From the NCBI GenBank assembly GCA_028697015.1, contig JAQVFW010000002.1:5287-69286 (forward strand): a stretch of 64,000 nt of DNA. Reading direction: 5' to 3'. Numbering within the stretch: the stretch's first letter is position 1; each line of letters begins with the position of its first letter. The notes under the pieces are model-generated. The model had not been told where the DNA came from. It was given only the letters and a program-made list of their open reading frames with translations, and made no database searches. Origin of the DNA: Minisyncoccota bacterium. Its GTDB lineage: Bacteria > Patescibacteriota > Minisyncoccia > Minisyncoccales > GWA2-38-27. The translations under genes were made by a program, and so were the position numbers. Of this stretch, positions 1-64,000 are shown one piece after another.

Positions 1-1437
1 ACTGCCAAAGTTCCGGGCAGAGAAGTTTTTAACGAAATGCTCGGCAAAATTGATGGCGGTCTTCCTCACTCAATTGGTATTTTGGCGTGGGCTCCGGACA
101 GATTGTCCAGAAATTCCGTTGACGGCGGGCGGCTCATTTATTTGCTTGATACCGGAAAACTTGCGGGGTTGAAATTTCCGACTTTCGCGTTTGAAAATAC
201 CCCAAGCGGCAAATTTTTTCTTTCAATTGCTTTATCAAACGCGAAGTATTATGTGGACAATCTGTCCGAGAATGTTCGGCGAGGGAATAAAGCCAAACTG
301 CGGCGAGGCGAATGGCCCGGCCAAAAACCACTGGGATATGTGTATGACCATAGATTACGCAACATTGTACCAGAGCCGAAAGAAGCAAAAATTGTAAAAA
401 AGACTTTTGAGGAGTTTGCGACTGGAAAATATGGCCTCGCTTCCATTTCTCATCGCCTCGCCGAGTTTGGCATAAGAAGCTCAAACGGCAAGCCACGTTC
501 TAATTCCTCAATCTTCAATCTTTTAACGAATGAATTGTATATCGGCGTTATGCGTTGGAAAGACGAGCCGTTTGAGGGTTCGTACCAGCCGCTCATCACA
601 AAGCAATTGTTTGCGAAAGTGCAGGAAGTTTTGAAAGAAAGAGGCAAGCCGCGCAAGACAAGACAAAAGCATAATTTTCCATTTTGCGGATTATTCCGCT
701 GTTCTTGTGGCGCAATGTTCACAGCGCAATACGCAAAAGGAAATGGCGGACTTTACCGCTATTATAGATGTACAAAAAAACAAGGAAATTGCGCCGCCAA
801 GTACGTCCAAGAGCAGGACCTTGCGCGGCAACTTTTTGAAAAATCGCAAACAATTGCTTTGCCCACTGATTGGGCCAAAGAAATGTTGGAGTATTTGGAT
901 AAAAACGAAGAATTGGAAGCCCAATCAGTAGACGCTTTTGTCCAAGAGATAAATCAGAAAATAATTGTTGTTCAGGACAAGCTCGATAAACTGCTTGAAG
1001 GTTATTTAGATAATCTTATTGACGAGGAGACCTACAAGCATAAAAAGGAGGAGCTTGTTCAACAAAAAATCACCCTGAAAGGTGAAAAAAATACTCTTGG
1101 ACAAAAGCGAATGAGCGGCTGGATCGAACCAACCAGAAACTTCGTAAATACCTTGATTCAAGCGGGAAAAATCGCTTCACCGAAATTTCTTGCAGAAATT
1201 TCGGACTTGGTGAGAAAAATTGGAACGAACCGCCTCATTTCCGAAAAAATCGTTTCTTTTGATTTCGTCCCGCTGTTTGATTTTACGGCTTCATTTCTTG
1301 CGAGCCGCGCCGCGAGGCGCGGCGAGCAAACCTCTTTTTCCGCTTCCGAAAATTTGCAAAATCCTGTTTGGTGGGCGACGAAGGAGTCGAACCTTCCACC
1401 TCTTCTTTATCAGAGAAGCGTTCTACCGCTGAACTAG
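1..1437 (+). CDS. Large serine recombinase (resolvase/invertase family), 5' end truncated by window edge; annotated stop likely read-through into tRNA
   Basis: Frame open from nt 1. DRLSRN catalytic-domain motif, recombinase domain (GxxPxGY), zinc ribbon (CGLFRCSCG...YYRC...C) and C-terminal coiled coil. Visibly higher GC than surrounding genome. Confidence 0.8.
   Translation, partial: TAKVPGREVFNEMLGKIDGGLPHSIGILAWAPDRLSRNSVDGGRLIYLLDTGKLAGLKFPTFAFENTPSGKFFLSIALSNAKYYVDNLSENVRRGNKAKLRRGEWPGQKPLGYVYDHRLRNIVPEPKEAKIVKKTFEEFATGKYGLASISHRLAEFGIRSSNGKPRSNSSIFNLLTNELYIGVMRWKDEPFEGSYQPLITKQLFAKVQEVLKERGKPRKTRQKHNFPFCGLFRCSCGAMFTAQYAKGNGGLYRYYRCTKKQGNCAAKYVQEQDLARQLFEKSQTIALPTDWAKEMLEYLDKNEELEAQSVDAFVQEINQKIIVVQDKLDKLLEGYLDNLIDEETYKHKKEELVQQKITLKGEKNTLGQKRMSGWIEPTRNFVNTLIQAGKIASPKFLAEISDLVRKIGTNRLISEKIVSFDFVPLFDFTASFLASRAARRGEQTSFSASENLQNPVWWATKESNLPPLLYQRSVLPLN
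1304..1323. other. GC-only 8-bp hairpin with GNRA (GCGA) tetraloop, 45 nt from the tRNA-Ile 3' end and inside the recombinase ORF tail
   Basis: gccgcgcc-gcga-ggcgcggc perfect inverted repeat in a ~30% GC genome. Confidence 0.5.
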
Positions 1438-1443
1438 TCGCCC
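1369..1443 (-). tRNA. tRNA-Ile (anticodon GAT), CCA encoded
   Basis: Manual fold of the reverse complement: acceptor GGGCGAC/GTCGCCC, D-arm GTTC-AGCGGTA-GAAC, anticodon stem CTTCT/AGAAG with loop CTGATAA, T-arm GAAGG-TTCGACT-CCTTC, ACCA 3' end. Confidence 0.8.
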
Positions 1444-1449
1444 AAATTT

Positions 1450-1992
1450 CTATTTCTTCTTCTTTTTTTTAACTGATTTTTTCTTTTTCTTTTTTACTGC
1501 AGAAAAATTTCCTTCAAAAATATCATTTGCGGTTTTTTTGAAAAAAGCCGGAGTAATTATTATCGAATCATTGTAATTACCGGATGAAAGATATATTTCT
1601 TTGTTTTTTGACAAAGATTTGTCTAAAAAAAGAGGATATTTAAATAATTTTCCAAAAGGAGGAATTGCTCCTATTTTCACTCCTTTAAAATTGTTATTTA
1701 TCCATCTTTCAGTTGCAAAATCTATTTTTTTAACAAGCTTCTCTTTATTTTTCTTTCTTGTTAAATTAAGCGTTTTTTTAAATTTTTCTTTTTCTAAATT
1801 CCTGTTTCCCGGAATAACGGCAATGTAAAAAGAATTATCCCCTTTTAGAACAACTGTTTTGGCAATTAATTTTGGGTCTACTGCCAAAGTAGCCGATTTG
1901 TCAAAAGAAGTATAAACGGTTTTATGAGAAATAACTTTATGCCTTATCTCTTCTTTTTGAAGAAAGTTAATTATCTTTTTTGGAACTGCCAT
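1450..1992 (-). CDS. YbaK/ProX-type aminoacyl-tRNA deacylase domain protein with poly-lysine C-terminal tail
   Basis: HKTVYTSFD...KTVVLKGDN...GAIPPFG pattern of the YbaK/ProX trans-editing domain. C-terminus KKKKKKSVKKKKKK encoded by A-runs. Confidence 0.55.
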   Translation of the reverse strand: MAVPKKIINFLQKEEIRHKVISHKTVYTSFDKSATLAVDPKLIAKTVVLKGDNSFYIAVIPGNRNLEKEKFKKTLNLTRKKNKEKLVKKIDFATERWINNNFKGVKIGAIPPFGKLFKYPLFLDKSLSKNKEIYLSSGNYNDSIIITPAFFKKTANDIFEGNFSAVKKKKKKSVKKKKKK

Positions 1993-2040
1993 AATAGGAA
2001 AATTCTAACAAAAAAAATAATTAATGTCAAAAAAAAGCGG

Positions 2041-2072
2041 GCCGCAAAAAGAAAGCGGCCCTTGAGATTTTT
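2041..2072 (-). terminator. Intrinsic terminator downstream of 16S rRNA
   Basis: On the minus strand GGGCCGC-uuucuuuuu-GCGGCCC hairpin followed by U8. Confidence 0.5.
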
Positions 2073-2290
2073 GAAGAAATTTTTCTCCAAAAATCCCCTT
2101 ATGTATGGCAGAAATAATTAAATAAGAAAATGCTTAAAAAAGAGCTTTCTTATTTAATTATTTTTTAATTTTAGTTCTTAAAAGTTGTTCTGACTTATAA
2201 ATAATCGAAATTTGAAGGTTCCTCGATCAATACCTCAGAGTTGAAAACAGAATTCTCGGTTTTCAACCAACGGTCGACACTTTTCTAAAA

Positions 2291-3777
<1,487 letters not shown>

Positions 3778-3990
3778 TTACATTAAAGTTAAACCCTAAT
3801 GTAAATAAAGTCAGAACAACTTTAAAAAACTAAAATGCTTGAATAAATAATTTAGGGACTTTTATTCAAGATTAATATTTTGTTTTCAAAGTACTTTCTA
3901 AAATAAACCCCGAAGATATTTAAGCATTAAACACCTTCGGGAGAAATCTTTTTGAATTATGTAGATTCTCTATTTCATACTGCTATCTTT

Positions 3991-4018
3991 AGTATATTTA
4001 TTTAATCTTTCTTGTCAA
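3991..4018 (-). promoter_or_regulatory. Candidate sigma70-type promoter for the 16S gene (-35 TTGACA, 16-nt spacer, -10 TATACT)
   Basis: Reverse complement of 4013..4018 is TTGACA. Reverse complement of 3991..3996 is TATACT. ~205 nt leader to the 16S 5' end. Confidence 0.35.
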
Positions 4019-4045
4019 GTTTTTAAGAAAAGAAAAAATGTGTAA

Positions 4046-4103
4046 TAAAAAACCCTGACAAGCCGCTTTCTTACAGTAAGAAAGCTGAAAGCTTGCCAGG
4101 GGG
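4046..4103 (-). terminator. Intrinsic terminator after the ParB-like gene (compound hairpin + U-run)
   Basis: Minus strand: CCCCCTGGCAAGC...nested GCTTTCTTA/TAAGAAAGC...GCTTGTCAGGG followed by TTTTTTATT. Confidence 0.5.
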
Positions 4104-4126
4104 CTTAGTGGCTTATTTAAAGAACT

Positions 4127-4924
4127 TTAATGACAAAGCGCCTCGAAACGCTTTTTCCAATCCGCTATTGCTCTGGATGCTCTTTTCTGAAGTTGCTCGA
4201 TATGAACGAATATTTCTCTGGCTTGCGACTCAGTGATATCGCCGTCCTCATATTTTTCAAGAATACTCCGCATCAGCGAAGCGTTCTTTTGACTTAAAGA
4301 TTTATGGCTTTTTGTAAGATTTCCCTGAATTTCGGGGATTCCTACCTTAAGTTTTTTCTTTCTTCCGAAAAGAACTTCTTTAACTTTTTCGGGTTCGACA
4401 TTATATTTTTCAGCAGCTTTTGTCACTGTTAATCCGCCTTCAGCAACGGCAACAACCGCTTTTTTGATTTTAAGGCGTGCCTGCTTTGACTGCACGCACT
4501 TGATATATTTTCTAACCAAACTGACTGGTAATCCCAACAGTTCGGCAATCCTTTTTTGCTTCTCTCCTTTTTCGATAAGAAGCATAACAGTATGCTCTGT
4601 GTCTTCCTGAGAAGGTGGCATTGAACCGCCCGAATTTTGCCTGTAGGCATAAGAGATCATTTCGGCCTCGTCTTCGAATTGAAGAACTTTGACCTTGATT
4701 TCTTTCAGGTTATTTAGCTCATAGGCTTCTTTGCGGTGTCTGCCGTCAACAACGGGACAAACACCGTTTGTACTTTCAGCAATTTCTATAGGGTCTTTCA
4801 TTTCGACCCCATTTTCAATAAGCTCTGCAAGATACAAAACATGTTCCTGATTGAGCTCTTTTCTTACAAAAAGATTTGTCTGAAGTTCAGACAAATTAAC
4901 AATTTTAGTTCCTTTTGCTCTCAT
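4127..4924 (-). CDS. ParB/Srx-like nuclease domain protein with HTH domains
   Basis: N-terminal ParB-like motif (PVVDGRHRKEAY), then HTH segments (QKRIAELLGLPVSLVRKYI; LTVTKAAEKYNV). GAGGAG RBS before the ATG. GC-richer than genome. Confidence 0.55.
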   Translation of the reverse strand: MRAKGTKIVNLSELQTNLFVRKELNQEHVLYLAELIENGVEMKDPIEIAESTNGVCPVVDGRHRKEAYELNNLKEIKVKVLQFEDEAEMISYAYRQNSGGSMPPSQEDTEHTVMLLIEKGEKQKRIAELLGLPVSLVRKYIKCVQSKQARLKIKKAVVAVAEGGLTVTKAAEKYNVEPEKVKEVLFGRKKKLKVGIPEIQGNLTKSHKSLSQKNASLMRSILEKYEDGDITESQAREIFVHIEQLQKRASRAIADWKKRFEALCH

Positions 4925-4947
4925 GCTTTATCTCCTCGTTTCTGATG

Positions 4948-5184
4948 CTAAATACTGTCGTAGGGCTGGAAAAACCTGCCGCTATAGGCGCGCCATCCGG
5001 CGCGTTTTTTTCTGATATCGGACAATATTACCAAAATTCCCGGTTCGGGAAAATCTTTTTCTTGCCAAACTTTTTTATCCAAAGAAAAAGTCACAAGACC
5101 AAGGTCTTCTGAACGGGCAACGGCATAAGGGCCGTGATGTCCGTTTATGACGATTTTTTCAACGATTGCCTGGTATTCTAACAT
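4948..5184 (-). CDS. Hypothetical small protein (78 aa), translationally coupled in the HTH/ParB operon
   Basis: Only 3 nt from the upstream gene stop. No recognisable domain. Contains an internal plus-strand GC hairpin + T7. Confidence 0.3.
   Translation of the reverse strand: MLEYQAIVEKIVINGHHGPYAVARSEDLGLVTFSLDKKVWQEKDFPEPGILVILSDIRKKRAGWRAYSGRFFQPYDSI
4989..5011 (+). other. Plus-strand terminator-like element (CGCGCC-atcc-GGCGCG + T7) embedded in the small minus-strand ORF
   Basis: Perfect 6-bp GC stem, 4-nt loop, immediately followed by TTTTTTT on the plus strand. Confidence 0.35.
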
Positions 5185-5187
5185 TTC

Positions 5188-5892
5188 TTATCCTTTCTGA
5201 TTTTCAATAATTTTTTTTGTCAATCTTGCGCTTAAAGAGTTTAAGTGCGACGAAAGGCGGAAAATAATTCCGGTAACCTCCCCAATGTCTTCTGGCTCTT
5301 CAAAAGCGTTTTCTTGCAAAAGATAAATCAGCGATTCCATTATTTTAATCGTAGCTTTTTCTTTATAATTTGAATTTTCTGTTTCAAATGTTTCCTTTCC
5401 AAAATTACCGGGCCTAATGTCGGCCTCAAAAATCCTTCTTTTTTCCTCTTTTTTTTTATTAAGTTCTTCTTTCTTTTCTTTCCAAATTTCCCACATTTTC
5501 TGGGATTTTTCTTTTCCCGGTTCTCCGTTTCCTTGAAGAACCTGGTAAAGGGAAGAGGCCGTGCTATATCCGATAGCATCTGCTGCCTCCTTTCCTGAAA
5601 AAAAACCAAAGGCGATAAGTTCAATAAACCCCCTTTGGACTTTTGGCATCCTTTCCAGTTCAATAATACTATACCCAATAGCGTCAAGAAAACACATCAG
5701 TTTCATTAAGGTCTCCCCTACGGGAAGCCCTTCTGAAGAGAGCCATCTTTTTACCGTGCTTGTCGAAACAGAACAAAAATCAGCTATAACAATAAGAGAA
5801 TTTTTTTGTGTTTTTTTAGAAAAAAGAAGAGAGTAATTTTGAAGACATTCTTCTGTATGCCCTCTAAAAATTTCAACTCGTTCATCTTGCAT
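5188..5892 (-). CDS. DNA-binding protein with two tandem HTH-like segments (phage/plasmid-type regulator-like)
   Basis: Segments LIVIADFCSVSTSTVKRWL and FIELIAFGFFSGKEAADAIGYSTASSLYQVL resemble HTH motifs. Lys/Glu-rich middle. First gene after tRNA-Thr. Confidence 0.45.
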   Translation of the reverse strand: MQDERVEIFRGHTEECLQNYSLLFSKKTQKNSLIVIADFCSVSTSTVKRWLSSEGLPVGETLMKLMCFLDAIGYSIIELERMPKVQRGFIELIAFGFFSGKEAADAIGYSTASSLYQVLQGNGEPGKEKSQKMWEIWKEKKEELNKKKEEKRRIFEADIRPGNFGKETFETENSNYKEKATIKIMESLIYLLQENAFEEPEDIGEVTGIIFRLSSHLNSLSARLTKKIIENQKG

Positions 5893-5987
5893 CTAGTATT
5901 CCTTTTTCAAAGAACCGTTTTTTCGGAAAGCCACTCTTTCCGATCTAGAGATTGTATAACATAAGAAAAATATTATGTCAATTTATG

Positions 5988-6059
5988 AGCCAGCGGTCGG
6001 ATTTGAACCGACGACCTACTGTTTACAAAACAGTTGCTCTGCCACTGAGCTACGCTGGC
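5988..6059 (-). tRNA. tRNA-Thr (anticodon TGT), CCA not encoded
   Basis: Reverse complement GCCAGCG-TA-GCTC-AGTGGCA-GAGC-A-ACTGT-TTTGTAA-ACAGT-AGGTC-GTCGG-TTCAAAT-CCGAC-CGCTGGC-T folds as a canonical cloverleaf. Confidence 0.8.
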
Positions 6060-6067
6060 AAAAATAT

Positions 6068-6382
6068 TTATTTATCTTCTTCTTTCTTTTTTTCTATTCC
6101 CCTTTGCCTTATTTTTCTAAGCCAAATATCGGTTATTTTTTCCGTTTTTAAATTAAAAACCTTAATTTTAGAAAGAATCTTATGAAGAAATCCATAAAAA
6201 GAAAAGGATTCTACTTTTTCACAGAGCAAGTCCCAAAAAGGTTTTAACTTTAATATTAAAGAAGGTCTTTTTTTTCGTTCTTTTGGAGCAGATTTTGCAA
6301 GTATAGGAATTTTAGTTCCGACGATAAAGAGTATTCCTAAAAAACTGACAAAAAGGCCTGAAAGTCCTAAAATATTTTCCAT
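6068..6382 (-). CDS. Hypothetical small membrane protein
   Basis: ORF with one predicted TM helix (LFVSFLGILFIVG). No homology recognised. Confidence 0.3.
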   Translation of the reverse strand: MENILGLSGLFVSFLGILFIVGTKIPILAKSAPKERKKRPSLILKLKPFWDLLCEKVESFSFYGFLHKILSKIKVFNLKTEKITDIWLRKIRQRGIEKKKEEDK

Positions 6383-6383
6383 A

Positions 6384-6968
6384 TTATATCTCGTATCTTA
6401 CAAACGACTTTATGGCGATATTTTCGCCGAATTTTGCTACTTTTTCTTCTATTAATCCTTTAATGGTTTTTTCAGGATCTTTAACCCATAATTGCTCAAG
6501 AAGAGAATTTTCTTTTTTAAATTTAAGGATTTTGCCTTTAATTATCTCTTCAATTACTTTCTCCGGTTTTTTAGCATCGGAAAATTGATCATTGTATGCT
6601 TTTTTCTCGCTTTCAATAATATCTTCAGGAATATCTTCTTTTTTTATAAATTTTGGATTTAAAGCCGCAATTTGAAGACAAATTTCATGGGCAAGTTTTC
6701 CAAATTCTTCGGACTTTGCCACAAAATCGGACTCACAGCGAATATCAAGCAAAACACCCACTCTTTTATTTTGGTGTATATAGCTTTCGACTATTCCTAT
6801 GTTTGTTTCTCTGGAAGATTTTTTATCGGCAATTTCCTTTTCAAATCCTTTTAAAAATTCTTTTGCCTTCTTAATATCTCCGTTTGCTTTTTCAAGAGCT
6901 TCCTTGCACTTAGAAATAGAAACGGATGTTTCTTCTCTAAGTTTTTTTATTAAATCAAGATCGATCAT
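6384..6968 (-). CDS. tsf: Translation elongation factor Ts (short form)
   Basis: N-terminal UBA-like LIKKLREETSVSISKCKEALEKANGDIKKA and core YIHQNKRVGVLLDIRCESDFVAKSEEF. Confidence 0.9.
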   Translation of the reverse strand: MIDLDLIKKLREETSVSISKCKEALEKANGDIKKAKEFLKGFEKEIADKKSSRETNIGIVESYIHQNKRVGVLLDIRCESDFVAKSEEFGKLAHEICLQIAALNPKFIKKEDIPEDIIESEKKAYNDQFSDAKKPEKVIEEIIKGKILKFKKENSLLEQLWVKDPEKTIKGLIEEKVAKFGENIAIKSFVRYEI

Positions 6969-6981
6969 CTTTTTAAAAGAA

Positions 6982-7698
6982 TTAAGAAATTTCTTTATTT
7001 TCTGTCTTTACGCTTTTAACTGCAACGGGTGTTTTTATGAGCACTTCCTTTATTTTATCCAAAATATATTTTATAGAAACAATTGCATCATTGTTTGCAG
7101 GAACAAAACAATCTACTAAATCAGGATTATCATCGGTATCTATTATGGCAAAAATAAGGATATTTTTTATTTTTGCTTCTTTTACGGCTGTAATATCTTT
7201 TTGAATATCAAGAACAAAAATAGCGTCAGGGGTAGTTTCCATATTTTTAATTCCCTCAAATTTGAGGCGCAGCCGTTCAATTTCCCTGTCTATTTCCAGC
7301 CGTTCTTTTTTGGTATATTTTTCAAGTTCTCCGGCTGCTTTCTTTTTTTCAAGATCTTTGTAGTATTCTACTCTTTTTTTGATAATAGGAAAATTAGTGA
7401 TAGTTCCTCCGAGCCATCTTTCATTAACGTACGGCATTTTGCATTCATCTGCCGTTTCCTTTACCAAATCCTTTGCTTGTTTTTTTGTTCCAACTAAAAG
7501 CAAGTTCTTGCCTTCTTCCCTTATTTTTTTTATCTTTTCAAGCATTTCTTCAAGCTTTTCGGCCGTTTTTTCAAGGTCTATAAGGTGAATTGTATTTTTT
7601 TCTCCGGATATATAGGGCTTCATTTTTGGATGCGTTGCCGACTTCCTGTGTCCGACAAAGAGCCCCGCTTCTGATAACTGATCAATCTTTGTTTTCAT
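6982..7698 (-). CDS. rpsB: 30S ribosomal protein S2
   Basis: LFVGHRKSATHPKMKPYI...LLLVGTKKQA motifs. Classic rpsB-tsf pair. Confidence 0.9.
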   Translation of the reverse strand: MKTKIDQLSEAGLFVGHRKSATHPKMKPYISGEKNTIHLIDLEKTAEKLEEMLEKIKKIREEGKNLLLVGTKKQAKDLVKETADECKMPYVNERWLGGTITNFPIIKKRVEYYKDLEKKKAAGELEKYTKKERLEIDREIERLRLKFEGIKNMETTPDAIFVLDIQKDITAVKEAKIKNILIFAIIDTDDNPDLVDCFVPANNDAIVSIKYILDKIKEVLIKTPVAVKSVKTENKEIS

Positions 7699-7873
7699 AT
7701 TGTCTTTATTATATTTTCTGTTTATTTAGGACAATGTAGCATATAAAAAAGATTAAATCAAGCGTCTTTTTTCGTTTTTGCCTAAATTCCTTTACAATTA
7801 CTCTTATTTTTAAAAAAAGGAAATATAGCTTATTGCTCTTGTCCTTATTCTTTTTTTATGATATAAAAGGGGC

Positions 7874-8140
7874 ATGAAAAAGACAATACATCCTAAATAT
7901 TTTGATAAAGCGAAGGTTCATTGCGTTTGCGGCAATAACTTTACAGTAGGATCCACAAAAGAATTTCTCGAGGTAGAAGTTTGTTCGGCTTGCCATCCCT
8001 TTTTCACAGGCAAAGAAAAAATTATGGATACAATGGGCCGAGTGGAAAAGTTTAGAAAACGCCTTGAAAAAAAAGAAGAGCCGAAAAAGAAAAAAGAGCC
8101 AAAACAAAAAAAAGAAAAACAAAGCAAAAAACTTGCTTAA
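7874..8140 (+). CDS. rpmE: 50S ribosomal protein L31 (type A, Zn-ribbon) with Lys-rich C-terminal extension
   Basis: MKKTIHPKY...CVCGNNF...[21 protein letters not shown]. Confidence 0.9.
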
Positions 8141-8185
8141 TTGTTTGCTTTTTTTACTTTTAAACTTATTTCCTAAAAGGAAACT

Positions 8186-9235
8186 ATGTCAGAAATTGAA
8201 TCCTTAAGAAAGGAATACAATGATATTTTAAATCAACTCGGCAATCCTGAGTTGATTTCTGACTGGAAAAAATTTGAAGATCTTTCCAAAAAGAAAAAAA
8301 AGCTGGAAAATATCATAGAAAAAAAAGAAGCTATTCTTCAAATAGAAAAGCAGATTGAAGAGAATAAGGCCATAATATCTTCTGAAGATATGGAACTTTT
8401 AACCTTGGCGGAAGCGGAAATAGGCACTTTAAGTCAAAAGAAAAGAGAAATTGAAAAAGAATTGAAAGATTTCTTAGAGGAAGAAAATTCTTCTGTCGAT
8501 CTTAATTCCGTTATTGTTGAAATAAGGGCTGGAACCGGTGGAGATGAAGCGGCTTTGTTTGCCGGAGACCTATTTAGAGCGTATCTAAAATATTGCGCTA
8601 AAAAAAACTGGTCTCATAAGGTCCTCGATTCAAACTCTACGACTATCGGAGGATTTAAAGAAGTTACTTTTGAAATAAAAGGAAATAATGTTTTTTCTCT
8701 TATGGAAAACGAGGGAGGAGTTCACAGAGTTCAAAGAATTCCGGAAACCGAAAAATCAGGAAGAGTGCATACGTCAACGGCAACGGTAGCCGTACTTCCC
8801 AAGCCGAAAGAGAAGAAAATTAATATAAGAACTGACGATTTAAAAATTGATTTCTTTAGAGCTTCGGGAGCAGGAGGTCAAAATGTCAACAAAAGAGAAA
8901 CTGCTGTAAGAATTACTCATTTACCATCAGGGGTTGTTGTTGTTTCTCAGACAGAGAGAAATCAGCTTCAAAATAAAGAAAACGCCCTATCTATTCTTGG
9001 AGCTAAGATAATGGAACAAAAAAGAAAACAAGAACAAAGCAGTGTTTCAAATCAAAGAAACAGTCAAATTGGTCTTGCTAAAAGAGTAGAAAAAATTAAA
9101 ACGTATAATTTTCCTCAAGACCGCCTCACTGACCACAGAATAAAAAAAAGCTGGCATGGCCTTCAAAGGATAATGGATGGCGATCTTGACGAGATTATAG
9201 AAACAACAAAAAAAGAGCTTCAGCTTATAGAATAA
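8186..9235 (+). CDS. prfA: Peptide chain release factor 1
   Basis: GGQ motif (SGAGGQNVNK) and PxT-type tripeptide region (QRIPETEKSGRVHTSTATVAV). Confidence 0.9.
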   Translation: MSEIESLRKEYNDILNQLGNPELISDWKKFEDLSKKKKKLENIIEKKEAILQIEKQIEENKAIISSEDMELLTLAEAEIGTLSQKKREIEKELKDFLEEENSSVDLNSVIVEIRAGTGGDEAALFAGDLFRAYLKYCAKKNWSHKVLDSNSTTIGGFKEVTFEIKGNNVFSLMENEGGVHRVQRIPETEKSGRVHTSTATVAVLPKPKEKKINIRTDDLKIDFFRASGAGGQNVNKRETAVRITHLPSGVVVVSQTERNQLQNKENALSILGAKIMEQKRKQEQSSVSNQRNSQIGLAKRVEKIKTYNFPQDRLTDHRIKKSWHGLQRIMDGDLDEIIETTKKELQLIE

Positions 9236-9253
9236 AACAATAATATAGATAAA

Positions 9254-9284
9254 TAAAAGAAACCGCGAATTGGCGGTTTCTTTT
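9254..9284. terminator. Bidirectional intrinsic terminator between convergent prfA and transglycosylase genes
   Basis: AAAGAAACCGC-gaattg-GCGGTTTCTTT flanked by A-run and T-run. Confidence 0.5.
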
Positions 9285-9287
9285 ATT

Positions 9288-10679
9288 TTATGACGGTATG
9301 AATATAAGGCCACTGCAAGTATCTGTCATTGTACCTTGGTCAATAAAAACCTGAAGACAATTTATTCTTTGAACAATTTGATTTCCATAAAAAGCATAGC
9401 TTGATTTATTCCAATTTCCTCCTGCAAAATACTTTAACGCGGCGGTTCTCTCATTGTTTGACGAAGAAGAAAGATTATCCGATAAAAGAAGTCCGGAAGC
9501 AAGAAAAGAATCATTTATTTTCCAAGGATCAGCAATGCGTCCAAGCATATTAGTAAGCCGGCTCTTATAAAGATTCCATGTTGAAGGAATAAATTGAGCA
9601 GGTCCCATGGCTCCCCCATAACCGGGTATTCCAATCACAGGACAAGAAATCGGAGTAGAAAGTGAATTTCTTCCCAATTCTTTTGTAAGAATCAAAAACG
9701 GAGGCAAATCTCTTGTCGGGTGAATTCCATTTGAAAAAATCCTTCCGGAATTTATCCCTACAGATGATCCTGTCGATGCATCTTTGAGATAACATTGTCC
9801 GACATTTCTTCCAAGGGCCGATTCTTGGGTGATTATAGCAAGAAGAAAAGCTGGCCTTACACCGGTTAACTGTTGTACCCAGCGAGCCACTTCTAGCGCT
9901 TCTCCAAAGGTTGGTGTTTCCACATCGGGAATACCAACAAGTTCAAGCATTTTGCTTCTTATTTCTTCCGCTTTTTTTTCTAGTTCTTGTTTTTCTTTTA
10001 AATATTGCTGATACTGGGCCTCTGTCATTTTCAAAAAATCTTCCTGTTTTTTCCTTGCCGCTTCGCTCTCTTTCACCTGAAGAGCCTGCAATTGAACGGT
10101 TTTTTGCAAGGAATCTTTTTCGCCATCCAAAGATATTTTATGCCCTTCTAGATTAAATTTTAAATCTTTAATATCTTTTAATACTCCTTTATTTTTTAAA
10201 TTCAAAACTTCCAGATAAACAATATTATCAAAAAAATCAGAAATCGTTTCTCCTTGAAGAATTATCTCTATATATGATTTTTTATCTTCCTCTTCGGTAA
10301 TTCGCAAAATATCAATCAATTTTTCTTCCATCTCTCCTATCTTAACAGTTGTCTCCATTATGGACTTTTCTGTATCCTGGATTTTTAATCCCAAACTCTG
10401 AATAACCAAATTGCTTTGCCTTATTTGAAGATTAAGCTGATCTATTTTTCTTCTAATATTGCTTATTTGATACTGAAGAGTTTGTTTTTCCGCTTCCGTC
10501 TTTGTTATATCCTTATCGTATTTTAGAATTAATTCTTCAAGTTCTTTTAATTCTTTTTCAAGCTGGGCTCTTTCTTCTTCCTTATCAGCGGCAATTGTAA
10601 ACGGAAGTAAAGAAAAGAAAACAAAAAAAGCTAAAAAGAAAAATATAATCTTATGAATTTTCAGGTTCTTTTTCTTCAT
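9288..10679 (-). CDS. Secreted coiled-coil protein with C-terminal SLT-type lytic transglycosylase-like domain
   Basis: Signal peptide (MKKKNLKIHKIIFFFLAFFVFF), ~250 aa coiled coil, C-terminal AIITQESALGRN...GAMGPAQFIPSTW resembling the SLT ES...GLMQ...T motifs. Start chosen at second Met. Confidence 0.5.
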   Translation of the reverse strand: MKKKNLKIHKIIFFFLAFFVFFSLLPFTIAADKEEERAQLEKELKELEELILKYDKDITKTEAEKQTLQYQISNIRRKIDQLNLQIRQSNLVIQSLGLKIQDTEKSIMETTVKIGEMEEKLIDILRITEEEDKKSYIEIILQGETISDFFDNIVYLEVLNLKNKGVLKDIKDLKFNLEGHKISLDGEKDSLQKTVQLQALQVKESEAARKKQEDFLKMTEAQYQQYLKEKQELEKKAEEIRSKMLELVGIPDVETPTFGEALEVARWVQQLTGVRPAFLLAIITQESALGRNVGQCYLKDASTGSSVGINSGRIFSNGIHPTRDLPPFLILTKELGRNSLSTPISCPVIGIPGYGGAMGPAQFIPSTWNLYKSRLTNMLGRIADPWKINDSFLASGLLLSDNLSSSSNNERTAALKYFAGGNWNKSSYAFYGNQIVQRINCLQVFIDQGTMTDTCSGLIFIPS

Positions 10680-11283
10680 CTTCTTTCTCTTTTTTAATCT
10701 TCTCAACGGATTCTACGTCTTCTTCAACCGGTTTTTCAAGTTCTTCTTCAACTTTTTGAGGCGGCTGAACGTTTGCAACTACTTCATCCGGCTCACGGAG
10801 TATTTTTACTCCTTCTCCTACAAAAAGATCTTTTATCGTTATTTCTTTTTCAAAATCTGTCAGAACGCTGACATCAACTTTAATTTCATGAGGAAGTTTT
10901 TCAGGCAGAGCTTTTACTTCAACTTCCTGTATTCCTTTTACAATTGTTCCTCCGAGATTTTTAACAGCTTCCGATTCTCCAAAAAAGACTATCGGTACCT
11001 GGGCTTCAACTTCTTTGTCCAGTATTGGCTGGTAAAAATCCACGTGAATGGGCTCCCCTGTCAAAGAATCTAAAGCTACTTCATGGATTAAGACCGGATG
11101 TTTTTTATCATCAATCAAAAGAGAAACAAGAGTGCTTTCCCCTGCTTTTTCATAAATATCATTGAATTCTTTCAAGTCAATTTCTATAGAAGATGTTTCA
11201 ATTTTTGGTCCGTATACAACTGCAGGGATACTGACTCCGTCTCTTTTTACTTTCTCTCTCTTTTTTGCATTTAAGGTAATCAT
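10651..11283 (-). CDS. rplY: 50S ribosomal protein L25/general stress protein Ctc (long form with acidic tail)
   Basis: MITLNAKKREKVKRDGVSIPAVVYGPK... L25 N-terminal domain. The 5' 93 nt of this gene are duplicated at 13870..13962. Confidence 0.85.
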   Translation of the reverse strand: MITLNAKKREKVKRDGVSIPAVVYGPKIETSSIEIDLKEFNDIYEKAGESTLVSLLIDDKKHPVLIHEVALDSLTGEPIHVDFYQPILDKEVEAQVPIVFFGESEAVKNLGGTIVKGIQEVEVKALPEKLPHEIKVDVSVLTDFEKEITIKDLFVGEGVKILREPDEVVANVQPPQKVEEELEKPVEEDVESVEKIKKEKEDEEKEPENS

Positions 11284-11318
11284 GATTTTAATTTGTGGTT
11301 CAAGTTAATAATGGTTTT

Positions 11319-11537
11319 TTATTCAACAATACTGATAATTTCAACCGGACACATATCAGCAGCGTCTTTTGCGCAAGATAATTCTTCAATATCAAGCTCT
11401 TCTTCCTTTTTATCATTGACTCTTTTTTTCCCGACCAGCTGGGCTTTTTCATCATCTCCTTTTTGAAAATATCTAGGACAATTTGACCAGCAAGAGCCGC
11501 AACTTATGCACTTTTCTCTATCAAGAATAATTTTCAT
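11319..11537 (-). CDS. 4Fe-4S single-cluster ferredoxin (copy 1)
   Basis: CISCGSCWSNCP ... MCPVE cysteine pattern, 72 aa. Confidence 0.7.
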   Translation of the reverse strand: MKIILDREKCISCGSCWSNCPRYFQKGDDEKAQLVGKKRVNDKKEEELDIEELSCAKDAADMCPVEIISIVE

Positions 11538-11557
11538 GTTGGTTCTTTAATTTTTTA

Positions 11558-11998
11558 TTATTTGATTTCAAAGCTATTGGAATAAATCCAAGAATCTTCG
11601 CTGAATAATTCTTCTTTAGCACAATTATTGCAATATGGAATAGCCAAGCGGTACGTGCCGTTCCCAAAAAGATCAAACATATCTATCTCGGCTTCAAATG
11701 CTTTAATTGATTTTTTAGGAATACAAACCTCTATAATGTCTTCTTTTGAGCAATGAATATATTCTGCTCTTTCCCATACTCCTTCTATCTCCATTTCTAT
11801 AAAATAAGGATTGCAGGAGGAAAAACAAACATTCTTTAAAGAGCTATTTATTATTTTTAAGGCCACAAACTGTCCTTTTTCATAACTGTTTTTGCTTGTT
11901 ATAACCTCTACTTCTCCTCTATATTTTGTAATAAAAGTCACCAAAGCGAAAATAAAGAGTATTGGGACTATAATGGCAATAATTAAAAGCCTCTTCAT
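11558..11998 (-). CDS. Hypothetical signal-anchored Cys-rich extracytoplasmic protein (copy 1)
   Basis: N-terminal TM/signal (LLIIAIIVPILFIFALVTFI), 8 Cys. No known domain. Confidence 0.4.
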   Translation of the reverse strand: MKRLLIIAIIVPILFIFALVTFITKYRGEVEVITSKNSYEKGQFVALKIINSSLKNVCFSSCNPYFIEMEIEGVWERAEYIHCSKEDIIEVCIPKKSIKAFEAEIDMFDLFGNGTYRLAIPYCNNCAKEELFSEDSWIYSNSFEIK

Positions 11999-12012
11999 CG
12001 TTTTCTATTCTA

Positions 12013-12840
12013 CTATATTTTTTTAAAGCTGTGAAGTGTTTTAATCTTTTCAATAACCCTTTTTTCTAGGACTTTTTCAGTTTTTTCAAGTATTTTATAG
12101 GGTTTAATCTCCTTTGAAGAAAGTTCTTTTTTTAAAGATTCTTTCCACACATTTCGAAGTTCCGTATTAATATTCGTTTTAACTATCCCTCTTTTTATAC
12201 AGTTTTTAATATCTTCATTCTTTAATCCCGAAGCGCCGTGCAAAACAAGAAAAATCTCAGTTTTTTTTCTTATTTCAGAAAGAAGATTAAGGTCAAGAGA
12301 TGGCATTTTGACATATACCCCGTGAACGTTACCAATAGAGATTGCTAAAAGATCAACATTTGTTTCTTTGACAAATCTTTCAACCTTAGAAAGAGAAGTA
12401 AAATCTTTTTTAGAAACAGAAGATTTATCCTTTATAACTCCAAGTTCTCCTTCAACAAGAACTCCTCTTTTTTTAGCATAACTTACCACTTCTTTTGTTC
12501 TTTTTATATTTTCATCAAAGGGAAGAAGAGAACCGTCATAATGGACAGAATCATATCCTATATCTACGGCTGTTTTTATAAAATCAAAGTTTTTTCCATG
12601 GTCTAAATTAAGAAAGACAGGAACATTATATTCTAAATTAATAATCTCTTTCATTACAAATGCTTCTTTTAATCCAAAAAACTTCCCTTCCCCTTCTGAG
12701 GTTCCTAATATTACAGGGCTTTCCATTTTTTTTGCCGCCCTGATTGTTGATTTCATTTGCTCAATAGTTGAAAAATTAAACTGGCCTACGGCAAATTTTT
12801 CTTTTTTCGCTTTTTCAAAATAAGAATGAAGGGATTTCAT
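12013..12840 (-). CDS. Class II fructose/tagatose-bisphosphate aldolase (FbaA/GatY family) (copy 1)
   Basis: FLVLHGASG zinc-aldolase motif. ~275 aa like the GatY/KbaY short class II aldolases. Confidence 0.75.
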   Translation of the reverse strand: MKSLHSYFEKAKKEKFAVGQFNFSTIEQMKSTIRAAKKMESPVILGTSEGEGKFFGLKEAFVMKEIINLEYNVPVFLNLDHGKNFDFIKTAVDIGYDSVHYDGSLLPFDENIKRTKEVVSYAKKRGVLVEGELGVIKDKSSVSKKDFTSLSKVERFVKETNVDLLAISIGNVHGVYVKMPSLDLNLLSEIRKKTEIFLVLHGASGLKNEDIKNCIKRGIVKTNINTELRNVWKESLKKELSSKEIKPYKILEKTEKVLEKRVIEKIKTLHSFKKI

Positions 12841-12858
12841 AAATAAGTATTTTTAATT

Positions 12859-13824
12859 TTAGAATTTTGACACTTTTACTTTGATTTTTTTAAAACTTTG
12901 GTTTTTTCTAAGAAGTCCGTTTTTTGCTCCCCAAAAACCGATAGTTGAAGAAGCATTAGCTGTTCCTCTTTGAATTGATTTTACTATGTCTTTTGAATAA
13001 ATGTATTCAGAAATAAACCCTGAAGAAAAAGCGTCTCCTGCTCCGGTTCTGTCTAATACCTTTGACTTTAAAGTTTTTGCTTCATAAAGAAAAGAGTTAT
13101 TTAAAACAACTGATCCCAAAGGGCCTTTTGTTATAACAATTATCCCTTTGTAAAACTCACTTATTCTTTTAAGAGCGCTTTTTTCGTCTTTATAAAGAAC
13201 ATTGGCAAGCATTGAAGCTTCTTCTTGATTTAATATTAAAATATCAATTTTCTTGATTATCTTTTTGATATTTTTTAAAGAAAGCTGGGAATTTCCGGGA
13301 TTTGCCGCAATTTTCATTCCTTTTTTTATTCCATAATCAACAAGAGAATTAAATTTCAAAGAGGCCTTTCCTGAAAGAGGGGCGAAATAAAGCCATTTTG
13401 CAAGCGGTAAGAAAATATTTTCTTTTCCCATTATTTCAGAAGCTCCCCTGTAAACCAATATTGTCCTGTCTTTGTCTTTGACGTTTAAAACAATTGACTG
13501 ATTAGTTTTCTTTTCCTTTGTTTTTTTAACCAAAGAAATGTTAACCTTCAGCTGTTTTAATTCTTTTAGAATATCTTCTCCTGCTTCGTCTTCTCCCACT
13601 TTTCCAAAATAAGCGGTTTTTAATCCCATATTTGCAAAAGTAACCGCGCAATTGGTTCCTCCTCCTCCGGTAAAATGATAAATATTTTCTACGTCTATCT
13701 TTGAACCTAAAGAAAGGTAAATCCCCTCTTTTGTTACGAGAGTTTTTTTAGTCGCAGATTTCAAATTCTTGCTTTTTAAAAAAGTGTCTCTTGAAGCAGA
13801 ACCGAATGTGATAATATCAAACAT
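12859..13824 (-). CDS. PfkB-family carbohydrate kinase (candidate phosphofructokinase/tagatose-6-P kinase) (copy 1)
   Basis: GGGGTNCA N-terminal GG motif and DRTGAGDAF PfkB signature 2. Adjacent to class II aldolase. Confidence 0.75.
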   Translation of the reverse strand: MFDIITFGSASRDTFLKSKNLKSATKKTLVTKEGIYLSLGSKIDVENIYHFTGGGGTNCAVTFANMGLKTAYFGKVGEDEAGEDILKELKQLKVNISLVKKTKEKKTNQSIVLNVKDKDRTILVYRGASEIMGKENIFLPLAKWLYFAPLSGKASLKFNSLVDYGIKKGMKIAANPGNSQLSLKNIKKIIKKIDILILNQEEASMLANVLYKDEKSALKRISEFYKGIIVITKGPLGSVVLNNSFLYEAKTLKSKVLDRTGAGDAFSSGFISEYIYSKDIVKSIQRGTANASSTIGFWGAKNGLLRKNQSFKKIKVKVSKF

Positions 13825-13830
13825 ATAATG

Positions 13831-13962
13831 CTATTTCTTTAATTTATCTTCTTTTTTGGCTACAAGAAGAGATGTTTCAATTTTTGGTCCGTATACAACT
13901 GCAGGGATACTGACTCCGTCTCTTTTTACTTTCTCTCTCTTTTTTGCATTTAAGGTAATCAT
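13831..13962 (-). pseudogene. Chimeric junction mini-ORF: rplY 5' fragment (31 codons) fused to last 12 codons of ppsA, created by the tandem duplication
   Basis: Translates MITLNAKKREKVKRDGVSIPAVVYGPKIETS + LLVAKKEDKLKK*. First part identical to the rplY N-terminus, second part identical to the ppsA C-terminus. Confidence 0.6.
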
Positions 13963-13997
13963 GATTTTAATTTGTGGTTCAAGTTAATAATGGTTTT

Positions 13998-14216
13998 TTA
14001 TTCAACAATACTGATAATTTCAACCGGACACATATCAGCAGCGTCTTTTGCGCAAGATAATTCTTCAATATCAAGCTCTTCTTCCTTTTTATCATTGACT
14101 CTTTTTTTCCCGACCAGCTGGGCTTTTTCATCATCTCCTTTTTGAAAATATCTAGGACAATTTGACCAGCAAGAGCCGCAACTTATGCACTTTTCTCTAT
14201 CAAGAATAATTTTCAT
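13998..14216 (-). CDS. 4Fe-4S ferredoxin (copy 2, identical)
   Basis: Identical translation to 11319..11537. Confidence 0.7.
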   Translation of the reverse strand: MKIILDREKCISCGSCWSNCPRYFQKGDDEKAQLVGKKRVNDKKEEELDIEELSCAKDAADMCPVEIISIVE

Positions 14217-14236
14217 GTTGGTTCTTTAATTTTTTA

Positions 14237-14677
14237 TTATTTGATTTCAAAGCTATTGGAATAAATCCAAGAATCTTCGCTGAATAATTCTTCTTTAGCA
14301 CAATTATTGCAATATGGAATAGCCAAGCGGTACGTGCCGTTCCCAAAAAGATCAAACATATCTATCTCGGCTTCAAATGCTTTAATTGATTTTTTAGGAA
14401 TACAAACCTCTATAATGTCTTCTTTTGAGCAATGAATATATTCTGCTCTTTCCCATACTCCTTCTATCTCCATTTCTATAAAATAAGGATTGCAGGAGGA
14501 AAAACAAACATTCTTTAAAGAGCTATTTATTATTTTTAAGGCCACAAACTGTCCTTTTTCATAACTGTTTTTGCTTGTTATAACCTCTACTTCTCCTCTA
14601 TATTTTGTAATAAAAGTCACCAAAGCGAAAATAAAGAGTATTGGGACTATAATGGCAATAATTAAAAGCCTCTTCAT
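14237..14677 (-). CDS. Hypothetical Cys-rich extracytoplasmic protein (copy 2, identical)
   Basis: Identical to 11558..11998. Confidence 0.4.
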   Translation of the reverse strand: MKRLLIIAIIVPILFIFALVTFITKYRGEVEVITSKNSYEKGQFVALKIINSSLKNVCFSSCNPYFIEMEIEGVWERAEYIHCSKEDIIEVCIPKKSIKAFEAEIDMFDLFGNGTYRLAIPYCNNCAKEELFSEDSWIYSNSFEIK

Positions 14678-14691
14678 CGTTTTCTATTCTA

Positions 14692-15519
14692 CTATATTTT
14701 TTTAAAGCTGTGAAGTGTTTTAATCTTTTCAATAACCCTTTTTTCTAGGACTTTTTCAGTTTTTTCAAGTATTTTATAGGGTTTAATCTCCTTTGAAGAA
14801 AGTTCTTTTTTTAAAGATTCTTTCCACACATTTCGAAGTTCCGTATTAATATTCGTTTTAACTATCCCTCTTTTTATACAGTTTTTAATATCTTCATTCT
14901 TTAATCCCGAAGCGCCGTGCAAAACAAGAAAAATCTCAGTTTTTTTTCTTATTTCAGAAAGAAGATTAAGGTCAAGAGATGGCATTTTGACATATACCCC
15001 GTGAACGTTACCAATAGAGATTGCTAAAAGATCAACATTTGTTTCTTTGACAAATCTTTCAACCTTAGAAAGAGAAGTAAAATCTTTTTTAGAAACAGAA
15101 GATTTATCCTTTATAACTCCAAGTTCTCCTTCAACAAGAACTCCTCTTTTTTTAGCATAACTTACCACTTCTTTTGTTCTTTTTATATTTTCATCAAAGG
15201 GAAGAAGAGAACCGTCATAATGGACAGAATCATATCCTATATCTACGGCTGTTTTTATAAAATCAAAGTTTTTTCCATGGTCTAAATTAAGAAAGACAGG
15301 AACATTATATTCTAAATTAATAATCTCTTTCATTACAAATGCTTCTTTTAATCCAAAAAACTTCCCTTCCCCTTCTGAGGTTCCTAATATTACAGGGCTT
15401 TCCATTTTTTTTGCCGCCCTGATTGTTGATTTCATTTGCTCAATAGTTGAAAAATTAAACTGGCCTACGGCAAATTTTTCTTTTTTCGCTTTTTCAAAAT
15501 AAGAATGAAGGGATTTCAT
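14692..15519 (-). CDS. Class II fructose/tagatose-bisphosphate aldolase (copy 2, identical)
   Basis: Identical to 12013..12840. Confidence 0.75.
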   Translation of the reverse strand: MKSLHSYFEKAKKEKFAVGQFNFSTIEQMKSTIRAAKKMESPVILGTSEGEGKFFGLKEAFVMKEIINLEYNVPVFLNLDHGKNFDFIKTAVDIGYDSVHYDGSLLPFDENIKRTKEVVSYAKKRGVLVEGELGVIKDKSSVSKKDFTSLSKVERFVKETNVDLLAISIGNVHGVYVKMPSLDLNLLSEIRKKTEIFLVLHGASGLKNEDIKNCIKRGIVKTNINTELRNVWKESLKKELSSKEIKPYKILEKTEKVLEKRVIEKIKTLHSFKKI

Positions 15520-15537
15520 AAATAAGTATTTTTAATT

Positions 15538-16503
15538 TTAGAATTTTGACACTTTTACTTTGATTTTTTTAAAACTTTGGTTTTTTCTAAGAAGTCCGTT
15601 TTTTGCTCCCCAAAAACCGATAGTTGAAGAAGCATTAGCTGTTCCTCTTTGAATTGATTTTACTATGTCTTTTGAATAAATGTATTCAGAAATAAACCCT
15701 GAAGAAAAAGCGTCTCCTGCTCCGGTTCTGTCTAATACCTTTGACTTTAAAGTTTTTGCTTCATAAAGAAAAGAGTTATTTAAAACAACTGATCCCAAAG
15801 GGCCTTTTGTTATAACAATTATCCCTTTGTAAAACTCACTTATTCTTTTAAGAGCGCTTTTTTCGTCTTTATAAAGAACATTGGCAAGCATTGAAGCTTC
15901 TTCTTGATTTAATATTAAAATATCAATTTTCTTGATTATCTTTTTGATATTTTTTAAAGAAAGCTGGGAATTTCCGGGATTTGCCGCAATTTTCATTCCT
16001 TTTTTTATTCCATAATCAACAAGAGAATTAAATTTCAAAGAGGCCTTTCCTGAAAGAGGGGCGAAATAAAGCCATTTTGCAAGCGGTAAGAAAATATTTT
16101 CTTTTCCCATTATTTCAGAAGCTCCCCTGTAAACCAATATTGTCCTGTCTTTGTCTTTGACGTTTAAAACAATTGACTGATTAGTTTTCTTTTCCTTTGT
16201 TTTTTTAACCAAAGAAATGTTAACCTTCAGCTGTTTTAATTCTTTTAGAATATCTTCTCCTGCTTCGTCTTCTCCCACTTTTCCAAAATAAGCGGTTTTT
16301 AATCCCATATTTGCAAAAGTAACCGCGCAATTGGTTCCTCCTCCTCCGGTAAAATGATAAATATTTTCTACGTCTATCTTTGAACCTAAAGAAAGGTAAA
16401 TCCCCTCTTTTGTTACGAGAGTTTTTTTAGTCGCAGATTTTAAATTCTTGCTTTTTAAAAAAGTGTCTCTTGAAGCAGAACCGAATGTGATAATATCAAA
16501 CAT
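15538..16503 (-). CDS. PfkB-family carbohydrate kinase (copy 2, identical protein)
   Basis: Identical to 12859..13824. Single-nt difference 3 nt upstream of the start codon. Confidence 0.75.
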   Translation of the reverse strand: MFDIITFGSASRDTFLKSKNLKSATKKTLVTKEGIYLSLGSKIDVENIYHFTGGGGTNCAVTFANMGLKTAYFGKVGEDEAGEDILKELKQLKVNISLVKKTKEKKTNQSIVLNVKDKDRTILVYRGASEIMGKENIFLPLAKWLYFAPLSGKASLKFNSLVDYGIKKGMKIAANPGNSQLSLKNIKKIIKKIDILILNQEEASMLANVLYKDEKSALKRISEFYKGIIVITKGPLGSVVLNNSFLYEAKTLKSKVLDRTGAGDAFSSGFISEYIYSKDIVKSIQRGTANASSTIGFWGAKNGLLRKNQSFKKIKVKVSKF

Positions 16504-16509
16504 ATTATG

Positions 16510-18933
16510 CTATTTCTTTAATTTATCTTCTTTTTTGGCTACAAGAAGATGGGTTTTAATAATCATATTGGGATTTATTGAAATGCTTTCAATCCCCTCT
16601 TCAACCAGAAAATCTGCAAAATCAGAATAAGTAGAAGGAGCTTCTCCGCATATTCCAATATATTTGTTTCTTTTTTTGCAAATTTTAATAACTTCTCCAA
16701 TTATCTTTTTGACCGCTTTGTTTCTTTCATCTCCGATATAGGATATTCTGCCATTGTCTCTATCTAGTCCCAATGTAAGTTGAGCAAGATCATTGCTGCC
16801 AATACTAAAGCCGTCAAAAATTGACAAAAAATCATCCGCTAAGATAATATTTGATGGAATTTCACACATCATATAAACTTTAAAATTATCTTCATTAAGG
16901 CCCTCTTTCCTTATTATTTCCATAACTTTTTTTCCTTCTTCAACCGTTCTGCAGAAAGGAACCATTACATTTACGTTTTTTAAGCCGAAAACATTTCTTA
17001 CTCTTTTTATGGCTTGGCATTCCATTTTAAAGGCCGGCATGAAATTTTTATCAATATATCGGCAAGCCCCTCTGAATCCAAGCATCGGATTTGATTCTTC
17101 GTTTTCAAAAATTTCACCACCGATAAGATTCTTGTATTCATTGGTTTTAAAGTCCGAAAATCTGACAATAACCTCTTTTGGATAAAAAGCAGCTCCAATT
17201 TTGGCGATTCCTTCTGCCAGTTCTTTTATAAAAAACTCTTTCTTGTCTTTATGTTCTACGGTAATTTCTTTAATCTGCTTTATTATTTTCTGAATTTCTG
17301 AATTTGAAAGAAAAATGTTTTTCCTTATTTCAGATTTAGGATTCTTTATTTGTTTGTAATGATACAAAGCCAAAGGATGGACTCTTACTTTTTCTGCGAT
17401 AATAAATTCTTCTCTTGCAAGACCAACTCCCTGATTTGGCAAAAAAGAAGATCTAAATGCTATTTCAGGAGCTCCAATATTAACCATGATTTTGGTCTTA
17501 ATTTTAGGAAAACTGCCAAGATTCTGCCTTTTTACTTTATAGGAAATTTTACCTTTAAAAATCCTTCCGTTTAATCCTTCTGTACAATCAACTGTGATTT
17601 CTTCTCCGTCTTTAAGAATATCTGTAGCTTTATGAGTTCCAACAATAGCCGGAATTCCAAGTTCTCTTGCGACAATCGCGGCATGGCAACTTTTTCCTCC
17701 TTCATTTGTTACAATAGCACTTGCAATACGCATAATAGGCAGCCAGTCAGGGTCCGTCATTTTAGTCACTAAAACTTCTCCTTTCTCAAAATCTTTCATT
17801 TTGGAAATTTCCCTTACAATCTTAACTTTTCCAATTCCAATTTTTTCCCCTACGGCAATTCCCGTAAGAAATGGCTTCTTTTTAGTGTTCAGTTGATATT
17901 CTTCATAAAAGCTTGCTGTTTTTGAGGCATGAACTGTTTCCGGTCTTGATTGTACTATGAAAAGCTCTCCCGTTTTCCCATCTTTTGCCCATTCAATATC
18001 TTGAGGCATCCATTTGCCGGCTCTTTTTGAATAGTGGTTTTCTATAATCACTGCCCACCTTGCAAGGGTCAATATTTCTTTTTCTGTAAGAGAAAATTTT
18101 AATTGGTCTTTAATGCTGACTTTTTTCTCTTTCAGTCCCCCCTTTGTAGAATATTCATATTTTAAATGTTTTCTTCCAAGGTTTTTTGTTATTATAGAAT
18201 CATGGCCTTTTTCAAGAGTCGGCTTAAAAACATAAAATTCATCGGGAGTCACTTTTCCTTTGACTATCATTTCTCCTATTCCAAAAATAGAATTTATTAA
18301 AACAACATTCTTAAACCCGGTTTCAGTATCAAGGGTAAACATAATTCCTGAAGAAGCGAGATCTGAACGGATCATTTTTAAAACGCCAACGGAAAGGGCA
18401 AACTTCAAATGGGATATTTTCTTCTCTTCCCTATAGGCGATAACTCTGTCGTTAAAAGTTGAAGCAATACATTTTTTAACAACGGAAAGCAAGTTCTTTG
18501 TGCCTCTTACGTTTAAAAATGTTTCAAATTGGCCAGCAAAAGAAGCGTTAGGCATGTCTTCACAGACAGCGGAAGATCTTACAGCGACATCGTCTCCTTT
18601 TAGTTTTTCATACGCATTTATAATATCTTCTTCCAATTCTTTGGAAAAATAGCCTTTTCTAATTCTTTCTCTTGCTTTCTTTCCAAACTCCTGCAAATCT
18701 TCTATTTTTTTCAGGTCGTATTTTTTAATCAGCGCTTTTAATTCTTTATCTATGCCATTTACTTTCATAAAATCCAAATAGGCTTTTGTCGTAATAGCAA
18801 AGCCCTCCGGAATATTTATGCCTTCCTTTAAAAAAGCGCCATACATTTCACCAAGAGAAGCGTTTTTCCCTCCAACTTGCAAAATATTATCGTAACCTAT
18901 TTCATCAAACCATAAAATGTTTTTTTCTTTCAT
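16510..18933 (-). CDS. ppsA: Phosphoenolpyruvate synthase (pyruvate, water dikinase)
   Basis: N-terminal ATP-grasp GGKNASLGEM, phosphohistidine domain TNEGGKSCHAAIVARELGIPAIVG, C-terminal PEP-utilising domain. 807 aa. Confidence 0.85.
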   Translation of the reverse strand: MKEKNILWFDEIGYDNILQVGGKNASLGEMYGAFLKEGINIPEGFAITTKAYLDFMKVNGIDKELKALIKKYDLKKIEDLQEFGKKARERIRKGYFSKELEEDIINAYEKLKGDDVAVRSSAVCEDMPNASFAGQFETFLNVRGTKNLLSVVKKCIASTFNDRVIAYREEKKISHLKFALSVGVLKMIRSDLASSGIMFTLDTETGFKNVVLINSIFGIGEMIVKGKVTPDEFYVFKPTLEKGHDSIITKNLGRKHLKYEYSTKGGLKEKKVSIKDQLKFSLTEKEILTLARWAVIIENHYSKRAGKWMPQDIEWAKDGKTGELFIVQSRPETVHASKTASFYEEYQLNTKKKPFLTGIAVGEKIGIGKVKIVREISKMKDFEKGEVLVTKMTDPDWLPIMRIASAIVTNEGGKSCHAAIVARELGIPAIVGTHKATDILKDGEEITVDCTEGLNGRIFKGKISYKVKRQNLGSFPKIKTKIMVNIGAPEIAFRSSFLPNQGVGLAREEFIIAEKVRVHPLALYHYKQIKNPKSEIRKNIFLSNSEIQKIIKQIKEITVEHKDKKEFFIKELAEGIAKIGAAFYPKEVIVRFSDFKTNEYKNLIGGEIFENEESNPMLGFRGACRYIDKNFMPAFKMECQAIKRVRNVFGLKNVNVMVPFCRTVEEGKKVMEIIRKEGLNEDNFKVYMMCEIPSNIILADDFLSIFDGFSIGSNDLAQLTLGLDRDNGRISYIGDERNKAVKKIIGEVIKICKKRNKYIGICGEAPSTYSDFADFLVEEGIESISINPNMIIKTHLLVAKKEDKLKK

Positions 18934-18943
18934 ACAATATTCC

Positions 18944-19483
18944 TTATTTTTTAAAACACTTTGGGCAAAAGAAAGATGCTTTATAATAATTTTCTCCCAC
19001 AGATAAATCTTTAATCAAATTTAAAACAAGGTCTGTTGAACAATGTCTGCAAGAAAGCTGGAAATATCCGAAATCTTTTAATAAATCCTTAGCCCCTAAA
19101 AGGTCTTCCTTTAAAGACAACTTGTATGACTTTTGTTCGCCCATGGCAATTCTAACCCTTGAGACAACTTCGTTTGGAGTAACTCTGTCCATTGAAATAA
19201 AATCTTTGGCGTTAAGTTCAATGGCTTTTTCTTTCTCATCCTTTCTTTCTGTGGAAGAAAAAATAATAACGGGAATATTTTTAATGCTTTTTAAAATATC
19301 ATAACCGCTTATCTCTTCCGTATCTATATCAGCAAGAACAATATCCGGTTTTTCTTTTTCAACCAAATGTAAAACATCTCTGCCGTTATTGGTTTGAAAA
19401 ACCTTAAATCCGGCCGCTTCAAAAATCTCGCAATAAGCGCTTCTCATTATATTATTTTTGATGGCAACAATCAGTTTTTTCAT
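18944..19483 (-). CDS. Atypical receiver-domain (CheY-like) protein with C-terminal Cys4 zinc-ribbon
   Basis: Receiver-like fold (PDIVLADIDTEEISGYDILK) lacking the N-terminal DD pair. C-terminal CRHC...CPKC. Confidence 0.5.
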   Translation of the reverse strand: MKKLIVAIKNNIMRSAYCEIFEAAGFKVFQTNNGRDVLHLVEKEKPDIVLADIDTEEISGYDILKSIKNIPVIIFSSTERKDEKEKAIELNAKDFISMDRVTPNEVVSRVRIAMGEQKSYKLSLKEDLLGAKDLLKDFGYFQLSCRHCSTDLVLNLIKDLSVGENYYKASFFCPKCFKK

Positions 19484-19501
19484 TCTTCTATTCTAACTTT
19501 T

Positions 19502-21442
19502 CTATTTTTGTTTATCAAGGATTTTCTTTATTTGGTTAACGCTTTCGGGATTTGCAAGAGTACTAAGGTCTCCAAGTTCCTCTTTTGAAAAAAGCTTTCT
19601 TAATATTCTTCTCATTATTTTCCCGGACCTTGTTTTTGGCAAGTCATTTATAATATATATTTTTTTGGGAGTTGCAATTGGTCCTATCTCTTTTCTAATT
19701 TGGAAGATTATCTCTTTTTCAATTTCGCTTGTTTCTCTCTCTTTTTTTAAAACAACAAAAGCAACAGGCATTTCCCCTTTTATTTCATCGGGAATTCCAA
19801 CCACGGCGCATTCCACTACATCCTTATGCAAAGAAATAGCACTTTCCATTTCTCCAGTAGACAATCTGTGTCCGGCTGTTTTTATAACATCATCAGCTCT
19901 TCCAATTATTCTTATAAGGCCGTTTTTATCTCTTAGGGCCTTGTCGCTTGTAAAATATATTTCTTTTCCGTATTGGTTAAAATACGTCTCAATGTATTTT
20001 TTTTCATCCTTATATACTCCCCTCAAAAGACCCGGAGCAAAAGGAGGAAGAACAACTAAATTTCCTTGTTTTTCTGGAAGGCAAGAATTCCCATTATCGT
20101 CTAAAATATCCGTTTTTATTCCCGGAAATGGCAATCCGGCAAAAGTTGGCTTAAACGGACCGATTCCAGGCAAAGATGTTATAAGTATTCCCCCTGTTTC
20201 CGTTTGCCACCAGGTATCAACCAAGGGGCATTTTCCCTTTCCTACTTCTTTTAGATACCAATTCCAAGCAGAATGGTCTATCGGTTCTCCGACAGAACCA
20301 AGAACTCTTAATGTTTCCATTTTATGCTTTTTAACAATTTCTGATGCATTTTTTTCAAACATCCTGATTGCTGTTGGAGAAGTATAAAAAGCGGTTACTT
20401 TGTATTTTTCTATAATCTTGCACCATCTGCCAGAATCTGGAAAGTCAGGAGTTCCTTCATACATGACAAAAGTAGAGCCGGAAAGAAGCGGACCGTAAAT
20501 AGTATAAGTATGGCCTGTAATCCATCCAACATCGGCCATTGACCAAAAAACATCGTCATCTTTTAAATTGAAAATCCATTTACTTGTAAATTTTGCCTGA
20601 ACCGTATAGCCGGCGCAAGTATGGACGATTCCCTTTGGTTTGCCCGTAGAACCGCTGGTATAAAGTATAAAAAGAGTATCTTCCGAATTCATCGCTTTTG
20701 AGTCGCATTTGTCTTTTTCTTTATTTAAAAGATCATCCCACCATAAATCTCTTAAAAAGGTCATAGAAACTTTATTTCTCGCTCGCTTTACGACAATTAT
20801 TTTTTCCACTTTAGTTTCCAATACTCCTTCATCAGCATTTTTTTTCAAATCAATAATTTTACCTCTTCTATAATATCCGTCGGCAGTTATTAATATCTTT
20901 GCCTTAGTATCTTCTAATCTCACTTTCAAAGCTGAAGGCGAAAAAGCGGAAAAGACAACTACATGAATAGCTCCGATTTTGGCGCAAGCAAGCATTGAAA
21001 TAGCAACTTCCGGAATCATAGGAAGATAAATTCCCACCCTATCCCCCTTTTTAACTCCTAGCTTTTTTAAAGCATTAGCGGCCTTGTTTACTTCTTTGTA
21101 AAGCTGGTAATAGGTGAAAATTCTTTCTTTCTCTTTTTCGTTTTCCGGCTCAAAAATAAGGGCAATTTTATCTTTGTTTTTCTCCAAATTTTTATCAAGA
21201 GCATTTTCTGTAATGTTAATTTTTCCTTTATCAAACCACTTAAAAAAAGGCGGTTTATGAATAAACGCCTTTTGCCATTTTTTTCTCCAAAAAAGCTCCT
21301 TTGCAAGCTTTTCCCAAAATAAAACAGGATCTTCTGTCGCTTTTTTATAAATCGAATTGCTATTTATCAAGGCCTCTTTTTTAAAATCTTCCGAAGGATA
21401 ATAAAAGAGGCCTTTTTTAATAAGATTTTTTCTTTTTGGCAT
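19502..21442 (-). CDS. acs: Acetyl-CoA synthetase (AMP-forming)
   Basis: [14 protein letters not shown]-binding motif, [10 protein letters not shown]-terminal lysine motif ([11 protein letters not shown]). 646 aa. Confidence 0.9.
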
Positions 21443-21451
21443 TTATAAAAG

Positions 21452-22462
21452 TTACTTCTTTATCTTTTTGCCCACATATTCTCCAAATTCAGAAAGACGA
21501 CAAGCATATGCATATTCATTATCATACCAGGCAACAACTTTTATAATATTTTCATTAACCATTAAAGAAGGAATATCTATTATGGCAGAATTTGGATTAC
21601 CAATGTAATCTGTAGAAACAAGAGGCGCTTCCTCGACCGAAAAAATTCCTTTCAGATTATTCTCCGCATTTTTAAATAATCTAATAAGTTCTTCTTTTGT
21701 CGTCTTTTTTTCCGTTTCAACAAAAAGATCAAGAAGAGAAACAATTGGTGTCGGAACCCTAAGAGCAATTCCGTCAATTCTGCCATAAAGTTCGGGAATA
21801 ACCTTTGAAATAGCTTTTGCAGCTCCGGTAGAAGTGGGAATAATATTTAAGGCCGCAGCTCTTGCTCTTCTTAAATCTTTGTGCGGAAGGTCAAGGATTT
21901 TTTGATCGTTGGTATAACTATGAACCGTAGTCATAAATCCTTTTTTAATAACAAGAGCGTCGTTTATTATTTTAGAAACAGGAGCAAGGCAATTTGTAGT
22001 ACAGGAACCCATATCTACAATTTTATCCTTCTTTGGATCAAACTTATCTTCATTTACTCCTAAAATATAGCTGGGAATTTCACTGTCTTTTGAAGGAGCT
22101 GAAATAATCACCTGTTTTGCTCCAGATGCTATATGCTTATTTGAACCTTCAAGGGAATTAAAATGTCCAGTACATTCAAAAACAATATCAACTTCCAATT
22201 TTTCCCAAGGAAGATTTGAAGGGTCCGTTTCAGAAAAAACCAAAAACTCCTTATCGTCAACAGATATTCCGTCTTTTAAAGGAATAATTTTTCTATTATA
22301 TGTTCGATAAACAGAATCATATTTAAGAAGATGAGCTAACGTTTCATTATTTGTTAAATCGTTGATTGCCACAACCTCAATTTCAGGATGTTTATCAAGC
22401 AATATTTTAAATAAAGAACGGCCTATTCTTCCAAAACCGTTAATCGCTATTTTAATTGGCAT
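21452..22462 (-). CDS. gap: Glyceraldehyde-3-phosphate dehydrogenase
   Basis: INGFGRIGR NAD-binding and SCTTNCLAP active-site motifs. Confidence 0.9.
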   Translation of the reverse strand: MPIKIAINGFGRIGRSLFKILLDKHPEIEVVAINDLTNNETLAHLLKYDSVYRTYNRKIIPLKDGISVDDKEFLVFSETDPSNLPWEKLEVDIVFECTGHFNSLEGSNKHIASGAKQVIISAPSKDSEIPSYILGVNEDKFDPKKDKIVDMGSCTTNCLAPVSKIINDALVIKKGFMTTVHSYTNDQKILDLPHKDLRRARAAALNIIPTSTGAAKAISKVIPELYGRIDGIALRVPTPIVSLLDLFVETEKKTTKEELIRLFKNAENNLKGIFSVEEAPLVSTDYIGNPNSAIIDIPSLMVNENIIKVVAWYDNEYAYACRLSEFGEYVGKKIKK

Positions 22463-22471
22463 ACTTTAATT

Positions 22472-22504
22472 TCCCAAGCAGACCGAAAAAAGATCTGCTT
22501 GGGA
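22472..22504 (-). other. 11-bp perfect hairpin 10 nt upstream of the gap start codon
   Basis: TCCCAAGCAGA-11 nt loop-TCTGCTTGGGA. No U-run on the minus strand. Confidence 0.4.
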
Positions 22505-22521
22505 ATACATTTTTTAGGTAA

Positions 22522-22938
22522 TTAAAACTGAGGAAGTAAATCTTGGTCAATCTCGGTTCCTTGTGGAATCATCCATTGATCAGGAGAAAATTCGCTTATT
22601 ACTATCCCTTCCGGAAAGAAAACTTTTCCATCTTTTGTAATATATGAAGAAAAAGGATTCCCAGCAACAAGAATATCAACTTTGTACATCCCTCTTTCTT
22701 CCACAATATTAACAAAAGTTGCAAGGCTCTGTCCCTGAAGCATCATATTGTTAATAAAGTCCATGGCTACTTCTTTTGCTTCATCTTTTGAAAGAGCAGC
22801 GCCCATTTCTGTTCCCGTTTGAGATTGTTCTTGTGACTGATAGCCAAGGTAAATAAAAAATCCCAAAATTACTATACCGATAGAGATAATTATTGCCGGC
22901 AACAAACTTTTTGTTTTGTCCATATTTTTTTTCGACAA
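22522..22938 (-). CDS. Membrane-anchored extracytoplasmic protein, paralog of the N-terminal domain of 23274..23936
   Basis: Shares MDFINNMMLQGQ...YK(V/I)(D/E)I(L/I)V(A/E)G(N/Q)PFSSY(I/L)TKDGK(V/F)FFPE with the neighbouring fused protein. Confidence 0.45.
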   Translation of the reverse strand: MSKKNMDKTKSLLPAIIISIGIVILGFFIYLGYQSQEQSQTGTEMGAALSKDEAKEVAMDFINNMMLQGQSLATFVNIVEERGMYKVDILVAGNPFSSYITKDGKVFFPEGIVISEFSPDQWMIPQGTEIDQDLLPQF

Positions 22939-23004
22939 TTAAGGCCCCGTGGTAATAAATAGCAAGAAGCGCCAAAAGCCGAAATATTAATATTATTTAT
23001 TTTT

Positions 23005-23238
23005 TTAAAGTCCCAATAATTGGGATATTTTTTCTTTATCAAATCCTATTACAATTTCCCCGCCTATATCAAGAACGGGCACACCCATCTGACCGGACTT
23101 GCTTATCATTTCTTCTGCCGCTTTTTCGTCCGCAGAAACGTCAATCTCTTCAAATTCAATATTATTATCCTTCAAAAAGTTTTTGACAGTTACACAGTAC
23201 GGACAAACAGGAGTAGTATATACGAGAATTTTTTCCAT
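23005..23238 (-). CDS. Glutaredoxin (CPYC active site)
   Basis: MEKILVYTTPVCPYCVTVKNFL...GQMGVPVL. Start taken at internal ATG (the listed ORF begins with TTG). Confidence 0.7.
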   Translation of the reverse strand: MEKILVYTTPVCPYCVTVKNFLKDNNIEFEEIDVSADEKAAEEMISKSGQMGVPVLDIGGEIVIGFDKEKISQLLGL

Positions 23239-23273
23239 GATTTTTATTGAAATTAAACTTTTCTGACCTTTAA

Positions 23274-23936
23274 TTATCCGCAATTAGTGGCCGCGGCAAA
23301 CCCTTCAAGAGTCCTTTGTCCTTGGTATGGTTTATCGTCAATAAGTATTGTGGGATATCCAGTTACTCCTTTTTCTCTGCAAAGCGTTTCTTCAACCGTA
23401 CATTCAACATAAACCGGTTCAATAACTTCCTTGCCTCCGAATGATTTAACTACCTCTGCGCAATACGGGCACCAGTCAGCTCCATAAACAACGAATTTCT
23501 TTTCCTTTAGACAAGATACTAGGCTATTAATATCCCCGCTGTAACTTGTTTCTGAAGGGTTTTGGCTTTCTTGATTGTTTATATTAACAGGAGGTTGAGT
23601 TGCAGCAAGGGCTTTAATTTCCTCAACATTCAACGCTTCCGGAAAGAAAAACTTTCCATCTTTTGTCAGATATGAAGAAAACGGCTGTCCCTCTACTATT
23701 ATTTCGATTTTATAAAGACCGTACTCTTCCGTTATTTTTGAAAAGGAAGCTATAGCTTGTCCCTGCATCATGGTATTGTTTATAAAATCCATGGTTAATG
23801 TCGTCGCTTCTTCCTGTGAAAGAACAACTCCTTCGCTATTTTTTTGTGACTGAAGGTTTGGATAAACAATTGCTCCGGCAATCATAATTGAAGCAACAAC
23901 GATTGCAAGAGAAAGTATATTTTTATCTTTTAGCAT
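23274..23936 (-). CDS. Membrane-anchored two-domain protein: paralogous extracytoplasmic domain fused to a CPYC glutaredoxin/thioredoxin-like domain
   Basis: N-terminal TM, middle domain homologous to 22522..22938, C-terminal FVVYGADWCPYCAEV...TGYPTILIDDKPYQG. Confidence 0.55.
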   Translation of the reverse strand: MLKDKNILSLAIVVASIMIAGAIVYPNLQSQKNSEGVVLSQEEATTLTMDFINNTMMQGQAIASFSKITEEYGLYKIEIIVEGQPFSSYLTKDGKFFFPEALNVEEIKALAATQPPVNINNQESQNPSETSYSGDINSLVSCLKEKKFVVYGADWCPYCAEVVKSFGGKEVIEPVYVECTVEETLCREKGVTGYPTILIDDKPYQGQRTLEGFAAATNCG

Positions 23937-24030
23937 ATTTTTATTATTTTTATTATTTTTATTTTACGCCCTCTGCATTATATTATCATAATTATTTTAC
24001 AAGTGCAAGAATTGTTATTTATTGCAATAT

Positions 24031-24717
24031 TCAAATATTTTCAAAGTGTTTTTTGCTTTTTAAATTCATTTTTTCGTCAAATTGATATTCTAAAATTCCG
24101 CCAAAAGGAAATTCAACGCCTGCTATTTTTTCACTTGAAATATTTTCTATATATTTTACTATCGCCCTTAAGCTATTATGGCTTGATACTACCATTATAT
24201 TTCTGTTTTTTTTAATGTCTTTTTCTATGTATTTTTTAAAAAAAGGAACAACTCTATTGTAAACATCTTTAAGGGACTCTCCATTTGGAGGAGCAATATT
24301 ATAGCTTCTGCGCCAAAGATTTACTTTTTCTTCTCCATATTTTTCAATAGTTTCTTTCTTATTAAGGCCCTGTAATTTTCCATAATATCTCTCATTTAAT
24401 TTTTCCGTAACGTATACAGGAATATCGTTTTCTGAAATATCTACAAAGTTTCCCCATTTTTGCATTTTTCCCTTATCTAAATGTATAAAAAAAGGATATT
24501 TATTATCAATATTTTCGAAAATCTTAGCAACGGTATCTTGGTTTCTGAAAAGAGGAGAAGTATAAGCAACATCTATTTTATTTCTGAAAATTATTTTTGA
24601 CAAATAAGCGGCTTTTTGAAATTCCCCTTTTGCAATAGGTCCGTCCGTCCATCCGGCAAATCTATTATCTTTATTCCATTGTGATTTTAAATGTCTTACT
24701 AAAATTATCTTTGGCAT
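24031..24717 (-). CDS. gpmA: 2,3-bisphosphoglycerate-dependent phosphoglycerate mutase
   Basis: LVRHLKSQWN...RFAGWTD histidine-phosphatase motif. 228 aa. Confidence 0.8.
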   Translation of the reverse strand: MPKIILVRHLKSQWNKDNRFAGWTDGPIAKGEFQKAAYLSKIIFRNKIDVAYTSPLFRNQDTVAKIFENIDNKYPFFIHLDKGKMQKWGNFVDISENDIPVYVTEKLNERYYGKLQGLNKKETIEKYGEEKVNLWRRSYNIAPPNGESLKDVYNRVVPFFKKYIEKDIKKNRNIMVVSSHNSLRAIVKYIENISSEKIAGVEFPFGGILEYQFDEKMNLKSKKHFENI

Positions 24718-24724
24718 GGCATTT

Positions 24725-25924
24725 TTAATTTATTTCCTGATAAATTTCAAGAAGGCGATTATACTTAACAACTCTTTCTCCTCTCGCAGGAGCTCCCGTT
24801 TTGATATAATCAGAAGAAATCCCCACCGAAAGATCGGCTATAAAATCATCCATTGTTTCTCCTGAACGATGAGAAATCATTATCTTTAGCCCTTTATCTT
24901 TTGCTTCTCTTATTGCCTCCATTGTTTCATAAACGGTTCCTATTTGATTGGGCTTTATTATTACTCCGCCTATAAGATCTTCTTCGGCAGCAAAAGAAAT
25001 TAAGCTTTTATTTGTTACGGTAAGATCGTCTCCGATAATTAAAGTTTTTTTCGCTTCTTTTTTTAAGGCCCTAAATCCTTCTATATCTTCCTCTTCAAAA
25101 GGATCTTCCATTGAAAAAATAGGATAACTCTTTATAAGGTCCAGATAAAACTTCAAAAGTCCGTCTCTTGTAAAAACATTGTTTTCAAGATGATATTCTT
25201 TGTTCTTATAAAAATAAGAAGCGGCGCAATCAAGGCCTATTTTGGTATCTTTTTTGATTATAGAGGAGATAATATCAAGAGCATGCACAGAAGATAAAAT
25301 AGGAGGAGAAAATCCCCCCTCATCTCCCACATTAATAGCTCCTTTGCCGTATTTTTTAACCAGTTCTTTTTTTAAATTTTGATAAATAAGAGCTCCTTCT
25401 TCAAGATTTTCTTTATAATTTTCTTTTTGAGGGATAACCATGAATTCCTGAATGTCTAAATTATTTCCGGCATGACTTCCTCCGTTTATAATATTAAAAC
25501 AAGGAAGAGGAAAACTTCCTTCTTTTTTATTATAAAGGTTTTGAATATGCCTATAAAGAGGAATGTTGTAATGAGCAGCCGATGCTTTTAAAACAGCAAT
25601 TGATACAGGAAGTAAAGAATTTGCCCCTAAATTTGACTTGTTTTCCGTTTTATCAAGCTCAATTAATTTTTTATCAAACTTTTCTTGATCTAAAATATTA
25701 AGATCTTTTATCGCCGAATAAATTATTTCATTGATATTTGATACGCAAGACAATACCTTTCCGTTTTTATCCCTTATTTCAACCGCCTCTCTTTTGCCAA
25801 CCGAAGCGCCAGAAGGAGAAGAAGCTTTAAATTTTCCGTCTTTTGTAATAACTAAAACTTCTGTCGTAAAATTACCTCTTGAGTCCAAAATCTGTCTTGC
25901 TTTTAGTTCTTCAATTTTTTTCAT
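24725..25924 (-). CDS. eno: Enolase (short form)
   Basis: IIKPNQIGTVYET and SHRSGETMDDFIADL enolase signatures. Confidence 0.85.
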   Translation of the reverse strand: MKKIEELKARQILDSRGNFTTEVLVITKDGKFKASSPSGASVGKREAVEIRDKNGKVLSCVSNINEIIYSAIKDLNILDQEKFDKKLIELDKTENKSNLGANSLLPVSIAVLKASAAHYNIPLYRHIQNLYNKKEGSFPLPCFNIINGGSHAGNNLDIQEFMVIPQKENYKENLEEGALIYQNLKKELVKKYGKGAINVGDEGGFSPPILSSVHALDIISSIIKKDTKIGLDCAASYFYKNKEYHLENNVFTRDGLLKFYLDLIKSYPIFSMEDPFEEEDIEGFRALKKEAKKTLIIGDDLTVTNKSLISFAAEEDLIGGVIIKPNQIGTVYETMEAIREAKDKGLKIMISHRSGETMDDFIADLSVGISSDYIKTGAPARGERVVKYNRLLEIYQEIN

Positions 25925-26849
25925 TTTTAAACTCTCTTAAATATTTATAAGCCGATAAAACCGCCTTGCATCCTTCTCCCGCCGCTGTGACTATTTGCTT
26001 ATATCCCCCGGCTTTAACGTCGCCAGCGGAAAAAAGTCCCGGCGTTTTTGTTTTAAGAGTTTCACATTCAATAATAATTTCATCTCTTTCATTAAAATCA
26101 ACCAAGTTCTTTACAAAAGATGTTGCCGGTAAATTGCCTATTTCAATAAAAACTCCTTGGAGAGATAGTTCTTTTTCTTCTTTTGTCTTTAAATCTTCGT
26201 AAATAATCTTTTCAACAAAATCATTTCCTTTTATTTCTTTAACAGACGCATTTTTTATAATTTCAATTTTTTCGGATTTTTCAGCTTCATTTTTATTTTT
26301 TTCGTCGGCATTTAATTCTTCTTTGAATTCCAAAACATATATTTTACTTGCATAATTTTCCATAAAAAGAGCCGCTTCAAGACCAGCGTTTCCTCCTCCT
26401 ATTACTGCAATCTGTTTGTTTTTAAATAAAGGGCCGTCGCAAGTAACACAGTAACTGACGCCTTTTCCTATAAACTCTTTTTCTCCGGGAACTTCAAGCG
26501 GTCTTGGATCGGCACCGGTTGAAATAATAACTGTCTTTGACAAAAAACGCTCTTTTTCTGCGGTATGAACAATAAAATTATCTCCTTCTTTTTCTATGTT
26601 TGCAACTTTAGTAAGCTTTATTTCTATATCTTGTTTTCTAAGATGGCTTATGAAATTTTCCACCAATTCTAGTCCCGTTATTTCCGGAATTCCCGGCCAA
26701 TTTTCAATTTTAACAGCTTTTTTGGCTATTTGTCCGCCAAATTCTTTTGTAATCAAAAGGGTCTTCATTCTTTGTCTGCCGGCATATATTCCGGCGGTTA
26801 TCCCGGCAGGACCTCCGCCTATAATAATTAAATCGTAAGTCATTAACAT
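25911..26849 (-). CDS. trxB: Thioredoxin reductase
   Basis: DLIIIGGGPAG FAD motif, CVTCDG redox-active disulfide, second GGGNAG NADPH motif. Confidence 0.85.
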   Translation of the reverse strand: MLMTYDLIIIGGGPAGITAGIYAGRQRMKTLLITKEFGGQIAKKAVKIENWPGIPEITGLELVENFISHLRKQDIEIKLTKVANIEKEGDNFIVHTAEKERFLSKTVIISTGADPRPLEVPGEKEFIGKGVSYCVTCDGPLFKNKQIAVIGGGNAGLEAALFMENYASKIYVLEFKEELNADEKNKNEAEKSEKIEIIKNASVKEIKGNDFVEKIIYEDLKTKEEKELSLQGVFIEIGNLPATSFVKNLVDFNERDEIIIECETLKTKTPGLFSAGDVKAGGYKQIVTAAGEGCKAVLSAYKYLREFKNEKN

Positions 26850-26857
26850 TTTTTATT

Positions 26858-27634
26858 TTATACCGAAAGCCATCCCCCATCAACGGGAATAACTGCTCCT
26901 GTCATATACGAAGAACTGTCAGAACATAGGAACAAAACAACGTTTGCTATCTCTTCCGGCTTTCCCATTCTTTTCATCGGAATTCTTGAAAGAGTTGCTT
27001 TTAATCCTTCCTTGTCGGACTTTATAGGGTCAACCATGGGCGTTTCAATAACTCCTGGAGCAATGGCATTGACTCTTATGTTATAAGGGGCAAGGTCTAT
27101 TGCTAGAGCTTCTGTCATTCCGGCTATCCCTCCTTTTGAAGAAACATAGTGAACAAGGGAAGGAAAACCAACTCCGACTTGGCCCATTGCTATTGAACCG
27201 ATATTTACTATTACTCCTGATTTTTGCTTTGCCATTATGTCTGAAGCAGCCCTGGCGCAAAGAAAATATCCTTTTAGGTTTATATCAATTGTTTTGTTCC
27301 AATCCTCTTCTGTCATTTCTAAAAACGGTTTAAATTGGGTAATTCCGGCATTATTAACTAATATGTCTATTTTCCCCCACTCTTCAACCGTTTTCTTTAT
27401 CAGATTATCAACTTCTTCTTTCTTGGAAACATCGCATTTTATGGCAATTGCTTCTCCTCCTTTTTCTTTTATCTCTTCAACAACTTTTAAGCATTCTTCT
27501 TCTGAAATATCCGAAACAACAACTTTTACCCCATATTTAGCCAAAACCAAAGAATGAGCTTTTCCCATTCCCCTTCTTGCTCCGGTAACAATGGCTACTT
27601 TGCCTTCAAGATTGAAAAGATTTGAATTTGTCAT
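26858..27634 (-). CDS. SDR-family oxidoreductase (FabG-like 3-oxoacyl reductase)
   Basis: VAIVTGARRGMG, NNAG, YVSSKGG (YxxxK) motifs. Confidence 0.7.
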   Translation of the reverse strand: MTNSNLFNLEGKVAIVTGARRGMGKAHSLVLAKYGVKVVVSDISEEECLKVVEEIKEKGGEAIAIKCDVSKKEEVDNLIKKTVEEWGKIDILVNNAGITQFKPFLEMTEEDWNKTIDINLKGYFLCARAASDIMAKQKSGVIVNIGSIAMGQVGVGFPSLVHYVSSKGGIAGMTEALAIDLAPYNIRVNAIAPGVIETPMVDPIKSDKEGLKATLSRIPMKRMGKPEEIANVVLFLCSDSSSYMTGAVIPVDGGWLSV

Positions 27635-27643
27635 ATTTTTTTA

Positions 27644-28507
27644 TTATTTAATGGCCTCTGGAATGGCAGATATTAAATCCGTCGCCATTACCCCTTCGCC
27701 ATATTTTTTAATTGCTATTTCTCCAGCAAGCCCGTTAATATAGGCTGATGCCTTTGCCGATTTAAAAACATCGTTTCCTCTTGCAAGCATGGCTCCTGCA
27801 ATTCCAGCCAAAGTATCGCCCATGCCTCCTTTTGTCATTAAAGAAGATCCGGTTTCATTTATGGCAACATTCTCTCCGTCTGAAATAATATCAATATTGC
27901 CTTTAAGCAATATCGTTGTCTGAAGGCGCTTTGCCTGCTCTTTCACAACAGAAACTTTTTCACCAAGTGACATTCCGTCTACATTTTTTTTTGTCAAAAC
28001 GAAAAACTCATAACTGTGAGGTGTAAGTAAAAATGGCTTTCCCGCTAAAATATTAGTATTAAGAGAAACTGCATGTATTCCGTCAGCGTCAATTACAGAG
28101 GGTACTGAAATCTGAGAAAGATAATCAATGATTGTTTCTTGGACTTCCTTATTTCTTCCCATTCCTCCGCCTATTAAAACAGCTTCCCCTCCTCTTGAAA
28201 TAACTTTAATTGATTCTGTCATTGAAATAATATCGGGCAAATCCTTTTTTGTAAGATTGTCATTTTCAATTGCGCAAGAAACTATATCGGGAGAAAATCC
28301 GGCAATAATATTTGCCGCTCTTTTTGGAGCTACAACCCTTACCATATCAACTCCTGCTCTAAATGCGGAAAGAGCGGAAAGAGCAGGCGAACCGCTATAG
28401 AGCTCCGAACCGCCTATTACAAGAAGAAAACCGTAATCGTATTTTTTAACTTCAGACGGTCTTTTTTTATATATTTCTTTTAAAATTCTTTTATCTATTT
28501 TTTCCAT
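27644..28507 (-). CDS. nnr: ADP-dependent NAD(P)H-hydrate dehydratase (YjeF C-terminal/Nnr2 family)
   Basis: LLVIGGSELYSGSPALSALSAFRAGVDMVRV and GGMGDTLAGIAGAMLA. Confidence 0.75.
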   Translation of the reverse strand: MEKIDKRILKEIYKKRPSEVKKYDYGFLLVIGGSELYSGSPALSALSAFRAGVDMVRVVAPKRAANIIAGFSPDIVSCAIENDNLTKKDLPDIISMTESIKVISRGGEAVLIGGGMGRNKEVQETIIDYLSQISVPSVIDADGIHAVSLNTNILAGKPFLLTPHSYEFFVLTKKNVDGMSLGEKVSVVKEQAKRLQTTILLKGNIDIISDGENVAINETGSSLMTKGGMGDTLAGIAGAMLARGNDVFKSAKASAYINGLAGEIAIKKYGEGVMATDLISAIPEAIK

Positions 28508-28512
28508 ATTTT

Positions 28513-29400
28513 TTATACCTTCAAATCCTTTATTGTTTTTTTTAATTCTTCTCCATATTCCGGATGTTCCAAAGAAAGAATAATATTTGACTTTAAAAGA
28601 GCAAGCTTATTTCCACATTCAAGCCACTCCCCTTCAATTTCTTTTCCATATATTGTTTTTTTATCCCTTAGCATATCGGAAAAAGCATTTGCCAGTATAA
28701 TTTCTTTTTTTGCGGTTGGTTTGGTCTTTTTTAAATAATCAAAAACCTCTGGAATAATAATATACTTTCCGACTACGGCAAGGTTTGAAGGAGCGCTTGA
28801 AAAAGACGGCTTTTCCACAATTCCTAAAATTTTATAATGCTTATTTGCTATTCTTTCTACATTGACGACCCCGTATGAAGAAAGCTTTTCCTTTTGAAGA
28901 GGAAAAAGAGAAAGAGTTGTTTTTTGGGAAGTATTAAAAACAGAAATAAGCTGGGAAAGAGCAGGGACTTTGGATTTAATAACATCATCTGCAAATAAAA
29001 TTGCCACCGGATCATCTTTTACCGCCTTTTTTGTTTCCAAAACCGCTTGTCCATCGCCCAAGGGATTTTTCTGGAAAACATAAGAAAAAGTAACTTCTTT
29101 AAAAAGGTTTTCCAGCTTCTTTATATCTTCAAGAATCTTTTCTTCTTTTCTTTCCCTTAAAACCTTTTCCACCTCCGAAAATGTTTTTTTATAGTTTGTA
29201 TATTCAAGAATTAATCTGTTATCTTGCCTTATTACAAAGATAATTTCTTTGATTCCGGAATTAATCGCTTCTTCAAGAATATATTGAATAACCGGTTTAT
29301 CTACCAAGGGCCAAAATTCTTTTGGGACTATTTTTGAAAGAGGAAGAAATCTTGTTCCCAGGCCCGCAAGTAAAATAACCGCTTTTTTTATTTCAGTCAT
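28513..29400 (-). CDS. galU: UTP--glucose-1-phosphate uridylyltransferase
   Basis: AVILLAGLGTRFLPLSKIVPKEFWPLVDKPVIQY N-terminal nucleotidyltransferase signature. Confidence 0.8.
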   Translation of the reverse strand: MTEIKKAVILLAGLGTRFLPLSKIVPKEFWPLVDKPVIQYILEEAINSGIKEIIFVIRQDNRLILEYTNYKKTFSEVEKVLRERKEEKILEDIKKLENLFKEVTFSYVFQKNPLGDGQAVLETKKAVKDDPVAILFADDVIKSKVPALSQLISVFNTSQKTTLSLFPLQKEKLSSYGVVNVERIANKHYKILGIVEKPSFSSAPSNLAVVGKYIIIPEVFDYLKKTKPTAKKEIILANAFSDMLRDKKTIYGKEIEGEWLECGNKLALLKSNIILSLEHPEYGEELKKTIKDLKV

Positions 29401-29409
29401 TTTTTTATA

Positions 29410-30651
29410 TTATTTTATTTTTCTCAATATTGCAGGAGTTTCATAAGAATCCTCCTCTAAAAAACCTTTTTCTATTTTTTGGTTTTCTTCTTGAATCTGA
29501 AGGCCATTCCTTCTTCTCTCGTCTTCCTTTCTTTCTTTTGTTTTAACTTCAATTTCCTTCTTAGAACTATTTTTCTTAATTTTTTTATTCTTTTTTTTAG
29601 AAGGAGCTTCGCTTTCTCCGCAACCTACCGCCAAAAGAATTGTTTTTATCTTGTTTTTATTCTTTTTGCTCTGATTTATGCCGAAAATAATTTTTGCTTT
29701 TCTGCTTGCCGAATTAGAGATTGCTCTTGATATCATGGAAACTTCGCTAAGGCATAAATCTTCCCCTCCTAAAATATTGTATAAAATGCCTTTTGCTTTG
29801 CTTGCGGGATATAAAGAAAAGGGATCTGAAGTAATTTTTTTCAAATCTTCCATAATATTTTCCCTGTCGATAGAATATGAATTCAAAAAAGCAAGCTGTC
29901 CTTTGCCGCTTAAAATAGTCCTAAAATCGGCAAAATCAATATTAATCACTCCGGGAGAATGTATCATTTCGATAAGCCCTTCCAAATTTTCAGCAAGATG
30001 CCTGTTTATAATAGAGAGAGCTTCTTTAATAGGAGTCTGCTTGTCAATAATTTCAAATATTTTTTCGTTTGGAATAAGGGAATAAGCATTAAGATAAGGT
30101 TTAGCTTTTTCAATTGAAGAAAAGGCAAATCCTTTTTTTCTTTCTCCTTCAAAATTAAACGGAAGAGTAAATATCCCATAAGTAAGGATATTCATTTTTC
30201 TTGCTTCTTTTGCAAAAATAGGCATTGCTCCGGAACCCGCTCCTCCTCCAAGACAGGAAACAATAATGCAAATATCCTGACCTGAAAGAATTTTTTCAAT
30301 TTTCTCTTTAGAAAGAGTAGCTGAAGATTCTCCCAAATCCGGGTCCATTCCGGTTCCGAATCCATAAGTAGCCCCTTCTCCTAAAAAGACCTTTTTTATT
30401 TTAGAAGAATTTTTTCTTGGCGCCACAGTATCGGTCAAAACAAAATCCGCTTTTTTAACTCTTGAAGAAATTTCAGAAATAATTGTTCCAGCCCCTCCTC
30501 CTATTCCAATAATTTTAATTTTTGTCTTCTGGACAACAGGAAGAACTTTTTTCTCCGCTTTTGGGGGCATCTTCTTTTCCCTTTTTTGCTTTTTAAGATT
30601 CTTCTTTTTTATTTTTTTTCTTGGCTCTTTTTTATTTTTATTCTTTGCCAT
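29410..30651 (-). CDS. ftsZ: Cell division protein FtsZ with Lys-rich N-terminal extension
   Basis: IKIIGIGGGAGTII, GGGAGSGAMPIFA, T7-loop NIDFADFRTIL, C-terminal YETPAILRK peptide. Confidence 0.8.
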   Translation of the reverse strand: MAKNKNKKEPRKKIKKKNLKKQKREKKMPPKAEKKVLPVVQKTKIKIIGIGGGAGTIISEISSRVKKADFVLTDTVAPRKNSSKIKKVFLGEGATYGFGTGMDPDLGESSATLSKEKIEKILSGQDICIIVSCLGGGAGSGAMPIFAKEARKMNILTYGIFTLPFNFEGERKKGFAFSSIEKAKPYLNAYSLIPNEKIFEIIDKQTPIKEALSIINRHLAENLEGLIEMIHSPGVINIDFADFRTILSGKGQLAFLNSYSIDRENIMEDLKKITSDPFSLYPASKAKGILYNILGGEDLCLSEVSMISRAISNSASRKAKIIFGINQSKKNKNKIKTILLAVGCGESEAPSKKKNKKIKKNSSKKEIEVKTKERKEDERRRNGLQIQEENQKIEKGFLEEDSYETPAILRKIK

Positions 30652-30687
30652 TTTTTGTTTTATAAAAATATTTAAAATCTATAACGG

Positions 30688-31056
30688 CTATTGTTGTTTT
30701 ATTGTTATAATCCTTACTCCAATACTGGCAATTTGCCCCCCTCCAAAAAGAAAAATAAAGGCAAAAATGGAAAAAGAAATTAAATTCATCATCATATTCA
30801 TTGATTCGGCCGGAAAAATATTTGAAATCTGCCCTGTTTTAAAGATTTCTTCAAAAATCATTTTTTGAACCGGGTCTTCTATTTCCATTATCTCCTTTTC
30901 TTCTTCAATTGGGGCTTCTTCTATTACAAAAATTTGAGGAGATAATGTTTTACCTGTAAAGATATTATAGGACACAAGGAGAGTAAAAACAATAAGAGAA
31001 ACCCCAAAAAGAAGCAAAATCCATCCTATAATATGCTTTATATAGAAATATGTCAT
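30688..31056 (-). CDS. Hypothetical small membrane protein
   Basis: Two predicted TM helices. No homology recognised. Confidence 0.3.
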   Translation of the reverse strand: MTYFYIKHIIGWILLLFGVSLIVFTLLVSYNIFTGKTLSPQIFVIEEAPIEEEKEIMEIEDPVQKMIFEEIFKTGQISNIFPAESMNMMMNLISFSIFAFIFLFGGGQIASIGVRIITIKQQ

Positions 31057-32105
31057 TTTTTTAAATAAATTGTCTGACTTGGAAAAGCCATTTTAACTTT
31101 TTCTTTTTCAAGTTTTTCTTTTATTTGAAGAAGAATCGACTGATGAGTATTCATAAACTCATTATAATCTCCCGAAAGAATATAATATACAATTTCAAAT
31201 AAAAGAGAAGAATCGGAGAATTCCGCAAAATGAGCTCTGTCAAATTTGGATAATTTTTCCTTCTTTATTATTTCTTCTACAATTTTTGGAATTATTTTAA
31301 GAGATTTTGTAGGTGTTGCATATTCTACTCCAAACTTGAAAACAACCCTTCTTTCTTTCATTTTTTTAAAATTTTGAATCCTGCTTGAAATAAGCTCATG
31401 GTTTGAAATTACAATCTCCTCTCCTTGAAGAGCTCTCAGGCGGGTTGTCTTGATACCGATTTTTTGCACGACTCCCATATGAGTGCCTGTAATTATAAAA
31501 TCTCCGACAGTAAAAGGCCTGTCAAAATGAATAGCAAAAGAACTAAAAAGATCGCTTAGAATGTTTTGAGCGGCAATTGCAATTGCTATGCCACCTATTC
31601 CAAGTCCTGCAATAAGAGAAGTAATATTTATCCCGAAATTTGAAAAAATAAGCAAAATGCCAAATACATAAAGAAGCCCTTTTAGAAGCTTGGCAATATT
31701 TGTTATCGCATGTTTTGTCCCTTCGTCTTTTTCCTTTAAAAAGTATTTTGGAAGAAGATAATCAATTGCAACATGGGAAACAAGAACAGCTTGATAAACA
31801 ATAATAATTAAAAAAGCTCCGTCTAAAATATGAAATATTATTGAATTTGCATATATAAAAAGTTTGAAAGAAAAATAAAAAGAAATAAAGACATAAAAGG
31901 AAAATTTAATTCCTTTTATTGTCCTTATTAATATTTTATCAAAATCTGTTTTTGCCTTTTCGGAGATCTTTGAAATTTTAACCAATATTATTTCCTGAAA
32001 TATCTTAAAAAGAATAAGAAAAAGAAAGAATAAAGATAAAAAGACGATATAATTAAGAACGCTATTTCCTAAAAAAACTACATTTAAAATTTGATCAATT
32101 TCCAT
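31053..32105 (-). CDS. mscS: Mechanosensitive ion channel, MscS family
   Basis: GLGIGGIAIAIAAQNILSDLFSSF...FTVGDFIITGTHMGVVQKIGIKTTRL. Confidence 0.8.
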   Translation of the reverse strand: MEIDQILNVVFLGNSVLNYIVFLSLFFLFLILFKIFQEIILVKISKISEKAKTDFDKILIRTIKGIKFSFYVFISFYFSFKLFIYANSIIFHILDGAFLIIIVYQAVLVSHVAIDYLLPKYFLKEKDEGTKHAITNIAKLLKGLLYVFGILLIFSNFGINITSLIAGLGIGGIAIAIAAQNILSDLFSSFAIHFDRPFTVGDFIITGTHMGVVQKIGIKTTRLRALQGEEIVISNHELISSRIQNFKKMKERRVVFKFGVEYATPTKSLKIIPKIVEEIIKKEKLSKFDRAHFAEFSDSSLLFEIVYYILSGDYNEFMNTHQSILLQIKEKLEKEKVKMAFPSQTIYLKK

Positions 32106-32119
32106 ATTATTAATATTTT

Positions 32120-32881
32120 TTATTCATATTTTCTTGCTGATTCTCTATAGGCGCAAAAATCGCAATCCAAGGAAGAAGAAGGCAATTCATTAGACATTAA
32201 GCACTCATGAGCTTCATTTAACGCCTTTTCCACCCATAGATCATTCCCTTCATAAGGAAGAAGGACAACATCAAATTCAAGTTTTTTGTCAAATGCCTCT
32301 TTATCAGCATCTCCATTACAATAGACAAAATATCCGACACTTGAAACCTTAAACCCGTTTTTTCTAAAAAGCCACTGATAAACTTCCATCTGTCTTTTAT
32401 ACCCTATCTGCCAAGGCGCATCTATATTAATCTCTCCGTTTTTGGAAGTAGCTTTATAATCAACGATAATAAGCTCCCCTTTCGGATTAATCCAAACATC
32501 GTCAACTCCTCCGGTTACGATAAAATTAGTCGGTAAATGAAGATATCGAATTCCTCTTCTTAAAGAATCCCGCCATTCTTCCATTTTTTCGTGGGAAAAA
32601 GGAACAGCGTCAACTCCGTATTTTTCCATTAAAGGATGAGAACTTCCATTTACTCTATGAACATCAAATTCTTTTTTAAGAAGCTTGTCTACTGCAGAAT
32701 TAAGCGAAAAAGGATATCCCGGCGGTTGAGCAACTCCAAGCCGGCGGTCAAGGTAAAAACACCTCTTACAATTTAAAAAAAGATCTATTTTTGTTCTGCT
32801 TAGCCGAAAAGGATCCTTGGAATTCGGTTCAAAAAGAGAGCTATTTCTTTGTGAGTTATAGTATTTTGACATAACTTTCAA
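32120..32881 (-). CDS. Cas4/RecB-like PD-(D/E)XK nuclease with Fe-S cysteine cluster (stand-alone)
   Basis: N-terminal Cys (CKRCFY), D...ELIIVDYK nuclease motif, QMEVYQWLF (QxxxY), C-terminal CDFC. Confidence 0.65.
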   Translation of the reverse strand: MKVMSKYYNSQRNSSLFEPNSKDPFRLSRTKIDLFLNCKRCFYLDRRLGVAQPPGYPFSLNSAVDKLLKKEFDVHRVNGSSHPLMEKYGVDAVPFSHEKMEEWRDSLRRGIRYLHLPTNFIVTGGVDDVWINPKGELIIVDYKATSKNGEINIDAPWQIGYKRQMEVYQWLFRKNGFKVSSVGYFVYCNGDADKEAFDKKLEFDVVLLPYEGNDLWVEKALNEAHECLMSNELPSSSLDCDFCAYRESARKYE

Positions 32882-32937
32882 TTATCATAACAAATATCTT
32901 TCTGTTTGTTAAGGGAAGCTTTTTATTAAATCTATTC

Positions 32938-33489
32938 TTAATTGGTTATTCCTAAAATGTTGAGCCAATTTTCAAACCTTTCAAAGCTCTCTTTTCCGTA
33001 TTTTTTAATATCTTTCTTGATTTCTTCAATTGTTTTTTCCTTCTCTAAAAAATCTTTCTTTTTTGAGAAAAATTTATCGGCAACACAAACAATTTTCTCT
33101 TCAATAGTAAGAGGAATCATATCTTTAAAAGGCAAAGGAAAACCGCCTCTTTTTGTCTCTTCTTTTGATATTCCTGCTCCAACATGCCTTTCACAAACAA
33201 GGGCATGACTTAGAAAACCTTCTTTTTCCAAAATTTCTCTTCCTAAAAATCCATGGCAAATATATGGTCTTTTTCCAAAACAATAAATAGAAGGAGCATT
33301 GGTTAAAAAAATTCCTATATCATGAAGCATAGACGCTTCTTCTATAAATTTTAAGTCAGGATTAAGATTCTTATTTTTCCCCCCTATTTCCAGGGCCTTT
33401 TTTGCAACCGCTCTGCTGTGGCTTAGAAGAATATTACGGGCCTTGGTATTTTTTTCATAATACTTATTTATTATTTTCAAAAAATCCAT
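32938..33489 (-). CDS. HD-superfamily metal-dependent phosphohydrolase
   Basis: H...MLHDIG...CHGFLG...H pattern of the HD domain. 183 aa. Confidence 0.65.
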   Translation of the reverse strand: MDFLKIINKYYEKNTKARNILLSHSRAVAKKALEIGGKNKNLNPDLKFIEEASMLHDIGIFLTNAPSIYCFGKRPYICHGFLGREILEKEGFLSHALVCERHVGAGISKEETKRGGFPLPFKDMIPLTIEEKIVCVADKFFSKKKDFLEKEKTIEEIKKDIKKYGKESFERFENWLNILGITN

Positions 33490-33571
33490 ATGAGGACATT
33501 ATAGCAAAAAAGAAAAAGTATTCAAAAAAACGCCAAACGGCGTTTTTAAAGATTCTTCTTTTTTATAAAAA

Positions 33572-34198
33572 TCAAGCTTTACTGCTGTTTAGCGTCTTAA
33601 GTTTTAACGCCACTGTTCTTTCAAATCTCTCCCCTTCTTCAAGTTTTTGGGTAATATATTTTTTTGCTCTCTCAACTTCCGGAATATATACATGCTCTAA
33701 GGAATTAACCCTTCTTCTATTTTTCTCTATCTCGCTTGCAAGCTCTCTTATCTTTAAAGAAAGAGAAGCATATTCCATAAGATATTCCCCTAAAGATGCC
33801 ATTTTTTTCTTTGATAAAATAAATCGGTAATTTGATTTTTTAAAATCAACAGGACCGGAAAAGACGGCATCTTTGTTGATAATTCTATAATCATTTACTT
33901 CGACTCCCATAATATTTGACTTTGTTTTTTCAATTTCTGCTTTTGGAATAGAAGAAAGAGATTCTTTTGTTTCTTTCACCCCCAAAACATTTGAAGAATA
34001 AAAAAAATCAAGCAGCGCTAAAGGAAGTTCATTTTCAACCTTCTTTCTAAGAACAATAAGATCGTTTATCTTCTTTAGAAATTCTCTCATTAATCCTTCC
34101 AGTTTTTCTTTCAAAAGCTTATGCCCCGACTTTGCTATTTTAAGCCGTTTTTTTAGCTTCAAAAGTTCCTGACGAGTTGGATTAATTTTTGATTTCAT
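33572..34198 (-). CDS. atpD: V/A-type ATP synthase subunit D
   Basis: [29 protein letters not shown]-terminal signature. Confidence 0.8.
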
Positions 34199-35567
34199 CT
34201 TTTAAATATTTTTCAATATCTTCTTCTTTTACTCTCTTTAGCTCTTCTTTAGGCAAAATACTTAAAAGTTCCCAACCGATATTAAGAGTTTCTTCTATCT
34301 CTCTGTTCTCATTAATATTCTGTCTTAAAAACTTATCTTCAAAAAGACGGGCAAATTGTAAATAAAGAAGATCTGTTTTTGAAAGAGCCGACTCGCCTAA
34401 AATAACGGAAAGCTCTCTCATTTCAACGCCCCTTGCATAAGAAGCAAAAAGCTGACTGGCAAGACCAGGATGATCTTTTCTTGTCTTTCCTTCTCCTATT
34501 CCTTTATCTCTTAATCGCGACAAGCTCGGCAAAACATCAATTGGAGGATATATTCCGGACTGGTGAAGGTTTCTTGAAAGCATTATCTGCCCTTCGGTAA
34601 TATATCCGGTCAAATCAGGTATTGGATGAGTCTTGTCGTCTTCTGGCATTGTAAGAATAGGAATTTGAGTAACAGAACCGGGCTTTCCGGTAATAAGACC
34701 TGCTCTTTCATATATGGTTGAAAGGTCGGTGTATAAATAGCCGGGATATCCTCTTCTGCCGGGAATTTCTTTTCTCGCTGCAGAAACTTCTCTAAGGGCT
34801 TCGCAATAATTTGTCATATCCGTTAGAATAACCAAAACATGATATCCTTTCTTAAAAGCAAGATATTCTGCCATAGTTAAAGCCAGACGAGGAAGAATTA
34901 TCCTTTCAATTACTGGATCATCGGCGATATTCATGAAAAGAACCGACCTCTGAAGAGCTCCGGTTTTTTTAAATTCGTTTAAGAAAAACTGAGATTCTTC
35001 AAAAGTAATTCCCATTGCTCCGAAAACAATGGCAAATTTATCTTCCTTACCGCCGGCAATTTTTGATTGTCTTGCGATTTGAGCGGCAAGAAGTGAATGA
35101 GGAAGTCCGGCTGCGGAAAAAATTGGAAGCTTTTGGCCTCTTACAAGGGTATTTAATCCGTCAATTGCTGAAATTCCGGTCTGGACAAAACTATCAGGGA
35201 ATTCTCTGCAATAGGGATTAATAGGATTTCCGTTAATATCTACGGAATCTTCTGGAATTGGCTTTGAATGGCCATCAATAGGATTTCCTGAACCATCAAA
35301 AACTCTCCCAAGCATTTCTTCGCTAACCTCAAGAGACATAGTTTTCCCTAAAAATCTTACATTCGAGGCCTTTGTTTCCATTCCTCTTGTTTCTTCAAAC
35401 ATCTGAACAAGCGCCTTGCCTTCGCTCGCCTCAAGAACTCTGCCCATTCTTTTTTCGCCACTTGACATTTCTATTTCAACCAGCTCTTCATATTTAACAT
35501 TATGGATATTATCAACAACGATAAGAGATCCTACCACTTCTTTTAAACCTTTGTATTTTAACGACAT
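34182..35567 (-). CDS. atpB: V/A-type ATP synthase subunit B
   Basis: 461 aa, regulatory-subunit pattern without canonical P-loop. Follows the A subunit. Confidence 0.85.
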
Positions 35568-35610
35568 ATTTTTAAGAGTTTTAAATTATCAATATTACCT
35601 ATTGCCACTT

Positions 35611-37305
35611 TTAAGGAATAAATTTCATTTTTGCGATTTGCTGTTTTTCGGGCAAATCAAGAACATCTGATATGCTTTTTCCTTCATTTAACATTTTTAT
35701 TCCCTTTTTGTAATAATCAACTATCGCCTTTAGCATACTAAATTGCTTTTTCAAAGGGCAGTAAGTGTCGACTTTATCAAAGGCGCTCTGGACCAAAAAA
35801 TCCTCCCTTATTATCCTTCCCAGCTCCATTGTTAACTTGTCACTGTTTGAAAGCGATTCAAGGCCAACAAGCCGGACAATTTCTTCAAGCTTTGATTCTT
35901 CTCCTAAAATTTTCATTGCCGCTTCCCTATTTTCTGAAAATCCTTCTCCTGCATTTTTTTCAAAATATGAAGAAAGCGTTTCTGCATAGAGAGAATAACT
36001 ATTCAACCAATTAATTGCCGGAAAATGCCTGGCATAAGCAAGTTTATCTTCAAGCGACCAAAAAACTTTTGTTGTTCTTAAAGTATTCTGAGTAACAGGT
36101 TCTGAAAGATCTCCTCCTGGAGGAGAAACAGACCCGATAACCGTTAGCGCCCCCAAACGCTTTTTAGAAGAAAGGCATTCTACATACCCCGCTCTTTCAT
36201 AAAAAGAAGCTGTTCTTGAACCAAGATATGCGGGATATCCTTCTTCTCCCGGCATTTCTTCAAGACGAGCCGACATTTCTCTCAAGGCCTCCGCCCATCT
36301 TGAGGTTGAATCAGCCATAAGAGCGACGCTATAGCCCATATCTCTAAAATATTCCGCAATGGTTATTCCGGTATAAATAGAAGCTTCTCTTGCAGCAACT
36401 GGCATATTTGAAGTATTGGCAATCAAAACCGTTCTCTCTAAAAGGGGCCTGCCGGATTTTGGATCTTTTAACTGAGGAAATTCCTTAAGAACATCTGTCA
36501 TTTCATTACCTCTTTCCCCACAACCGACAAAGATAATAACATCAGCGTCAGACCACTTCGATATTTGATGCAAAACAACGGTTTTTCCGCTTCCAAAAGG
36601 CCCGGGGATAGAAGCGGTTCCTCCTTTTGCAACTGGGAAAAAAGCATCAAGAACTCTTTGCCCTGTAATAAGCGGCTCAAAAGGAACAAGTTTTTTTGAA
36701 ATAGTCCTTCCTTCTCTTATCGGCCAAACCTGAGACATGGAAAAGGAAAGATTATCTTCTTTAGATTTAATTTCAATAACCGCTTCTTTTACATTAAAAT
36801 CACCTTCTTTAATTGAAACAACCTGTGATGGTTTAACATTAAGAGGAAGCATGATTTTGTGAGTAACAAGAGGGGTCTCTATTACTTCTCCAAAAATATC
36901 TCCGGCTTCAATTATGTCTCCTGCTTTAACGGTCGGACTAAAATGCCATTTTTTTTCAAGGTCAAGAGAAGGCACATCTACTCCCCTTTCTATAAAATCG
37001 CCTGATTTTTCAGCAATATATTTTAAAGGCCTTTGTATTCCATCATATATCGAACCTATTAATCCTGGACCAAGAACAACCGAAAGCTGATTGCCCGTTC
37101 TATATACCGGTTCTCCGGGACCTATTCCGGAAGTTTCTTCATAAACCTGAATTGATGCCTTGTCTCCCCTTATTTCAATAACCTCTCCAACAAGGCCTTT
37201 ATCTGATACCTTTACAACTTCGTAAATCTTTGCCTTTTCCATATTTTCAGCGACTATAAGCGGCCCTGAAACTTTTATAATTTTACCTTTATTTTTTTCT
37301 TCCAT
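35611..37305 (-). CDS. atpA: V/A-type ATP synthase catalytic subunit A
   Basis: Walker A GPFGSGKTV. 564 aa. Confidence 0.85.
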   Translation of the reverse strand: MEEKNKGKIIKVSGPLIVAENMEKAKIYEVVKVSDKGLVGEVIEIRGDKASIQVYEETSGIGPGEPVYRTGNQLSVVLGPGLIGSIYDGIQRPLKYIAEKSGDFIERGVDVPSLDLEKKWHFSPTVKAGDIIEAGDIFGEVIETPLVTHKIMLPLNVKPSQVVSIKEGDFNVKEAVIEIKSKEDNLSFSMSQVWPIREGRTISKKLVPFEPLITGQRVLDAFFPVAKGGTASIPGPFGSGKTVVLHQISKWSDADVIIFVGCGERGNEMTDVLKEFPQLKDPKSGRPLLERTVLIANTSNMPVAAREASIYTGITIAEYFRDMGYSVALMADSTSRWAEALREMSARLEEMPGEEGYPAYLGSRTASFYERAGYVECLSSKKRLGALTVIGSVSPPGGDLSEPVTQNTLRTTKVFWSLEDKLAYARHFPAINWLNSYSLYAETLSSYFEKNAGEGFSENREAAMKILGEESKLEEIVRLVGLESLSNSDKLTMELGRIIREDFLVQSAFDKVDTYCPLKKQFSMLKAIVDYYKKGIKMLNEGKSISDVLDLPEKQQIAKMKFIP

Positions 37306-37307
37306 TT

Positions 37308-37586
37308 TTAATTGCTGAGCATGGGCATTTTAGCTCCCACCGCTCTCGTTATTTCTTTTTTCAAATATTCTTCGTCTTGCTTTTTAACAATTCCGGGTAA
37401 AAGGACAATTCCCGAAATTTCTTCGCTTAAAATGTCCTGGCTTACAAAAACAACTTCAAAATCCTCTTTTTTAATTTCTTCAAAAATCTGAAAAAATTCT
37501 TTCTCATTATCAGCAGAAAAGCAATAAAATCCCAAAAAGGAAAATGCCTCTGAATATTCTTTTGGGCCGATAAATGCTATTTTCAT
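37308..37586 (-). CDS. atpF: V/A-type ATP synthase subunit F
   Basis: MKIAFIGPKEY...FLGF, ~92 aa, in the expected operon position. Confidence 0.55.
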   Translation of the reverse strand: MKIAFIGPKEYSEAFSFLGFYCFSADNEKEFFQIFEEIKKEDFEVVFVSQDILSEEISGIVLLPGIVKKQDEEYLKKEITRAVGAKMPMLSN

Positions 37587-38176
37587 ATCATTCTGACGTT
37601 TTTTATAAGTTCGTTTATTTGAAGAGGCAAAATTCCCAGTTTCTTTGAAGAAAGTATAAGAGAAACTATTTTTTCTGCTTTTCTCTTTTTCAGTAGAAAA
37701 GCGAAAAAAGGAGAAAGTCCTTCTGTCTGCATTTCCGAAGCTAAAACAAATTCTTCTTCTTTTTCTTCAAGTAGGTCTTCTTTTTCTTTTAGTAGCTCCA
37801 TATCATTCTTCTTTGCCGTTTCTTCAAATTCTTTTAGTAATTGTCCGTAGGATTTTAAGAATGCAGATACTTTCTTTGACTTTATTTTCTTTGCGGTTTC
37901 GAAAACGTTTTCCTGATTTAAAGAAAGAAGATTTAATATTTCATCTTTCGCTCCCATTTTCAAAAGAATCTTTTTAAATTCTTCTTTTTCTTCTTTAATA
38001 ACATCTTCATAATTTGAAGAATCTTTTGAAAGGGCATAAGGGGCATAATCTGTATCCTGAAGAACTTTAAATGCTTCTTTTAAAGTTAGAGCGTTAATCA
38101 TTCTGCTAAAATCAGTAGAATCAACTACCCATTTTTCTTTAGCTCTTGCCCAATATATGAAAAAAAGATGCTTCAT
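37583..38176 (-). CDS. atpC: V/A-type ATP synthase subunit C (d-like), unusually short (197 aa)
   Basis: Operon position between E and F. Helical. Only ~60% of the usual subunit C length. Confidence 0.4.
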   Translation of the reverse strand: MKHLFFIYWARAKEKWVVDSTDFSRMINALTLKEAFKVLQDTDYAPYALSKDSSNYEDVIKEEKEEFKKILLKMGAKDEILNLLSLNQENVFETAKKIKSKKVSAFLKSYGQLLKEFEETAKKNDMELLKEKEDLLEEKEEEFVLASEMQTEGLSPFFAFLLKKRKAEKIVSLILSSKKLGILPLQINELIKNVRMI

Positions 38177-38766
38177 GAAAAAAGTAATGATAAATCGCTT
38201 TTATTATTTAAGACCGTCTCGTCAACTATCGAAGAAATACTCACTTCAAAGGAATATTTTTCTCCTTCAACTAAAAAACCGTCTTCAATTCCAAGCGATT
38301 TTTCGGTGACTTTTGCCTTTGGTAAAAGATTTTGAATTTCTTCTTTTTTTGAAAGAGGAGCAAAAACATTTTCAAAGGAAATAAGCTCTTCTAACTTATT
38401 TATTTTCTTTTCGTAGGCCTTTTTTCTTACATCAAAAGGAGCTTTTTTCAAACTCTCTTTAATTTCTAAAATAGCGCTGGTTATTAATTTTTCTTTTAAG
38501 GAAAGGCACTCCATCTTTAACTGGAATTCTTTTTCTTCTTTGTATTTTTCAAGAATGGCTCTTTTCTCTTTTTCAATTTGAGCGCTGTTTTTTTTAAGAA
38601 GGTCTTTTTCTTCTTTATTCATTTTTTCGTCCAGTTCCCTTATTTCTTTCTCAAAGTTTTTTTTCAACTCTTCTTTTCTTTTCTTTGTTTCTTCTTCTAT
38701 TTGAATAATAATAGGAGAAAGAGACGATATTGTCTTGGTGTTTGACATTTGTTTTTTCTTAATCAA
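38173..38766 (-). CDS. atpE: V/A-type ATP synthase subunit E
   Basis: Long N-terminal coiled coil followed by a globular C-terminal domain. Operon position. Confidence 0.5.
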   Translation of the reverse strand: MIKKKQMSNTKTISSLSPIIIQIEEETKKRKEELKKNFEKEIRELDEKMNKEEKDLLKKNSAQIEKEKRAILEKYKEEKEFQLKMECLSLKEKLITSAILEIKESLKKAPFDVRKKAYEKKINKLEELISFENVFAPLSKKEEIQNLLPKAKVTEKSLGIEDGFLVEGEKYSFEVSISSIVDETVLNNKSDLSLLFS

Positions 38767-38775
38767 TTTAAGAAT

Positions 38776-39249
38776 TTATATCACTATCCCGTTTAAAATC
38801 AGAATAGTTGCAAGAAGAGCAATAACGGCATAAGTTTCAACCATAGCTGAAAGAATAATAGCTTTCCCAACTTCTTCCGGCCTTTTAGCTAAAACAGATA
38901 TTCCGGCAGTACTTACCTTTCCCTGTAAAATTCCTGAAATAAATCCGGAAATTGCAATAGGAAGACAAGCAAAAAGAATTTGCCATCCTACTTCCGAAGG
39001 AAAAACCATTGACTCTCCTGTAAACATTCCTATTTTTTGAAGAACTAAAACAGCCGCTAGAAATCCGTAAATTCCCTGTGTTCCGGGAAGAACTTGAAGC
39101 ATAAGAGCTTTTCCAAATTTTTCCGGTTCTTCAGAAATAAGGCCTGAAGCGGCCTGTCCTACATAACTAATGCCGAGAGCTGAACCGATTCCGGCAAGCG
39201 CGACGGCGAATACTGCTCCCAAAATAGCTAAAAAAATTCCCATTTCCAT
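38776..39249 (-). CDS. atpK: V/A-type ATP synthase proteolipid subunit K (c-ring, 4-TM duplicated hairpin)
   Basis: LAGIGSALGISYVGQAASG glycine-zipper motif. 157 aa. Confidence 0.7.
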   Translation of the reverse strand: MEMGIFLAILGAVFAVALAGIGSALGISYVGQAASGLISEEPEKFGKALMLQVLPGTQGIYGFLAAVLVLQKIGMFTGESMVFPSEVGWQILFACLPIAISGFISGILQGKVSTAGISVLAKRPEEVGKAIILSAMVETYAVIALLATILILNGIVI

Positions 39250-39279
39250 ATTTTTTTTGTTTAATTATTATTTTTATAT

Positions 39280-41142
39280 TTAACTTATAATTTCTACAAA
39301 CCGACCCTTTTTATTTAATGGTTTAAAATGCCTTCCTCCTCCTTCCATAAACTTTGAAAAAAACTCAACAAACTGCAATCTTGCCGAATGAATAAATGCT
39401 CCAAGGGCGTTAATAAGAAGGTTTGCCGTATGCCCCAAAAGAAGAACCATAAAAGCGACAAGCCAATTTATTCCCGGTATTGGAATCATATCTTTAAACA
39501 GAAAAGCAATCATGTTTATAACCATGGCGATTATTCCCGTTGCAAGACCTAAGGCAAGAAGACGAGAATAAGAAAGAATATCGCTAAAATAGCCGACTAT
39601 TCCATACAAAGCTCCAAAACCGGAAAGAGCCCTCGCCATAATCCCTTTTTTGGAAGAAAAAAGAATATTCAAAAGAAAAAGTAAAATAACTCCTATAATC
39701 GCAAATAAAGATGATTTTGTTAAAAAATAAAGGAAAACGCCTAAAAAGAAAAGAATAGAACCTCCTTTTTCTCCAATTCCCCCATTTATATCCCCTTGTT
39801 TTAGACATTGGAACATTCCTATTATAATCCCTACAAAAAGCTGGAAAGCTCCCAGAAAAAGCATAAAAATTAAAGTACCAATGGGATTTTCCATTGGATC
39901 AATAATCCTGTATCCGGAAAAAACATTCGTCCCGAAAAAAGTTCCTGTTAAAATTCCGGCAATAACAGTTGAAATTCCTCCTATTATGAAAAGATTGAAA
40001 AAGCCGGAATATTCTTTCTGTTTAAGAATTTTTTTCAAAACAATGGAAAGCAATATTAAAAGAGCTCCGTATCCGGCATCAGAGAGAGCAAGGCCGAAAA
40101 AAAGAGCAAAGAAAAAAGAAAGATGAGGAGTCGGGTCAAACTCCGTTCTTTTAGGCAATCCATAAACATTTGTCACGCTATTAAAAGGAGCAATTAATCC
40201 TTTATTTTTAATACAAACAGGAGGGTTATCTTCTTCTGATATCTCCATTTCCCTTATAAACGAATCAGGAAAAGAATCTTCAATCTTTTTTTTAACTAAA
40301 GGGAAGGAATCTTCGGTTGTAAAGGCCTCTATTCTGAAAAATCTCATTGTTTCAATGCCAAATGACATTGATCCTAATTTTTCAATCTCCCAGGAATAAA
40401 AATCGATCAATGCTTCTATTTTAGGAAGAAAAACAGCCATTTTTTCGGCTTCTTTCTTTTCAATATCCCCTTCAATTATTATGGTCTCAAGCTCTTTTTC
40501 TTTTTGTTTTAAATATTTATAAGGAGAAATGTTCCAAAAAATATTCTCTTCCCTTACTTTGTATTTTTCAAAAGCATTTCTGAAAAAACTCTCATCTTCT
40601 TTGGAAAAGACCAAGGAAAAATAATTATCCTCTGTAAATTGAATGCTAAAAATTTTTCCTTTTATTTCTTTAAGAAAATTATCTTTTTCCTTCTTGGAAA
40701 AGACGCCAACGGTACAAAGATATTTTTTCATCTTTAGCGAAGATGAAATAGAAAGATCTTTTACTTTATCTAATGTTTTTATTTCTTTTTCTAATTCCTT
40801 TTGGATTGATTTTAAGGAATTTAAACGTTCTTCAATTTCTTTACATCTTTTTACAACTTTTTCTATTTCTAAATCAAAAGATAAACTTTCTATTTCAGAT
40901 AAATGCAAAAGAGGCCTTTCATTTAAAAGACCAGAGACAAGCCCTTTCTTTGGTTTAAACTGATCAAGAAAGCTTTTTGCAAATTTAAGTTCAGAGTATT
41001 TTGGCAATGAAGTTGCAGAACCGGAAGATGAATTCTTGCCAGAGATTACTTCAACAGTTCCAAGTTTTTGGATTTCTTCAAGCAAAATTTCCTTCTTTCC
41101 TTTTTCTATAATAATCTCTATTTTCTTTACGGGAATATTCAT
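39280..41142 (-). CDS. atpI: V/A-type ATP synthase subunit I (membrane stator a-subunit)
   Basis: 620 aa. N-terminal soluble coiled-coil domain plus C-terminal polytopic membrane domain. Confidence 0.6.
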   Translation of the reverse strand: MNIPVKKIEIIIEKGKKEILLEEIQKLGTVEVISGKNSSSGSATSLPKYSELKFAKSFLDQFKPKKGLVSGLLNERPLLHLSEIESLSFDLEIEKVVKRCKEIEERLNSLKSIQKELEKEIKTLDKVKDLSISSSLKMKKYLCTVGVFSKKEKDNFLKEIKGKIFSIQFTEDNYFSLVFSKEDESFFRNAFEKYKVREENIFWNISPYKYLKQKEKELETIIIEGDIEKKEAEKMAVFLPKIEALIDFYSWEIEKLGSMSFGIETMRFFRIEAFTTEDSFPLVKKKIEDSFPDSFIREMEISEEDNPPVCIKNKGLIAPFNSVTNVYGLPKRTEFDPTPHLSFFFALFFGLALSDAGYGALLILLSIVLKKILKQKEYSGFFNLFIIGGISTVIAGILTGTFFGTNVFSGYRIIDPMENPIGTLIFMLFLGAFQLFVGIIIGMFQCLKQGDINGGIGEKGGSILFFLGVFLYFLTKSSLFAIIGVILLFLLNILFSSKKGIMARALSGFGALYGIVGYFSDILSYSRLLALGLATGIIAMVINMIAFLFKDMIPIPGINWLVAFMVLLLGHTANLLINALGAFIHSARLQFVEFFSKFMEGGGRHFKPLNKKGRFVEIIS

Positions 41143-41447
41143 AAGATTTCTCTTTTGAACTTAGTTAGAAGCAAGTCAAAGTTTTTTCTTGCCTTATTTT
41201 TCAATTCTTCAAATTGACCAGTGCGCTTATTTTCAATTTCTTTGTCTATATTTGCAAATTCCGATTGAAGGTCTTTTTTTAAATTACTTCTCTTTTCTTC
41301 GTCCTCTTTTTTTGTTTTGGCAATTTTTTCCTCCCAAAAACAAATACGATCTTCTTTTCTTTTTTGAAGTTCTTTTTGATAATCTTCAATCTCTTTTTCT
41401 GAAACCTCTTCGGCTTCCATTATTTTAGATAATGAATCTTCTTGCAT
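41139..41447 (-). CDS. V/A-type ATP synthase peripheral-stalk subunit G/H-like
   Basis: 102-aa all-helical Glu/Lys-rich protein at the head of the operon. Confidence 0.4.
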   Translation of the reverse strand: MQEDSLSKIMEAEEVSEKEIEDYQKELQKRKEDRICFWEEKIAKTKKEDEEKRSNLKKDLQSEFANIDKEIENKRTGQFEELKNKARKNFDLLLTKFKREIL

Positions 41448-41551
41448 ATAAAATAATATTAAAAATTTCTAAAATTAAAAAAACAAACAATTCTTGCATA
41501 GGGGGGTCCCCAAAAGAATTATTCATTCTTAAGAGAATGATATACTTTTTT

Positions 41552-41578
41552 CAAAAAAAATCAAGGCCGCTTGGCCTT
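41552..41578 (-). terminator. Intrinsic terminator after the amino-acid-kinase-like gene
   Basis: AAGGCC-aagc-GGCCTT hairpin followed by U8 on the minus strand (A8 on the other side makes it bidirectional). Confidence 0.45.
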
Positions 41579-41607
41579 TTAAAAAAAATAACTCTCTTTT
41601 TTAACGG

Positions 41608-42102
41608 TTAAAAAAATAAAGTAGTACCTTTAAAATCCTTTCCTTTTAAGATATTTTTCAAGTTATTTAAATCCTTCCCATTTGCAACTATTACTTTTTT
41701 CTTTTCTTTTTTGGCAAGACGGGCTGCCAAAGGGTCAACCGGAAGACAAAGTCCAGGAGTCCATTTTAAAGGAACTGTCTTTAAATAGTTTTTCCACTTC
41801 ATTTCTAAAATCGGAAGGGCATCTTTATGCTTTTCAGGGTCTTTATCATAAATATAATCAGGTTTTCCAAGTATGATTATGTCTTTTATATCAAGATCTT
41901 TTGCGATTTGGACAGCGATAAAATCAGTTGATCTTCCAGGATTCCATCCAGAAGCGATTATAACGGAATGATTATTAAATCCTTTAACCTTATATCTCTT
42001 ATCGAAAATAATCGGCTGAGCTTCTTTTTTAAAAAGTTTTTGAAGGGATTTAAATTTTTTTTCACTTAAATATCCCCTGTATTCAACTTCAATTTTTGCC
42101 AT
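41608..42102 (-). CDS. Amino-acid-kinase-family protein resembling the C-terminal two-thirds of UMP kinase (PyrH), truncated/divergent
   Basis: NPGRSTDFIAVQIA, YIYDKDP and VIVANGKDLNNLKNILKGKDFKGTTL match PyrH motifs, but only 164 aa with an unrelated N-terminus. Confidence 0.45.
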   Translation of the reverse strand: MAKIEVEYRGYLSEKKFKSLQKLFKKEAQPIIFDKRYKVKGFNNHSVIIASGWNPGRSTDFIAVQIAKDLDIKDIIILGKPDYIYDKDPEKHKDALPILEMKWKNYLKTVPLKWTPGLCLPVDPLAARLAKKEKKKVIVANGKDLNNLKNILKGKDFKGTTLFF

Positions 42103-42104
42103 AA

Positions 42105-42410
42105 TTAATTTTCTGCAAGCTTACTGATTAAGAGCTCTTTTGGCCGTAAACCGACTGCTTTTTCTGCCGGCTTTCCTTTTTTAAATATAATCAATGTAGG
42201 AACGGCCGGTATGTCGTAATCTTCTGCTTTTTTCGGACTTTCATAAATATCAATAATTCCAACCTTCCATTCTTTGCTCACTTCCTCAAGAATAGGAATA
42301 ATAGCAGAGCAAGCGGGACATCCAGGCCTTGAAAAGCAAACCAAAACAGGTTTTTCATTTTCCAAAACCTCCTTTTTAAAATTATCTTCGTTAAGATGAA
42401 TAATCGGCAT
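42105..42410 (-). CDS. trxA: Thioredoxin
   Basis: CFSRPGCPACSAIIP (CxxC) in a 101-aa thioredoxin-fold protein. Confidence 0.7.
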   Translation of the reverse strand: MPIIHLNEDNFKKEVLENEKPVLVCFSRPGCPACSAIIPILEEVSKEWKVGIIDIYESPKKAEDYDIPAVPTLIIFKKGKPAEKAVGLRPKELLISKLAEN

Positions 42411-42414
42411 AGTT

Positions 42415-43458
42415 TCATCCTCCCATTTTTCTAATGAAGGCCTTTAATTCTTTATTGCTTAAATTTTCTTTCAATCTTTCTTTAATTTTAACAACTTCGT
42501 CTTCTATAATGGAAGGCGAACTTTTAAGCGCTAAACTTATCTCTTTTGTTTCTTTACCGTCTATGCGCATTTCAAAAATACCCCTTTGAAATTCATTTAA
42601 AAAAGTTCCTCCCGAAATTCTTTCCATAACGTTTTCCTGCTTTACAATATAGTAAAGTTCTTTTCTCATTTTGTCGTCAAATCCGACATATTCCGCGGCC
42701 CCGGAAAAAACAGCGTCAAATTCCCTGCAATGAAAACAATTCTTGTATCCCGAAGAACAAGCAAAGTCATTATTTTTTATCGCACTCAAAATCCTTTGTG
42801 ATTTTTCTTTAATTTCTTCAAGATAAAAATTAAGAGGGCCCATTTCCTGGAAAACCGGACTTTCGTCCCTGTCTAAATAGAAATAACTGGCCTTTTTTGC
42901 GTTTTTATCAAAATTATTCCTAGCAAGGAGAACATATATTGGAAGCTGGAGAGAATTATTGCTTTCATCGTTTTTGCCAGTTTTAAAATCAACTATATGA
43001 AGTTCTCCTGAAGGAAGAATTTCAATCCAATCAATACTTCCGACAAGCTCTATGTTTTCAAAAAGAGAAAGTTTGGGAAAAACATTATTGGTATCAAGGG
43101 CTTGATTTTTTATCAAATTAGAATTTTCCGCTCTCTTTAGCATTTCCTCTCCTCTTTCTTTAAATTTCTTTTCCTGGTCTTCGGAAATAAATCCGCCCTT
43201 TTTTCCCTTGTAATTTTCCCATATTTCTTCATATCTCTGAAAAAGAGAAATTTCTTTTCTTTTTTTAGGAGAAAAAGAAGCAAGAGCTTCAATTGTTTCA
43301 TGAACAACTGTCCCTAATGATAAATAAGGGCTAACGACTTGAATTCTGTTATTATTTTTCGGGTTTCTATAAAGATGTTTATAATAATAAGCTCTTTTGC
43401 ATTTTTCAAAATCTGAAAGAGCAGAATAAGAAATCCAAACGGTTTGTCTACTGCGCAT
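42415..43458 (-). CDS. Cas4/RecB-like PD-(D/E)XK nuclease with Fe-S cluster, longer paralog of 32120..32881
   Basis: N-terminal Cys (EKCKRAYYY), GELHIVDFKTGK (D-x-K), LQLPIYVLL (QxxxY), C-terminal CSSGYKNCFHC. Confidence 0.6.
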   Translation of the reverse strand: MRSRQTVWISYSALSDFEKCKRAYYYKHLYRNPKNNNRIQVVSPYLSLGTVVHETIEALASFSPKKRKEISLFQRYEEIWENYKGKKGGFISEDQEKKFKERGEEMLKRAENSNLIKNQALDTNNVFPKLSLFENIELVGSIDWIEILPSGELHIVDFKTGKNDESNNSLQLPIYVLLARNNFDKNAKKASYFYLDRDESPVFQEMGPLNFYLEEIKEKSQRILSAIKNNDFACSSGYKNCFHCREFDAVFSGAAEYVGFDDKMRKELYYIVKQENVMERISGGTFLNEFQRGIFEMRIDGKETKEISLALKSSPSIIEDEVVKIKERLKENLSNKELKAFIRKMGG

Positions 43459-44266
43459 AATGTTTTTCCAAAAAGGTTAATGCTTCCTTTGTATCTTTTG
43501 CAAGATGATAAATTTTTGTATCTTTTTTATCTATTGATCTGTTCCTTTTATAGATAATCTCGTCAATAAAAGATAAAAGTGGCTCCCAATAGCTTTTATG
43601 AAGAAGAATTATGGGAATATTTTTTACTTTGCCGGTTTGAATAAGCGTCACAACTTCGAAAAACTCATCAAGAGTTCCAAAGCCCCCGGGAAAAAATATA
43701 TACGCCTGAGAAGCAAAAGTTAGCATTACTTTTCTTATAAAGAAATACCTGAAAGAAACAGATTGTTTTACATATTTATTTATCCCTTGTTCTTTAGGAA
43801 GATTTATATTCATTCCCAAAGATTCTCCCCCAGCTTCATGTGCTCCCTTGTTTGCCGCCTCCATAATTCCAAGTCCTGCTCCAGTTACAATTGTATATCC
43901 CCTTTTTGAAAGTTCCCTTGAAAGCAAAAACGCTTCTTTATAGTATTTATGAGAGGGCTTAACTCTAGAAGAACCGAAAAAAGTAACCGTTTTATCGTAA
44001 CGGTTTAAAAAATTAAATCCTTCAATAAATTCGCTCACTATTCTTGAAATCCTCAAGGGGGAAATATATTTAATGTGTTTTGCGTGTTCTTTCTCTAATA
44101 CTTCTTCAGGATTGTTATTTTTTTCTTTTTCCATATTTTTTTGAATATTTTTTAACCAATTTTTGGAATAAGTCCCCTTTTTCTGAAAAGTTTTTCCAAA
44201 GAGAATAGCTCGGTGATGCAGAAGAAAGAAGACAAATTTTTCCTTTTTTTGTATTTTTGTAAGCAA
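43448..44266 (-). CDS. LOG-family (TIGR00730) nucleotide-binding Rossmann protein; true start probably at internal Met ~44134
   Basis: VTFFGSSRV...GYTIVTGAGLGIMEAANKGA...PGGFGTLDEFFE. Confidence 0.7.
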   Translation of the reverse strand: MLTKIQKKEKFVFFLLHHRAILFGKTFQKKGTYSKNWLKNIQKNMEKEKNNNPEEVLEKEHAKHIKYISPLRISRIVSEFIEGFNFLNRYDKTVTFFGSSRVKPSHKYYKEAFLLSRELSKRGYTIVTGAGLGIMEAANKGAHEAGGESLGMNINLPKEQGINKYVKQSVSFRYFFIRKVMLTFASQAYIFFPGGFGTLDEFFEVVTLIQTGKVKNIPIILLHKSYWEPLLSFIDEIIYKRNRSIDKKDTKIYHLAKDTKEALTFLEKHYAQ

Positions 44267-46580
44267 ACCTTACTGCCTCTTCCATGTTCTTTGTTTTCAA
44301 AATATTAAAACCCAAAAAAGAAGAAAGAATTCTTTTCCCGCTGTCAGGAAAAAGAACTACGTTTTTTATCTTATACTTTCTGAGAGTTTTTTCAAGCTTT
44401 AAAAAATCATATCCACGGTCCTGTCCGCCTAAAAAAATTGTATCAACTTTTTTTAGCGTTTCGATTGCCATTATTGTCGACTGAGGAGTAGTGGATGCGG
44501 CATCGTCGTAAAATTCTATTTCATTATAAATGCCGATCGGTTCCAACCTGTGCTTCAATGGCTTAAAATTTTCAATCCCCTTCTTTATTACTGCCAAAGG
44601 AATTTTAAGAAGTTTGGCTGCTTTTATTGCCGCCTTAATATTATATTTATTATGAACTGCAAAAGAAGGGAATTTATGATTCAAAGAAATATCTTTTTCC
44701 TTAAAAGGAAAAAGAAGAGACAAATCTCCTTCTTTTTGAAATTTAAAAATATTCATTTTGGCATTGTAATAATTCTCAATTTTTCCATGATAATCCATAT
44801 GCTCTGGAAAGAAATTTAAAAACAAAGCAAGATTGGGAGAATAATTAATATCAGAAAGCATATAGCTTGAAAGTTCAATAACAAAAATCTCCTTTGGATC
44901 AATTTTTGAAGAAAAAACATCAAGAACCGGATTGCCTATATTCCCGATAAGACGGACTTTTCTGCCGCTTTCTTTTAAAATTTGGAATATAAGAGAAGAA
45001 GTCGTGCTTTTCCCCTTTGTCCCGGTTATTCCTATTGTATAGTTTCTATTTTTAGAAAAGAAGATATTTACGGCGGTTGTATAAGGAATCTTTATTTTTT
45101 CTTTTGGAATTCCTGGTGTTTTTATTGCCAAATCGTATTTCTTCTGTTTTTGGAGATAATTTTTATCAAACTGCATATCAAGAATTCCCACATTTATATT
45201 GGGATGAAATTTTTTAATATATCTTTCTGCTGATTTCCCTTCTTTGCCGTATCCTATAATGCACACTTTATCTTTTCCGTAAATTCTGAAAAAATCGGGA
45301 ATCGTTTCTGTATCTCTTGTTTCAAATACTTTTTCTACAAGCTTTTCTGAATTTTTAATTAAAGGAAGAAATTTCTGCACTACAGGACTATTTTTATATT
45401 TCTTACTTGAAAGAAAAAAAGCGGCTCTTGCTTCTTCAAAAGTCCCAACACAATCAAAGGGCTTCATATTTCCAAACCCCAAAATATCTTTAAAAGTCGA
45501 AAATAATTTATCTTCTTCTAAAAGATTTTTTTTAAATATTTTATACAAATCAATTTTTGAAAGAAAAGGAGAAAGAATCAAAAAAACAAAAGCGCACTTT
45601 GGACAATTGCCGCACCAAAGAGAATTTCCTCTTTTTTTGAAAACTTTAAAAGAATTATTACAGCTTGTAAAAAGAGGAAAATATTTTTTATATTTTGCAA
45701 AAATCTTGGCAATTTTTATTTCATAAAAAGGCCTTAGAATAGAGAAATAGACAATATCAGGAGTAATGAATTTTTTACTATAATCCTGAAACATCTTTTC
45801 AAATTCTTTGGACTTGCTCCATTGGTGATTTATATTCTCATTACAGTAAGAAACGTTTCCAAAATTGCTGCTTTTTTCATTGCCAACAATAACGTATCTA
45901 AAATTATAAAGAAAAGCCAGAAGAAGTCCGATAAAAGCGAAAACGGCTGAAATTGGAATATGGCCGTTATATCCTCCTTCATGATTTTGAAAAATTTTAG
46001 GATCAAGAATTCTGACTGCTTTAAGAGAAGGATTTCCAATTTTTTTAACTACTTTTTCCAGAACGATATTTTTTCCTTCTGTTTGAACATAAAAAGAAAC
46101 AGAAGGAAATCCCCTTAGAATCTCAGAGGCAACAATTGAATCTTTCCCTCCCCCAATTCCAATAAGAGCCCTTTCTTTCTTTTCAATTCTGAGGGGTTTT
46201 TTAGTTTTTTTAGAATATGGAAACTTAGCTATCTTATTTGGATTTATCTTGTTTTTATACAAAAACTCTCCAAGGCCCTTTCTATAAACAGTATTCCAAA
46301 AATCGGCCTGTTCTTTAGAAAGGGAGAAAGAAAGCTTTATCTTTGAAGGACAATAAAGCTTGTAATAGCTTATTCCAAGTATAATAGAAAGAGGTTCTAA
46401 AAAGTTTTCAAGAGATTTTTGAGAAACGCCAAAAATCTTAGAAGGCAAGAGAATAACTTCTTTGAAATTTAAGGGCTTTCTGTTTAAAAATTCAATTCTG
46501 TAATAAAAAGAAATCTTCAAATCTTTAGCATTGAATTTATATCCCTTAAAATGGAAGGTTTTTGGCTTTGGAGAAGACAT
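44115..46580 (-). CDS. murD: Fusion protein: N-terminal PP-loop ATP-pyrophosphatase-like domain with Cys cluster (~aa 1-430) + C-terminal complete MurD (UDP-N-acetylmuramoylalanine--glutamate ligase, ~aa 435-821)
   Basis: N-domain: GIGGGKDS PP-loop and CGNCPKC. C-domain: KVCIIGYGKEGKS Rossmann N-terminus and IGITGTKGKSTTSSLI Mur-ligase P-loop. Single uninterrupted 821-aa ORF. Confidence 0.7.
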   Translation of the reverse strand: MSSPKPKTFHFKGYKFNAKDLKISFYYRIEFLNRKPLNFKEVILLPSKIFGVSQKSLENFLEPLSIILGISYYKLYCPSKIKLSFSLSKEQADFWNTVYRKGLGEFLYKNKINPNKIAKFPYSKKTKKPLRIEKKERALIGIGGGKDSIVASEILRGFPSVSFYVQTEGKNIVLEKVVKKIGNPSLKAVRILDPKIFQNHEGGYNGHIPISAVFAFIGLLLAFLYNFRYVIVGNEKSSNFGNVSYCNENINHQWSKSKEFEKMFQDYSKKFITPDIVYFSILRPFYEIKIAKIFAKYKKYFPLFTSCNNSFKVFKKRGNSLWCGNCPKCAFVFLILSPFLSKIDLYKIFKKNLLEEDKLFSTFKDILGFGNMKPFDCVGTFEEARAAFFLSSKKYKNSPVVQKFLPLIKNSEKLVEKVFETRDTETIPDFFRIYGKDKVCIIGYGKEGKSAERYIKKFHPNINVGILDMQFDKNYLQKQKKYDLAIKTPGIPKEKIKIPYTTAVNIFFSKNRNYTIGITGTKGKSTTSSLIFQILKESGRKVRLIGNIGNPVLDVFSSKIDPKEIFVIELSSYMLSDINYSPNLALFLNFFPEHMDYHGKIENYYNAKMNIFKFQKEGDLSLLFPFKEKDISLNHKFPSFAVHNKYNIKAAIKAAKLLKIPLAVIKKGIENFKPLKHRLEPIGIYNEIEFYDDAASTTPQSTIMAIETLKKVDTIFLGGQDRGYDFLKLEKTLRKYKIKNVVLFPDSGKRILSSFLGFNILKTKNMEEAVRFAYKNTKKGKICLLSSASPSYSLWKNFSEKGDLFQKLVKKYSKKYGKRKK

Positions 46581-46596
46581 AAAAATTAATTAAAAC

Positions 46597-48003
46597 TTAG
46601 ATTCTGATAAAGGAGAATGAATTAATAATATCTTTTCTTCCTTTATGCTCTCCGCTTACAATAAGCAGTTTTTTTCCTTTGGCAATAAGTTTTTCTTTTC
46701 TTAATTTTTCAGCTGTATTTTTTATCGCTTCCGGAGAGGCAAGATCAAAAGAGACAAAAAACGGCTCAACTCCGCAGGATAAAGAGAGCTTTTCGGCTGT
46801 TTTTCGATTATTAGTAAGAGCGATAATTTTTGTTTTAGGTCGAAAACTGGAAAGAACTCTTGCAGTATAGCCACTTTCAGTAAAAACAACAACAATATCC
46901 AGTTCAGGCCTTGCCTTCAATATGGAAACAACTGCGCTAATTGTAAGTTCTGTTGTTGTCCTGAGTTTGAATGAAAGAGTAGAAAACCCCGTTTTCTTTT
47001 CATTGAATTTCAAGATCTTTGCCATTGTTTCAACGGCTCTTATAGGATATTGGCCTATGGCCGTTTCTTCGGAAAGCATAACCGCATCAGCCCTGTTAAA
47101 AACGGCATTTGCAACATCGGTCGCCTCGGCTCTTGTCGGACGCGGGTTTTTTATCATTGAATAAAGCATTTGAGTTGCTATTATGACAGGCTTTCTCGCC
47201 TCCATGCATTTATATACGATTTTTCTTTGAAGATATGCCAAGCGTTCAATTGGAACTTCTATTCCCAAATCCCCTCTTGCAACCATTACGGCATCTGAAT
47301 ATTCAATGATTTCTTCTAAATTATCTATTGCCTGTTTGTTTTCTATCTTTGAAACAATTTCAGCGTTGATTTTTCTTTTTTCCATTTCCCTTCTTAAAAC
47401 TTCTATATCTTTTTTATTTCTCACAAAAGAAAGAGCAACATAGTCAATTTTCTCTTTTGCGATCATATCAAGGCTTTTGAGGTCGTTTTCAATTAAAGAA
47501 GAAAGATTTAAATTCTTACTTGGAAGATTCAAGCTTTTTTTATCCTTAATAACTCCCCCCTCTATAACTTCTGCAATAATTCTGTCTTTCTTTTTATTCA
47601 TTACAACAAACTCAATAAAGCCATCGTCAATAAGAAGTATGTCTTTTTTTGAAAGAGATTCAAAAACAGATTTATTTGACAAAGCAAGAGAAATATCTCT
47701 GGAATTAAAATTCTCTCCTATTGTAATCAAATCCCCTTTTTCCACTTTAATTTCTCCTTTTTCTCTTGTTTCAATACGAATTTCAGGACCTTGCAAGTCT
47801 ATAAGAATAGCAATATTTTTTTTCAATTCCGTCGCTGCTTTTTGGGCTCTCTTTATCCTTTGGTTATGCCAAGATATTTCATTGTGCTTGGTATTAAAGC
47901 GAAAAACGTTTACTCCCGCACTAATAAGGGACCTTAATAATTCCGGCGTATCTGTAGATGGACCGACCGTGGCAACTATTTTGGTTTTTTTATCAAAAAT
48001 CAT
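46597..48003 (-). CDS. pyk: Pyruvate kinase
   Basis: KIVATVGPST and MVARGDLGIEVP motifs. 468 aa. Confidence 0.9.
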   Translation of the reverse strand: MIFDKKTKIVATVGPSTDTPELLRSLISAGVNVFRFNTKHNEISWHNQRIKRAQKAATELKKNIAILIDLQGPEIRIETREKGEIKVEKGDLITIGENFNSRDISLALSNKSVFESLSKKDILLIDDGFIEFVVMNKKKDRIIAEVIEGGVIKDKKSLNLPSKNLNLSSLIENDLKSLDMIAKEKIDYVALSFVRNKKDIEVLRREMEKRKINAEIVSKIENKQAIDNLEEIIEYSDAVMVARGDLGIEVPIERLAYLQRKIVYKCMEARKPVIIATQMLYSMIKNPRPTRAEATDVANAVFNRADAVMLSEETAIGQYPIRAVETMAKILKFNEKKTGFSTLSFKLRTTTELTISAVVSILKARPELDIVVVFTESGYTARVLSSFRPKTKIIALTNNRKTAEKLSLSCGVEPFFVSFDLASPEAIKNTAEKLRKEKLIAKGKKLLIVSGEHKGRKDIINSFSFIRI

Positions 48004-48019
48004 AAAATTAAGAATGAAT

Positions 48020-49006
48020 TTAAAAATAGTAAAGAAGGGCTTTTGCGATAAACAAATAAACAGTAATGCTCAAGATATCGCTAATAATTGTTGCAAGAGG
48101 ATTCGTTCCCATTGCCGGATCTTTTTTCATTTTTAAAAGCAAAAGAGGTATCATTATTGCAAAAAAAACGGAAAAAAGGACTCCTAAGAAAACAGAGAAC
48201 AAAAGAATAAAGGCAATTCTAATATCATTCAATCCTAAATAAGAAACAAAAGAAAGGACAAAACCAAGCATCATTCCAAGCATTGTTCCCACTTTAAGCT
48301 CCCTTATAAAATAATTAAATACAGAATTTTTGTTATTACTGAAAGCCATCCTCCTGATAAAAATAGTAGCGCTCTGGGTTGAAACTGCATCGGAAAGATA
48401 AACAATAATAGGAATAAAAAAGGTAAGGGCAATAAGAGAGCTTATTGTACTTTCAAAAGCGCCAATAATCCGAGCAGCAATTATTCCCCCTAAAAGCCCG
48501 ACAAAAAGCCAAGGAGACCTAAAAAGAACAAGCTTTCTTGCTGTAGCGCTTTCAATTTCCTTTACCGACTTGTCAACTAAAAAACCTCCTGCAAGAAAAA
48601 TATCTTCAGAACTTTCTTCTTGTAAAATATTTAATATAGTGTCTGACGTTACTACTCCCAAAAAAACATCGTTTTTATCAACAACCGGAATAGCTTTTAG
48701 ATTGTGTTTAATTGCCAAAGAAACCACTCTTTCCCTGTCTGTTCCCCTCCTTCCCTTTACAACCTCTTTTTCCATTATATCTTTTGCAAAGCAATCTATC
48801 TCTCTGTTTAAAACATCTTTTATAGAAATAACTCCCTTCAATCTGTTTTGCCTGTCTATAATATAGACATAATTAATTGTCTCAAATTTTTTAATGTTCT
48901 TTAAAAAATTCTTTCGAATGTCGGATAAATTTTCGTCTTCAAAAAATAAAGGAACATTCACATTTACCATTCTTTCTACGCTTTTTCTTTTTTGTTTCAA
49001 GCTCAT
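48020..49006 (-). CDS. mgtE: Magnesium transporter MgtE (short form: CBS pair + membrane domain)
   Basis: CBS domains followed by PWLFVGLLGGIIAARIIGAFESTI...FIPIIVYLSDAVSTQSATIFIRRMA. Confidence 0.75.
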   Translation of the reverse strand: MSLKQKRKSVERMVNVNVPLFFEDENLSDIRKNFLKNIKKFETINYVYIIDRQNRLKGVISIKDVLNREIDCFAKDIMEKEVVKGRRGTDRERVVSLAIKHNLKAIPVVDKNDVFLGVVTSDTILNILQEESSEDIFLAGGFLVDKSVKEIESATARKLVLFRSPWLFVGLLGGIIAARIIGAFESTISSLIALTFFIPIIVYLSDAVSTQSATIFIRRMAFSNNKNSVFNYFIRELKVGTMLGMMLGFVLSFVSYLGLNDIRIAFILLFSVFLGVLFSVFFAIMIPLLLLKMKKDPAMGTNPLATIISDILSITVYLFIAKALLYYF

Positions 49007-49365
49007 TATGTTTTTTTATAAAAAACTCTGTGCCATTTTTTATCCGTATGAAGATCGTGGATTATAACCCCGTTAATAGCCCCTATAAACATCTGGGGAA
49101 TAAGATAATATATTCCGAAAATCCATAAGAAAAAAAGGGCAGAAAGCCCTACGAGCCAATGATGAAAATGAACCTGCCAAGAGCCAAAATTAAAATAAAT
49201 TGAGCTTATTTTTCCGGAATATATGTATTTTTTGCAAAATTTCTCCGTGCTTAAATAACCAAGAACAACGCCAAGTAAAAAAATAAAAGAGATATAATAA
49301 GAAGCGATAATAACCGTGCTTGGCAAAATCATTTTCTTGGCATTTCTGATTTTCTTTATTTTCTT
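49006..49365 (-). CDS. Hypothetical membrane protein (ORF as listed extends to 49620 but overlaps the DUF192 gene; a later start is likely)
   Basis: Several TM helices. No homology recognised. Confidence 0.3.
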   Translation of the reverse strand, partial: KKIKKIRNAKKMILPSTVIIASYYISFIFLLGVVLGYLSTEKFCKKYIYSGKISSIYFNFGSWQVHFHHWLVGLSALFFLWIFGIYYLIPQMFIGAINGVIIHDLHTDKKWHRVFYKKT

Positions 49366-49399
49366 CATTCTAGGATTATATCTTTTTTTTAAGAAAAAT

Positions 49400-49801
49400 T
49401 CAATATAAAACCGTATCCCCCTCGTTAACTTTGCTGTTAGCAGTAGTTTCAAAAACAGCATCTGCCTTTTTTGTCGCCTCCACGACGTTTCCGGGCAAAA
49501 CATCTCTGAAAACTTCAACAACCTCTTTTTTATTGATAAAAACAATATCAATAGGAAAAAGCATTTCCATTGTTTGATAGGTAAAATTCCCCTCTTCTTT
49601 ATAAAGGAAAAGCATCCCATGCCCCTCTTTTAAGTTTTCCCTTTTTGACAATCCTTTTCTTTTTTCTTTTTCTGTTCTACTTATTTCAACAACAAATTCT
49701 TCTTCCCCTATTTCTATGACTCTGATATCTTCATTTTTAAAAGGAAAAATAAAAAGAAACAAAAAACCGAAAAAAAAGATAATTCTTTTAAAAAAATCCA
49801 T
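49400..49801 (-). CDS. DUF192-family (COG1430) secreted protein
   Basis: Signal peptide plus GMLFLY...FTYQTMEMLFPIDIVFINKK pattern typical of DUF192. Confidence 0.55.
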   Translation of the reverse strand: MDFFKRIIFFFGFLFLFIFPFKNEDIRVIEIGEEEFVVEISRTEKEKRKGLSKRENLKEGHGMLFLYKEEGNFTYQTMEMLFPIDIVFINKKEVVEVFRDVLPGNVVEATKKADAVFETTANSKVNEGDTVLY

Positions 49802-49816
49802 TTAAAAATTCAACGA

Positions 49817-50599
49817 TTAAGGTTGAAGAATATCCTCCGTTTCTTTGTCAATTGATATTATAACTTCATCTATGGTTTCAAACTGCTTCAAAGTTTCTTC
49901 TATTTGAAGACGGATAAATAAAACCGTGGCTGATCCGGCAACTTCATTAAGACGGCTATTAAAATCCACTTCTGCAACTCCGTCTCTAATAACTATTCCC
50001 TGGACAATAACACCGGGATTAATCAATGTAAAATATCCCTCATTTACTTCTTCTTCTGTTGGACCTTCAAGCAAGGCAAGAAGAGATGCCATTGCAACTC
50101 CCTCTGTTTTCGGCAGTTCTCTTTCTACTGGAAAAGGTATCTCCTCTTCTCCTGTTTTTCCAAAAAAGACAAGAACTTTCATCATTTCTGTTTCAAGGGC
50201 CTCTTCATTTGAAATCATCATGTTATCAATTTCAGAAAAAACTCCGTCAGTTATGGCTTTAATTACGATTCCATCTTCAACCGTAATTACTATATCGTGG
50301 GGAGTTATAACTTGAGCTGTAAATTGCTCTGTTCTATCTCCGTAGCCAGATGAAGTTGAAAAAAACGAATAGGTAAATTCAAGACAGGTCGGACAATCAA
50401 GAATTCTCGCATCTTTTAATTGAAGATCAAAACCGTCAAAAAGATACGTCAAAGCGTTATTCTCAACCCATTCTTTGGCAATTTCCTGCGATGAAATAGG
50501 CGTAGCCGGCACAGAGGCAAAATAGGAAAATGCGAAGAAAACAAACGCCATTGCAGCTACAATTCCCAAAAGAGAAAAAATCAAAACTTTATTTCTCAT
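49817..50599 (-). CDS. Hypothetical secreted/lipoprotein-like protein (GerMN-like?)
   Basis: Signal anchor plus ~230 aa acidic extracytoplasmic domain. Confidence 0.35.
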   Translation of the reverse strand: MRNKVLIFSLLGIVAAMAFVFFAFSYFASVPATPISSQEIAKEWVENNALTYLFDGFDLQLKDARILDCPTCLEFTYSFFSTSSGYGDRTEQFTAQVITPHDIVITVEDGIVIKAITDGVFSEIDNMMISNEEALETEMMKVLVFFGKTGEEEIPFPVERELPKTEGVAMASLLALLEGPTEEEVNEGYFTLINPGVIVQGIVIRDGVAEVDFNSRLNEVAGSATVLFIRLQIEETLKQFETIDEVIISIDKETEDILQP

Positions 50600-50751
50600 A
50601 TTTTTTTCCGATACTTCTTTTTGAAAACCGCCTTAGAATAAATTGATCATTTCTCTTTTTGCGGTCTTCGAAAATAAAAGCAGCGGGATTATTTCTTTTT
50701 AATTTTTTACTTTTTAATTTTGATATAATGTCGCCAATCTTTTCCATAAAT

Positions 50752-51318
50752 TTAAATTACCACTTTATCTCTTTTCTCTTCCGGTTTAAAAGCGCCAAGA
50801 AGAATATCTTTTGTCTTGTAAGGATCGGGAATTTGCCGAAAAACAAAATTTCCAAACGCTCCTGCTGTCTGAATTTTTAAATCGCCATATTTAAAAATCA
50901 TCGGGAAAATTCCATGAATATCAACGGTAACATCCTGAATTCTGTTATGGGAAACGCTTGAATAAAATCTGCTAAACAAACTTCTCAATTCCGTATGTAT
51001 TGTCCTTTCGCTTGTAATAATCCAGCAATCAAGGTAATAATGAGCAAAAACGATAAAAATAAAATGCAAGATTACGATAAGAATAATAGATAAAACAAAG
51101 AAAGAGGCAAGATAAAGATTTATTGAAAAGGAATATAAAAAAGGAATTTTCCCTAAAAAATCTCTAAGTCCTTCTTCGTTTTGATAAAGAAGAAGAAATA
51201 ACATTCCGAAAACAGTTAATAAAAAAAGGAGAATAAAAGGAAAAAGTTCAGCAAAAAGAACAAACGAATGCCTTCTTTTTATCAAAAGTATTTTCTCATT
51301 TGGATTAACATTAATCAT
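50752..51318 (-). CDS. Membrane protein with bacterial PH-like (bPH_2/YdbT-like) domain
   Basis: ILLIKRRHSFVLFAELFPFILLFL two-TM hairpin followed by a PH-like soluble domain. Confidence 0.4.
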   Translation of the reverse strand: MINVNPNEKILLIKRRHSFVLFAELFPFILLFLLTVFGMLFLLLYQNEEGLRDFLGKIPFLYSFSINLYLASFFVLSIILIVILHFIFIVFAHYYLDCWIITSERTIHTELRSLFSRFYSSVSHNRIQDVTVDIHGIFPMIFKYGDLKIQTAGAFGNFVFRQIPDPYKTKDILLGAFKPEEKRDKVVI

Positions 51319-51620
51319 TTTATAGTAAATATTAAAAAAATAAAGCTCAGAATCAGAAGAAATATTTCTGTAAAAAAATAACCCTTTAGGGCTTTTTTTG
51401 CGATTGGGTCAAAGGGCATTTTAAACTTTTTAAAATGATAAGATAAAATAGCAAGAACGACAGCACTAAAGAGCGCTATAAAGATAAAAATTGCTATAAA
51501 TATCTTGCCAATCATTGTTTTATTTTAACACGGCATATTTTTTTGGCAAGATAATTTTACAAACAAAAGAAGCAAGAATAATCTTGCTTCTCTTTAACAA
51601 TACAAAATAATTATTTTCTT

Positions 51621-53288
51621 TTATACTTGTCTTTTTCTTCTAAAGAAGTAGAAAAGTAAGAACATGATAATCAGGAAAATAAGCCAGAAATACCATTTTT
51701 TAAAGAGTCCGCTCATTGCAGGCCCGATAGCGGCAAGAGAAAATCCATTGTTCTTTCTTATTAATTTAACTTCCGAAAAATCTTTAAAATCTCCCCCTTG
51801 CACTTTTGCTTCAACAATAAATTCTTCTTCCTCGCTATTTGTAATTTCACCGTAAAAAAGAAATGTTTCCGATTTTTGGCCTCCTAATATGATTTTAATT
51901 TCTTCCTTGTAATTTGAAAAATTCACTCCTTTCTGCGGAGATATGACAATAGAAACATCATCAATTTGTTGGTCGCTAATATTTTTGACAACAGCTAAAA
52001 AATCTATTTTATTTTCATTTTCAACTTCAAGTTCTTGTTTAAAATCTCCTTCTTTGTCTTTTCTTGCAAGAATGGATATTGATAATGGATTTTCATCTAT
52101 AATTTGGCAGCTATCTTCATTCTTATCCTCATCATAAATACAGTTATATTTACAAGTTCCGTTATCACAGTACCAGGCCGGCTTTTCATCAGAGTTGCAA
52201 GTCCCATATCCATAGGAAGTATCTCCCGTGCAAGAAACAGGAGTAGACCATTTTAAAACTCCGTTTTGGCTTGTGCATTTTGTAACATATCCGGCTCCAT
52301 AACACCTTGATTCCCCTATAAACGAACATTCGTTTACAACTACGGGCGCTTTTTTCTTTGATAAAACAACTACATCCATGCAATAAGGAGACGTTTCAAC
52401 AGAACCGCTTTGGCTTTTTCCTTTAACAAATGCGCAATATTTATATGTTCCGGGAACGCTTTCCTCTATTTGCCATACCTCTTTTGCATTTGTTCCGGAA
52501 ACATTTTTAACATTCCAAAAACCCTTAAAATGCGCTCCAACTGAAACAAGACCTCCATTGTCTTCACCTTCAACGGTTATCGTTATTATATCATTTACAA
52601 AAACAGAAAGAGGGCTGACATTAAGAGTTCCTTTTGCGCTTGCACTTGTACTTCCGTTATCTATTACATTAACAAAACAAGTTGCTGTTTTTGACTGATT
52701 TTCTGATTGAACACTAAGAGTAACAGAATAGTTTCCCGTAGAAGAAAAACTTTTAGAACAACTATTTGACGTTCCTGAACAATTTCCCGACCAAGAATAA
52801 GAATAAGATCCTGATGCTCCCGAAACGGAAGAAATAAAGTTTACCGTCTCGTTAACTTTGGCCGTAGAAGGAGAAGAATAACAAGAAACAGTCAAATCGT
52901 TTGAAGAAGCAGAAGAAACCTCCACTTCTATGCATTGTGGATTAGTATTGAAAGTTCCCGGCATCGGCCTTGATACACAACTTGCTGATGGAACCGTGCA
53001 TCCGGCAACGCTTCCGCAATACTTGTATGTTCCCGGAGTATTTTTTTGAAAAATCCAAGATTTGCTTGCTTCAGACGGCTTTCCCTTAACATCTACTGTT
53101 TGTTTATCGTTTCTCCCATAAACTCCAAGCCAGGTTATCCCCATGTCGTTATAACCTTTTACAGTAATTGTAAAATTTTCTCCTACCTTTACCACATTTG
53201 CGCTTGAAGAAATAGTTCCTGAAATACCAAAAACAAAAGCAGGAAAAAAGAAAAACAAAAATATTGATATTGTTAGAATATGTTTCAT
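51621..53288 (-). CDS. Cell-surface protein: signal peptide, two internally repeated Cys-containing Ig/PKD-like modules, C-terminal TM anchor
   Basis: Repeat NTPGTYKYCGSVAGCT / SVPGTYKYCAFVKG. C-terminal WYFWLIFLIIMFLLFYFFRRKRQV anchor. Confidence 0.5.
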   Translation of the reverse strand: MKHILTISIFLFFFFPAFVFGISGTISSSANVVKVGENFTITVKGYNDMGITWLGVYGRNDKQTVDVKGKPSEASKSWIFQKNTPGTYKYCGSVAGCTVPSASCVSRPMPGTFNTNPQCIEVEVSSASSNDLTVSCYSSPSTAKVNETVNFISSVSGASGSYSYSWSGNCSGTSNSCSKSFSSTGNYSVTLSVQSENQSKTATCFVNVIDNGSTSASAKGTLNVSPLSVFVNDIITITVEGEDNGGLVSVGAHFKGFWNVKNVSGTNAKEVWQIEESVPGTYKYCAFVKGKSQSGSVETSPYCMDVVVLSKKKAPVVVNECSFIGESRCYGAGYVTKCTSQNGVLKWSTPVSCTGDTSYGYGTCNSDEKPAWYCDNGTCKYNCIYDEDKNEDSCQIIDENPLSISILARKDKEGDFKQELEVENENKIDFLAVVKNISDQQIDDVSIVISPQKGVNFSNYKEEIKIILGGQKSETFLFYGEITNSEEEEFIVEAKVQGGDFKDFSEVKLIRKNNGFSLAAIGPAMSGLFKKWYFWLIFLIIMFLLFYFFRRKRQV

Positions 53289-53338
53289 GCTGCATATTCT
53301 AACACTTTAAAATAAATATGTCAAGTAAAAGAGCCCTT

Positions 53339-53806
53339 CTAGTTTCCAAGTTTCCTAATTTCCTTTGCCAAGCTTTCTAGCTCTGACATTTCCTTTTTTT
53401 CTCCGAGCTGAGTTGAAATGTATCCTTGATATTTTTCAAAATATATCTTTTCTTTCGCCCACATCTCTTTAAAATCATCGGTTATGCCATGAAGAGGATA
53501 AAGCTTAAAATGAGCATGATTTACTCCCATCCCTTCTGCAACTAAGGCCACTCTTTTTATTTTAAAATACCTTTCAAGAATCTTGGCAACCGTTTTTGCA
53601 GATGCTATAAATTCGTTTAAAGTTTCTTTTTCCATATTGAAAATATAGGAATCATAATGCTTTTTGGGCAAAACAAGGGTCATTCCTTTTGTATTCGGAT
53701 TTACATCAAGAATAGCCAGAAAATCTTTGTTTTCCCAAATTTTTACAGAATCAAACTCTCCTTTTACAATTTTACAAAATATGCAACTTGTATCTTTATT
53801 GTTCAT
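53339..53806 (-). CDS. HIT-family (histidine triad) hydrolase
   Basis: CIFCKIVKGEF N-terminus and GVNHAHFKLYP histidine triad. Confidence 0.7.
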   Translation of the reverse strand: MNNKDTSCIFCKIVKGEFDSVKIWENKDFLAILDVNPNTKGMTLVLPKKHYDSYIFNMEKETLNEFIASAKTVAKILERYFKIKRVALVAEGMGVNHAHFKLYPLHGITDDFKEMWAKEKIYFEKYQGYISTQLGEKKEMSELESLAKEIRKLGN

Positions 53807-54377
53807 AATATTTTTTCAAAATTTTAAAATCTTCTTTTAAAATATCAAGCTTATGAACATTGTAAACGGCAACCGCCGGATGATAAAGAGGAATAAAATC
53901 CATTTCACCAAGATTAAAAACCTTTCCTCTGCAAACGCTAATCGACTCTTTTTCTATTTTGTATTTCTCAAAAAAATAATTCATGGAATGCCGCCCAAGA
54001 GAAACAATTACTTTTGGCTTTATAATCTCTATTTGCCTGTCCAAAAAAGGAGCATAAGCTTTAATCTCAATAGGAAGAGGGTCTCTATTGTTTGGAGGCC
54101 TGTCCTTTACAATATTTGTGATATAAACATCCTCTCTTTTTATTCCCGAAGAAATAAGAAGATTATTAAGAACTCTTCCCGCCTGCCCGCAAAAAGGCCT
54201 GCCGGTCTTGGCTTCATTTCTTCCTGGGGCTTCTCCGACAAACATAATTTTGGCAAAATGATTTCCTTCCCCTATTACGGGAAAAAAATTATTATCTTTT
54301 CTTTCCTTATAAAGAGGTGAATCTTTAAAATCAATTATTTCTTCCTTTATCTTTAAAAGTTCTTTTTTTATTTCCAT
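53796..54377 (-). CDS. Uracil-DNA glycosylase, family 4
   Basis: FVGEAPGRNEAKTGRPFCGQAGRVLNNLL family-4 UDG motif. Confidence 0.8.
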   Translation of the reverse strand: MEIKKELLKIKEEIIDFKDSPLYKERKDNNFFPVIGEGNHFAKIMFVGEAPGRNEAKTGRPFCGQAGRVLNNLLISSGIKREDVYITNIVKDRPPNNRDPLPIEIKAYAPFLDRQIEIIKPKVIVSLGRHSMNYFFEKYKIEKESISVCRGKVFNLGEMDFIPLYHPAVAVYNVHKLDILKEDFKILKKYYEQ

Positions 54378-54385
54378 TTTATTAC

Positions 54386-56104
54386 TTACATTTCCTCAAG
54401 GAGAGGAATGCCTAAAATTCCAAACCCTTTTTCCAAAACCAAAGAAACTGCAAAAATTAAGGCAATTCTTGCTTCTTCTGTTTCTTTATCGCTATTTAGA
54501 ACAGAGTGCTTGGCATAAAATCTGTTTAAATCTTTAGAAAGCTCATATAAGTAATTGGCTATTTTAGACGGGTTAAAAGTTTCCATAGCTATTTTTATTT
54601 CCCTATCAAAACATATAATTTTTCTTACAAGAACAATCTCTTCCTCTTCTTTAAGAACAGAAAAATTAACATTTTTTTTTATTTTTTTTCTGCCCGATTT
54701 CCTTATGATACTTTTTGCTCTTGCATAAGAGTACTGGCAGTAAGGCCCTGTCGCCCCTTCAAAAGAAACTGATTTTTCAGGGTCAAAATATATGTCTTGG
54801 CAAGGATGAATAAAAAGAAGCTGGAATTTAATTGCTCCAAGAGCAATTTTAAGAGCTCTTTCTTCTAAATCTTTAATTTTGCCATAACGCAGAATAATTT
54901 CTTTTTTGGCATTTTCTTTAACTTCATAGAGCAGATTATCGGCATCAACAACTTTTCCTTCTCTTGATTTCATCTTCCCTTCAGGAAGAAAAACCATAGC
55001 GTAGGGAAGATGATAGAGTTTTTCTACCCATTTATATTTTAAAACTTTTAATATTTCAAAAAGACATTGAAAATGATAAACCTGTTCCATACTTGTAATA
55101 TATATTGACTTGTCAAAATTATGGTCTTCCATTTTTTTAACGGCAACACCGATATCTTGAGTAATATAAAGGTTTGTTTTGTCTTTTCGAAGAAGAGTGA
55201 TTTTTCTTCTCTTGCCGTTTTTATCAAGCCCGAATTTTTCTTCCGGAAGGTCAAAAAGTATATCTCCTTCTTCTCCGTAATAAAAAACTCCTTTTTCTGC
55301 TGCTTTTTTAACAATTTCTTTTCCAATATTGTAAAGCTTGCTTTCATAGTAAACAAAGTCAAATTCAAATCCAAAATCATTGTAAGTTTTTTTAAATCCG
55401 TCATAAACCCAAGAATTCATTTTTTTCCAAAGAGAAATTGTTTCCTTGTCTCCCTGTTCCCATAAAACAAGCATTTTATGAACTTCTTCTTTAAGAAGAG
55501 GATTTTTCTTTTCTTCATTGCTGTATTTAACATAAAAATTGCCGACAAAATGATCTCCTTTTATTCCTTCTTCGTTTGGCGTTTTCCCTTCTCCCCATTT
55601 CTTATAAGCCAGCATGCTTTTGCAAATATGCTCTCCCCTATCATTAACAAGATTAACTCTTACCACTTTTTTACCCGTTGCTTTAAAAATATTAGAAACA
55701 GCTGTTCCAAAAAAACCGTTTCTAAGGTGGCCCAAATGAAGCGGTTTGTTTGTATTGGGAGCTATATATTCAATCAAAACTTTTTCCTTTTTTTCCGACT
55801 TTCTTATTGTCCCCGCCTCATTAATAGCTGATTTTATAAAAAAATCTTTCTTTATTTCAATATTTAAATAAGGAAAAAGTACTGTGGCTTTTTCAATAAA
55901 ATCAAGAGATTGAAGCTCTTTAATTAGGACATCCCCTATATCTTGAGGAGATTTTCCAGTTTCTTTTACAAAAGGAAAAAGACAAACGGCAAAATCGCCA
56001 AACTTTGGATTTGAAGGATGCTCCAAGACAACATTCAAATCGGGTTTTTTCAATGCCTTTTTTACTTCAGAAACGATAGAATTTTCAATTTCTTTGATTT
56101 TCAT
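54386..56104 (-). CDS. argS: Arginine--tRNA ligase
   Basis: Class I HIGH (PLHLGHLRNG), 572 aa, C-terminal DALR anticodon-binding region. Confidence 0.85.
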   Translation of the reverse strand: MKIKEIENSIVSEVKKALKKPDLNVVLEHPSNPKFGDFAVCLFPFVKETGKSPQDIGDVLIKELQSLDFIEKATVLFPYLNIEIKKDFFIKSAINEAGTIRKSEKKEKVLIEYIAPNTNKPLHLGHLRNGFFGTAVSNIFKATGKKVVRVNLVNDRGEHICKSMLAYKKWGEGKTPNEEGIKGDHFVGNFYVKYSNEEKKNPLLKEEVHKMLVLWEQGDKETISLWKKMNSWVYDGFKKTYNDFGFEFDFVYYESKLYNIGKEIVKKAAEKGVFYYGEEGDILFDLPEEKFGLDKNGKRRKITLLRKDKTNLYITQDIGVAVKKMEDHNFDKSIYITSMEQVYHFQCLFEILKVLKYKWVEKLYHLPYAMVFLPEGKMKSREGKVVDADNLLYEVKENAKKEIILRYGKIKDLEERALKIALGAIKFQLLFIHPCQDIYFDPEKSVSFEGATGPYCQYSYARAKSIIRKSGRKKIKKNVNFSVLKEEEEIVLVRKIICFDREIKIAMETFNPSKIANYLYELSKDLNRFYAKHSVLNSDKETEEARIALIFAVSLVLEKGFGILGIPLLEEM

Positions 56105-56158
56105 GCCTCAATTTTAGCATATTCTTGGTCCCCTTACAATAAAAAAGTTTTTCACAAT

Positions 56159-56187
56159 TTGATTTATATTCCCCCGAAGTGTATAAT
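56159..56187 (+). promoter_or_regulatory. Near-consensus sigma70 promoter (-35 TTGATT, 17-nt spacer, -10 TATAAT) for the downstream membrane-protein gene
   Basis: TTGATT at 56159..56164 and TATAAT at 56182..56187. It overlaps the GTG start of the listed ORF, so the real start is likely ATG 56218. Confidence 0.5.
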
Positions 56188-56217
56188 AGAAAAAACTATT
56201 CTAAAGCAAATTCAACC

Positions 56218-57813
56218 ATGCAAATTTTTGAATACTACTTTAATCCGAAAAATGAAGAAGGAAAGAATTTTAAAGCATTTCTTTATGAACCGAAAAATCC
56301 GTCCGAAAAAAAAATGGGGTCATTGTATGTTTTAGGAGAAACAAGAACTGATAATAGCAACCTTTTAGAACGGCTTTTTAGGGCAATAAAAGAAAAATTC
56401 TATCATAATACTACTCTCGGATCTTTGGAAAAAGTTCTTCCTGAAACTCTAAAAAAAGCAAATGAATTTTTGGCCGAAGAGGTTAAAAAGGAAAATGTCA
56501 GGTGGATGGGAAATTTTTCATTCGGAATTTTTTCAATAAAAGGGCTTGATCTTAATTTTACCAAAACCGGGAATTTTAAAATTTTGCTTCTCCGATTTGG
56601 AAAATTCACCGATATAGGCAAGGAGCTGGAAAAAGAAGAGATGGATCCTTATCCTTTGAAAGTTTTTTTTAACATTGTTTCGGGAAAATTAGCCCCACTT
56701 GATATTCTTATGGTCGTTTCAAATGAAGTTTATTTTTTCCTTAAAGAAAAAGAAATTTTATCAAAAATTGCAAATCTTAAAGAGTATGATGAGAAAAATC
56801 TGAAAAATGTTTTTCAAAAGGAGCTTTTTACCGAGAAAGAAGGATCAAAAATATCAGGAATGTGCCTTCTTTTTTCCCTTAATGAAGAAAACTCCCTGCC
56901 TAGAGAATTTTCTTTCCAAGAAAAAGTAAAAACGGCAATAGCGCCGAAAAAAACAGAAATCAGGAAAAACTTTTTAATAATCGGGTTTCTTCTTATTCTT
57001 CTTTTCTTCGGCTTTTTGATTTTTAAAAAAGAAAAAACAGACAAGAAAGAGGAATTTATTCCCATTTTAGAAACATTAGAAGAGGAATCAATTCTTTTCC
57101 ATTTGGAAAAAACTGAATACAAAAATGATTTAACTCCCCTTTTTCAATTAAACAGCGAAGCTGAAAAAATAATTGTTTTAGGAGAAAGAATATTTGCTCT
57201 TTCCTTTCCAGATAGTATCTATGAAATTAAAACAGGCAATCAGGAAAAATTAAATATTCCGGGCGAATTCCTTTCCGCTTCAAAAGGAAAAGATACTGTC
57301 TTTTTTATATCAAAAGAAAAAGGATTTTTCTCTCTCAAAGAGGAAGAAGTAAAAATTGAGGAAGAATTCGACCTAATTAATTTTTACGGCTCAAATCTTT
57401 ATTTTATGAGCAAAAATAACTGCCAAATTTTTAAATACTCTTTTGCAAACAACGATATGACAAGCTGGTTCAAGCAGAAAAAAGAAAATCAAACCTGTCT
57501 TTCTTTTGCAATTGACGGTTCAATTTGGCTTTTAAGTAAAGAAAATACCTTGGACCTTTATTATGAAGGAGAATACCAAAAAAGCATAGAATTACCGGAA
57601 GGAATAACCGATATTAAAACAAGCTTTAATCATTCTTTTATTTACCTTTTATACCCGAAGGGGCAAAGGATAATCGTACTTGATAAAGAAGGTAATCTGA
57701 TAAAGCAAATTAAGAGCGAACAATTCAATAAACTAAAAGACATCCAAATCTTAGAAGATAAGGAAAGCATCTTTATTCTTAGCGAAAACAAGATTTACAA
57801 AATTGGAATTTAA
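56218..57813 (+). CDS. Hypothetical bitopic membrane protein: ~250-aa cytoplasmic domain, one TM, ~270-aa extracytoplasmic (beta-rich) domain
   Basis: TM FLIIGFLLILLFFGFLIF mid-protein. No recognisable domain. Start moved to ATG downstream of the -10 box. Confidence 0.45.
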   Translation: MQIFEYYFNPKNEEGKNFKAFLYEPKNPSEKKMGSLYVLGETRTDNSNLLERLFRAIKEKFYHNTTLGSLEKVLPETLKKANEFLAEEVKKENVRWMGNFSFGIFSIKGLDLNFTKTGNFKILLLRFGKFTDIGKELEKEEMDPYPLKVFFNIVSGKLAPLDILMVVSNEVYFFLKEKEILSKIANLKEYDEKNLKNVFQKELFTEKEGSKISGMCLLFSLNEENSLPREFSFQEKVKTAIAPKKTEIRKNFLIIGFLLILLFFGFLIFKKEKTDKKEEFIPILETLEEESILFHLEKTEYKNDLTPLFQLNSEAEKIIVLGERIFALSFPDSIYEIKTGNQEKLNIPGEFLSASKGKDTVFFISKEKGFFSLKEEEVKIEEEFDLINFYGSNLYFMSKNNCQIFKYSFANNDMTSWFKQKKENQTCLSFAIDGSIWLLSKENTLDLYYEGEYQKSIELPEGITDIKTSFNHSFIYLLYPKGQRIIVLDKEGNLIKQIKSEQFNKLKDIQILEDKESIFILSENKIYKIGI

Positions 57814-57830
57814 AAAATTTAATTAAAATA

Positions 57831-57860
57831 AAAAAAGCGCCCGTTTAAAGGGCGCTTTTT
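57831..57860. terminator. Bidirectional intrinsic terminator between the convergent membrane-protein gene and rplL
   Basis: A6-GCGCCC-gtttaaa-GGGCGC-T5. Confidence 0.55.
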
Positions 57861-57875
57861 CAAAAGAGAGTAAAA

Positions 57876-58334
57876 TTATTTTAATTCCACTTTTCCTCCG
57901 GCTTCTTCTACTTTTTTCTTAATATCCTGCGCTTCTTCTTTTGTAGCTCCTTCTTTTATCATCTGAGGAGCGCCTGAAGAGGCATCAACAAAATCCTTTG
58001 CTTCTTTTAATCCCTTTCCAAGCATGTCTCTTATGAGCTTTATAACTTCAAGCTTTTTTTCTCCAGGTGCTGAAAGCTCTACGTTAAAAGAACTCTTCTC
58101 TTCCGCTTCTGCGGAAGCTCCCGGAGCTCCTGCTGCCACGGAAGGCATCGCCATCATTTGAGGAGCTGCTGAAACTCCAAATTTTTTCTCAAGAACTTTT
58201 ACAAGCTCTGAAAGGTCAAGCACGGACATTTTTTCTATCTCTTCAACGATTCCTTTAAACTTTTTAGGAACTTCTACTGTCTCTTTTTCCGCTTTTTCTT
58301 CAGCGGCAGATGTGTTTTTGTTTTCTTCGGCCAT
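57876..58334 (-). CDS. rplL: 50S ribosomal protein L7/L12 (with extended linker)
   Basis: C-terminal [22 protein letters not shown]...[21 protein letters not shown]. Confidence 0.9.
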
Positions 58335-58362
58335 AATATTTTATATTATTTTTTAAAATTTA

Positions 58363-58872
58363 TTATTTAATTTGTTTTAATGCATTTATAAGACCTTTTG
58401 TACTGCCCTGGCAAACACTAAGGAAATTTACAATAGGAGCGTTTAAACATGAAAGAAGCGATCCGTAAAGAACTTCTCTTGAAGGCATCAGTGCCAAATC
58501 AGTAACCTTTTCCTTGCTTATGCAAACATTATCAAGCAATCCTCCAAGAATATTAAAACTTTTATTTCCCTTGGAAAAATCAAAAATATCTTTCGCAAAT
58601 CCGAACTCATCGTTGTAATTAAAAATCAATCCAAGTCGGCCGCTAAGAAGAGTTTCATCAAGAGGAATCTCATTCTTTATAAAAGCCATTTTTGTAAGAG
58701 TTTTTTTTGAAACCACAAAATCAGTTGATTTTTCTCTTAATTTTTCCCTTAAAACCAGAACGTCTTTATTTTTTAATCCGTCAATATCGACAAAAACCGC
58801 TGATTTTTGCTTTTTCAGCTTATCTTGCAGTTCTTTTAGTTTTTCTTTTTTTTGTTCTTTTGTTAAAGCCAT
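58363..58872 (-). CDS. rplJ: 50S ribosomal protein L10
   Basis: MALTKEQKKEKLKELQDKL...SAVFVDIDGLKNKDVLVLREKLRE. Start taken at the MAL Met. Confidence 0.85.
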   Translation of the reverse strand: MALTKEQKKEKLKELQDKLKKQKSAVFVDIDGLKNKDVLVLREKLREKSTDFVVSKKTLTKMAFIKNEIPLDETLLSGRLGLIFNYNDEFGFAKDIFDFSKGNKSFNILGGLLDNVCISKEKVTDLALMPSREVLYGSLLSCLNAPIVNFLSVCQGSTKGLINALKQIK

Positions 58873-59026
58873 AAAATTAAAAAGCTGCCCTATAGACAGC
58901 GTGGAAAACATTATTATAAATGCAAATTCACCACCTCGATAAGTCTTACCCCTTTAAGGGAGCTTATTGTCTACGGTAAAGATATATTACAAATTCCTAA
59001 AAAAAAGTCAACCCCTTTATTTAAAA

Positions 59027-59506
59027 TTATCTTCTTTCCCAAACAATGAAAGTAAAATCGTTAAATTCTTCTTTGCTTTTAATTGTCCATTTTTTTGTTT
59101 TCTCAAAATCCGGGAAAAAAACATCTCCTTCAAAATCGCTCTTCATGTGGGATATATATAGGAAATCTGCGTCTTCCATTGCTTGATTATATATTGAGCC
59201 CCCTCCAATAATAAAAATATCGCAATTATTTTTTTTTGCATATTCTTTGGCGCCAGTTAGTCCTTCTTTATAACTATCGTATCTTTCGGCATCGGAAAAA
59301 GATTTTTTTTCTCCCGTTATCACAATATTTTTCCTTCTTGGAAGGGCTTTGCCTATACTCTCGTAAGTTTTTCTCCCCATTAAAACAACATTATTCAATG
59401 TTTTTTCTTTAAAATGGGAAAAATCTTCCTTGCTATGCCAGGGAATTTTACTTCCTTTTCCGATAACGTTATTTTTTGAAACAGCTGCGATTATAATTAT
59501 TTTCAT
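59027..59506 (-). CDS. folA: Dihydrofolate reductase
   Basis: MKIIIIAAVSKNNVIGKGSKIPWHSKEDFSHFKEKT...VVLMGRKTYESIG. Confidence 0.85.
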   Translation of the reverse strand: MKIIIIAAVSKNNVIGKGSKIPWHSKEDFSHFKEKTLNNVVLMGRKTYESIGKALPRRKNIVITGEKKSFSDAERYDSYKEGLTGAKEYAKKNNCDIFIIGGGSIYNQAMEDADFLYISHMKSDFEGDVFFPDFEKTKKWTIKSKEEFNDFTFIVWERR

Positions 59507-59515
59507 TTGGAAAAA

Positions 59516-60691
59516 TTAGTTTTCAATGCACAAGATACGTTTTTTTTCAGCGCATCCTTTTCCTGTAATTTTCAGAAAATCTTCCTCTTCTTCCGTTGAA
59601 AGACCGCCTATCCCCCTTGCGTCTATTGGTAAACCTTGAGAAGTGTAACAGGTTGGAATATCCAAAGAAGGTATAATAGTATTATCTGAAGAAGGAATAT
59701 CGTCAATAACTGTAGCTCTAACTTGTAAATTTTCAGCAAGAAGACGGCTTACTGTTGTCCATCCTTGGCAAGAAACAGTGAAGCTGTAATTGTCCTGAGC
59801 AGTTCTTCCTCTTGGAAAAGTAATTTCAATGCAATTAACTCTATCTGCAGTTCTTATTCTTCCTGTCCATATATTTGAAAATTTTGTAAAAAAATCTTCG
59901 CTGACTTTTTCTTTAACATCGCTTTCTATATCAAAAAAAGATAAAAAACCGTTAAAATCGTTTGATAAAAGCCGATGGCAAGTATCCCCTCTTCCTAGCT
60001 CCCCTTCGGGAGTTGCTTCTACAAAAACCCCGCTTGTTCCCTTTGGTGTCCTTGATAACCGCTCAACGGCCGTATCAATATCTCTGTCTCCTCCTATAAA
60101 AGCAGTCCAACTTCCTTCAAATCCCAAATCTTCAGCTTCTTTCTGGCATATTTCATCGGCTCCTGAAAATCCCTTCAAGTCACCATCATACATTTCATCT
60201 GTGACAAAAACCCTTCTTATACCAGGGTAACTAATAGGAACATACGGTCTATCTTCTGAAACCGACAAGCTGTCACAACTGTCAATATCGGCAAATACGA
60301 TAGAAAAGGGGCCCTTTGAATAATCTATTAAATTTTCTTCTCTGTAAGGATATTCAAAAACGGCAATCCAATAATTATCTCCGTACTTTTGTCCAGGTTG
60401 GATCTTCCAGTTATATTTTCCCTCTCGTCCGTCTAGTTCTTTTGCGATCCATTTTGGTTCTTTACCCATAAAAAGAACTATTCCCACTTTTTCTATATTC
60501 CTCGCTTTCCAAACAATTTCATAAGTTTCGCCTATGAACATTTCCTCCCCGCTTACGGGATAAATAAGCTCTAATTGTTTAATGCCGCTTCCGGAAAGGA
60601 AAACAAAAAGCAAAAGCGCTCCAAGTCCGACAAGGATGATTATAAAGATAAAAATTTTTTCTATATTCATATTTATTTCTAGCGTATTCAT
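59516..60691 (-). CDS. Hypothetical signal-anchored extracytoplasmic Cys-containing protein
   Basis: N-terminal TM (IFIFIIILVGLGALLLFVFL). 391 aa. No domain recognised. Locally GC-richer. Confidence 0.4.
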   Translation of the reverse strand: MNTLEINMNIEKIFIFIIILVGLGALLLFVFLSGSGIKQLELIYPVSGEEMFIGETYEIVWKARNIEKVGIVLFMGKEPKWIAKELDGREGKYNWKIQPGQKYGDNYWIAVFEYPYREENLIDYSKGPFSIVFADIDSCDSLSVSEDRPYVPISYPGIRRVFVTDEMYDGDLKGFSGADEICQKEAEDLGFEGSWTAFIGGDRDIDTAVERLSRTPKGTSGVFVEATPEGELGRGDTCHRLLSNDFNGFLSFFDIESDVKEKVSEDFFTKFSNIWTGRIRTADRVNCIEITFPRGRTAQDNYSFTVSCQGWTTVSRLLAENLQVRATVIDDIPSSDNTIIPSLDIPTCYTSQGLPIDARGIGGLSTEEEEDFLKITGKGCAEKKRILCIEN

Positions 60692-60722
60692 GCAATTTCC
60701 TTAAAATGCAAAAACCGCAAAT

Positions 60723-61331
60723 TTATTGGCAAACAAAATCCACCTTTTCCCTTATATTCCCAACAATTTTTCTTCTATTTTCTACCATTTGAAAAATTTC
60801 TTCCGTTTCTTCTTTTTTGACGTAAAGAGAAGCGTAATAAAGGTCTTCTTTGCAATTTTCTTTAAAGCATGGGTATAAGAAATGAGAAATAAGCTTTTCA
60901 TTTGTTCCTTCCGTGCCTACATATATCATTTTGTAATCTTCTGCTTTGCAAAAAACGGCAATTACGGTTTCTTCGGAAAAAGCAACTGATTCATCTAAAA
61001 TAAACGGTCCTTTAAAATAATACCCTCCCACCTCAATATACTCTACAGAAGGAGGAAAGAAAGAGGCCGGACTTTCCGGAAACTCTATCTCTGTTGTTAA
61101 TTCTTCTTCTTTCTCTTTTTCTGGCGCAAAATAAAATCCTATTAAAAGAAAAAAAATGGATATAATAACAAGAGTGGACAATATTTTTACGGCAAAAGAA
61201 GAAATTTCAAATCCTAAATTGGCTTTGCCTTTTCTAATTAAAAATTCTCCATAGATAAACAGCGAAATAAGGAGCATAAAAAAAATAAGAAGAACAAAGG
61301 ATATAAGGGGAACAAAATCAATTAAATTCAT
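60723..61331 (-). CDS. Hypothetical membrane protein
   Basis: Two N-terminal TM helices. 202 aa. Confidence 0.35.
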   Translation of the reverse strand: MNLIDFVPLISFVLLIFFMLLISLFIYGEFLIRKGKANLGFEISSFAVKILSTLVIISIFFLLIGFYFAPEKEKEEELTTEIEFPESPASFFPPSVEYIEVGGYYFKGPFILDESVAFSEETVIAVFCKAEDYKMIYVGTEGTNEKLISHFLYPCFKENCKEDLYYASLYVKKEETEEIFQMVENRRKIVGNIREKVDFVCQ

Positions 61332-61861
61332 AATATTTTTATAATTTCTCTAGCAAACAGCTCTGATGCTTCCGGCATAGAACCGGTTACTATTTTTCCG
61401 TCAATAGCAACGCTTTTTTCAAAATATATCGCTCCTGAATTCTTTAGTTCCTTTATTGCCGATTTATCCATCTGAGAGCTCCAAACTGTCGCTTTCCTGT
61501 TTTCTAAAACACCGGAGGAAGATAAAATCAAAGGAGCAATACAGATAGCTCCCAATACTTTCTCTTTTTTTTCTGCTTCTCTTGCTATTTCAAGGCATCT
61601 TTCATTTTCAACGTATTTTTCAGCTCCCGGCCCTCCTATAAATACAACCCCATCAAAATCATCAACGTTTAAATTATCAATTAAATCATCAACCTTTGCT
61701 TCCCCTCCGAATTTGCCAATGGCCTTTCCAAGAAAATCGCTAAATGTTTTTACCTGGATCTTTTCTTTCTTGAAAATTTCCTTGGGAATAAAATATTCTT
61801 CATCCCTAAAATCTTTAAAAGCAACAATTAAAGCTATTCTTTTTATCTTTTCTTTTTCCAT
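61328..61861 (-). CDS. DJ-1/PfpI-family protein
   Basis: Nucleophile-elbow Cys in LGAICIAPLIL. 177 aa. Confidence 0.7.
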   Translation of the reverse strand: MEKEKIKRIALIVAFKDFRDEEYFIPKEIFKKEKIQVKTFSDFLGKAIGKFGGEAKVDDLIDNLNVDDFDGVVFIGGPGAEKYVENERCLEIAREAEKKEKVLGAICIAPLILSSSGVLENRKATVWSSQMDKSAIKELKNSGAIYFEKSVAIDGKIVTGSMPEASELFAREIIKIL

Positions 61862-61887
61862 GGCTTTATTCTAACATTCCAAGATAT

Positions 61888-62877
61888 TTATTTCAAATAT
61901 TTTTGTTTTGCAATATTATGTTCTGTCAAATTCCTACTGAAAACAGTTTCTCCTTCAAGCGTAGAAAGATAAAAAAGAAAATCGCTTTTCTCCGGATTAA
62001 TTGATGCAACAATACTTGAAAGTCCCGGATTTGAAATTGGACCCAAAGGAAGCCCTTTATAGAGATATGTGTTATAAGGAGAGTCAATTTTTAATTCTTC
62101 AAGAGAAATTCTCGTGGTTTTCTTTTTTGTAATATAGGCAATCGTTGCATCAACCTGAAGAGGCATTCCAATTTCAAGGCGCTTCCAAAGAATTCCTGAA
62201 ACTATTTTTTTATCTTCAAATGTTCTTACTTCTTTTTCAATAAGAGAAGCCATATTTATTATTTCAAAAATTGTTTTCCCTTTAATAGAAGTATTGTCTA
62301 TTTTTTCTTTAAAATTAGAAAGCATTTTAAAAACAATATCCCTGCAAGAGCTGTTAATATTCATCTCATAGGTGTCTGGAAAAAGATACCCTTCAAGATT
62401 AAGATTCTTTGGCTTGTCTTTTAAAAAAGAAAATTGGTCCGAAAAATCTTCATTAACGATATTAAAAAATTCTTCCTTAGAGCAAATTTCCTGTTCCGCT
62501 AAATAGTTTCCGATATCCTCAATATTCCATCCTTCTATTATCGTAATCCTTTTTTTTATCGTATCTCCTTTTGAAAGCTTAACAATTATATCCTTTACCC
62601 CCATTGAAGGAGAGAGCAAATATTCTCCCGCTTGAAGACTCCTTCTCTGGCCGCTTAAAAAAGCATAGATAATAAAAGAATATCTGTTTTTAATAAAACT
62701 TGATTTTTGAAGATTCTCGGAGATTAAAATAATACCCTCACCTTTTTCAATTGAAAAAGGTAAAAATTCTTCCTTTGTGATATCTTTGGGATTTATTGTT
62801 TTGATAAAAAAAAGAAAAGAAAAAAGCAGAAAAATGATTATAAAAGATGCAAAAATAAAAATAATTGTTTTTTTCAT
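61888..62877 (-). CDS. mltG: Endolytic murein transglycosylase MltG (YceG family)
   Basis: N-terminal TM and LQVDATIAYI...SPYNTYLYKGLPLGPISNPG YceG signature. Confidence 0.8.
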   Translation of the reverse strand: MKKTIIFIFASFIIIFLLFSFLFFIKTINPKDITKEEFLPFSIEKGEGIILISENLQKSSFIKNRYSFIIYAFLSGQRRSLQAGEYLLSPSMGVKDIIVKLSKGDTIKKRITIIEGWNIEDIGNYLAEQEICSKEEFFNIVNEDFSDQFSFLKDKPKNLNLEGYLFPDTYEMNINSSCRDIVFKMLSNFKEKIDNTSIKGKTIFEIINMASLIEKEVRTFEDKKIVSGILWKRLEIGMPLQVDATIAYITKKKTTRISLEELKIDSPYNTYLYKGLPLGPISNPGLSSIVASINPEKSDFLFYLSTLEGETVFSRNLTEHNIAKQKYLK

Positions 62878-62889
62878 AATATATTGATT

Positions 62890-63498
62890 TCAAACCAGAG
62901 GAACAAAAGAAAATCCGTAAAATTCTTTCTTGTCAAAATTGCCGTTTCTCTTTTTTTCCAAAAGAATAATAGATGATTTTACGGGAATTACAATTTTCCC
63001 GCCAGTTTTAAGCTGTTCTTTTAAGCTATCGGGAACAAATTCTGCCTCTGCCGAACATAGTATTTTATCAAAAGGAGCTTCTTTTTTATATCCTTTCTTG
63101 CCGTCTCCAAGAATAAAACTAGCTATCCCCTTTTTTACAAAATTATACTTTGAAACATTTTCTTCTCCAACTTTCAAAAGCTCAGGAATAATTTCAAGAG
63201 CAATAACTTTTCCTTTTTTACCGACAATACAGGACAAAATAGCGGTTGTAAATCCGGATCCAGAACCAATGTCTAAAATCTTTTCTCCTTTTTGAGGAGA
63301 AAGAAGTTCAAGCATAAAAGCAACTGTCAAGGGCTGGGATATTGTTTGACTATATCCAATGGGCAATGCGGAATTTTGTTCTGAAAGTTTTTTTACGTTT
63401 TTGGGAAGAAAATCCTTCCTTTTAATTATTTTAAAGGCCTCTATTATTTCTTTCGTCTTCAGATAACCGTCCTCAATTAAAATACTTGTTAAATCCAC
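62890..63498 (-). CDS. pcm: Protein-L-isoaspartate O-methyltransferase
   Basis: GYSQTISQPLTVAFMLELL and SAM-binding ILDIGSGSGFTTAIL. Confidence 0.8.
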   Translation of the reverse strand: MDLTSILIEDGYLKTKEIIEAFKIIKRKDFLPKNVKKLSEQNSALPIGYSQTISQPLTVAFMLELLSPQKGEKILDIGSGSGFTTAILSCIVGKKGKVIALEIIPELLKVGEENVSKYNFVKKGIASFILGDGKKGYKKEAPFDKILCSAEAEFVPDSLKEQLKTGGKIVIPVKSSIILLEKKRNGNFDKKEFYGFSFVPLV

Positions 63499-63976
63499 GA
63501 TTTTTTAATTTAAACTTTAAGCGGCTAAAGAAAGGAAGCCTGTCAAAAAACAAAATTCCGTAAAGATGGTCTGTTTCATGCTGAAGTATCCTTGAAAGTA
63601 TTCCTGTTGCTTCTATTTCAAGTTCTTCTCCTTTTAGATTAAATCCCTTTATTTTAATATAATCGCTTCTTTTTATTTTTAAGAAAATATCAGGGAAACT
63701 AAGGCATCCCTCTTCTTCGATTGTTTTTTCTTTTCCGTACTTTATTATTTTAGGATTAATTAATTCTTTTATCTGTCCGCTTTCAATGTCAATAAACACT
63801 ATTAATTGCTTGCTTATTCCCACCTGAGGAGCGGCAAGCCCAACTCCTTCCTCTTCTGCCATTTTTTCTTTCATAGCGAAAACAAGCCATTCCAGTTCTC
63901 TGTTAAAATGCTTTATTTCCTCTGTTTTCTTCCTTAAAACAGGATCATTAAATTTTCTTATTTCAAAATCTTTCAT
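63473..63976 (-). CDS. def: Peptide deformylase
   Basis: GVGLAAPQVG, EGCLSFP and HETDHL motifs. Confidence 0.9.
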   Translation of the reverse strand: MKDFEIRKFNDPVLRKKTEEIKHFNRELEWLVFAMKEKMAEEEGVGLAAPQVGISKQLIVFIDIESGQIKELINPKIIKYGKEKTIEEEGCLSFPDIFLKIKRSDYIKIKGFNLKGEELEIEATGILSRILQHETDHLYGILFFDRLPFFSRLKFKLKNRGFNKYFN

Positions 63977-64000
63977 GGGTATTATTCTAGCATATTTTAG

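Follow-up and report, generated by a model that had tools for sequence, protein, structure and literature searches.

The spacer between the tRNA-Thr and 16S rRNA genes of a Minisyncoccota bacterium (GenBank assembly GCA_028697015.1, contig JAQVFW010000002.1) contains an inserted cassette of 1.8 kb composed of three genes, A, B and C, which recur as a unit amid unrelated housekeeping genes in about 40 genomes of Patescibacteria, and whose largest product, C, can be assigned from its domains and motifs to the orphan ParB proteins. The reading favoured here, with a confidence lying somewhat below even, is that of a horizontally acquired accessory cassette with an orphan-ParB core, functioning as a DNA-binding switch of the KorB/KorA type. 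ParB-type CTP/NTP switches are increasingly seen as general DNA clamps beyond chromosome segregation, and the characterised orphans KorB, Noc, VirB and BisD have each revealed a new regulatory principle. The cassette comes from Patescibacteria, in which gene regulation, mobile DNA and defence are little known. All features of the locus lie on the minus strand of the window, i.e., the whole stretch of 64,000 nucleotides that was analysed, with A, B and C co-oriented between the tRNA-Thr and the 16S promoter:

5987..6059, minus strand: tRNA-Thr(tgt), identified by ARAGORN and Rfam (75 bits), a host gene forming the upstream border of the insertion site, outside the cassette
5953..5981, minus strand: sigma-70-type promoter of the cassette, read from the sequence, with TTGACA (5981..5976), a 17-nt spacer and a TG-extended TATACA (5958..5953)
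5905..5942, minus strand: 5' leader, with the hairpin CGGAAAG/CTTTCCG (5942..5924) followed by the box TCTTTGAAA (5913..5905) shortly ahead of the start region of A
5188..5892, minus strand: gene A, 234 aa, predicted to comprise two XRE-like HTH units and a coiled coil
4948..5184, minus strand: gene B, 78 aa, probable OB / cold-shock-like fold, 3 nt after A
4986..5007, no strand assigned: GC-rich palindrome within gene B, corresponding to the codons of RAGWRA
4127..4924, minus strand: gene C, 265 aa, putative orphan ParB-like protein, 23 nt after B
4047..4101, minus strand: intrinsic terminator of the cassette, a 21-bp bulged stem (4101..4053) followed by a U-run (4052..4047)
3991..4018, minus strand: 16S rRNA promoter, TTGACA-16-TATACT, with 11 of 12 consensus positions, a host element forming the downstream border
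2289..3776, minus strand: 16S rRNA, identified by Rfam

The tight coupling of the three genes, with spacers of 3 and 23 nt, and their location between the tRNA-Thr and the 16S promoter with a strong terminator after C, all described in an earlier sequence-only reading, were confirmed. The 94-nt gap separating the tRNA from A contains the promoter-like TTGACA-17-TATACA with its upstream TG, which was missed by the consensus scanner because the second hexamer ends in A, and the terminator hairpin folds with a dG of -30.4 kcal/mol (z -4.4), none of 200 shuffled sequences folding equally well. Nearly all related loci possess an equivalent TTGACA...TGnTAnnnT promoter 5' of gene A, and a strong hairpin with a T-run occurs 3' of C in nearly every one of them. 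The motif TTTGA[AC]A, found within about 60 nt 5' of 20 of the 39 A genes versus 9 of the 484 other ORFs from the same loci, forms a leader box that is possibly an autoregulatory site. As a genome-wide site, the TTTGAAA box was rejected, there being no enrichment in the window and the second copy, in the 16S leader, fitting chance. Similarly, a conserved leader RNA hairpin, visible by eye in many loci, was discarded, its folding energies not differing from those of control intergenic regions.

The status of the cassette as an insertion was established by comparison with related metagenome loci anchored on Tsf. The order rpsB-tsf-(orf104)-tRNA-Thr-16S is conserved among relatives. In about 17 of them, the tRNA-Thr is separated from the 16S rRNA gene by 115-630 nt, A, B and C being absent, and eight further relatives carry unrelated inserts at the junction; among the relatives compared, the cassette occupies it in the same species only. 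The composition of the three genes is equally distinctive. Their GC contents (A 0.362, B 0.439, C 0.401) lie above the 0.331 +/- 0.031 of the 64 other ORFs of the window, as had been noticed earlier, and their GC3 values (A 0.302, B 0.443, C 0.361, versus 0.260 +/- 0.031 in the 64 other ORFs) place B first, C second and A third among the 67 window ORFs. Of the 67 ORF starts inspected, that of gene C alone is preceded by the GAGGAG singled out earlier as the sole clean ribosome-binding site; the genes of the host are devoid of SD motifs, and its 16S 3' end, GGAUCAUUUCUUUU, lacks the CCUCC anti-SD. By their GC3 and SD-type GAGGAG, the signals of the cassette look foreign to this host, in which the anti-Shine-Dalgarno has been lost. 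Because the junction of the relatives is devoid of the cassette and both GC3 and the ribosome-binding site are atypical, the cassette is an insertion of foreign composition into an otherwise conserved tRNA-Thr/16S spacer, in agreement with the earlier proposal of an inserted module; the operon is neither shared by the lineage at this position nor native in composition. With its empty junction in relatives and its translation signals foreign to the host, the locus is a clean illustration of how insertion can be demonstrated in an uncultivated lineage.

The tRNA-Thr had also been regarded as an integration hotspot, a view that found no support. A search for a directly repeated tRNA-Thr 3' end gave none linking 5987-6059 with 3777-4130, no integrase or recombinase occurs inside the cassette, and a tRNA-targeted integrative island, for which both the recombinase in the element and the 3' end repeat at the far border are missing, was rejected. 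The nearby serine recombinase (37..1437) is part of a separate element at tRNA-Ile. About 10 of the 46 genome loci have a tRNA at no more than 1.5 kb, which shows no preference for tRNA neighbours and, on a rough estimate from typical tRNA density, is about the level expected by chance; tRNA proximity was therefore not retained as a general rule.

Protein C carries most of the functional information. PHROG 1033, a 'ParB-like partition protein', matches it over residues 21-235 (6e-13), a protein of identical sequence (P0001) has a precomputed PF02195 match, and within the family of C PF02195 is weakly recovered, at E values of at least 0.026, in 6 of 23 members. When the profile of the N-domain was compared with the PDB, five of the six best matches were ParB, ParB-family or sulfiredoxin structures (E 0.05-0.9), led by ParB 4umk, the ParB-family protein 7bnr and sulfiredoxin, the top match having an E of 0.047. 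Across 24 diverse members, the GxxR of Box II (G61-R62-H63-R64) never varies, and HMMER aligns this GRHR on the GERR of Helicobacter pylori ParB and of a ParB-family chain. Two HTH units, located at about 105-190 directly after the N-domain, give matches to HTH_23 (8.9e-8, residues 111-146) and HTH_28 (3.8e-7), and HTH_psq is found in 15 of the 24 members. The remaining residues, about 190-265, are conserved (EDGD, R251, R259) and weakly match helical proteins. With the full-length profile, solved structures yielded generic HTH domains only, and C also gives weak matches to the modules with which homing and HNH endonucleases bind DNA. The N-terminus, MRAKGTKIVNLSELQTNLFVRKEL, is devoid of the ParA-binding motif LGxGL, and the Box III position, AYRQNSGGSMPP (consensus (R/K)xNxGG), lacks by alignment the catalytic Glu of canonical ParB, in which Box III is ENLQR. 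Canonical ParABS was consequently rejected for want of ParA, LG-R/K-GL and Box III ENLQR, and the earlier view that this is not a standard partition locus stands. The motif LG-R/K-GL has been defined in a study that also defines the orphan ParB proteins and links them to mobile elements (PMC12704722). The PHROG match, the invariant GxxR aligned on GERR, the HTHs following the N-domain and the fit to this definition all argue for C being an orphan ParB, with a ParB/Srx N-domain of weak score, HTHs and a predicted helical C-terminus. From the earlier description of C as a ParB/Srx-like nuclease-HTH protein, the fold and the HTHs were thus retained; 'nuclease' is merely a family name, no catalytic nuclease domain or motif being detected in C, and the GxxR fits an NTP-binding ParB-CTPase fold no less well. 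The nucleotide specificity (CTP, ATP or GTP) of ParB-like proteins is unpredictable from sequence or AlphaFold3 (PMC12704722).

A is predicted to be a tandem XRE-like HTH protein with a coiled coil (AlphaFold2 model, pLDDT 83), its two HTH units being accompanied by a long K/E-rich helix (127-159) and, at the C-terminus, by a helical hairpin. Its domain matches are weak (Pfam HTH_3 0.003, PHROG transcriptional regulator 1e-4), as are its Foldseek matches to XRE repressors, antitoxins and phage or island repressors; in the alignment, C40 and C67 are invariant and H12 and C16 nearly so. B has no family match. Its AlphaFold2 model (pLDDT 96) is a five-stranded beta-barrel whose best matches among PDB and viral structures are cold-shock proteins, IF1/S1 and SSBs (TM 0.6-0.7, E about 1e-2), and it is probably an OB / cold-shock-like protein, predicted to bind single-stranded nucleic acids. 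In two loci (L027 and L028), A continues at its C-terminus into B, the fusion forming a single 328-aa protein, which suggests that A and B act together. Gene B holds two GC-rich palindromes, largely explained by conserved codons, one of them consisting of the codons of the invariant peptide RAGWRA (CGC GCC GGA TGG CGC GCC). The pairing potential is preserved in 82% of cells, with covariation not above that of shuffles; since column composition explains the pairing, the palindromes were not retained as parS-like or RNA elements. A conserved parS-like palindrome was not recovered from the non-coding flanks.

A search whose reach was set by its peptide patterns recovered 46 loci from the GTDB species representatives, and in about 38 of these, spread over many CPR lineages, the A-B-C order is conserved. 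C homologues amount to 342 cluster representatives at E<=1e-30, gene A is present in 42 of the 57 C-bearing loci, and the 76 homologues of B are all unnamed. The cassette resides in the chromosome, the contigs that bear it reaching 520 kb, and is restricted mainly to Patescibacteria, where its distribution is patchy; its flanks are non-recurrent housekeeping genes, e.g., rnc, smc, nusB and helicases. Recurrent mobile-element genes beside it were rejected, Xer-like integrases accounting for just 3 of the 149 flanking proteins scanned, and no ParA-like family occurs among the 25 commonest Pfam families of these proteins. Among five syntenic genomes, identities of 72-81% for the flanking proteins contrast with 37-49% for A, 60-77% for B and 50-64% for C, and one of the five has the cassette on the opposite side of rnc, which suggests that its evolution is decoupled from that of the host. 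The patchiness, the fast divergence and the toxin-antitoxin-like genes at the same spot in relatives are as compatible with a conflict system as with a regulator.

With the orphan ParB proteins (PMC12704722), C has in common the order of its domains (ParB/Srx N-domain with GxxR, HTH, predicted helical C-terminal region), a gene outside any parAB operon, the lack of LG-R/K-GL, a divergent Box III, and links to horizontal transfer and phages. It differs from them by its marginal similarity to characterised members (best PDB E 0.047), by a Box II reading DGRHR instead of GERRxR, by HTHs of the HTH_23 and psq type, and by its association with the tandem-HTH protein and usually with the OB-fold protein. 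No ParB-like system has been described with such a combination of partners: both the tandem-HTH protein with its coiled coil and the OB fold, which is sometimes fused to it, are new beside a ParB-like protein. As described in PMC11790492 and PMC13584720, KorB-KorA and KorB-TrbA of plasmid RK2 silence genes by pairing a ParB-type clamp and an HTH protein; they resemble the cassette in associating a ParB-family protein with a smaller HTH partner, in regulating without ParA, in autoregulation (presumed for the cassette) and in residing on horizontally moving DNA. In contrast, A, with its 234 aa, two HTHs and coiled coil, has no sequence relationship to KorA or TrbA, the cassette contains an extra OB-fold component, and it is chromosomal in CPR bacteria with neither plasmid backbone nor IncC/ParA. 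A role for an OB-fold protein is without precedent in KorAB-like systems.

In the proposed switch, the cassette would behave as one insulated transcription unit (promoter, leader, A, B, C, terminator) inserted in the tRNA-Thr/16S spacer of a genome of Paceibacteria type (CPR). C would dimerise via its helical C-terminus and recognise a specific DNA site by its central HTHs, and its ParB/Srx N-domain, with the GxxR P-motif, would act on DNA as a switch or clamp gated by nucleotide triphosphate. A and its OB-fold partner B would provide a second nucleic-acid-binding component, which may physically cooperate with C and would probably regulate its own operon via the conserved leader. The closest analogy would be the KorB clamp locked by KorA or TrbA and silencing genes, rather than ParABS segregation. 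At 1.8 kb, this compact and strongly conserved module is small enough for direct testing in a heterologous host.

The tasParB-tasA operons of the TIGR-Tas systems, reported to occur in phages as well as parasitic bacteria including CPR (PMC12045711), similarly contain a ParB-like gene, the operon being small and conserved while its flanks vary. The cassette differs from them in having no Nop-domain Tas protein, A giving no Nop match in Pfam or Foldseek. TRF detected no TIGR or stem-loop array close to the cassette, either in the window or across loci L001-L057, and, with neither arrays nor a Nop domain in A or B, and with DGRHR absent from the supplements of PMC12045711, a TIGR-Tas/tasParB system was rejected. 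This paper is the only one found that links Patescibacteria to ParB-like genes.

Among known toxin-antitoxin operons, those of the omega-epsilon-zeta type have three components, one of them a separate regulator. The main rival explanation, which retains a serious if minority chance, is that of a tripartite toxin-antitoxin, abortive-infection or defence module, in which C would be the putative effector, its HTHs directing to DNA the activity of a ParB/Srx-fold nuclease or NTPase, while A would serve as an antitoxin or repressor of the XRE type and B, through its OB fold, would sense single-stranded nucleic acid of foreign origin. The small, autonomous and tight operon with an XRE-like first gene speaks in its favour, together with the rare and patchy occurrence, the divergence faster than that of the flanks, the mosaic similarities between copies of the cassette, the weak Foldseek matches of A to antitoxins and to phage or island repressors, and the RelE/RelB-like, AbrB-like and ArsR-like small genes, read from their peptide sequences, located at the same junction in relatives. 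Like the omega-epsilon-zeta type, the cassette comprises three short coupled genes under one promoter, the first encoding a DNA-binding regulator, at patchy and variable genomic spots; its proteins, however, have no relation in sequence or fold, the largest displays a site-specific DNA-binding architecture, and the middle gene can be dispensed with or occurs as a fusion with the first. C has the full architecture of ParB DNA-site recognition (N-terminal domain, HTH and putative dimerisation helices) and not that of a compact toxin. Since B is missing from some cassettes (L001, L032, L037 and L047) and fused to A in others, it would not be an indispensable antitoxin. PADLOC-DB v2 gave no match for A or B and a single insignificant one for C (E 0.013), so that the earlier suggestion of a DNA-targeting system found no counterpart among known defence systems.

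A bolder reading, judged rather unlikely, makes the trio a new kind of mobile conflict or silencing system of ultra-small bacteria, in which an orphan ParB-fold NTP switch would clamp, silence or cut specific DNA under the targeting and control of its XRE-HTH/OB-fold partner, which would itself sense single-stranded nucleic acid, e.g., invading or replicating DNA, and which would be related to solo ParB-like genes acting like selfish insertions in phage replication genes. If true, it would add to the ParB-CTPase family a new partner logic of ParB + HTH + OB with no ParA.

It is quite unlikely that the trio is the leftover of a prophage, plasmid or phage-plasmid, i.e., a maintenance-immunity region with a repressor and a ParB-like partition or early-region protein, the remainder being lost. 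C relatives of 30-43% identity occur in 11 IMG/VR contigs, amid replication genes and in one case near a tyrosine integrase, and at tRNA-Ile, about 2.5 kb from the cassette, lies an integration site of mobile elements that carry large serine recombinases. Against this, the same trio recurs, with the same promoter and terminator borders and free of any further phage or plasmid genes, in about 40 genomes, so that the trio itself would be the unit kept by selection; its three reading frames are intact and conserved. Viral relatives lack A and B even at the HMM level, except for L047, which carries A-C and was rejected as a viral contig, its neighbours having no convincing phage signature. GenBank phages gave no match. 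The sole plasmid match, annotated as RuvC on a cyanobacterial plasmid (29% identity over 43% of C), was discarded as uninformative, and the plasmid origin envisaged earlier found no evidence.

A selfish homing-type element, in which C as a putative site-specific endonuclease would cut empty sites so that the cassette is copied in, is very unlikely. It would account for a cassette that moves without integrase, for its location on the opposite side of rnc in one of the five syntenic genomes, for the weak matches of C to modules by which homing and HNH endonucleases bind DNA, and for the viral contig L048, in which a C-like gene and a 119-aa ORF lie exactly between the two halves of a DNA polymerase (PHROG 17 positions 545-829 and 838-1232). 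Gene-splitting is nevertheless limited to this one of the 11 viral loci. The insertion sites in CPR bacteria are mutually unrelated, whereas homing keeps one target site; these differing contexts and the failure to detect a catalytic nuclease domain or motif in C led to the rejection of a free-standing homing endonuclease.

Scarcely credible, finally, and largely refuted by the presence/absence data, is a native, vertically inherited housekeeping operon, e.g., for ParA-independent chromosome organisation or SMC-loading of CPR bacteria, to which the 40-64% identity and constant length of C across many CPR lineages, the chromosomal location on contigs of up to 520 kb and the proximity to smc in five genomes would point, but which is at odds with a conserved site devoid of the cassette in all relatives of the lineage, the mere 46 loci among GTDB species representatives in the pattern-limited search, the composition and ribosome-binding site atypical for the host, and, in the smc-adjacent clade, a cassette that has diverged much further than the genes around it.

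The three genes lying between tRNA-Thr and 16S rRNA, A (tandem HTH), B (OB fold) and C (ParB-like), form an acquired accessory cassette, insulated and centred on an orphan DNA-binding protein of the ParB family. All features of this finding occur on the minus strand, and the sequence-only reading had described them correctly in all checkable details, including the higher G+C and the unique GAGGAG ahead of C:

6059..5987, minus strand, tRNA-Thr(tgt), separated from gene A by a 94-nt spacer
5981..5976 and 5958..5953, minus strand, TTGACA and TATACA of the cassette promoter, within the 94-nt spacer and separated by 17 nt with a TG
5892..5188, minus strand, gene A (234 aa)
5184..4948, minus strand, gene B (78 aa), 3 nt from A
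4924..4127, minus strand, gene C (265 aa), 23 nt from B
4101..4047, minus strand, 21-bp bulged hairpin followed by a U-run (dG -30.4 kcal/mol, z -4.4)
4018..3991, minus strand, 16S promoter
3776..2289, minus strand, 16S rRNA

Protein C has more than 120 clusters of same-length homologues (38-64% identity) in many CPR lineages, and a profile search yielded 342 representatives of 50%-identity clusters for E<=1e-30 and 2,333 for E<=1e-3. A pattern-based scan of species-representative genomes returned 46 loci, about 38 of them with the order A-B-C; B is missing from four A-C loci (L001, L032, L037 and the viral contig L047), and C stands alone in a few distant loci. Neither 16S nor tRNA-Thr was found near the cassette in any of the 46 scanned loci, and no recurring neighbour genes were seen around its copies, which lie among ordinary housekeeping genes, e.g., rnc, smc and nusB. 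Since the neighbours vary whereas a consensus promoter with an extended -10 and a strong terminator accompany nearly all copies, the conserved unit consists of the trio and its own signals. In five syntenic genomes, one of which carries the cassette on the opposite side of rnc, the flanking proteins are 72-81% identical versus 37-49% for A, 60-77% for B and 50-64% for C, and cassette-to-cassette similarities are mosaic. This divergence and mosaic pattern of the sequences argue that the cassette, independently of its host, evolves fast or has been exchanged repeatedly.

With respect to its domains, C matches the PHROG "ParB-like partition protein" family (6e-13) and also HTH_23, HTH_28 and HTH_psq, while the best PDB matches of its N-domain profile, all weak, are ParB, ParB-family and sulfiredoxin chains. 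The invariant G61-R62-H63-R64 lines up with GERR; both a ParA-binding motif and a canonical Box III are missing, and the nuclease activity proposed from sequence found no support. Orphan ParB proteins are often tied to mobile elements, with a divergent Box III and an unpredictable nucleotide specificity, and C shares the architecture and context of those covered by a recent survey (PMC12704722). Protein B is modelled as a five-stranded OB barrel (pLDDT 96), the nearest folds being cold-shock, IF1/S1 and SSB proteins. The model of A (pLDDT 83) shows a pair of XRE-like HTH units together with a long charged helix and, at the C-terminus, a helical hairpin. Residues C40 and C67 of A are invariant and H12 and C16 nearly so, a conservation that suggests a metal or redox site. 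Direct evidence that A and B act together comes from two loci (L027 and L028), in which they are fused into a single 328-aa polypeptide.

By analogy with KorB-KorA/TrbA, the ParB-type clamp and HTH partner of plasmid RK2, or with Noc or BisD, C would be an NTP-gated DNA-binding switch, and A-B would provide a second component, partner of C, able to bind DNA and single strands and also to autoregulate the operon. This mechanism, put forward tentatively, is the most likely one. A candidate autoregulatory site is the TTTGA[AC]A box located directly upstream of the A ribosome-binding site in 20 of 39 A genes versus 9 of 484 other ORFs; hairpins preceding the box do not differ significantly from controls. 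Two GC-rich palindromes within gene B overlap the invariant peptides RAGWRA and GR..PS and coincide with rare CGY, GCC, CGG and CCG codons; nothing is claimed for them, because their covariation does not exceed that of shuffled controls. Directly after the C terminator, two Uhrbacteria loci contain short tandem repeats of 7- and 14-nt units (TTAGCC(G/T)TTAG...; L002 1438-1499 and L005 6866-6908), which were seen in none of the other loci and might be iterated binding sites. The novelty of the cassette lies in the partners that accompany its orphan ParB, and it is amenable to experiment. The TIGR-Tas tasParB operon, the only published CPR-linked ParB-like operon found, was excluded.

Fold matches of A, all weak, point to repressors and antitoxins, and a toxin-antitoxin or defence module is a possible but rather unlikely reading of the cassette. 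A prophage or plasmid remnant appears improbable. Relatives of C (30-43% identity) are encoded by 11 IMG/VR contigs; their neighbours are replication genes for a polymerase, a helicase, an exonuclease and a clamp-loader-like ATPase, with an integrase close by in one of the contigs. A and B, sought down to the HMM level, are missing from all 11 except L047; GenBank phages yielded no match, and plasmids none of use. In the viral contig L048 (6458-10477), two ORFs covering PHROG 17 positions 545-829 and 838-1232 are the halves of a split DNA polymerase gene; between them lie a solo C-like gene of the ParB family (7983-8789) and an ORF of 119 aa. Selfish endonuclease genes typically occupy such positions; this polymerase-splitting C-like gene is a single case, and a homing-type selfish element is judged quite improbable.

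Proteins identical to those of the window bear database names that indicate Candidatus Paceibacterota/Pacebacteria, a group of the Patescibacteria (CPR). At the insertion site, same-species contigs show the identical arrangement, and a metagenome search anchored on the adjacent EF-Ts returned 80 loci. The order rpsB-tsf-(orf104)-tRNA-Thr-16S is kept in relatives with a Tsf identity of 50-65%; in 17 of them only 115-630 nt separate tRNA-Thr from the 16S start, versus 2,210 nt in the window, with zero trace of A, B or C. In eight relatives this position is filled by unrelated inserts of 1-4.9 kb, whose peptides resemble, among others, pilins and RelE/RelB-like, AbrB-like and ArsR-like proteins. 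Being empty in some relatives and differently occupied in others, the spacer is a variable spot and A-B-C one among alternative cargoes. GC3 of the cassette genes (0.443 for B, 0.361 for C, 0.302 for A) takes the top three ranks among the 67 window ORFs compared, versus 0.260 +/- 0.031 for the others. Almost no ORF of the window is preceded by a Shine-Dalgarno motif, and the canonical CCUCC anti-SD has been lost, since the host 16S terminates in GGAUCAUUUCUUUU (2289-2300); despite this loss, GAGGAG is retained ahead of gene C, and cassettes elsewhere have GAAAGGAGG upstream of gene A. Together, these compositional and translational features mark the cassette as foreign, and with the empty site in relatives they uphold the earlier view of an inserted foreign module. 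Integration via the tRNA was not borne out, as neither a tRNA-Thr 3'-end repeat, sought at the cassette, nor a recombinase belongs to it. Beside these observations, a native housekeeping operon is highly improbable.

Many A genes (L001, L003, L004, L007, L013-L015, L017, L020, L021, L024, L031 and L033) start with GTG preceded by AT; the resulting ATGTGA contains an out-of-frame ATG and an immediate TGA stop overlapping the true start codon. The window copy has a plain ATG start. In one relative (L104 2961-3105), where 16S is not adjacent, a 94%-identical copy of the 3' 50 nt of tRNA-Thr follows 20 nt after this tRNA and resembles the att-type duplication that an integrative element leaves behind.

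A large serine recombinase (37-1437, cut by the window start; Resolvase, Recombinase and Zn-ribbon domains, GC3 0.45) ends within, and antisense to, tRNA-Ile (1369-1443), and homology to sister-strain contigs breaks off exactly at 1368. Comparison of this site (window 37-1443, L058 13613-15163, L064 12539-12704) revealed a different serine recombinase (39% identity) at the same spot in one sister strain, and tRNA-Ala with no recombinase in another, so different elements appear to have used the tRNA-Ile 3' side in the rRNA operon for integration. Neither tRNA-Ala nor 23S is present in the window. Within the rRNA operon, between 16S and tRNA-Ile, a 180-aa ORF (1450-1992) encodes an aminoacyl-tRNA editing domain (tRNA_edit, 1.4e-18), an arrangement found in one relative (L094). 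Adjoining the recombinase site, a block downstream of the rRNA region, with tRNA synthetase, SAM_HAT_N and PPDK_N-like genes, lies in opposite orientations in two sister-strain contigs (L059 13313-18108, L058 15745-20540). A PfkB kinase, a fructose-bisphosphate aldolase and a 146-aa ORF are covered by a perfect tandem duplication (11191-16548; period 2,679 bp; 100% identity over the first 300 nt checked); since sister-strain contigs have one copy, it may be genuine or may have arisen in assembly. Insertions or introns within 16S are known for CPR bacteria, and the 16S of L072, L086, L094, L096, L097, L098, L108 and L117 aligns in several blocks 0.2-1 kb apart, which suggests such insertions or introns in these relatives.

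What the first reader, a model, noticed from the sequence alone, without database searches (positions are those of the whole stretch)
11191..16548. Near-perfect 2.68-kb tandem duplication of a ferredoxin / secreted protein / class II aldolase / PfkB-kinase cassette
The two adjacent 2679-bp blocks are identical apart from at least one substitution (13827 a vs 16506 t, three nt upstream of the PfkB start codon). All four encoded proteins are identical. The unit duplicates the two central glycolytic steps (PfkB-type kinase plus class II FBP/TBP aldolase) in a genome that is otherwise streamlined. The breakpoints fall inside ppsA and rplY, the signature of a genuine segmental tandem duplication rather than two diverged paralogous operons. 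Such events are rare in tiny genomes and usually transient, pointing to recent gene-dosage amplification. The alternative is an assembly artefact.
Basis: seen in the sequence. Interest (0 to 1): 0.7.

Follow-up and report, generated by a model that had tools for sequence, protein, structure and literature searches.

The report
Strain-limited tandem duplication, sugar-kinase/aldolase cassette
A 2.68-kb block of four genes really is written twice in a row in this small-genome (CPR/Patescibacteria) contig. Every other assembly of the same species has it once, and the two "mutations" between the copies are alleles of a co-existing strain, so it is at most a strain-level, possibly transient duplication that passed through a mixed-strain assembly.

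Summary
Window 11191-13869 equals 13870-16548 (period 2679), with exactly two mismatches (13762 C/16441 T, synonymous; 13827 A/16506 T, at -3 of pfkB). The breakpoints lie in rplY codon 31 and 12 codons before the ppsA stop, and the junction makes an in-frame 43-aa rplY'-'ppsA ORF.

- **Not a species feature.** Seven contiguous assemblies of the same species (99.3-99.9% identical) carry one copy, and none of six sibling NCBI MAGs has the junction.
- **The differences are not new mutations.** Both are linked alleles of a second strain haplotype, found together in single-copy contigs L013 and L014. Both lie within 108 nt of the junction, and copy 1 switches back to the majority haplotype further in. 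This is the pattern expected from a de Bruijn path through a mixed-strain graph, so the identity of the interiors and the copy number of two are uninformative.
- **The junction is probably in real reads.** An independent Logan contig (SRR22315504, 2680 nt) is exactly the shared unit, ending at both boundaries. The parental breakpoints share AGAAGATG (p≈0.02).

Best reading: a strain- or subpopulation-level tandem duplication with almost no junction homology (about 0.5). An artefact remains plausible (about 0.3). PfkB specificity is unresolved, so "PFK" is an inference. Low-to-moderate interest.

The parts
11191..13869 (.). Copy 1 of the 2679-nt unit (the rplY-proximal copy). Its junction-proximal end carries haplotype-B alleles.
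13870..16548 (.). Copy 2 of the unit (the ppsA-proximal copy), majority haplotype A throughout.
13860..13880 (.). Novel junction GGCTACAAGAAG|AGATGTTTC (13869|13870). It has a 1-nt overlap and sits 2 nt out of register with an 8-nt word shared by the parental sites.
13831..13962 (-). Chimeric in-frame ORF of 43 aa: rplY codons 1-31 fused to the last 12 codons of ppsA plus its stop. It ends 6 nt before pfkB copy 1, as the native ppsA does before copy 2.
   Evidence: not on record elsewhere
12859..13824 (-). PfkB-family sugar kinase, copy 1 (321 aa)
12013..12840 (-). Class II ketose-bisphosphate aldolase, copy 1 (275 aa)
11558..11998 (-). 146-aa protein with an N-terminal hydrophobic segment and a weak Ig-like (Big_14) hit, copy 1
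11319..11537 (-). Single-cluster 4Fe-4S ferredoxin, copy 1 (72 aa)
15538..16503 (-). PfkB-family sugar kinase, copy 2
14692..15519 (-). Class II aldolase, copy 2
14237..14677 (-). 146-aa Ig-like protein, copy 2
13998..14216 (-). Ferredoxin, copy 2
10651..11283 (-). Intact rplY (bL25/Ctc). Its first 93 nt (11191-11283) are part of the unit.
16510..18933 (-). Intact ppsA (PEP synthase). Its last 39 nt (16510-16548) are part of the unit.
13762..13762 (.). Difference 1: C here, T at 16441. Synonymous in Leu21 of PfkB. The copy-1 allele is strain haplotype B.
13827..13827 (.). Difference 2: A here, T at 16506, at -3 of the pfkB ATG. The copy-1 allele is strain haplotype B.
11188..11195 (.). AGAAGATG at the rplY parental breakpoint. 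The same word occurs at 16544-16551 at the ppsA breakpoint.
   Evidence: p≈0.019 by resampling

Best explanation
A head-to-tail duplication junction (the end of the unit in rplY codon 31 joined to its start 39 nt before the ppsA stop) exists in DNA of one strain or subpopulation of this Patescibacteria species, in one sample. It most likely arose by RecA-independent illegitimate recombination or replication template switching. An 8-nt word (AGAAGATG) shared by the two sites probably helped, and the join finished 2 nt out of register.

A tandem duplication leaves ppsA and rplY intact. It doubles the dose of pfkB, fba, the Ig-like protein and the ferredoxin within one co-directional gene array, in which the scan found no terminator-like sites between the genes. 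It also creates a 43-aa in-frame rplY'-'ppsA ORF that gives pfkB copy 1 the same 46-nt upstream context as copy 2.

The contig as printed is a consensus walk through a mixed-strain assembly graph: ppsA, majority haplotype A, unit, junction, haplotype-B alleles, unit walked again, rplY. Three things therefore do not follow from the contig: the identity of the interiors, the copy number of two, and the assignment of both copies to one genome.

Shown: the repeat, the junction anatomy, the single-copy state in all other assemblies, the strain origin of the two differences, and fork-delimited unit L007. Inferred: that the junction is chromosomal, the mechanism, the dosage effect and the assembler behaviour.
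For: -
- Logan contig L007 (SRR22315504) is 2680 nt and aligns to 16549-13870 and to 13870-11191. It is exactly the shared stretch, as expected for a unitig bounded by forks at both duplication boundaries.
- The parental breakpoints share an 8-nt word, p≈0.019. That fits a polymerase or recombination event rather than an arbitrary concatenation of contig ends.
- Seven contiguous single-copy assemblies span ppsA to rplY at 99.3-99.9% identity: L001, L002, L005, L010, L011, L013 and L017. Many more cross one boundary without a fork.
- Both copy differences are the linked alleles of haplotype B (L013, L014). They lie 43 and 108 nt from the boundary, and copy 1 carries haplotype-A alleles from 13597 onward.
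- Sibling MAGs are short-read scaffolds with 100-N gaps at strain-variable zones.
- No terminator-like sites were found between the genes of the unit.
- Non-HR duplications with 0-3 bp microhomology are documented in bacteria (bioRxiv 10.64898/2026.05.22.727201).
Against: - No reads could be examined.
- The junction 30-mer is absent from GTDB representative genomes and from JGI metagenome contigs, and the chimeric ORF is on record nowhere.
- Only one of four sibling runs (SRR22315504-07) shows forks at the boundaries. L005 (run -06) crosses both boundaries, L009 (run -05) crosses the ppsA boundary and L004 (run -07) crosses the rplY boundary, none with a fork.
- L007 proves forks, not the unit-to-unit adjacency itself, and it may come from the same reads as the window.
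- If the window came from long reads, the mosaic copy 1 would be real and the 'identical by construction' argument would fall.
Confidence: 0.5

Rival explanations
1. Artefact: no genome carries the duplication. A few chimeric library molecules (template switching in vitro at the AGAAGATG similarity), or an erroneous graph connection, closed a cycle around the unit. A repeat-resolving assembler then made the minimal walk that uses every edge (in, unit, back-edge, unit, out), which prints the unit twice.
For: - The duplication is absent from every other assembly of the species, including six sibling MAGs and three of four sibling runs.
- The junction was not found in two public collections.
- The copies differ only within 108 nt of the junction, and there by alleles of a second strain, so the contig is demonstrably not a single-clone sequence.
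- In-vitro chimeras also favour short homologies.
Against: - L007 shows the forks survived graph cleaning in a second, independent assembler.
- From my own knowledge of such assemblers, both normally remove weak chimeric connections, so the junction probably has appreciable coverage.
- The junction is linked to two haplotype-B alleles over 108 nt, which implies reads or long k-mers spanning it.
Confidence: 0.3
2. One reading: one dominant clonal genome carries exactly the printed structure. That is a very recent two-copy duplication whose copies differ by two changes and which is maintained by selection for a higher PfkB/aldolase dose.
For: The contig itself, the L007 forks, the in-frame junction that preserves the pfkB upstream context, and the intact flanking genes.
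Against: - The two changes coincide in both site and base with linked standing alleles. With 48 variable sites among 2680 positions in the unit, two new mutations doing this by chance has probability of about (48/2680 x 1/3)^2 ≈ 4e-5. They must therefore have been imported.
- An import patch in copy 1 needs a crossover inside the 43 nt between 13828 and 13870.
- Both changes falling within 108 nt of one end has p≈0.002-0.007 under random placement.
- No sibling assembly has the duplication.
Confidence: 0.15
3. The unit also exists in another context, either as a 2679-bp circle or inserted elsewhere in a co-occurring replicon. That would produce the same forks, and the tandem layout would be a misreading of them.
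For: A circle and a tandem duplication give the same junction sequence, and L007 alone cannot tell them apart.
Against: - The unit contains no replication or mobility gene.
- Its ends lie inside rplY and ppsA, not at element ends.
- No retrieved contig shows the unit with foreign flanks.
- A non-replicating circle should not reach assembly-level abundance.
Confidence: 0.05

Closest known systems
Non-homologous (short-junction or microhomology) tandem duplications and gene amplification in bacteria, as studied in Salmonella, E. coli, Acinetobacter and Pseudomonas fluorescens SBW25
   Same: Head-to-tail copies, a single novel join point, no long flanking repeat, 0-1 nt of in-register homology with a nearby short similarity, intact flanking genes, presence in only some genomes of a population, and expected instability through recombination between the copies (literature).
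   Different: This case is seen only in a metagenome-derived contig of an uncultured CPR bacterium. Read depth, junction frequency, copy number and any selective agent are unknown. The unit is small (2.7 kb), and the junction is 2 nt out of register with the shared 8-mer.
De Bruijn graph repeat or loop artefacts and strain-chimeric contigs in metagenome assemblies
   Same: The differences between the copies lie only within about one long k-mer of the boundary and are alleles of a co-occurring strain. The interiors are identical. Sibling assemblies fragment at strain-variable sites.
   Different: A pure artefact needs no support in reads. Here a second assembler's contig ends at both boundaries (L007), and the parental sites share a non-random 8-mer.
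E. coli Pfk-2 (PfkB) with class II FbaA: kinase and aldolase as consecutive glycolytic steps
   Same: A PfkB-fold kinase lies next to a class II ketose-bisphosphate aldolase, inside a cluster that also holds ppsA, acs, GAPDH, phosphoglycerate mutase and enolase. The acs-RR-ppsA-pfkB-fba order is kept in a Ca. Nealsonbacteria MAG at 47-64% amino-acid identity.
   Different: The kinase scores best to ribokinase-type models and below all equivalog cut-offs. The 1-PFK and Pfk-2 type models match only its C-terminal part. The nearest solved structures are S. aureus ribokinase and MJ0406, not Pfk-2. Its substrate is unknown.

Membership tests
Tandem segmental duplication (non-HR type) | Two adjacent head-to-tail copies of one segment | tested here: met
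   11191-13869 equals 13870-16548, 2677 of 2679 positions identical
Tandem segmental duplication (non-HR type) | One novel join of the unit's end to its start; flanking genes each keep one intact copy | tested here: met
   Junction at 13869|13870; rplY and ppsA are intact; rplY'-'ppsA chimeric ORF
Tandem segmental duplication (non-HR type) | No extended direct repeat at the parental boundaries (otherwise it would be the HR type) | tested here: met
   Only a 1-nt overlap, plus an 8-nt word offset by 2 nt
Tandem segmental duplication (non-HR type) | Ancestral single-copy arrangement in close relatives | tested here: met
   Seven contiguous single-copy contigs at 99.3-99.9% identity
Tandem segmental duplication (non-HR type) | Reads spanning the junction, and about 2x depth over the unit | not testable with these tools
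   Indirect only: L007 is a 2680-nt contig ending at both boundaries. No reads or coverage are available.
Assembly artefact / strain-chimeric contig | Copy differences confined to about one k-mer from the boundary and matching alleles of another strain | tested here: met
   Both differences are 43 and 108 nt from 13870. The alleles are those of L013/L014, and copy 1 reverts to haplotype A by 13597.
Assembly artefact / strain-chimeric contig | No support for the junction outside the one assembly | tested here: inconclusive
   The junction 30-mer gives 0 hits in two collections, and the chimeric ORF is not on record. However, L007 shows forks at both boundaries.
Diverged paralogous operons | Appreciable divergence between the copies, with both copies conserved in relatives | tested here: not met
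   99.93% identity between the copies; relatives have one copy
Class II ketose-bisphosphate aldolase (PF01116 / TIGR00167) | Score above the curated cut-offs over the full length | tested here: met
   PF01116 scores 281.7 bits (cut-off 25.5) and TIGR00167 scores 242.7 (cut-off 215.6). The FBA equivalog TIGR01859 scores 263, below its cut-off of 343.
6-phosphofructokinase of the PfkB family (Pfk-2-like) | Match to a PFK or 1-PFK equivalog model above its cut-off, or closest similarity to characterised PFKs | tested here: not met
   TIGR03828 scores 53.9 (cut-off 292) and TIGR03168 scores 64.6 (cut-off 216). The best hit is ribokinase TIGR02152 at 120 (cut-off 300). The top PDB hits are 3ry7 (ribokinase) and 2c49 (MJ0406). 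Only membership of the general PfkB family (PF00294, 151.7 bits) is established.

The most novel reading that the evidence does not exclude
A natural population of an ultra-small CPR bacterium carries, at appreciable frequency, a selected amplification of a PfkB-kinase/class II aldolase module. CPR genomes usually lack a recognisable phosphofructokinase, and this kinase may be the 'missing' one. The in-frame junction ORF would preserve translational coupling to the second pfkB. That would be an in-situ example of dosage adaptation in a streamlined genome.
Probability: 0.15. Interest if true: 0.5.

Novelty: new member of a known kind. Interest (0 to 1): 0.25.

Why it matters
If real, this would be a snapshot of gene amplification in an uncultured, genome-reduced bacterium. 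Amplification is a common but rarely captured adaptive mechanism. It would also draw attention to a conserved ppsA-pfkB-fba module that could supply the phosphofructokinase step reported as largely absent from CPR genomes (PMC7304191).

In practice it is mostly a caution. In metagenome contigs, a near-identical tandem repeat whose few differences sit next to the junction and match another strain's alleles cannot be dated, and its copies cannot be counted, from the sequence alone.

Tried and rejected
- **Junction search.** An exact search for the 30-mer GGCTACAAGAAGAGATGTTTCAATTTTTGG found nothing in GTDB representative genomes or in JGI metagenome contigs.
- **Chimeric ORF look-up.** The 43-aa chimeric ORF is not on record as an exact product.
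- **Related loci.** The search for related loci with PfkB gave one locus in genome contigs (Ca. Nealsonbacteria, 49% identity). It therefore offered no survey of recurrent duplications.
- **Literature.** A search for the run and assembly accessions found nothing, so the assembler and read type of the source remain unknown.
- **Source contig.** The window's own source contig was never returned by the look-ups. Searches found only sibling assemblies, and read a third contig from a 50-200 kb block that was not shown.
- **Diverged paralogues.** Rejected: the copies are 99.93% identical and relatives have one copy.
- **Blunt concatenation of two overlapping contigs.** Rejected as unlikely: L007 has forks at the same bases, the parental sites share a non-random 8-mer, and there are no Ns.
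- **A mobile element carrying the unit.** Rejected: the unit has no mobility genes and its ends lie inside housekeeping genes.
- **Start of L004.** L004 (SRR22315507) starts right after the -3 SNP. I considered this as a second sign of the junction, but it is ambiguous, because the contig runs through the rplY boundary and through the second SNP.


Full report
**1. Observation**

A position-by-position comparison at period 2679 shows that window 11191-13870 equals 13870-16549. The unit is 2679 nt with a 1-nt overlap at the join, so copy 1 is 11191-13869 and copy 2 is 13870-16548. There are exactly two mismatches.
- 13827 A / 16506 T lies 3 nt upstream of the pfkB ATG.
- 13762 C / 16441 T was not reported. 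It is the third base of Leu21 of PfkB (TTG versus TTA) and is synonymous.

All genes are on the minus strand. In transcription order they are:
- ppsA (16510-18933);
- pfkB (15538-16503), fba (14692-15519), a 146-aa protein (14237-14677) and a ferredoxin (13998-14216);
- the first 93 nt of rplY (13870-13962), joined to the last 39 nt of ppsA (13831-13869);
- pfkB (12859-13824), fba (12013-12840), the 146-aa protein (11558-11998) and the ferredoxin (11319-11537);
- intact rplY (10651-11283).

These coordinates come, and the four protein pairs are identical. Pfam and NCBIfam confirm a single-cluster 4Fe-4S ferredoxin, a class II ketose-bisphosphate aldolase, a PfkB-family kinase, bL25/Ctc and PEP synthase. 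The 146-aa protein has a hydrophobic N-terminus and only a sub-threshold Ig-like hit. No other large repeat occurs in the 64 kb.

**2. Junction anatomy**

The join fuses rplY codons 1-31 in frame to the last 12 codons of ppsA. This gives a 43-aa ORF (13831-13962) that ends at the ppsA stop, 6 nt before pfkB copy 1. Both pfkB copies therefore have the same 46 nt upstream, apart from the -3 difference.

The two parental sites share the word AGAAGATG (11188-11195 and 16544-16551). A shared word of at least 8 nt within ±12 nt of two random points of this window occurs with p≈0.019. The join is nevertheless 2 nt out of register with that word (CAAGAAGAGATGTTT rather than CAAGAAGATGTTT). In-register homology is therefore 1 nt. 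There is no long flanking repeat.

This is the anatomy of an illegitimate, non-HR join. It could equally be made by a polymerase switching templates in a cell or in a library preparation. No terminator-like sites were found between the genes of the unit, so both copies would sit in one co-directional transcription array.

**3. The same species elsewhere**

Exact-protein look-ups recovered about 30 contigs of the same species, 99.1-99.9% identical in DNA, from NCBI MAGs, ENA, JGI and Logan assemblies (alignments).

Seven contigs run uninterrupted from ppsA to rplY with one copy of the unit:
- L001 (ERZ27250894)
- L002 (GCA_028705355.1)
- L005 (SRR22315506)
- L010 (JGI 3300028603)
- L011 (JGI 3300015214)
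- L013 (SRR29792792)
- L017 (GCA_028715565.1)

L016 (GCA_028690715.1) is also single copy but has a 100-N gap inside the unit. Many others cross one boundary without a fork. None of six sibling MAGs carries the junction. The junction 30-mer has no exact match in GTDB representative genomes or in JGI metagenome contigs, and the chimeric ORF is on record nowhere.

A distant relative, a Ca. Nealsonbacteria MAG at 47-64% amino-acid identity, keeps the order acs-RR-ppsA-pfkB-fba as far as its contig end. That contig stops inside fba, so copy number cannot be read from it. The duplication is therefore not a feature of the species, and single copy is the ancestral state.

**4. One independent sign of the junction**

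Logan contig L007 (run SRR22315504) is 2680 nt long. It aligns end to end with 16549-13870 (1 mismatch) and with 13870-11191 (3 mismatches). It is exactly the stretch shared by the two contexts, to the base at both ends.

In a k-mer graph this is what a repeat node bounded by forks at both duplication boundaries looks like. The simplest cause is that junction k-mers are present in those reads. There are three limits to this evidence.
- It proves forks, not the unit-to-unit adjacency itself.
- The run may be the very sample from which the window was assembled. If so, the assembler is independent but the DNA is not.
- The three sibling runs show no fork where their contigs cross a boundary. L005 (run -06) crosses both, L009 (run -05) crosses the ppsA side, and L004 (run -07) crosses the rplY side.

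**5. The two differences are strain alleles, not new mutations**

Aligning all contigs shows that the copy-2 alleles belong to the majority haplotype A. On the minus strand these read CATAATATG and AATTTAAAA. The copy-1 alleles (CATTATATG and AATTTGAAA) occur together in single-copy contigs L013 and L014. That second haplotype, B, differs from the window's unit at about 16 further sites.

Copy 1 carries haplotype-B alleles only at the two sites nearest the junction, 43 and 108 nt from 13870. From the next diagnostic site (13597) onward it carries haplotype-A alleles. With 48 variable sites in the 2680-nt unit, two new mutations reproducing known sites and bases has probability of about 4e-5. 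Both falling within 108 nt of one end has p≈0.002-0.007.

The contig therefore combines two strain haplotypes. The pattern is what a graph assembler produces when a junction linked to a minority haplotype merges into a repeat node that is then walked twice. In that case the identity of the interiors and the figure of two copies follow from the method. This is my inference.

The sibling MAGs are short-read scaffolds that break or carry N gaps at strain-variable zones. The window's own assembler is unknown. If long reads were used, copy 1 is a genuine recombinant. That would require a crossover within the 43 nt between 13828 and 13870. It is possible, given the abundant mosaicism among strains visible, but it is less parsimonious.

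**6. What it most likely is**

| Reading | Confidence |
|---|---|
| A real junction in one strain or subpopulation, represented by a strain-mixed consensus contig | about 0.5 |
| An artefact: chimeric molecules or an erroneous edge closing a loop that the assembler walked | about 0.3 |
| A fixed clonal duplication exactly as printed | about 0.15 |
| A circle, or a second genomic context for the unit | about 0.05 |

If the junction is real, it arose by RecA-independent illegitimate recombination or template switching near a short similarity. The duplication doubles the dose of four genes without disrupting ppsA or rplY. It should be lost readily by recombination between the 2.68-kb copies (established knowledge on bacterial duplications; reviews found, and non-HR junctions with 0-3 bp microhomology). 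Persistence at appreciable frequency would therefore suggest selection. That has not been tested.

**7. Function of the cassette**

The aldolase passes the ketose-bisphosphate aldolase subfamily cut-off but not the FBA equivalog cut-off. The kinase is a general PfkB-family member. Its best model is ribokinase, below cut-off. The 1-PFK and Pfk-2 models match only its C-terminal part. The nearest solved structures are S. aureus ribokinase and MJ0406.

The genomic context favours a role in hexose-phosphate metabolism. The neighbourhood holds enolase, phosphoglycerate mutase, GAPDH, acs, a response regulator and ppsA, and the pfkB-fba adjacency is conserved in a distant CPR relative. CPR genomes are reported to lack PFK in nearly all lineages (PMC7304191). 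'PfkB as PFK' is therefore an attractive lead, but it is not shown. Across strains pfkB varies almost only synonymously (1-13 nt changes giving 0-2 amino-acid changes), so the gene is under purifying selection.

**8. Comparison with what is known, and verdict**

The closest known kind is a non-homologous (short-junction) tandem duplication or amplification in bacteria. The structural criteria are met. The read-level criteria (junction reads and depth) could not be tested. The rival kind, a strain-chimeric graph artefact, also has its diagnostic pattern met.

This is at best a new instance of a well-known type of event, in an unusual organism, with a useful methodological lesson. Interest is 0.25. 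Mapping reads from SRR22315504-07 or outward-facing PCR would settle it.

Noticed in passing
window 14827-16532 versus 13870-14826 (same positions in copy 1): Strain polymorphism is concentrated in pfkB and the 5' two-thirds of fba: 48 variable sites among about 20 contigs. The 146-aa gene and the ferredoxin gene are invariant at the nucleotide level in 19-20 contigs. Three sibling MAGs break or carry a 100-N gap at exactly 15818..15129. pfkB changes are almost all synonymous.
   Followed up: partly
window 12013-26500; L036 1-6449: The region is a glycolysis/gluconeogenesis supercluster: enolase, phosphoglycerate mutase, glutaredoxin, GAPDH, acetyl-CoA synthetase, a response regulator, ppsA, pfkB and fba. 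The order acs-RR-ppsA-pfkB-fba is kept in a Ca. Nealsonbacteria MAG at 47-64% amino-acid identity. The ribokinase-like PfkB is a candidate for the PFK step reported missing from most CPR genomes.
   Followed up: partly
window 2289-3776 (-), 2149-2196 / 3808-3855, 1369-1443 (-): A full-length 16S rRNA gene (1373 bits, no insertion) is bracketed by a 48-nt inverted repeat with 79% complementarity, presumably the precursor processing stem. tRNA-Ile(GAT) follows it, and the 23S gene would lie beyond the window start.
   Followed up: partly
window 58869-58994 (-): Ribosomal protein L10 leader (RF00557, 49.2 bits, gathering score 44).
   Followed up: no
window 13831-13962 (-): The junction ORF is in frame only because the join is 2 nt out of register with the shared 8-mer. 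An in-register join would have shifted the frame. The chance expectation is 1 in 3, so this may mean nothing, but it keeps the ppsA-stop/pfkB-start arrangement for copy 1.
   Followed up: partly
L016 9094-9193 and 15626-15725 (GCA_028690715.1): This sibling MAG has two gaps in the region, which truncate GAPDH, pfkB and fba in its annotation. The gap at 15626-15725 was read as 100 Ns. The one at 9094-9193 is inferred from a 100-nt hole in the alignment. The truncated gene calls are an assembly effect, not biology.
   Followed up: yes
(look-up of window 9291-10679): Three contigs carry the window's exact 463-aa protein, but only two were shown. The third, from a 50-200 kb block, is probably the window's own source contig and was not returned, so its provenance (assembler, sample) stays unknown.
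   Followed up: no

Follow-up and report, generated by a model that had tools for sequence, protein, structure and literature searches.

The gene described here very probably encodes a bifunctional enzyme for both steps of the MurD2/MurL route to the D-glutamate of the peptidoglycan stem peptide. It is located in a 64-kb window (the whole stretch of DNA analysed) and, according to the open reading frame listing, runs unbroken from ATG to stop at 44115–46580 of the minus strand, coding for 821 amino acids. A single-polypeptide MurD2-MurL route had been proposed in the first-pass annotation and is supported by the full-length MurL homology of the N-terminal and the MurD2 specificity residues of the C-terminal part. 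Profile searches also bear out the suggested two-part layout, comprising a MurD-type C-terminal half and a separate N-terminal part of ~430 amino acids, and all four motifs named at that stage were found, i.e., GIGGGKDS at residue 141, CGNCPKC at 323, KVCIIGYGKEGKS at 438 and GITGTKGKSTTSSLI at 517. The parts of the gene are compiled in Table 1.

Table 1. Positions (in the window) of the murL::murD2 fusion gene, its modules and its conserved or specificity-related residues
Feature	Position	Strand	Basis
murL::murD2 fusion gene, complete, 821 codons + stop	44115..46580	-	MurL and murD profile matches on one polypeptide
MurL epimerase module	45288..46580	-	NF041275 match; AlphaFold2 model; likeness to Rhodanobacter MurL
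MurL N-terminal subdomain, ~residues 1–130, boundary approximate	46191..46580	-	Secondary structure of the model; Pfam MurL_N (PF26299)
PP-loop GIGGGKDS, residues 141–148, predicted ATP alpha/beta-phosphate loop	46137..46160	-	Invariance; QueC alignment; Foldseek
NHQWSKS, residues 251–257, candidate catalytic/substrate-binding motif	45810..45830	-	Invariant alignment columns
Four-Cys motif C307-x15-C323-x2-C326-x2-C329, putative Zn site	45594..45662	-	Conservation; QueC-like pattern
KPFDCVGT, residues 373–380, candidate acid/base for C-alpha inversion	45441..45464	-	Conservation
MurD2-type ligase module, residues 432–821	44115..45287	-	TIGR01087; Mur_ligase_M/Mur_ligase_C; Foldseek
Mur-ligase ATP P-loop GITGTKGKST, residues 517–526	45003..45032	-	Sequence; E. 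coli MurD alignment
E593-H594	44799..44804	-	E593 at E. coli MurD Asp182 position (MurD2 Glu197); H594 as conserved Mg-site His
A695	44496..44498	-	E. coli MurD Lys319 position
R722	44415..44417	-	E. coli MurD Lys348 position (MurD2 Arg358)
P790-S-Y792	44205..44213	-	E. coli MurD Ala414/Leu416 positions (MurD2 Pro433/Phe435)

MurL module and its predicted PP-loop fold

Judged by sequence, the N-terminal module is a full-length MurL homologue. The NCBIfam MurL model NF041275 matches residues 7–429 over model positions 8–437 of 447 (E 4.8e-98); the score of 328.6 bits lies far under the equivalog cutoff of 700 bits, a value adjusted to Xanthomonadales and passed by Rhodanobacter MurL with 777 bits. 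Pfam MurL_N and MurL_epimerase_C (PF26299, PF26298) are on record for the identical protein together with Mur_ligase_M; the local Pfam copy, which holds no MurL model, matched the Mur ligase domains alone. Identity to Rhodanobacter MurL amounts to 34 % (CPR MurL domains are only ~34–39 % identical to proteobacterial MurL), and every family-invariant motif is common to both proteins: GGGKDS, H207, E235, NHQxSK, SCN, WCxxCxKC, KPxxCVG and E383. GGKDS as well as H252 and K256 of NHQWSKS are invariant among 60 diverse MurL sequences and in a 7-sequence alignment including Rhodanobacter MurL, and P374, C377, V378 and E383 (the last just outside KPFDCVGT) are invariant in the 60 diverse MurLs. None of the four cysteines varies within the fused clade; across the family they are nearly invariant, and Rhodanobacter MurL has them as well.

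The MurL of Xanthomonas oryzae catalyzes an ATP/Mg-dependent, AMP-releasing and unidirectional L-to-D epimerization of the terminal glutamate (PMC5808125, PMC8788868). With this characterized type the present module shares end-to-end homology, the above motifs and a MurD2-type ligase as the partner encoded immediately downstream. It differs in being covalently fused to that ligase, whereas characterized MurL is a stand-alone protein of ~447 amino acids, in its low identity and sub-cutoff score relative to Xanthomonadales MurL, and in its CPR/Patescibacteria-type host, which lies beyond the taxa given in reviews of the route (Xanthomonadales, a few Alphaproteobacteria and rare actinomycetes).

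An AlphaFold2 model of the N-domain (pLDDT 92.2, pTM 0.91) found QueC as its best neighbour in the PDB (Foldseek; E 1.4e-5, TM 0.62 on target), further neighbours being TtuA, Cap9, argininosuccinate synthase, LarE as well as NAD and GMP synthetases; this N-domain-only search was run because the full-length model had returned MurD and other Mur ligases alone, masking the N-domain. In the predicted structure, a subdomain of three beta strands and helices precedes the PP-loop core, and GGGKDS (143–148) directly follows a strand (135–141) where a Rossmann-like alpha/beta domain begins. Its counterpart in the alignment with E. coli QueC is SGGQDS, and the C-x8-C-x2-C-x2-C pattern of QueC lies about as far from the PP-loop as the C-x15-C-x2-C-x2-C does in the MurL module. 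The pattern suggests that the four cysteines probably form a QueC-like structural Zn site; alternatively, they may bind an Fe-S cluster. Alignment of the MurL profile with E. coli QueC by hhalign was confined to the PP-loop (E 0.005, probability 7 %), a match too weak for sequence homology to be claimed on it alone, and the N-domain sequence, searched against the PDB, retrieved no match at E up to 1, i.e., no MurL relative with a solved structure.

The predicted fold supports placing the MurL module with the QueC-like PP-loop ATP pyrophosphatases, in line with the earlier guess of a PP-loop domain. Common to the module and these enzymes (QueC, TtuA, NcsA, LarE, argininosuccinate synthase, NAD and GMP synthetases) would be the Rossmann-like core, the xGGxDS loop in the turn between the first strand and its helix and AMP-forming carboxylate activation, and to the module and QueC also the C-x(n)-C-x2-C-x2-C pattern. 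In contrast, sequence homology is undetectable outside the PP-loop, the MurL module adds the ~130-residue N-terminal subdomain and a helical C-terminal region, and its outcome would be epimerization and hydrolysis in place of amide or nitrile formation or thio-transfer. Together, the predicted fold and the family-wide GGGKDS and four-Cys motifs agree with the proposed adenylation-driven epimerization. An unrelated PP-loop enzyme of the tRNA-thiolase type, named in the first-pass annotation as a possible refutation, was rejected as identity of the N-domain.

MurD2-type ligase module

Residues ~438–815 represent a MurD-type ligase with MurD2 residues at the positions of glutamate stereospecificity. 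Mur_ligase_M matches residues 518–623 above its Pfam cutoff (E 9e-21) and Mur_ligase_C residues 677–788 just under threshold, while TIGR01087 (murD) is passed with 251.7 bits versus a cutoff of 211.95, starting at residue 438; this pass is non-discriminating, since the bona fide Rhodanobacter MurD2 passes too. MurD crystal structures were the best Foldseek matches of the full-length model (TM up to 0.75 on target). The P-loop GITGTKGKST is invariant in the fused homologues and aligns with GSNGKST of E. coli MurD, and GTKGKST, H594 and K608 proved to be conserved upon comparison of the fused homologues, E. coli MurD and the MurL-linked ligases.

Pairwise and 76-sequence alignments locate E593, A695, R722, P790 and Y792 at the positions of D182, K319, K348, A414 and L416 of E. 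coli MurD. Instead of the canonical set Asp182/Lys319/Lys348 (E. coli numbering), the protein thus displays Glu/Ala/Arg, and a canonical MurD as C-terminal half was rejected because the MurD2 set replaces these residues. This residue pattern recurs across 75 MurL-linked ligases, among them Rhodanobacter MurD2. At the K319 position, all 72 with a residue there possess I, F, L or A and never Lys, and the K348 position is occupied by Arg in 71 out of 72; R722, P790 and Y792 are invariant in the fused clade. The signature is not absolute, as 13 of the 75 have Asp at the D182 position, where the 821-residue protein has Glu.

In X. oryzae MurD2, E197, R358, P433 and F435 were identified as determinants of specificity, the double mutant E197D/R358K turning to D-Glu, and E. 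coli MurD accepts L-Glu upon the K319T exchange (PMC8788868). Since the D-Glu-specific MurD of Streptococcus mutans likewise has Arg at the K348 position (PMC8788868), single residues are not diagnostic. The alignments nevertheless support the view that the ligase half carries those residues which mutagenesis established as L-Glu determinants in X. oryzae MurD2. With MurD2 it shares the three-domain Mur ligase organization, Glu, Arg and Pro at the D182, K348 and A414 positions, respectively, and the linkage to MurL. Differences are the Tyr at the L416 position (Phe in MurD2), the length of ~385 versus ~460 amino acids and the location within a fusion. Canonical MurD resembles the module in fold (Foldseek TM ~0.74 on target), P-loop, Mg-site His, the carbamylated-Lys position and passing of the TIGR01087 cutoff, but differs at all five positions (D182 to Glu, K348 to Arg, K319 to Ala, A414 to Pro, L416 to Tyr) and in the missing fusion to MurL. 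Judged by phmmer E-value, Rhodanobacter MurD2 matches the fused ligase domain (4.4e-38) less closely than it matches E. coli MurD (2.4e-53), which advises caution in tracing all MurD2-type ligases to one origin.

In the QueC reaction, ATP-dependent activation of a carboxylate is followed by formation of an amide and a nitrile. With QueC as nearest structural neighbour, the murD cutoff passed and the identity of CPR to proteobacterial MurL low, one could conceive of a canonical, D-Glu-adding MurD joined to a PP-loop module of other carboxylate chemistry, e.g., QueC-like amidation of the glutamate alpha-carboxylate to iso-glutamine, rendering the protein functionally MurT/GatD-like. This is improbable, however, considering that all family-invariant residues are common to the equivalog-passing Rhodanobacter MurL, that the ligase has the MurD2 set in place of D182, K348 and K319, that the murL/murD2 pairing continues unbroken from Xanthomonadales to CPR (80 genomes), and that the gene has no evident glutaminase or ammonia donor as a neighbour.

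Genomic context and distribution

In the window, the fused gene resides amid glycolysis and ATPase genes, outside any dcw cluster. In relatives it is found between murE and murC (locus L009), i.e., in the slot of murD, or after a murC::murB fusion (locus L023). A search for murI, a D-amino-acid transaminase and a separate murD had been advised in the first-pass annotation; murI, a fold-type-IV D-amino-acid transaminase and a second Mur ligase were not found in the 64-kb window, where E. coli MurI and IlvE as queries produced no match better than E ~1, a scope that says little on the whole genome. MurI had no match in 80 related loci, and the ~20-kb loci of relatives contained no second MurD-like gene of comparable score, the tested Mur-ligase ORFs being MurC, MurE and MurF.

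These data bear on the reading that the fusion is a true MurL-MurD2 but is redundant or serves another role (salvage, back-up or the use of an L-amino acid other than Glu in position 2), with murI and a canonical murD encoded elsewhere. The 64-kb view of the genome and the location apart from a dcw cluster would accommodate it, as would the active glutamate racemase reported for at least one CPR bacterium, a Saccharibacteria genome, in a reference cited in PMC11974145. Little probability is assigned to this reading, given the lack of a second MurD-like gene in the 64-kb window and of one with comparable score in the relatives' ~20-kb loci, and the occupation of the murD slot by the fused gene in relatives. 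Moreover, CPR genomes are small and seldom retain redundant pathways. The bifunctional MurL-MurD2 enzyme remains preferred, and murI may be absent from the genome.

The fusion had been considered unusual; among CPR bacteria it turned out to be common. It is displayed by over 120 protein clusters (~811–860 amino acids, 58–65 % identity) and by 29 species-representative genomes, clusters and genomes alike belonging almost entirely to CPR/Patescibacteria, and 41 fused homologues show no variation in the motifs. MurL as such is carried by at least 593 species genomes (~2,500 sequence clusters). Among the 80 genomes, 45 contain adjacent murL and murD2-type genes, including a bona fide Xanthomonadales pair, next to the 29 with the fused form; 43 of the 45 pairs have the order murL then murD2. 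The fusion presumably arose by joining of the adjacent genes. A sequencing or assembly frameshift between two genes, as contemplated in the first-pass annotation, or a lost stop codon in one contig could have had the same effect by one base error, because the separate genes of many relatives often have overlapping stop and start codons, but such an artefact is effectively refuted by the recurrence of the 811–860-residue form in independent clusters, by the fused ORFs of the 29 species genomes falling mostly into one clade of the MurL tree, by an identical 821-residue protein on the independent Logan assembly SRR11702756, and by the full-length model, in which the modules are joined with essentially no linker at a well-ordered junction (pLDDT ~90).

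Other fused enzymes of the Mur pathway (NCBIfam MurE/MurF and MurC/Ddl models; MurC::MurB in L023) likewise join consecutive or related steps on UDP-MurNAc-peptides. Unlike these, the present protein combines a ligase with a non-ligase epimerase, and its second step is N-terminal, mirroring the murL-then-murD2 gene order. Both enzymes and domain models for MurL (Pfam, NCBIfam) are already known. The literature searched yielded reviews of the pathway and nothing on a fused MurL-MurD2, a wide CPR distribution or a PP-loop assignment of MurL; relative to it, these three aspects are new.

Proposed reaction sequence and implications

In the proposed sequence, the C-terminal MurD2 module would add L-glutamate to UDP-MurNAc-L-Ala, with ATP converted to ADP and Pi via an acyl-phosphate. 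The MurL module would then adenylate the alpha-carboxylate of the new L-Glu, releasing AMP and PPi and rendering the C-alpha proton more acidic, so that conserved bases (candidates are C377 and H252/K256) could invert the C-alpha centre before the epimerized product passes to MurE. Fusion of the modules likely ensures 1:1 stoichiometry and may allow the intermediate to pass directly between them. The route would dispense with free D-Glu and hence with glutamate racemase.

Reviews consider the MurD2/MurL route limited to a few genera. We somewhat favour a broader reading, according to which MurD2/MurL is the main or only D-Glu route in much of CPR/Patescibacteria, was fused at least twice, maybe with direct hand-off of the L-Glu intermediate, and comprises with MurL a hitherto unassigned, QueC-like PP-loop branch performing adenylation-driven stereoinversion. 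The predicted PP-loop/QueC-like fold would offer a long-missing structural rationale for the ATP-to-AMP requirement of MurL, with the GGGKDS loop, H252, K256, C377 and the four-Cys site as candidate catalytic features to probe, and the natural single chain is a handy object for structural and biochemical study of the coupled reactions. Metabolic reconstructions of CPR that seek murI could miscall peptidoglycan synthesis incomplete, because fused and MurL proteins usually bear labels such as 'Mur ligase family protein', 'hypothetical protein' or 'D-glutamate ligase'. If the broader reading is true, the MurD2/MurL pathway would be a widespread means of D-Glu supply in reduced CPR genomes, beyond a Xanthomonas-type curiosity.

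The murL::murD2 fusion gene and its surroundings

The unbroken ORF detected on the reverse strand codes for a protein of two modules, an N-terminal MurL module of about 430 residues and a MurD2-type ligase (see table). This ORF and the four motifs quoted for it in the first-pass annotation were correct as written, each motif being found at its residue. The gene is located outside any dcw or mur cluster in the window and is surrounded by genes for glycolysis, the V/A-type ATPase and housekeeping functions; no other mur gene was found near it within these 64 kb. A scan of the 64-kb window for murI, D-amino-acid transaminase and canonical murD likewise yielded no candidate.

Among further features of the window, a virtually exact tandem duplication with a 2,679-bp period and 13 mismatches, all at its edges, comprises two copies of a unit with genes for class-II fructose-bisphosphate aldolase and a PfkB-family kinase, and could either be of recent origin or result from misassembly. 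The 16S rRNA gene is complete and no 23S rRNA gene was detected anywhere in the 64-kb window, hence the rRNA genes are apparently unlinked. A ribosomal protein L10 leader was identified upstream of the probable rplJ/rplL region.

Features of the window and residues of the fusion protein
Feature	Position	Strand	Remark
Large serine recombinase gene	37-1437	+	just beyond the 16S rRNA gene
tRNA	1372-1443
tRNA	5988-6059
16S rRNA gene	2289-3776	-	complete
Tandem duplication	11182-16562
Duplicated gene units	12013-13824 and 14692-16503
Central-carbon genes	16510-25924 and 46597-48003		PEP synthase/PPDK-like, acetyl-CoA synthetase, GAPDH, phosphoglycerate mutase, enolase, pyruvate kinase
FtsZ	29410-30651
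MscS-type channel	31053-32105
V/A-type ATPase operon	33572-41447	-	subunits D, B, A, C/AC39-like protein, 620-aa subunit I; genome apparently of CPR/Patescibacteria type
LOG/lysine-decarboxylase-like gene			downstream neighbour, overlaps fusion gene 3' end by ~20 nt
murL::murD2 fusion ORF	44115-46580	-	ATG to stop, 821 aa
Pyruvate kinase gene	46597-48003		upstream neighbour of fusion gene
L10 leader (RF00557)	58869-58994	-	49.2 bits, just above gathering score of 44
GIGGGKDS motif	residue 141
CGNCPKC motif	residue 323
KVCIIGYGKEGKS motif	residue 438
GITGTKGKSTTSSLI motif	residue 517
E. coli MurD D182 position	E593		MurL-linked ligases: Glu 62, Asp 13 of 75
E. coli MurD K319 position	A695		Lys in no MurL-linked ligase
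E. coli MurD K348 position	R722		Arg in 71/72 MurL-linked ligases
E. coli MurD A414 position	P790		Pro in 68/70 MurL-linked ligases
E. coli MurD L416 position	Y792		mostly aromatic: Tyr 59, Phe 7, His 3, Thr 1

Sequence evidence for both halves of the protein

In the NCBIfam profile search, residues 7–429 matched positions 8–437 of the 447 in NF041275 (E 4.8e-98), the model for MurL, UDP-N-acetyl-alpha-D-muramoyl-L-alanyl-L-glutamate epimerase, of Xanthomonadales. At 328.6 bits, the match falls short of the equivalog cutoff of 700 bits, which is tuned to Xanthomonadales and is exceeded by MurL of the xanthomonadal Rhodanobacter lindaniclasticus (777 bits). For a protein identical to the window protein, the domains PF26299 (MurL_N), PF26298 (MurL_epimerase_C) and Mur_ligase_M are recorded; databases already contain MurL models matching these fusions. 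An alignment revealed all strongly conserved elements to be common to the window protein and R. lindaniclasticus MurL, namely the GGGKDS loop, H207 and E235, NHQWSKS, S306-C307-N308, W322-C323..C326.K328-C329, K373-P374..C377-V378-G379 and E383. Across 60 diverse members of the family (35–49 % identity), little or no variation occurs at these residues.

The ligase half is recognized by Mur_ligase_M (residues 518–623, E 9e-21, above the Pfam cutoff) and, from residue 438 onwards, by the NCBIfam murD model TIGR01087 (251.7 bits versus a cutoff of 211.95), the Pfam match to Mur_ligase_C being sub-threshold (26.0 versus 28.4 bits). The first-pass annotation had proposed a MurL-like N-terminal domain joined to a MurD ligase, and both assignments are borne out by these matches. 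TIGR01087 cannot, however, tell MurD from MurD2, since MurD2 of Rhodanobacter scores 337 bits on it.

Near the glutamate site, MurD2 of X. oryzae differs from E. coli MurD (E197/D182, R358/K348, P433/A414, F435/L416); the double mutant E197D/R358K switches X. oryzae MurD2 completely to D-Glu, and K319T makes E. coli MurD accept L-Glu (PMC8788868). The literature numbering of E. coli MurD leaves out the initiator Met, as confirmed on its sequence. The aligned residues of the window protein are of the MurD2 type (see table), and the catalytic positions are retained, i.e., the P-loop, the Mg-site His (H594) and the carbamylated-Lys position (K608). Among 41 fused homologues, R722, P790 and Y792 do not vary and E593 hardly does, and the pattern is maintained in a set of 75 MurL-linked ligases drawn from 80 genomes. 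Rhodanobacter MurD2 possesses E, I, R, P and F at the D182, K319, K348, A414 and L416 positions, in agreement with the published X. oryzae residues. Arg at the K348 position is not diagnostic by itself, because it is also present in MurD of S. mutans (PMC8788868). Asp instead of Glu at the D182 position was observed in 13 of the 75 ligases (e.g., those of loci L019, L028, L036, L044 and L058), which contrasts with the altered stereospecificity that the E197D change confers on X. oryzae MurD2 (PMC8788868). Judged by phmmer E-values, the CPR ligase domain is more distant from Rhodanobacter MurD2 than E. coli MurD is, and it is therefore not established that all MurD2-type ligases share one origin.

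Predicted fold of the MurL module

An AlphaFold2 model of the whole protein, made from 41 fused sequences (pLDDT 87.3, pTM 0.82), has MurD structures as its PDB neighbours (target-normalised TM of at most 0.75). For the model of the N-domain alone (pLDDT 92.2, pTM 0.91), Foldseek retrieved QueC (2pg3) as best PDB match (E 1.4e-5, probability 1.0, TM 0.62 on the target, 246 columns), followed by TtuA, QueC-like Cap9, argininosuccinate synthase, NcsA, LarE, NAD synthetase, ThiI, TrmU, GMP synthetase and nitrile synthetase, all of which are PP-loop ATP pyrophosphatases; a PDB sequence search yielded no chain detectably related to this domain. In the N-domain model, GGGKDS directly follows the first core strand, residues 135–141, where a PP-loop is expected, and a weak profile alignment places it opposite SGGQDS of E. 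coli QueC. The four cysteines of the MurL module are arranged as C-x15-C-x2-C-x2-C, a pattern similar to the zinc motif of QueC (C-x8-C-x2-C-x2-C), with a comparable distance from the PP-loop. The PP-loop fold, at which the first-pass annotation had guessed, is thus supported by the predicted structure and a single Foldseek search. MurL has been described to lack 'known conserved domains', to need ATP and Mg and to release AMP (PMC5808125, PMC8788868), and the predicted fold would account exactly for the latter two properties.

Fusion, distribution and cell-wall context

In a collection of 5.8 billion proteins, more than 120 fused clusters (58–65 % identity, 793–861 aa) display the same four Pfam domains and belong, where named, to Parcubacteria, Uhrbacteria, Moranbacteria, Paceibacterota and Patescibacteria. 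Their members are mostly labelled 'Mur ligase family protein', 'hypothetical protein' or 'D-glutamate ligase', and as MurL epimerase in one JGI record. When the MurL half was used as query in an exhaustive HMMER search, 2,511 clusters at 50 % identity were retrieved, 1,190 of them with E <= 1e-30; the top 150 comprise stand-alone forms of ~440 aa mixed with ~21 forms of ~800–900 aa. The family member P0258 (699 aa), with its MurL domain at residues 290–650 preceded by ~290 residues without Pfam match, is a different, uncharacterised architecture.

Scanning one genome per GTDB species revealed MurL relatives in at least 593 genomes. Of the 80 best, most are labelled CPR (Moraniibacteriota, Uhrbacteria, Staskawiczbacteria, Peribacteria/Peregrinibacteria, Roizman-, Woese- and Levybacteria, Gracilibacteria and others), and the rest include Alphaproteobacteria, a Thermoanaerobaculia MAG, a Solirubrobacteraceae MAG, a Rhodanobacter genome and several other or generically labelled MAGs. 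According to six-frame ORF analysis, 29 of the 80 loci harbour a single fused ORF of 812–933 aa or one cut by the contig end, while in 45 murL and a gene of the murD2 type are adjacent and co-oriented, with stop and start codons that frequently overlap. In 43 of these pairs murL precedes murD2; the reverse order occurs in two (L071, 8643–11272; L081, 8652–11287). The fusion is also present in OZ246396.1 and the 971-kb contig JAQTXZ010000001.1, examples of complete or near-complete CPR genomes. The junction of the fusion is essentially linker-free, with about nine residues between the conserved MurL Pro428 and the first MurD strand, and is modelled as well ordered (pLDDT ~90). The PP-loop–MurD fusion recognized in the first-pass annotation is therefore real, but common rather than unusual as presumed there; the overall call on this ORF was correct. 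In a tentative neighbour-joining tree of MurL domains without bootstrap, 26 fused loci and the window form one clade and three further fused loci (L041, L044, L050) are placed beside split ones, which suggests that fusion or fission occurred at least twice.

A link to the cell wall is evident from relatives. The normal slot of murD is between murE and murC, and the fused gene occupies this position in L009; in L030, a split murL/murD2 pair follows murE, murC and murF. In L023, from a related CPR MAG, the fused gene directly follows an 850-aa murC::murB fusion (7439–9988; MurC 363 bits, MurB 279 bits), and two genes hence encode four steps of UDP-MurNAc-dipeptide synthesis. An incidental check of the 80 related loci revealed no MurI. 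It cannot be presumed that all CPR depend on MurL, since an active glutamate racemase is reported for one CPR organism in a reference cited in PMC11974145. The MurD2/MurL pathway and both enzymes had been described before (Feng et al. 2017, cited by the reviews PMC5808125 and PMC8788868); the fused architecture, the broad occurrence in CPR and a PP-loop/QueC-like assignment of MurL are absent from the searchable literature.

Homology of both halves, the patterns of specificity residues, the class of fold and the coupling of the genes were observed, whereas the mechanistic steps are putative. The MurL module would adenylate the alpha-carboxylate of Glu at the PP-loop, and C-alpha would be inverted by conserved bases, with C377, H252 and K256 as candidates. 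The domain order of the fusion would follow from the ancestral gene order, murL then murD2. Fusion would guarantee equal amounts of both activities and may permit direct hand-off of the intermediate.
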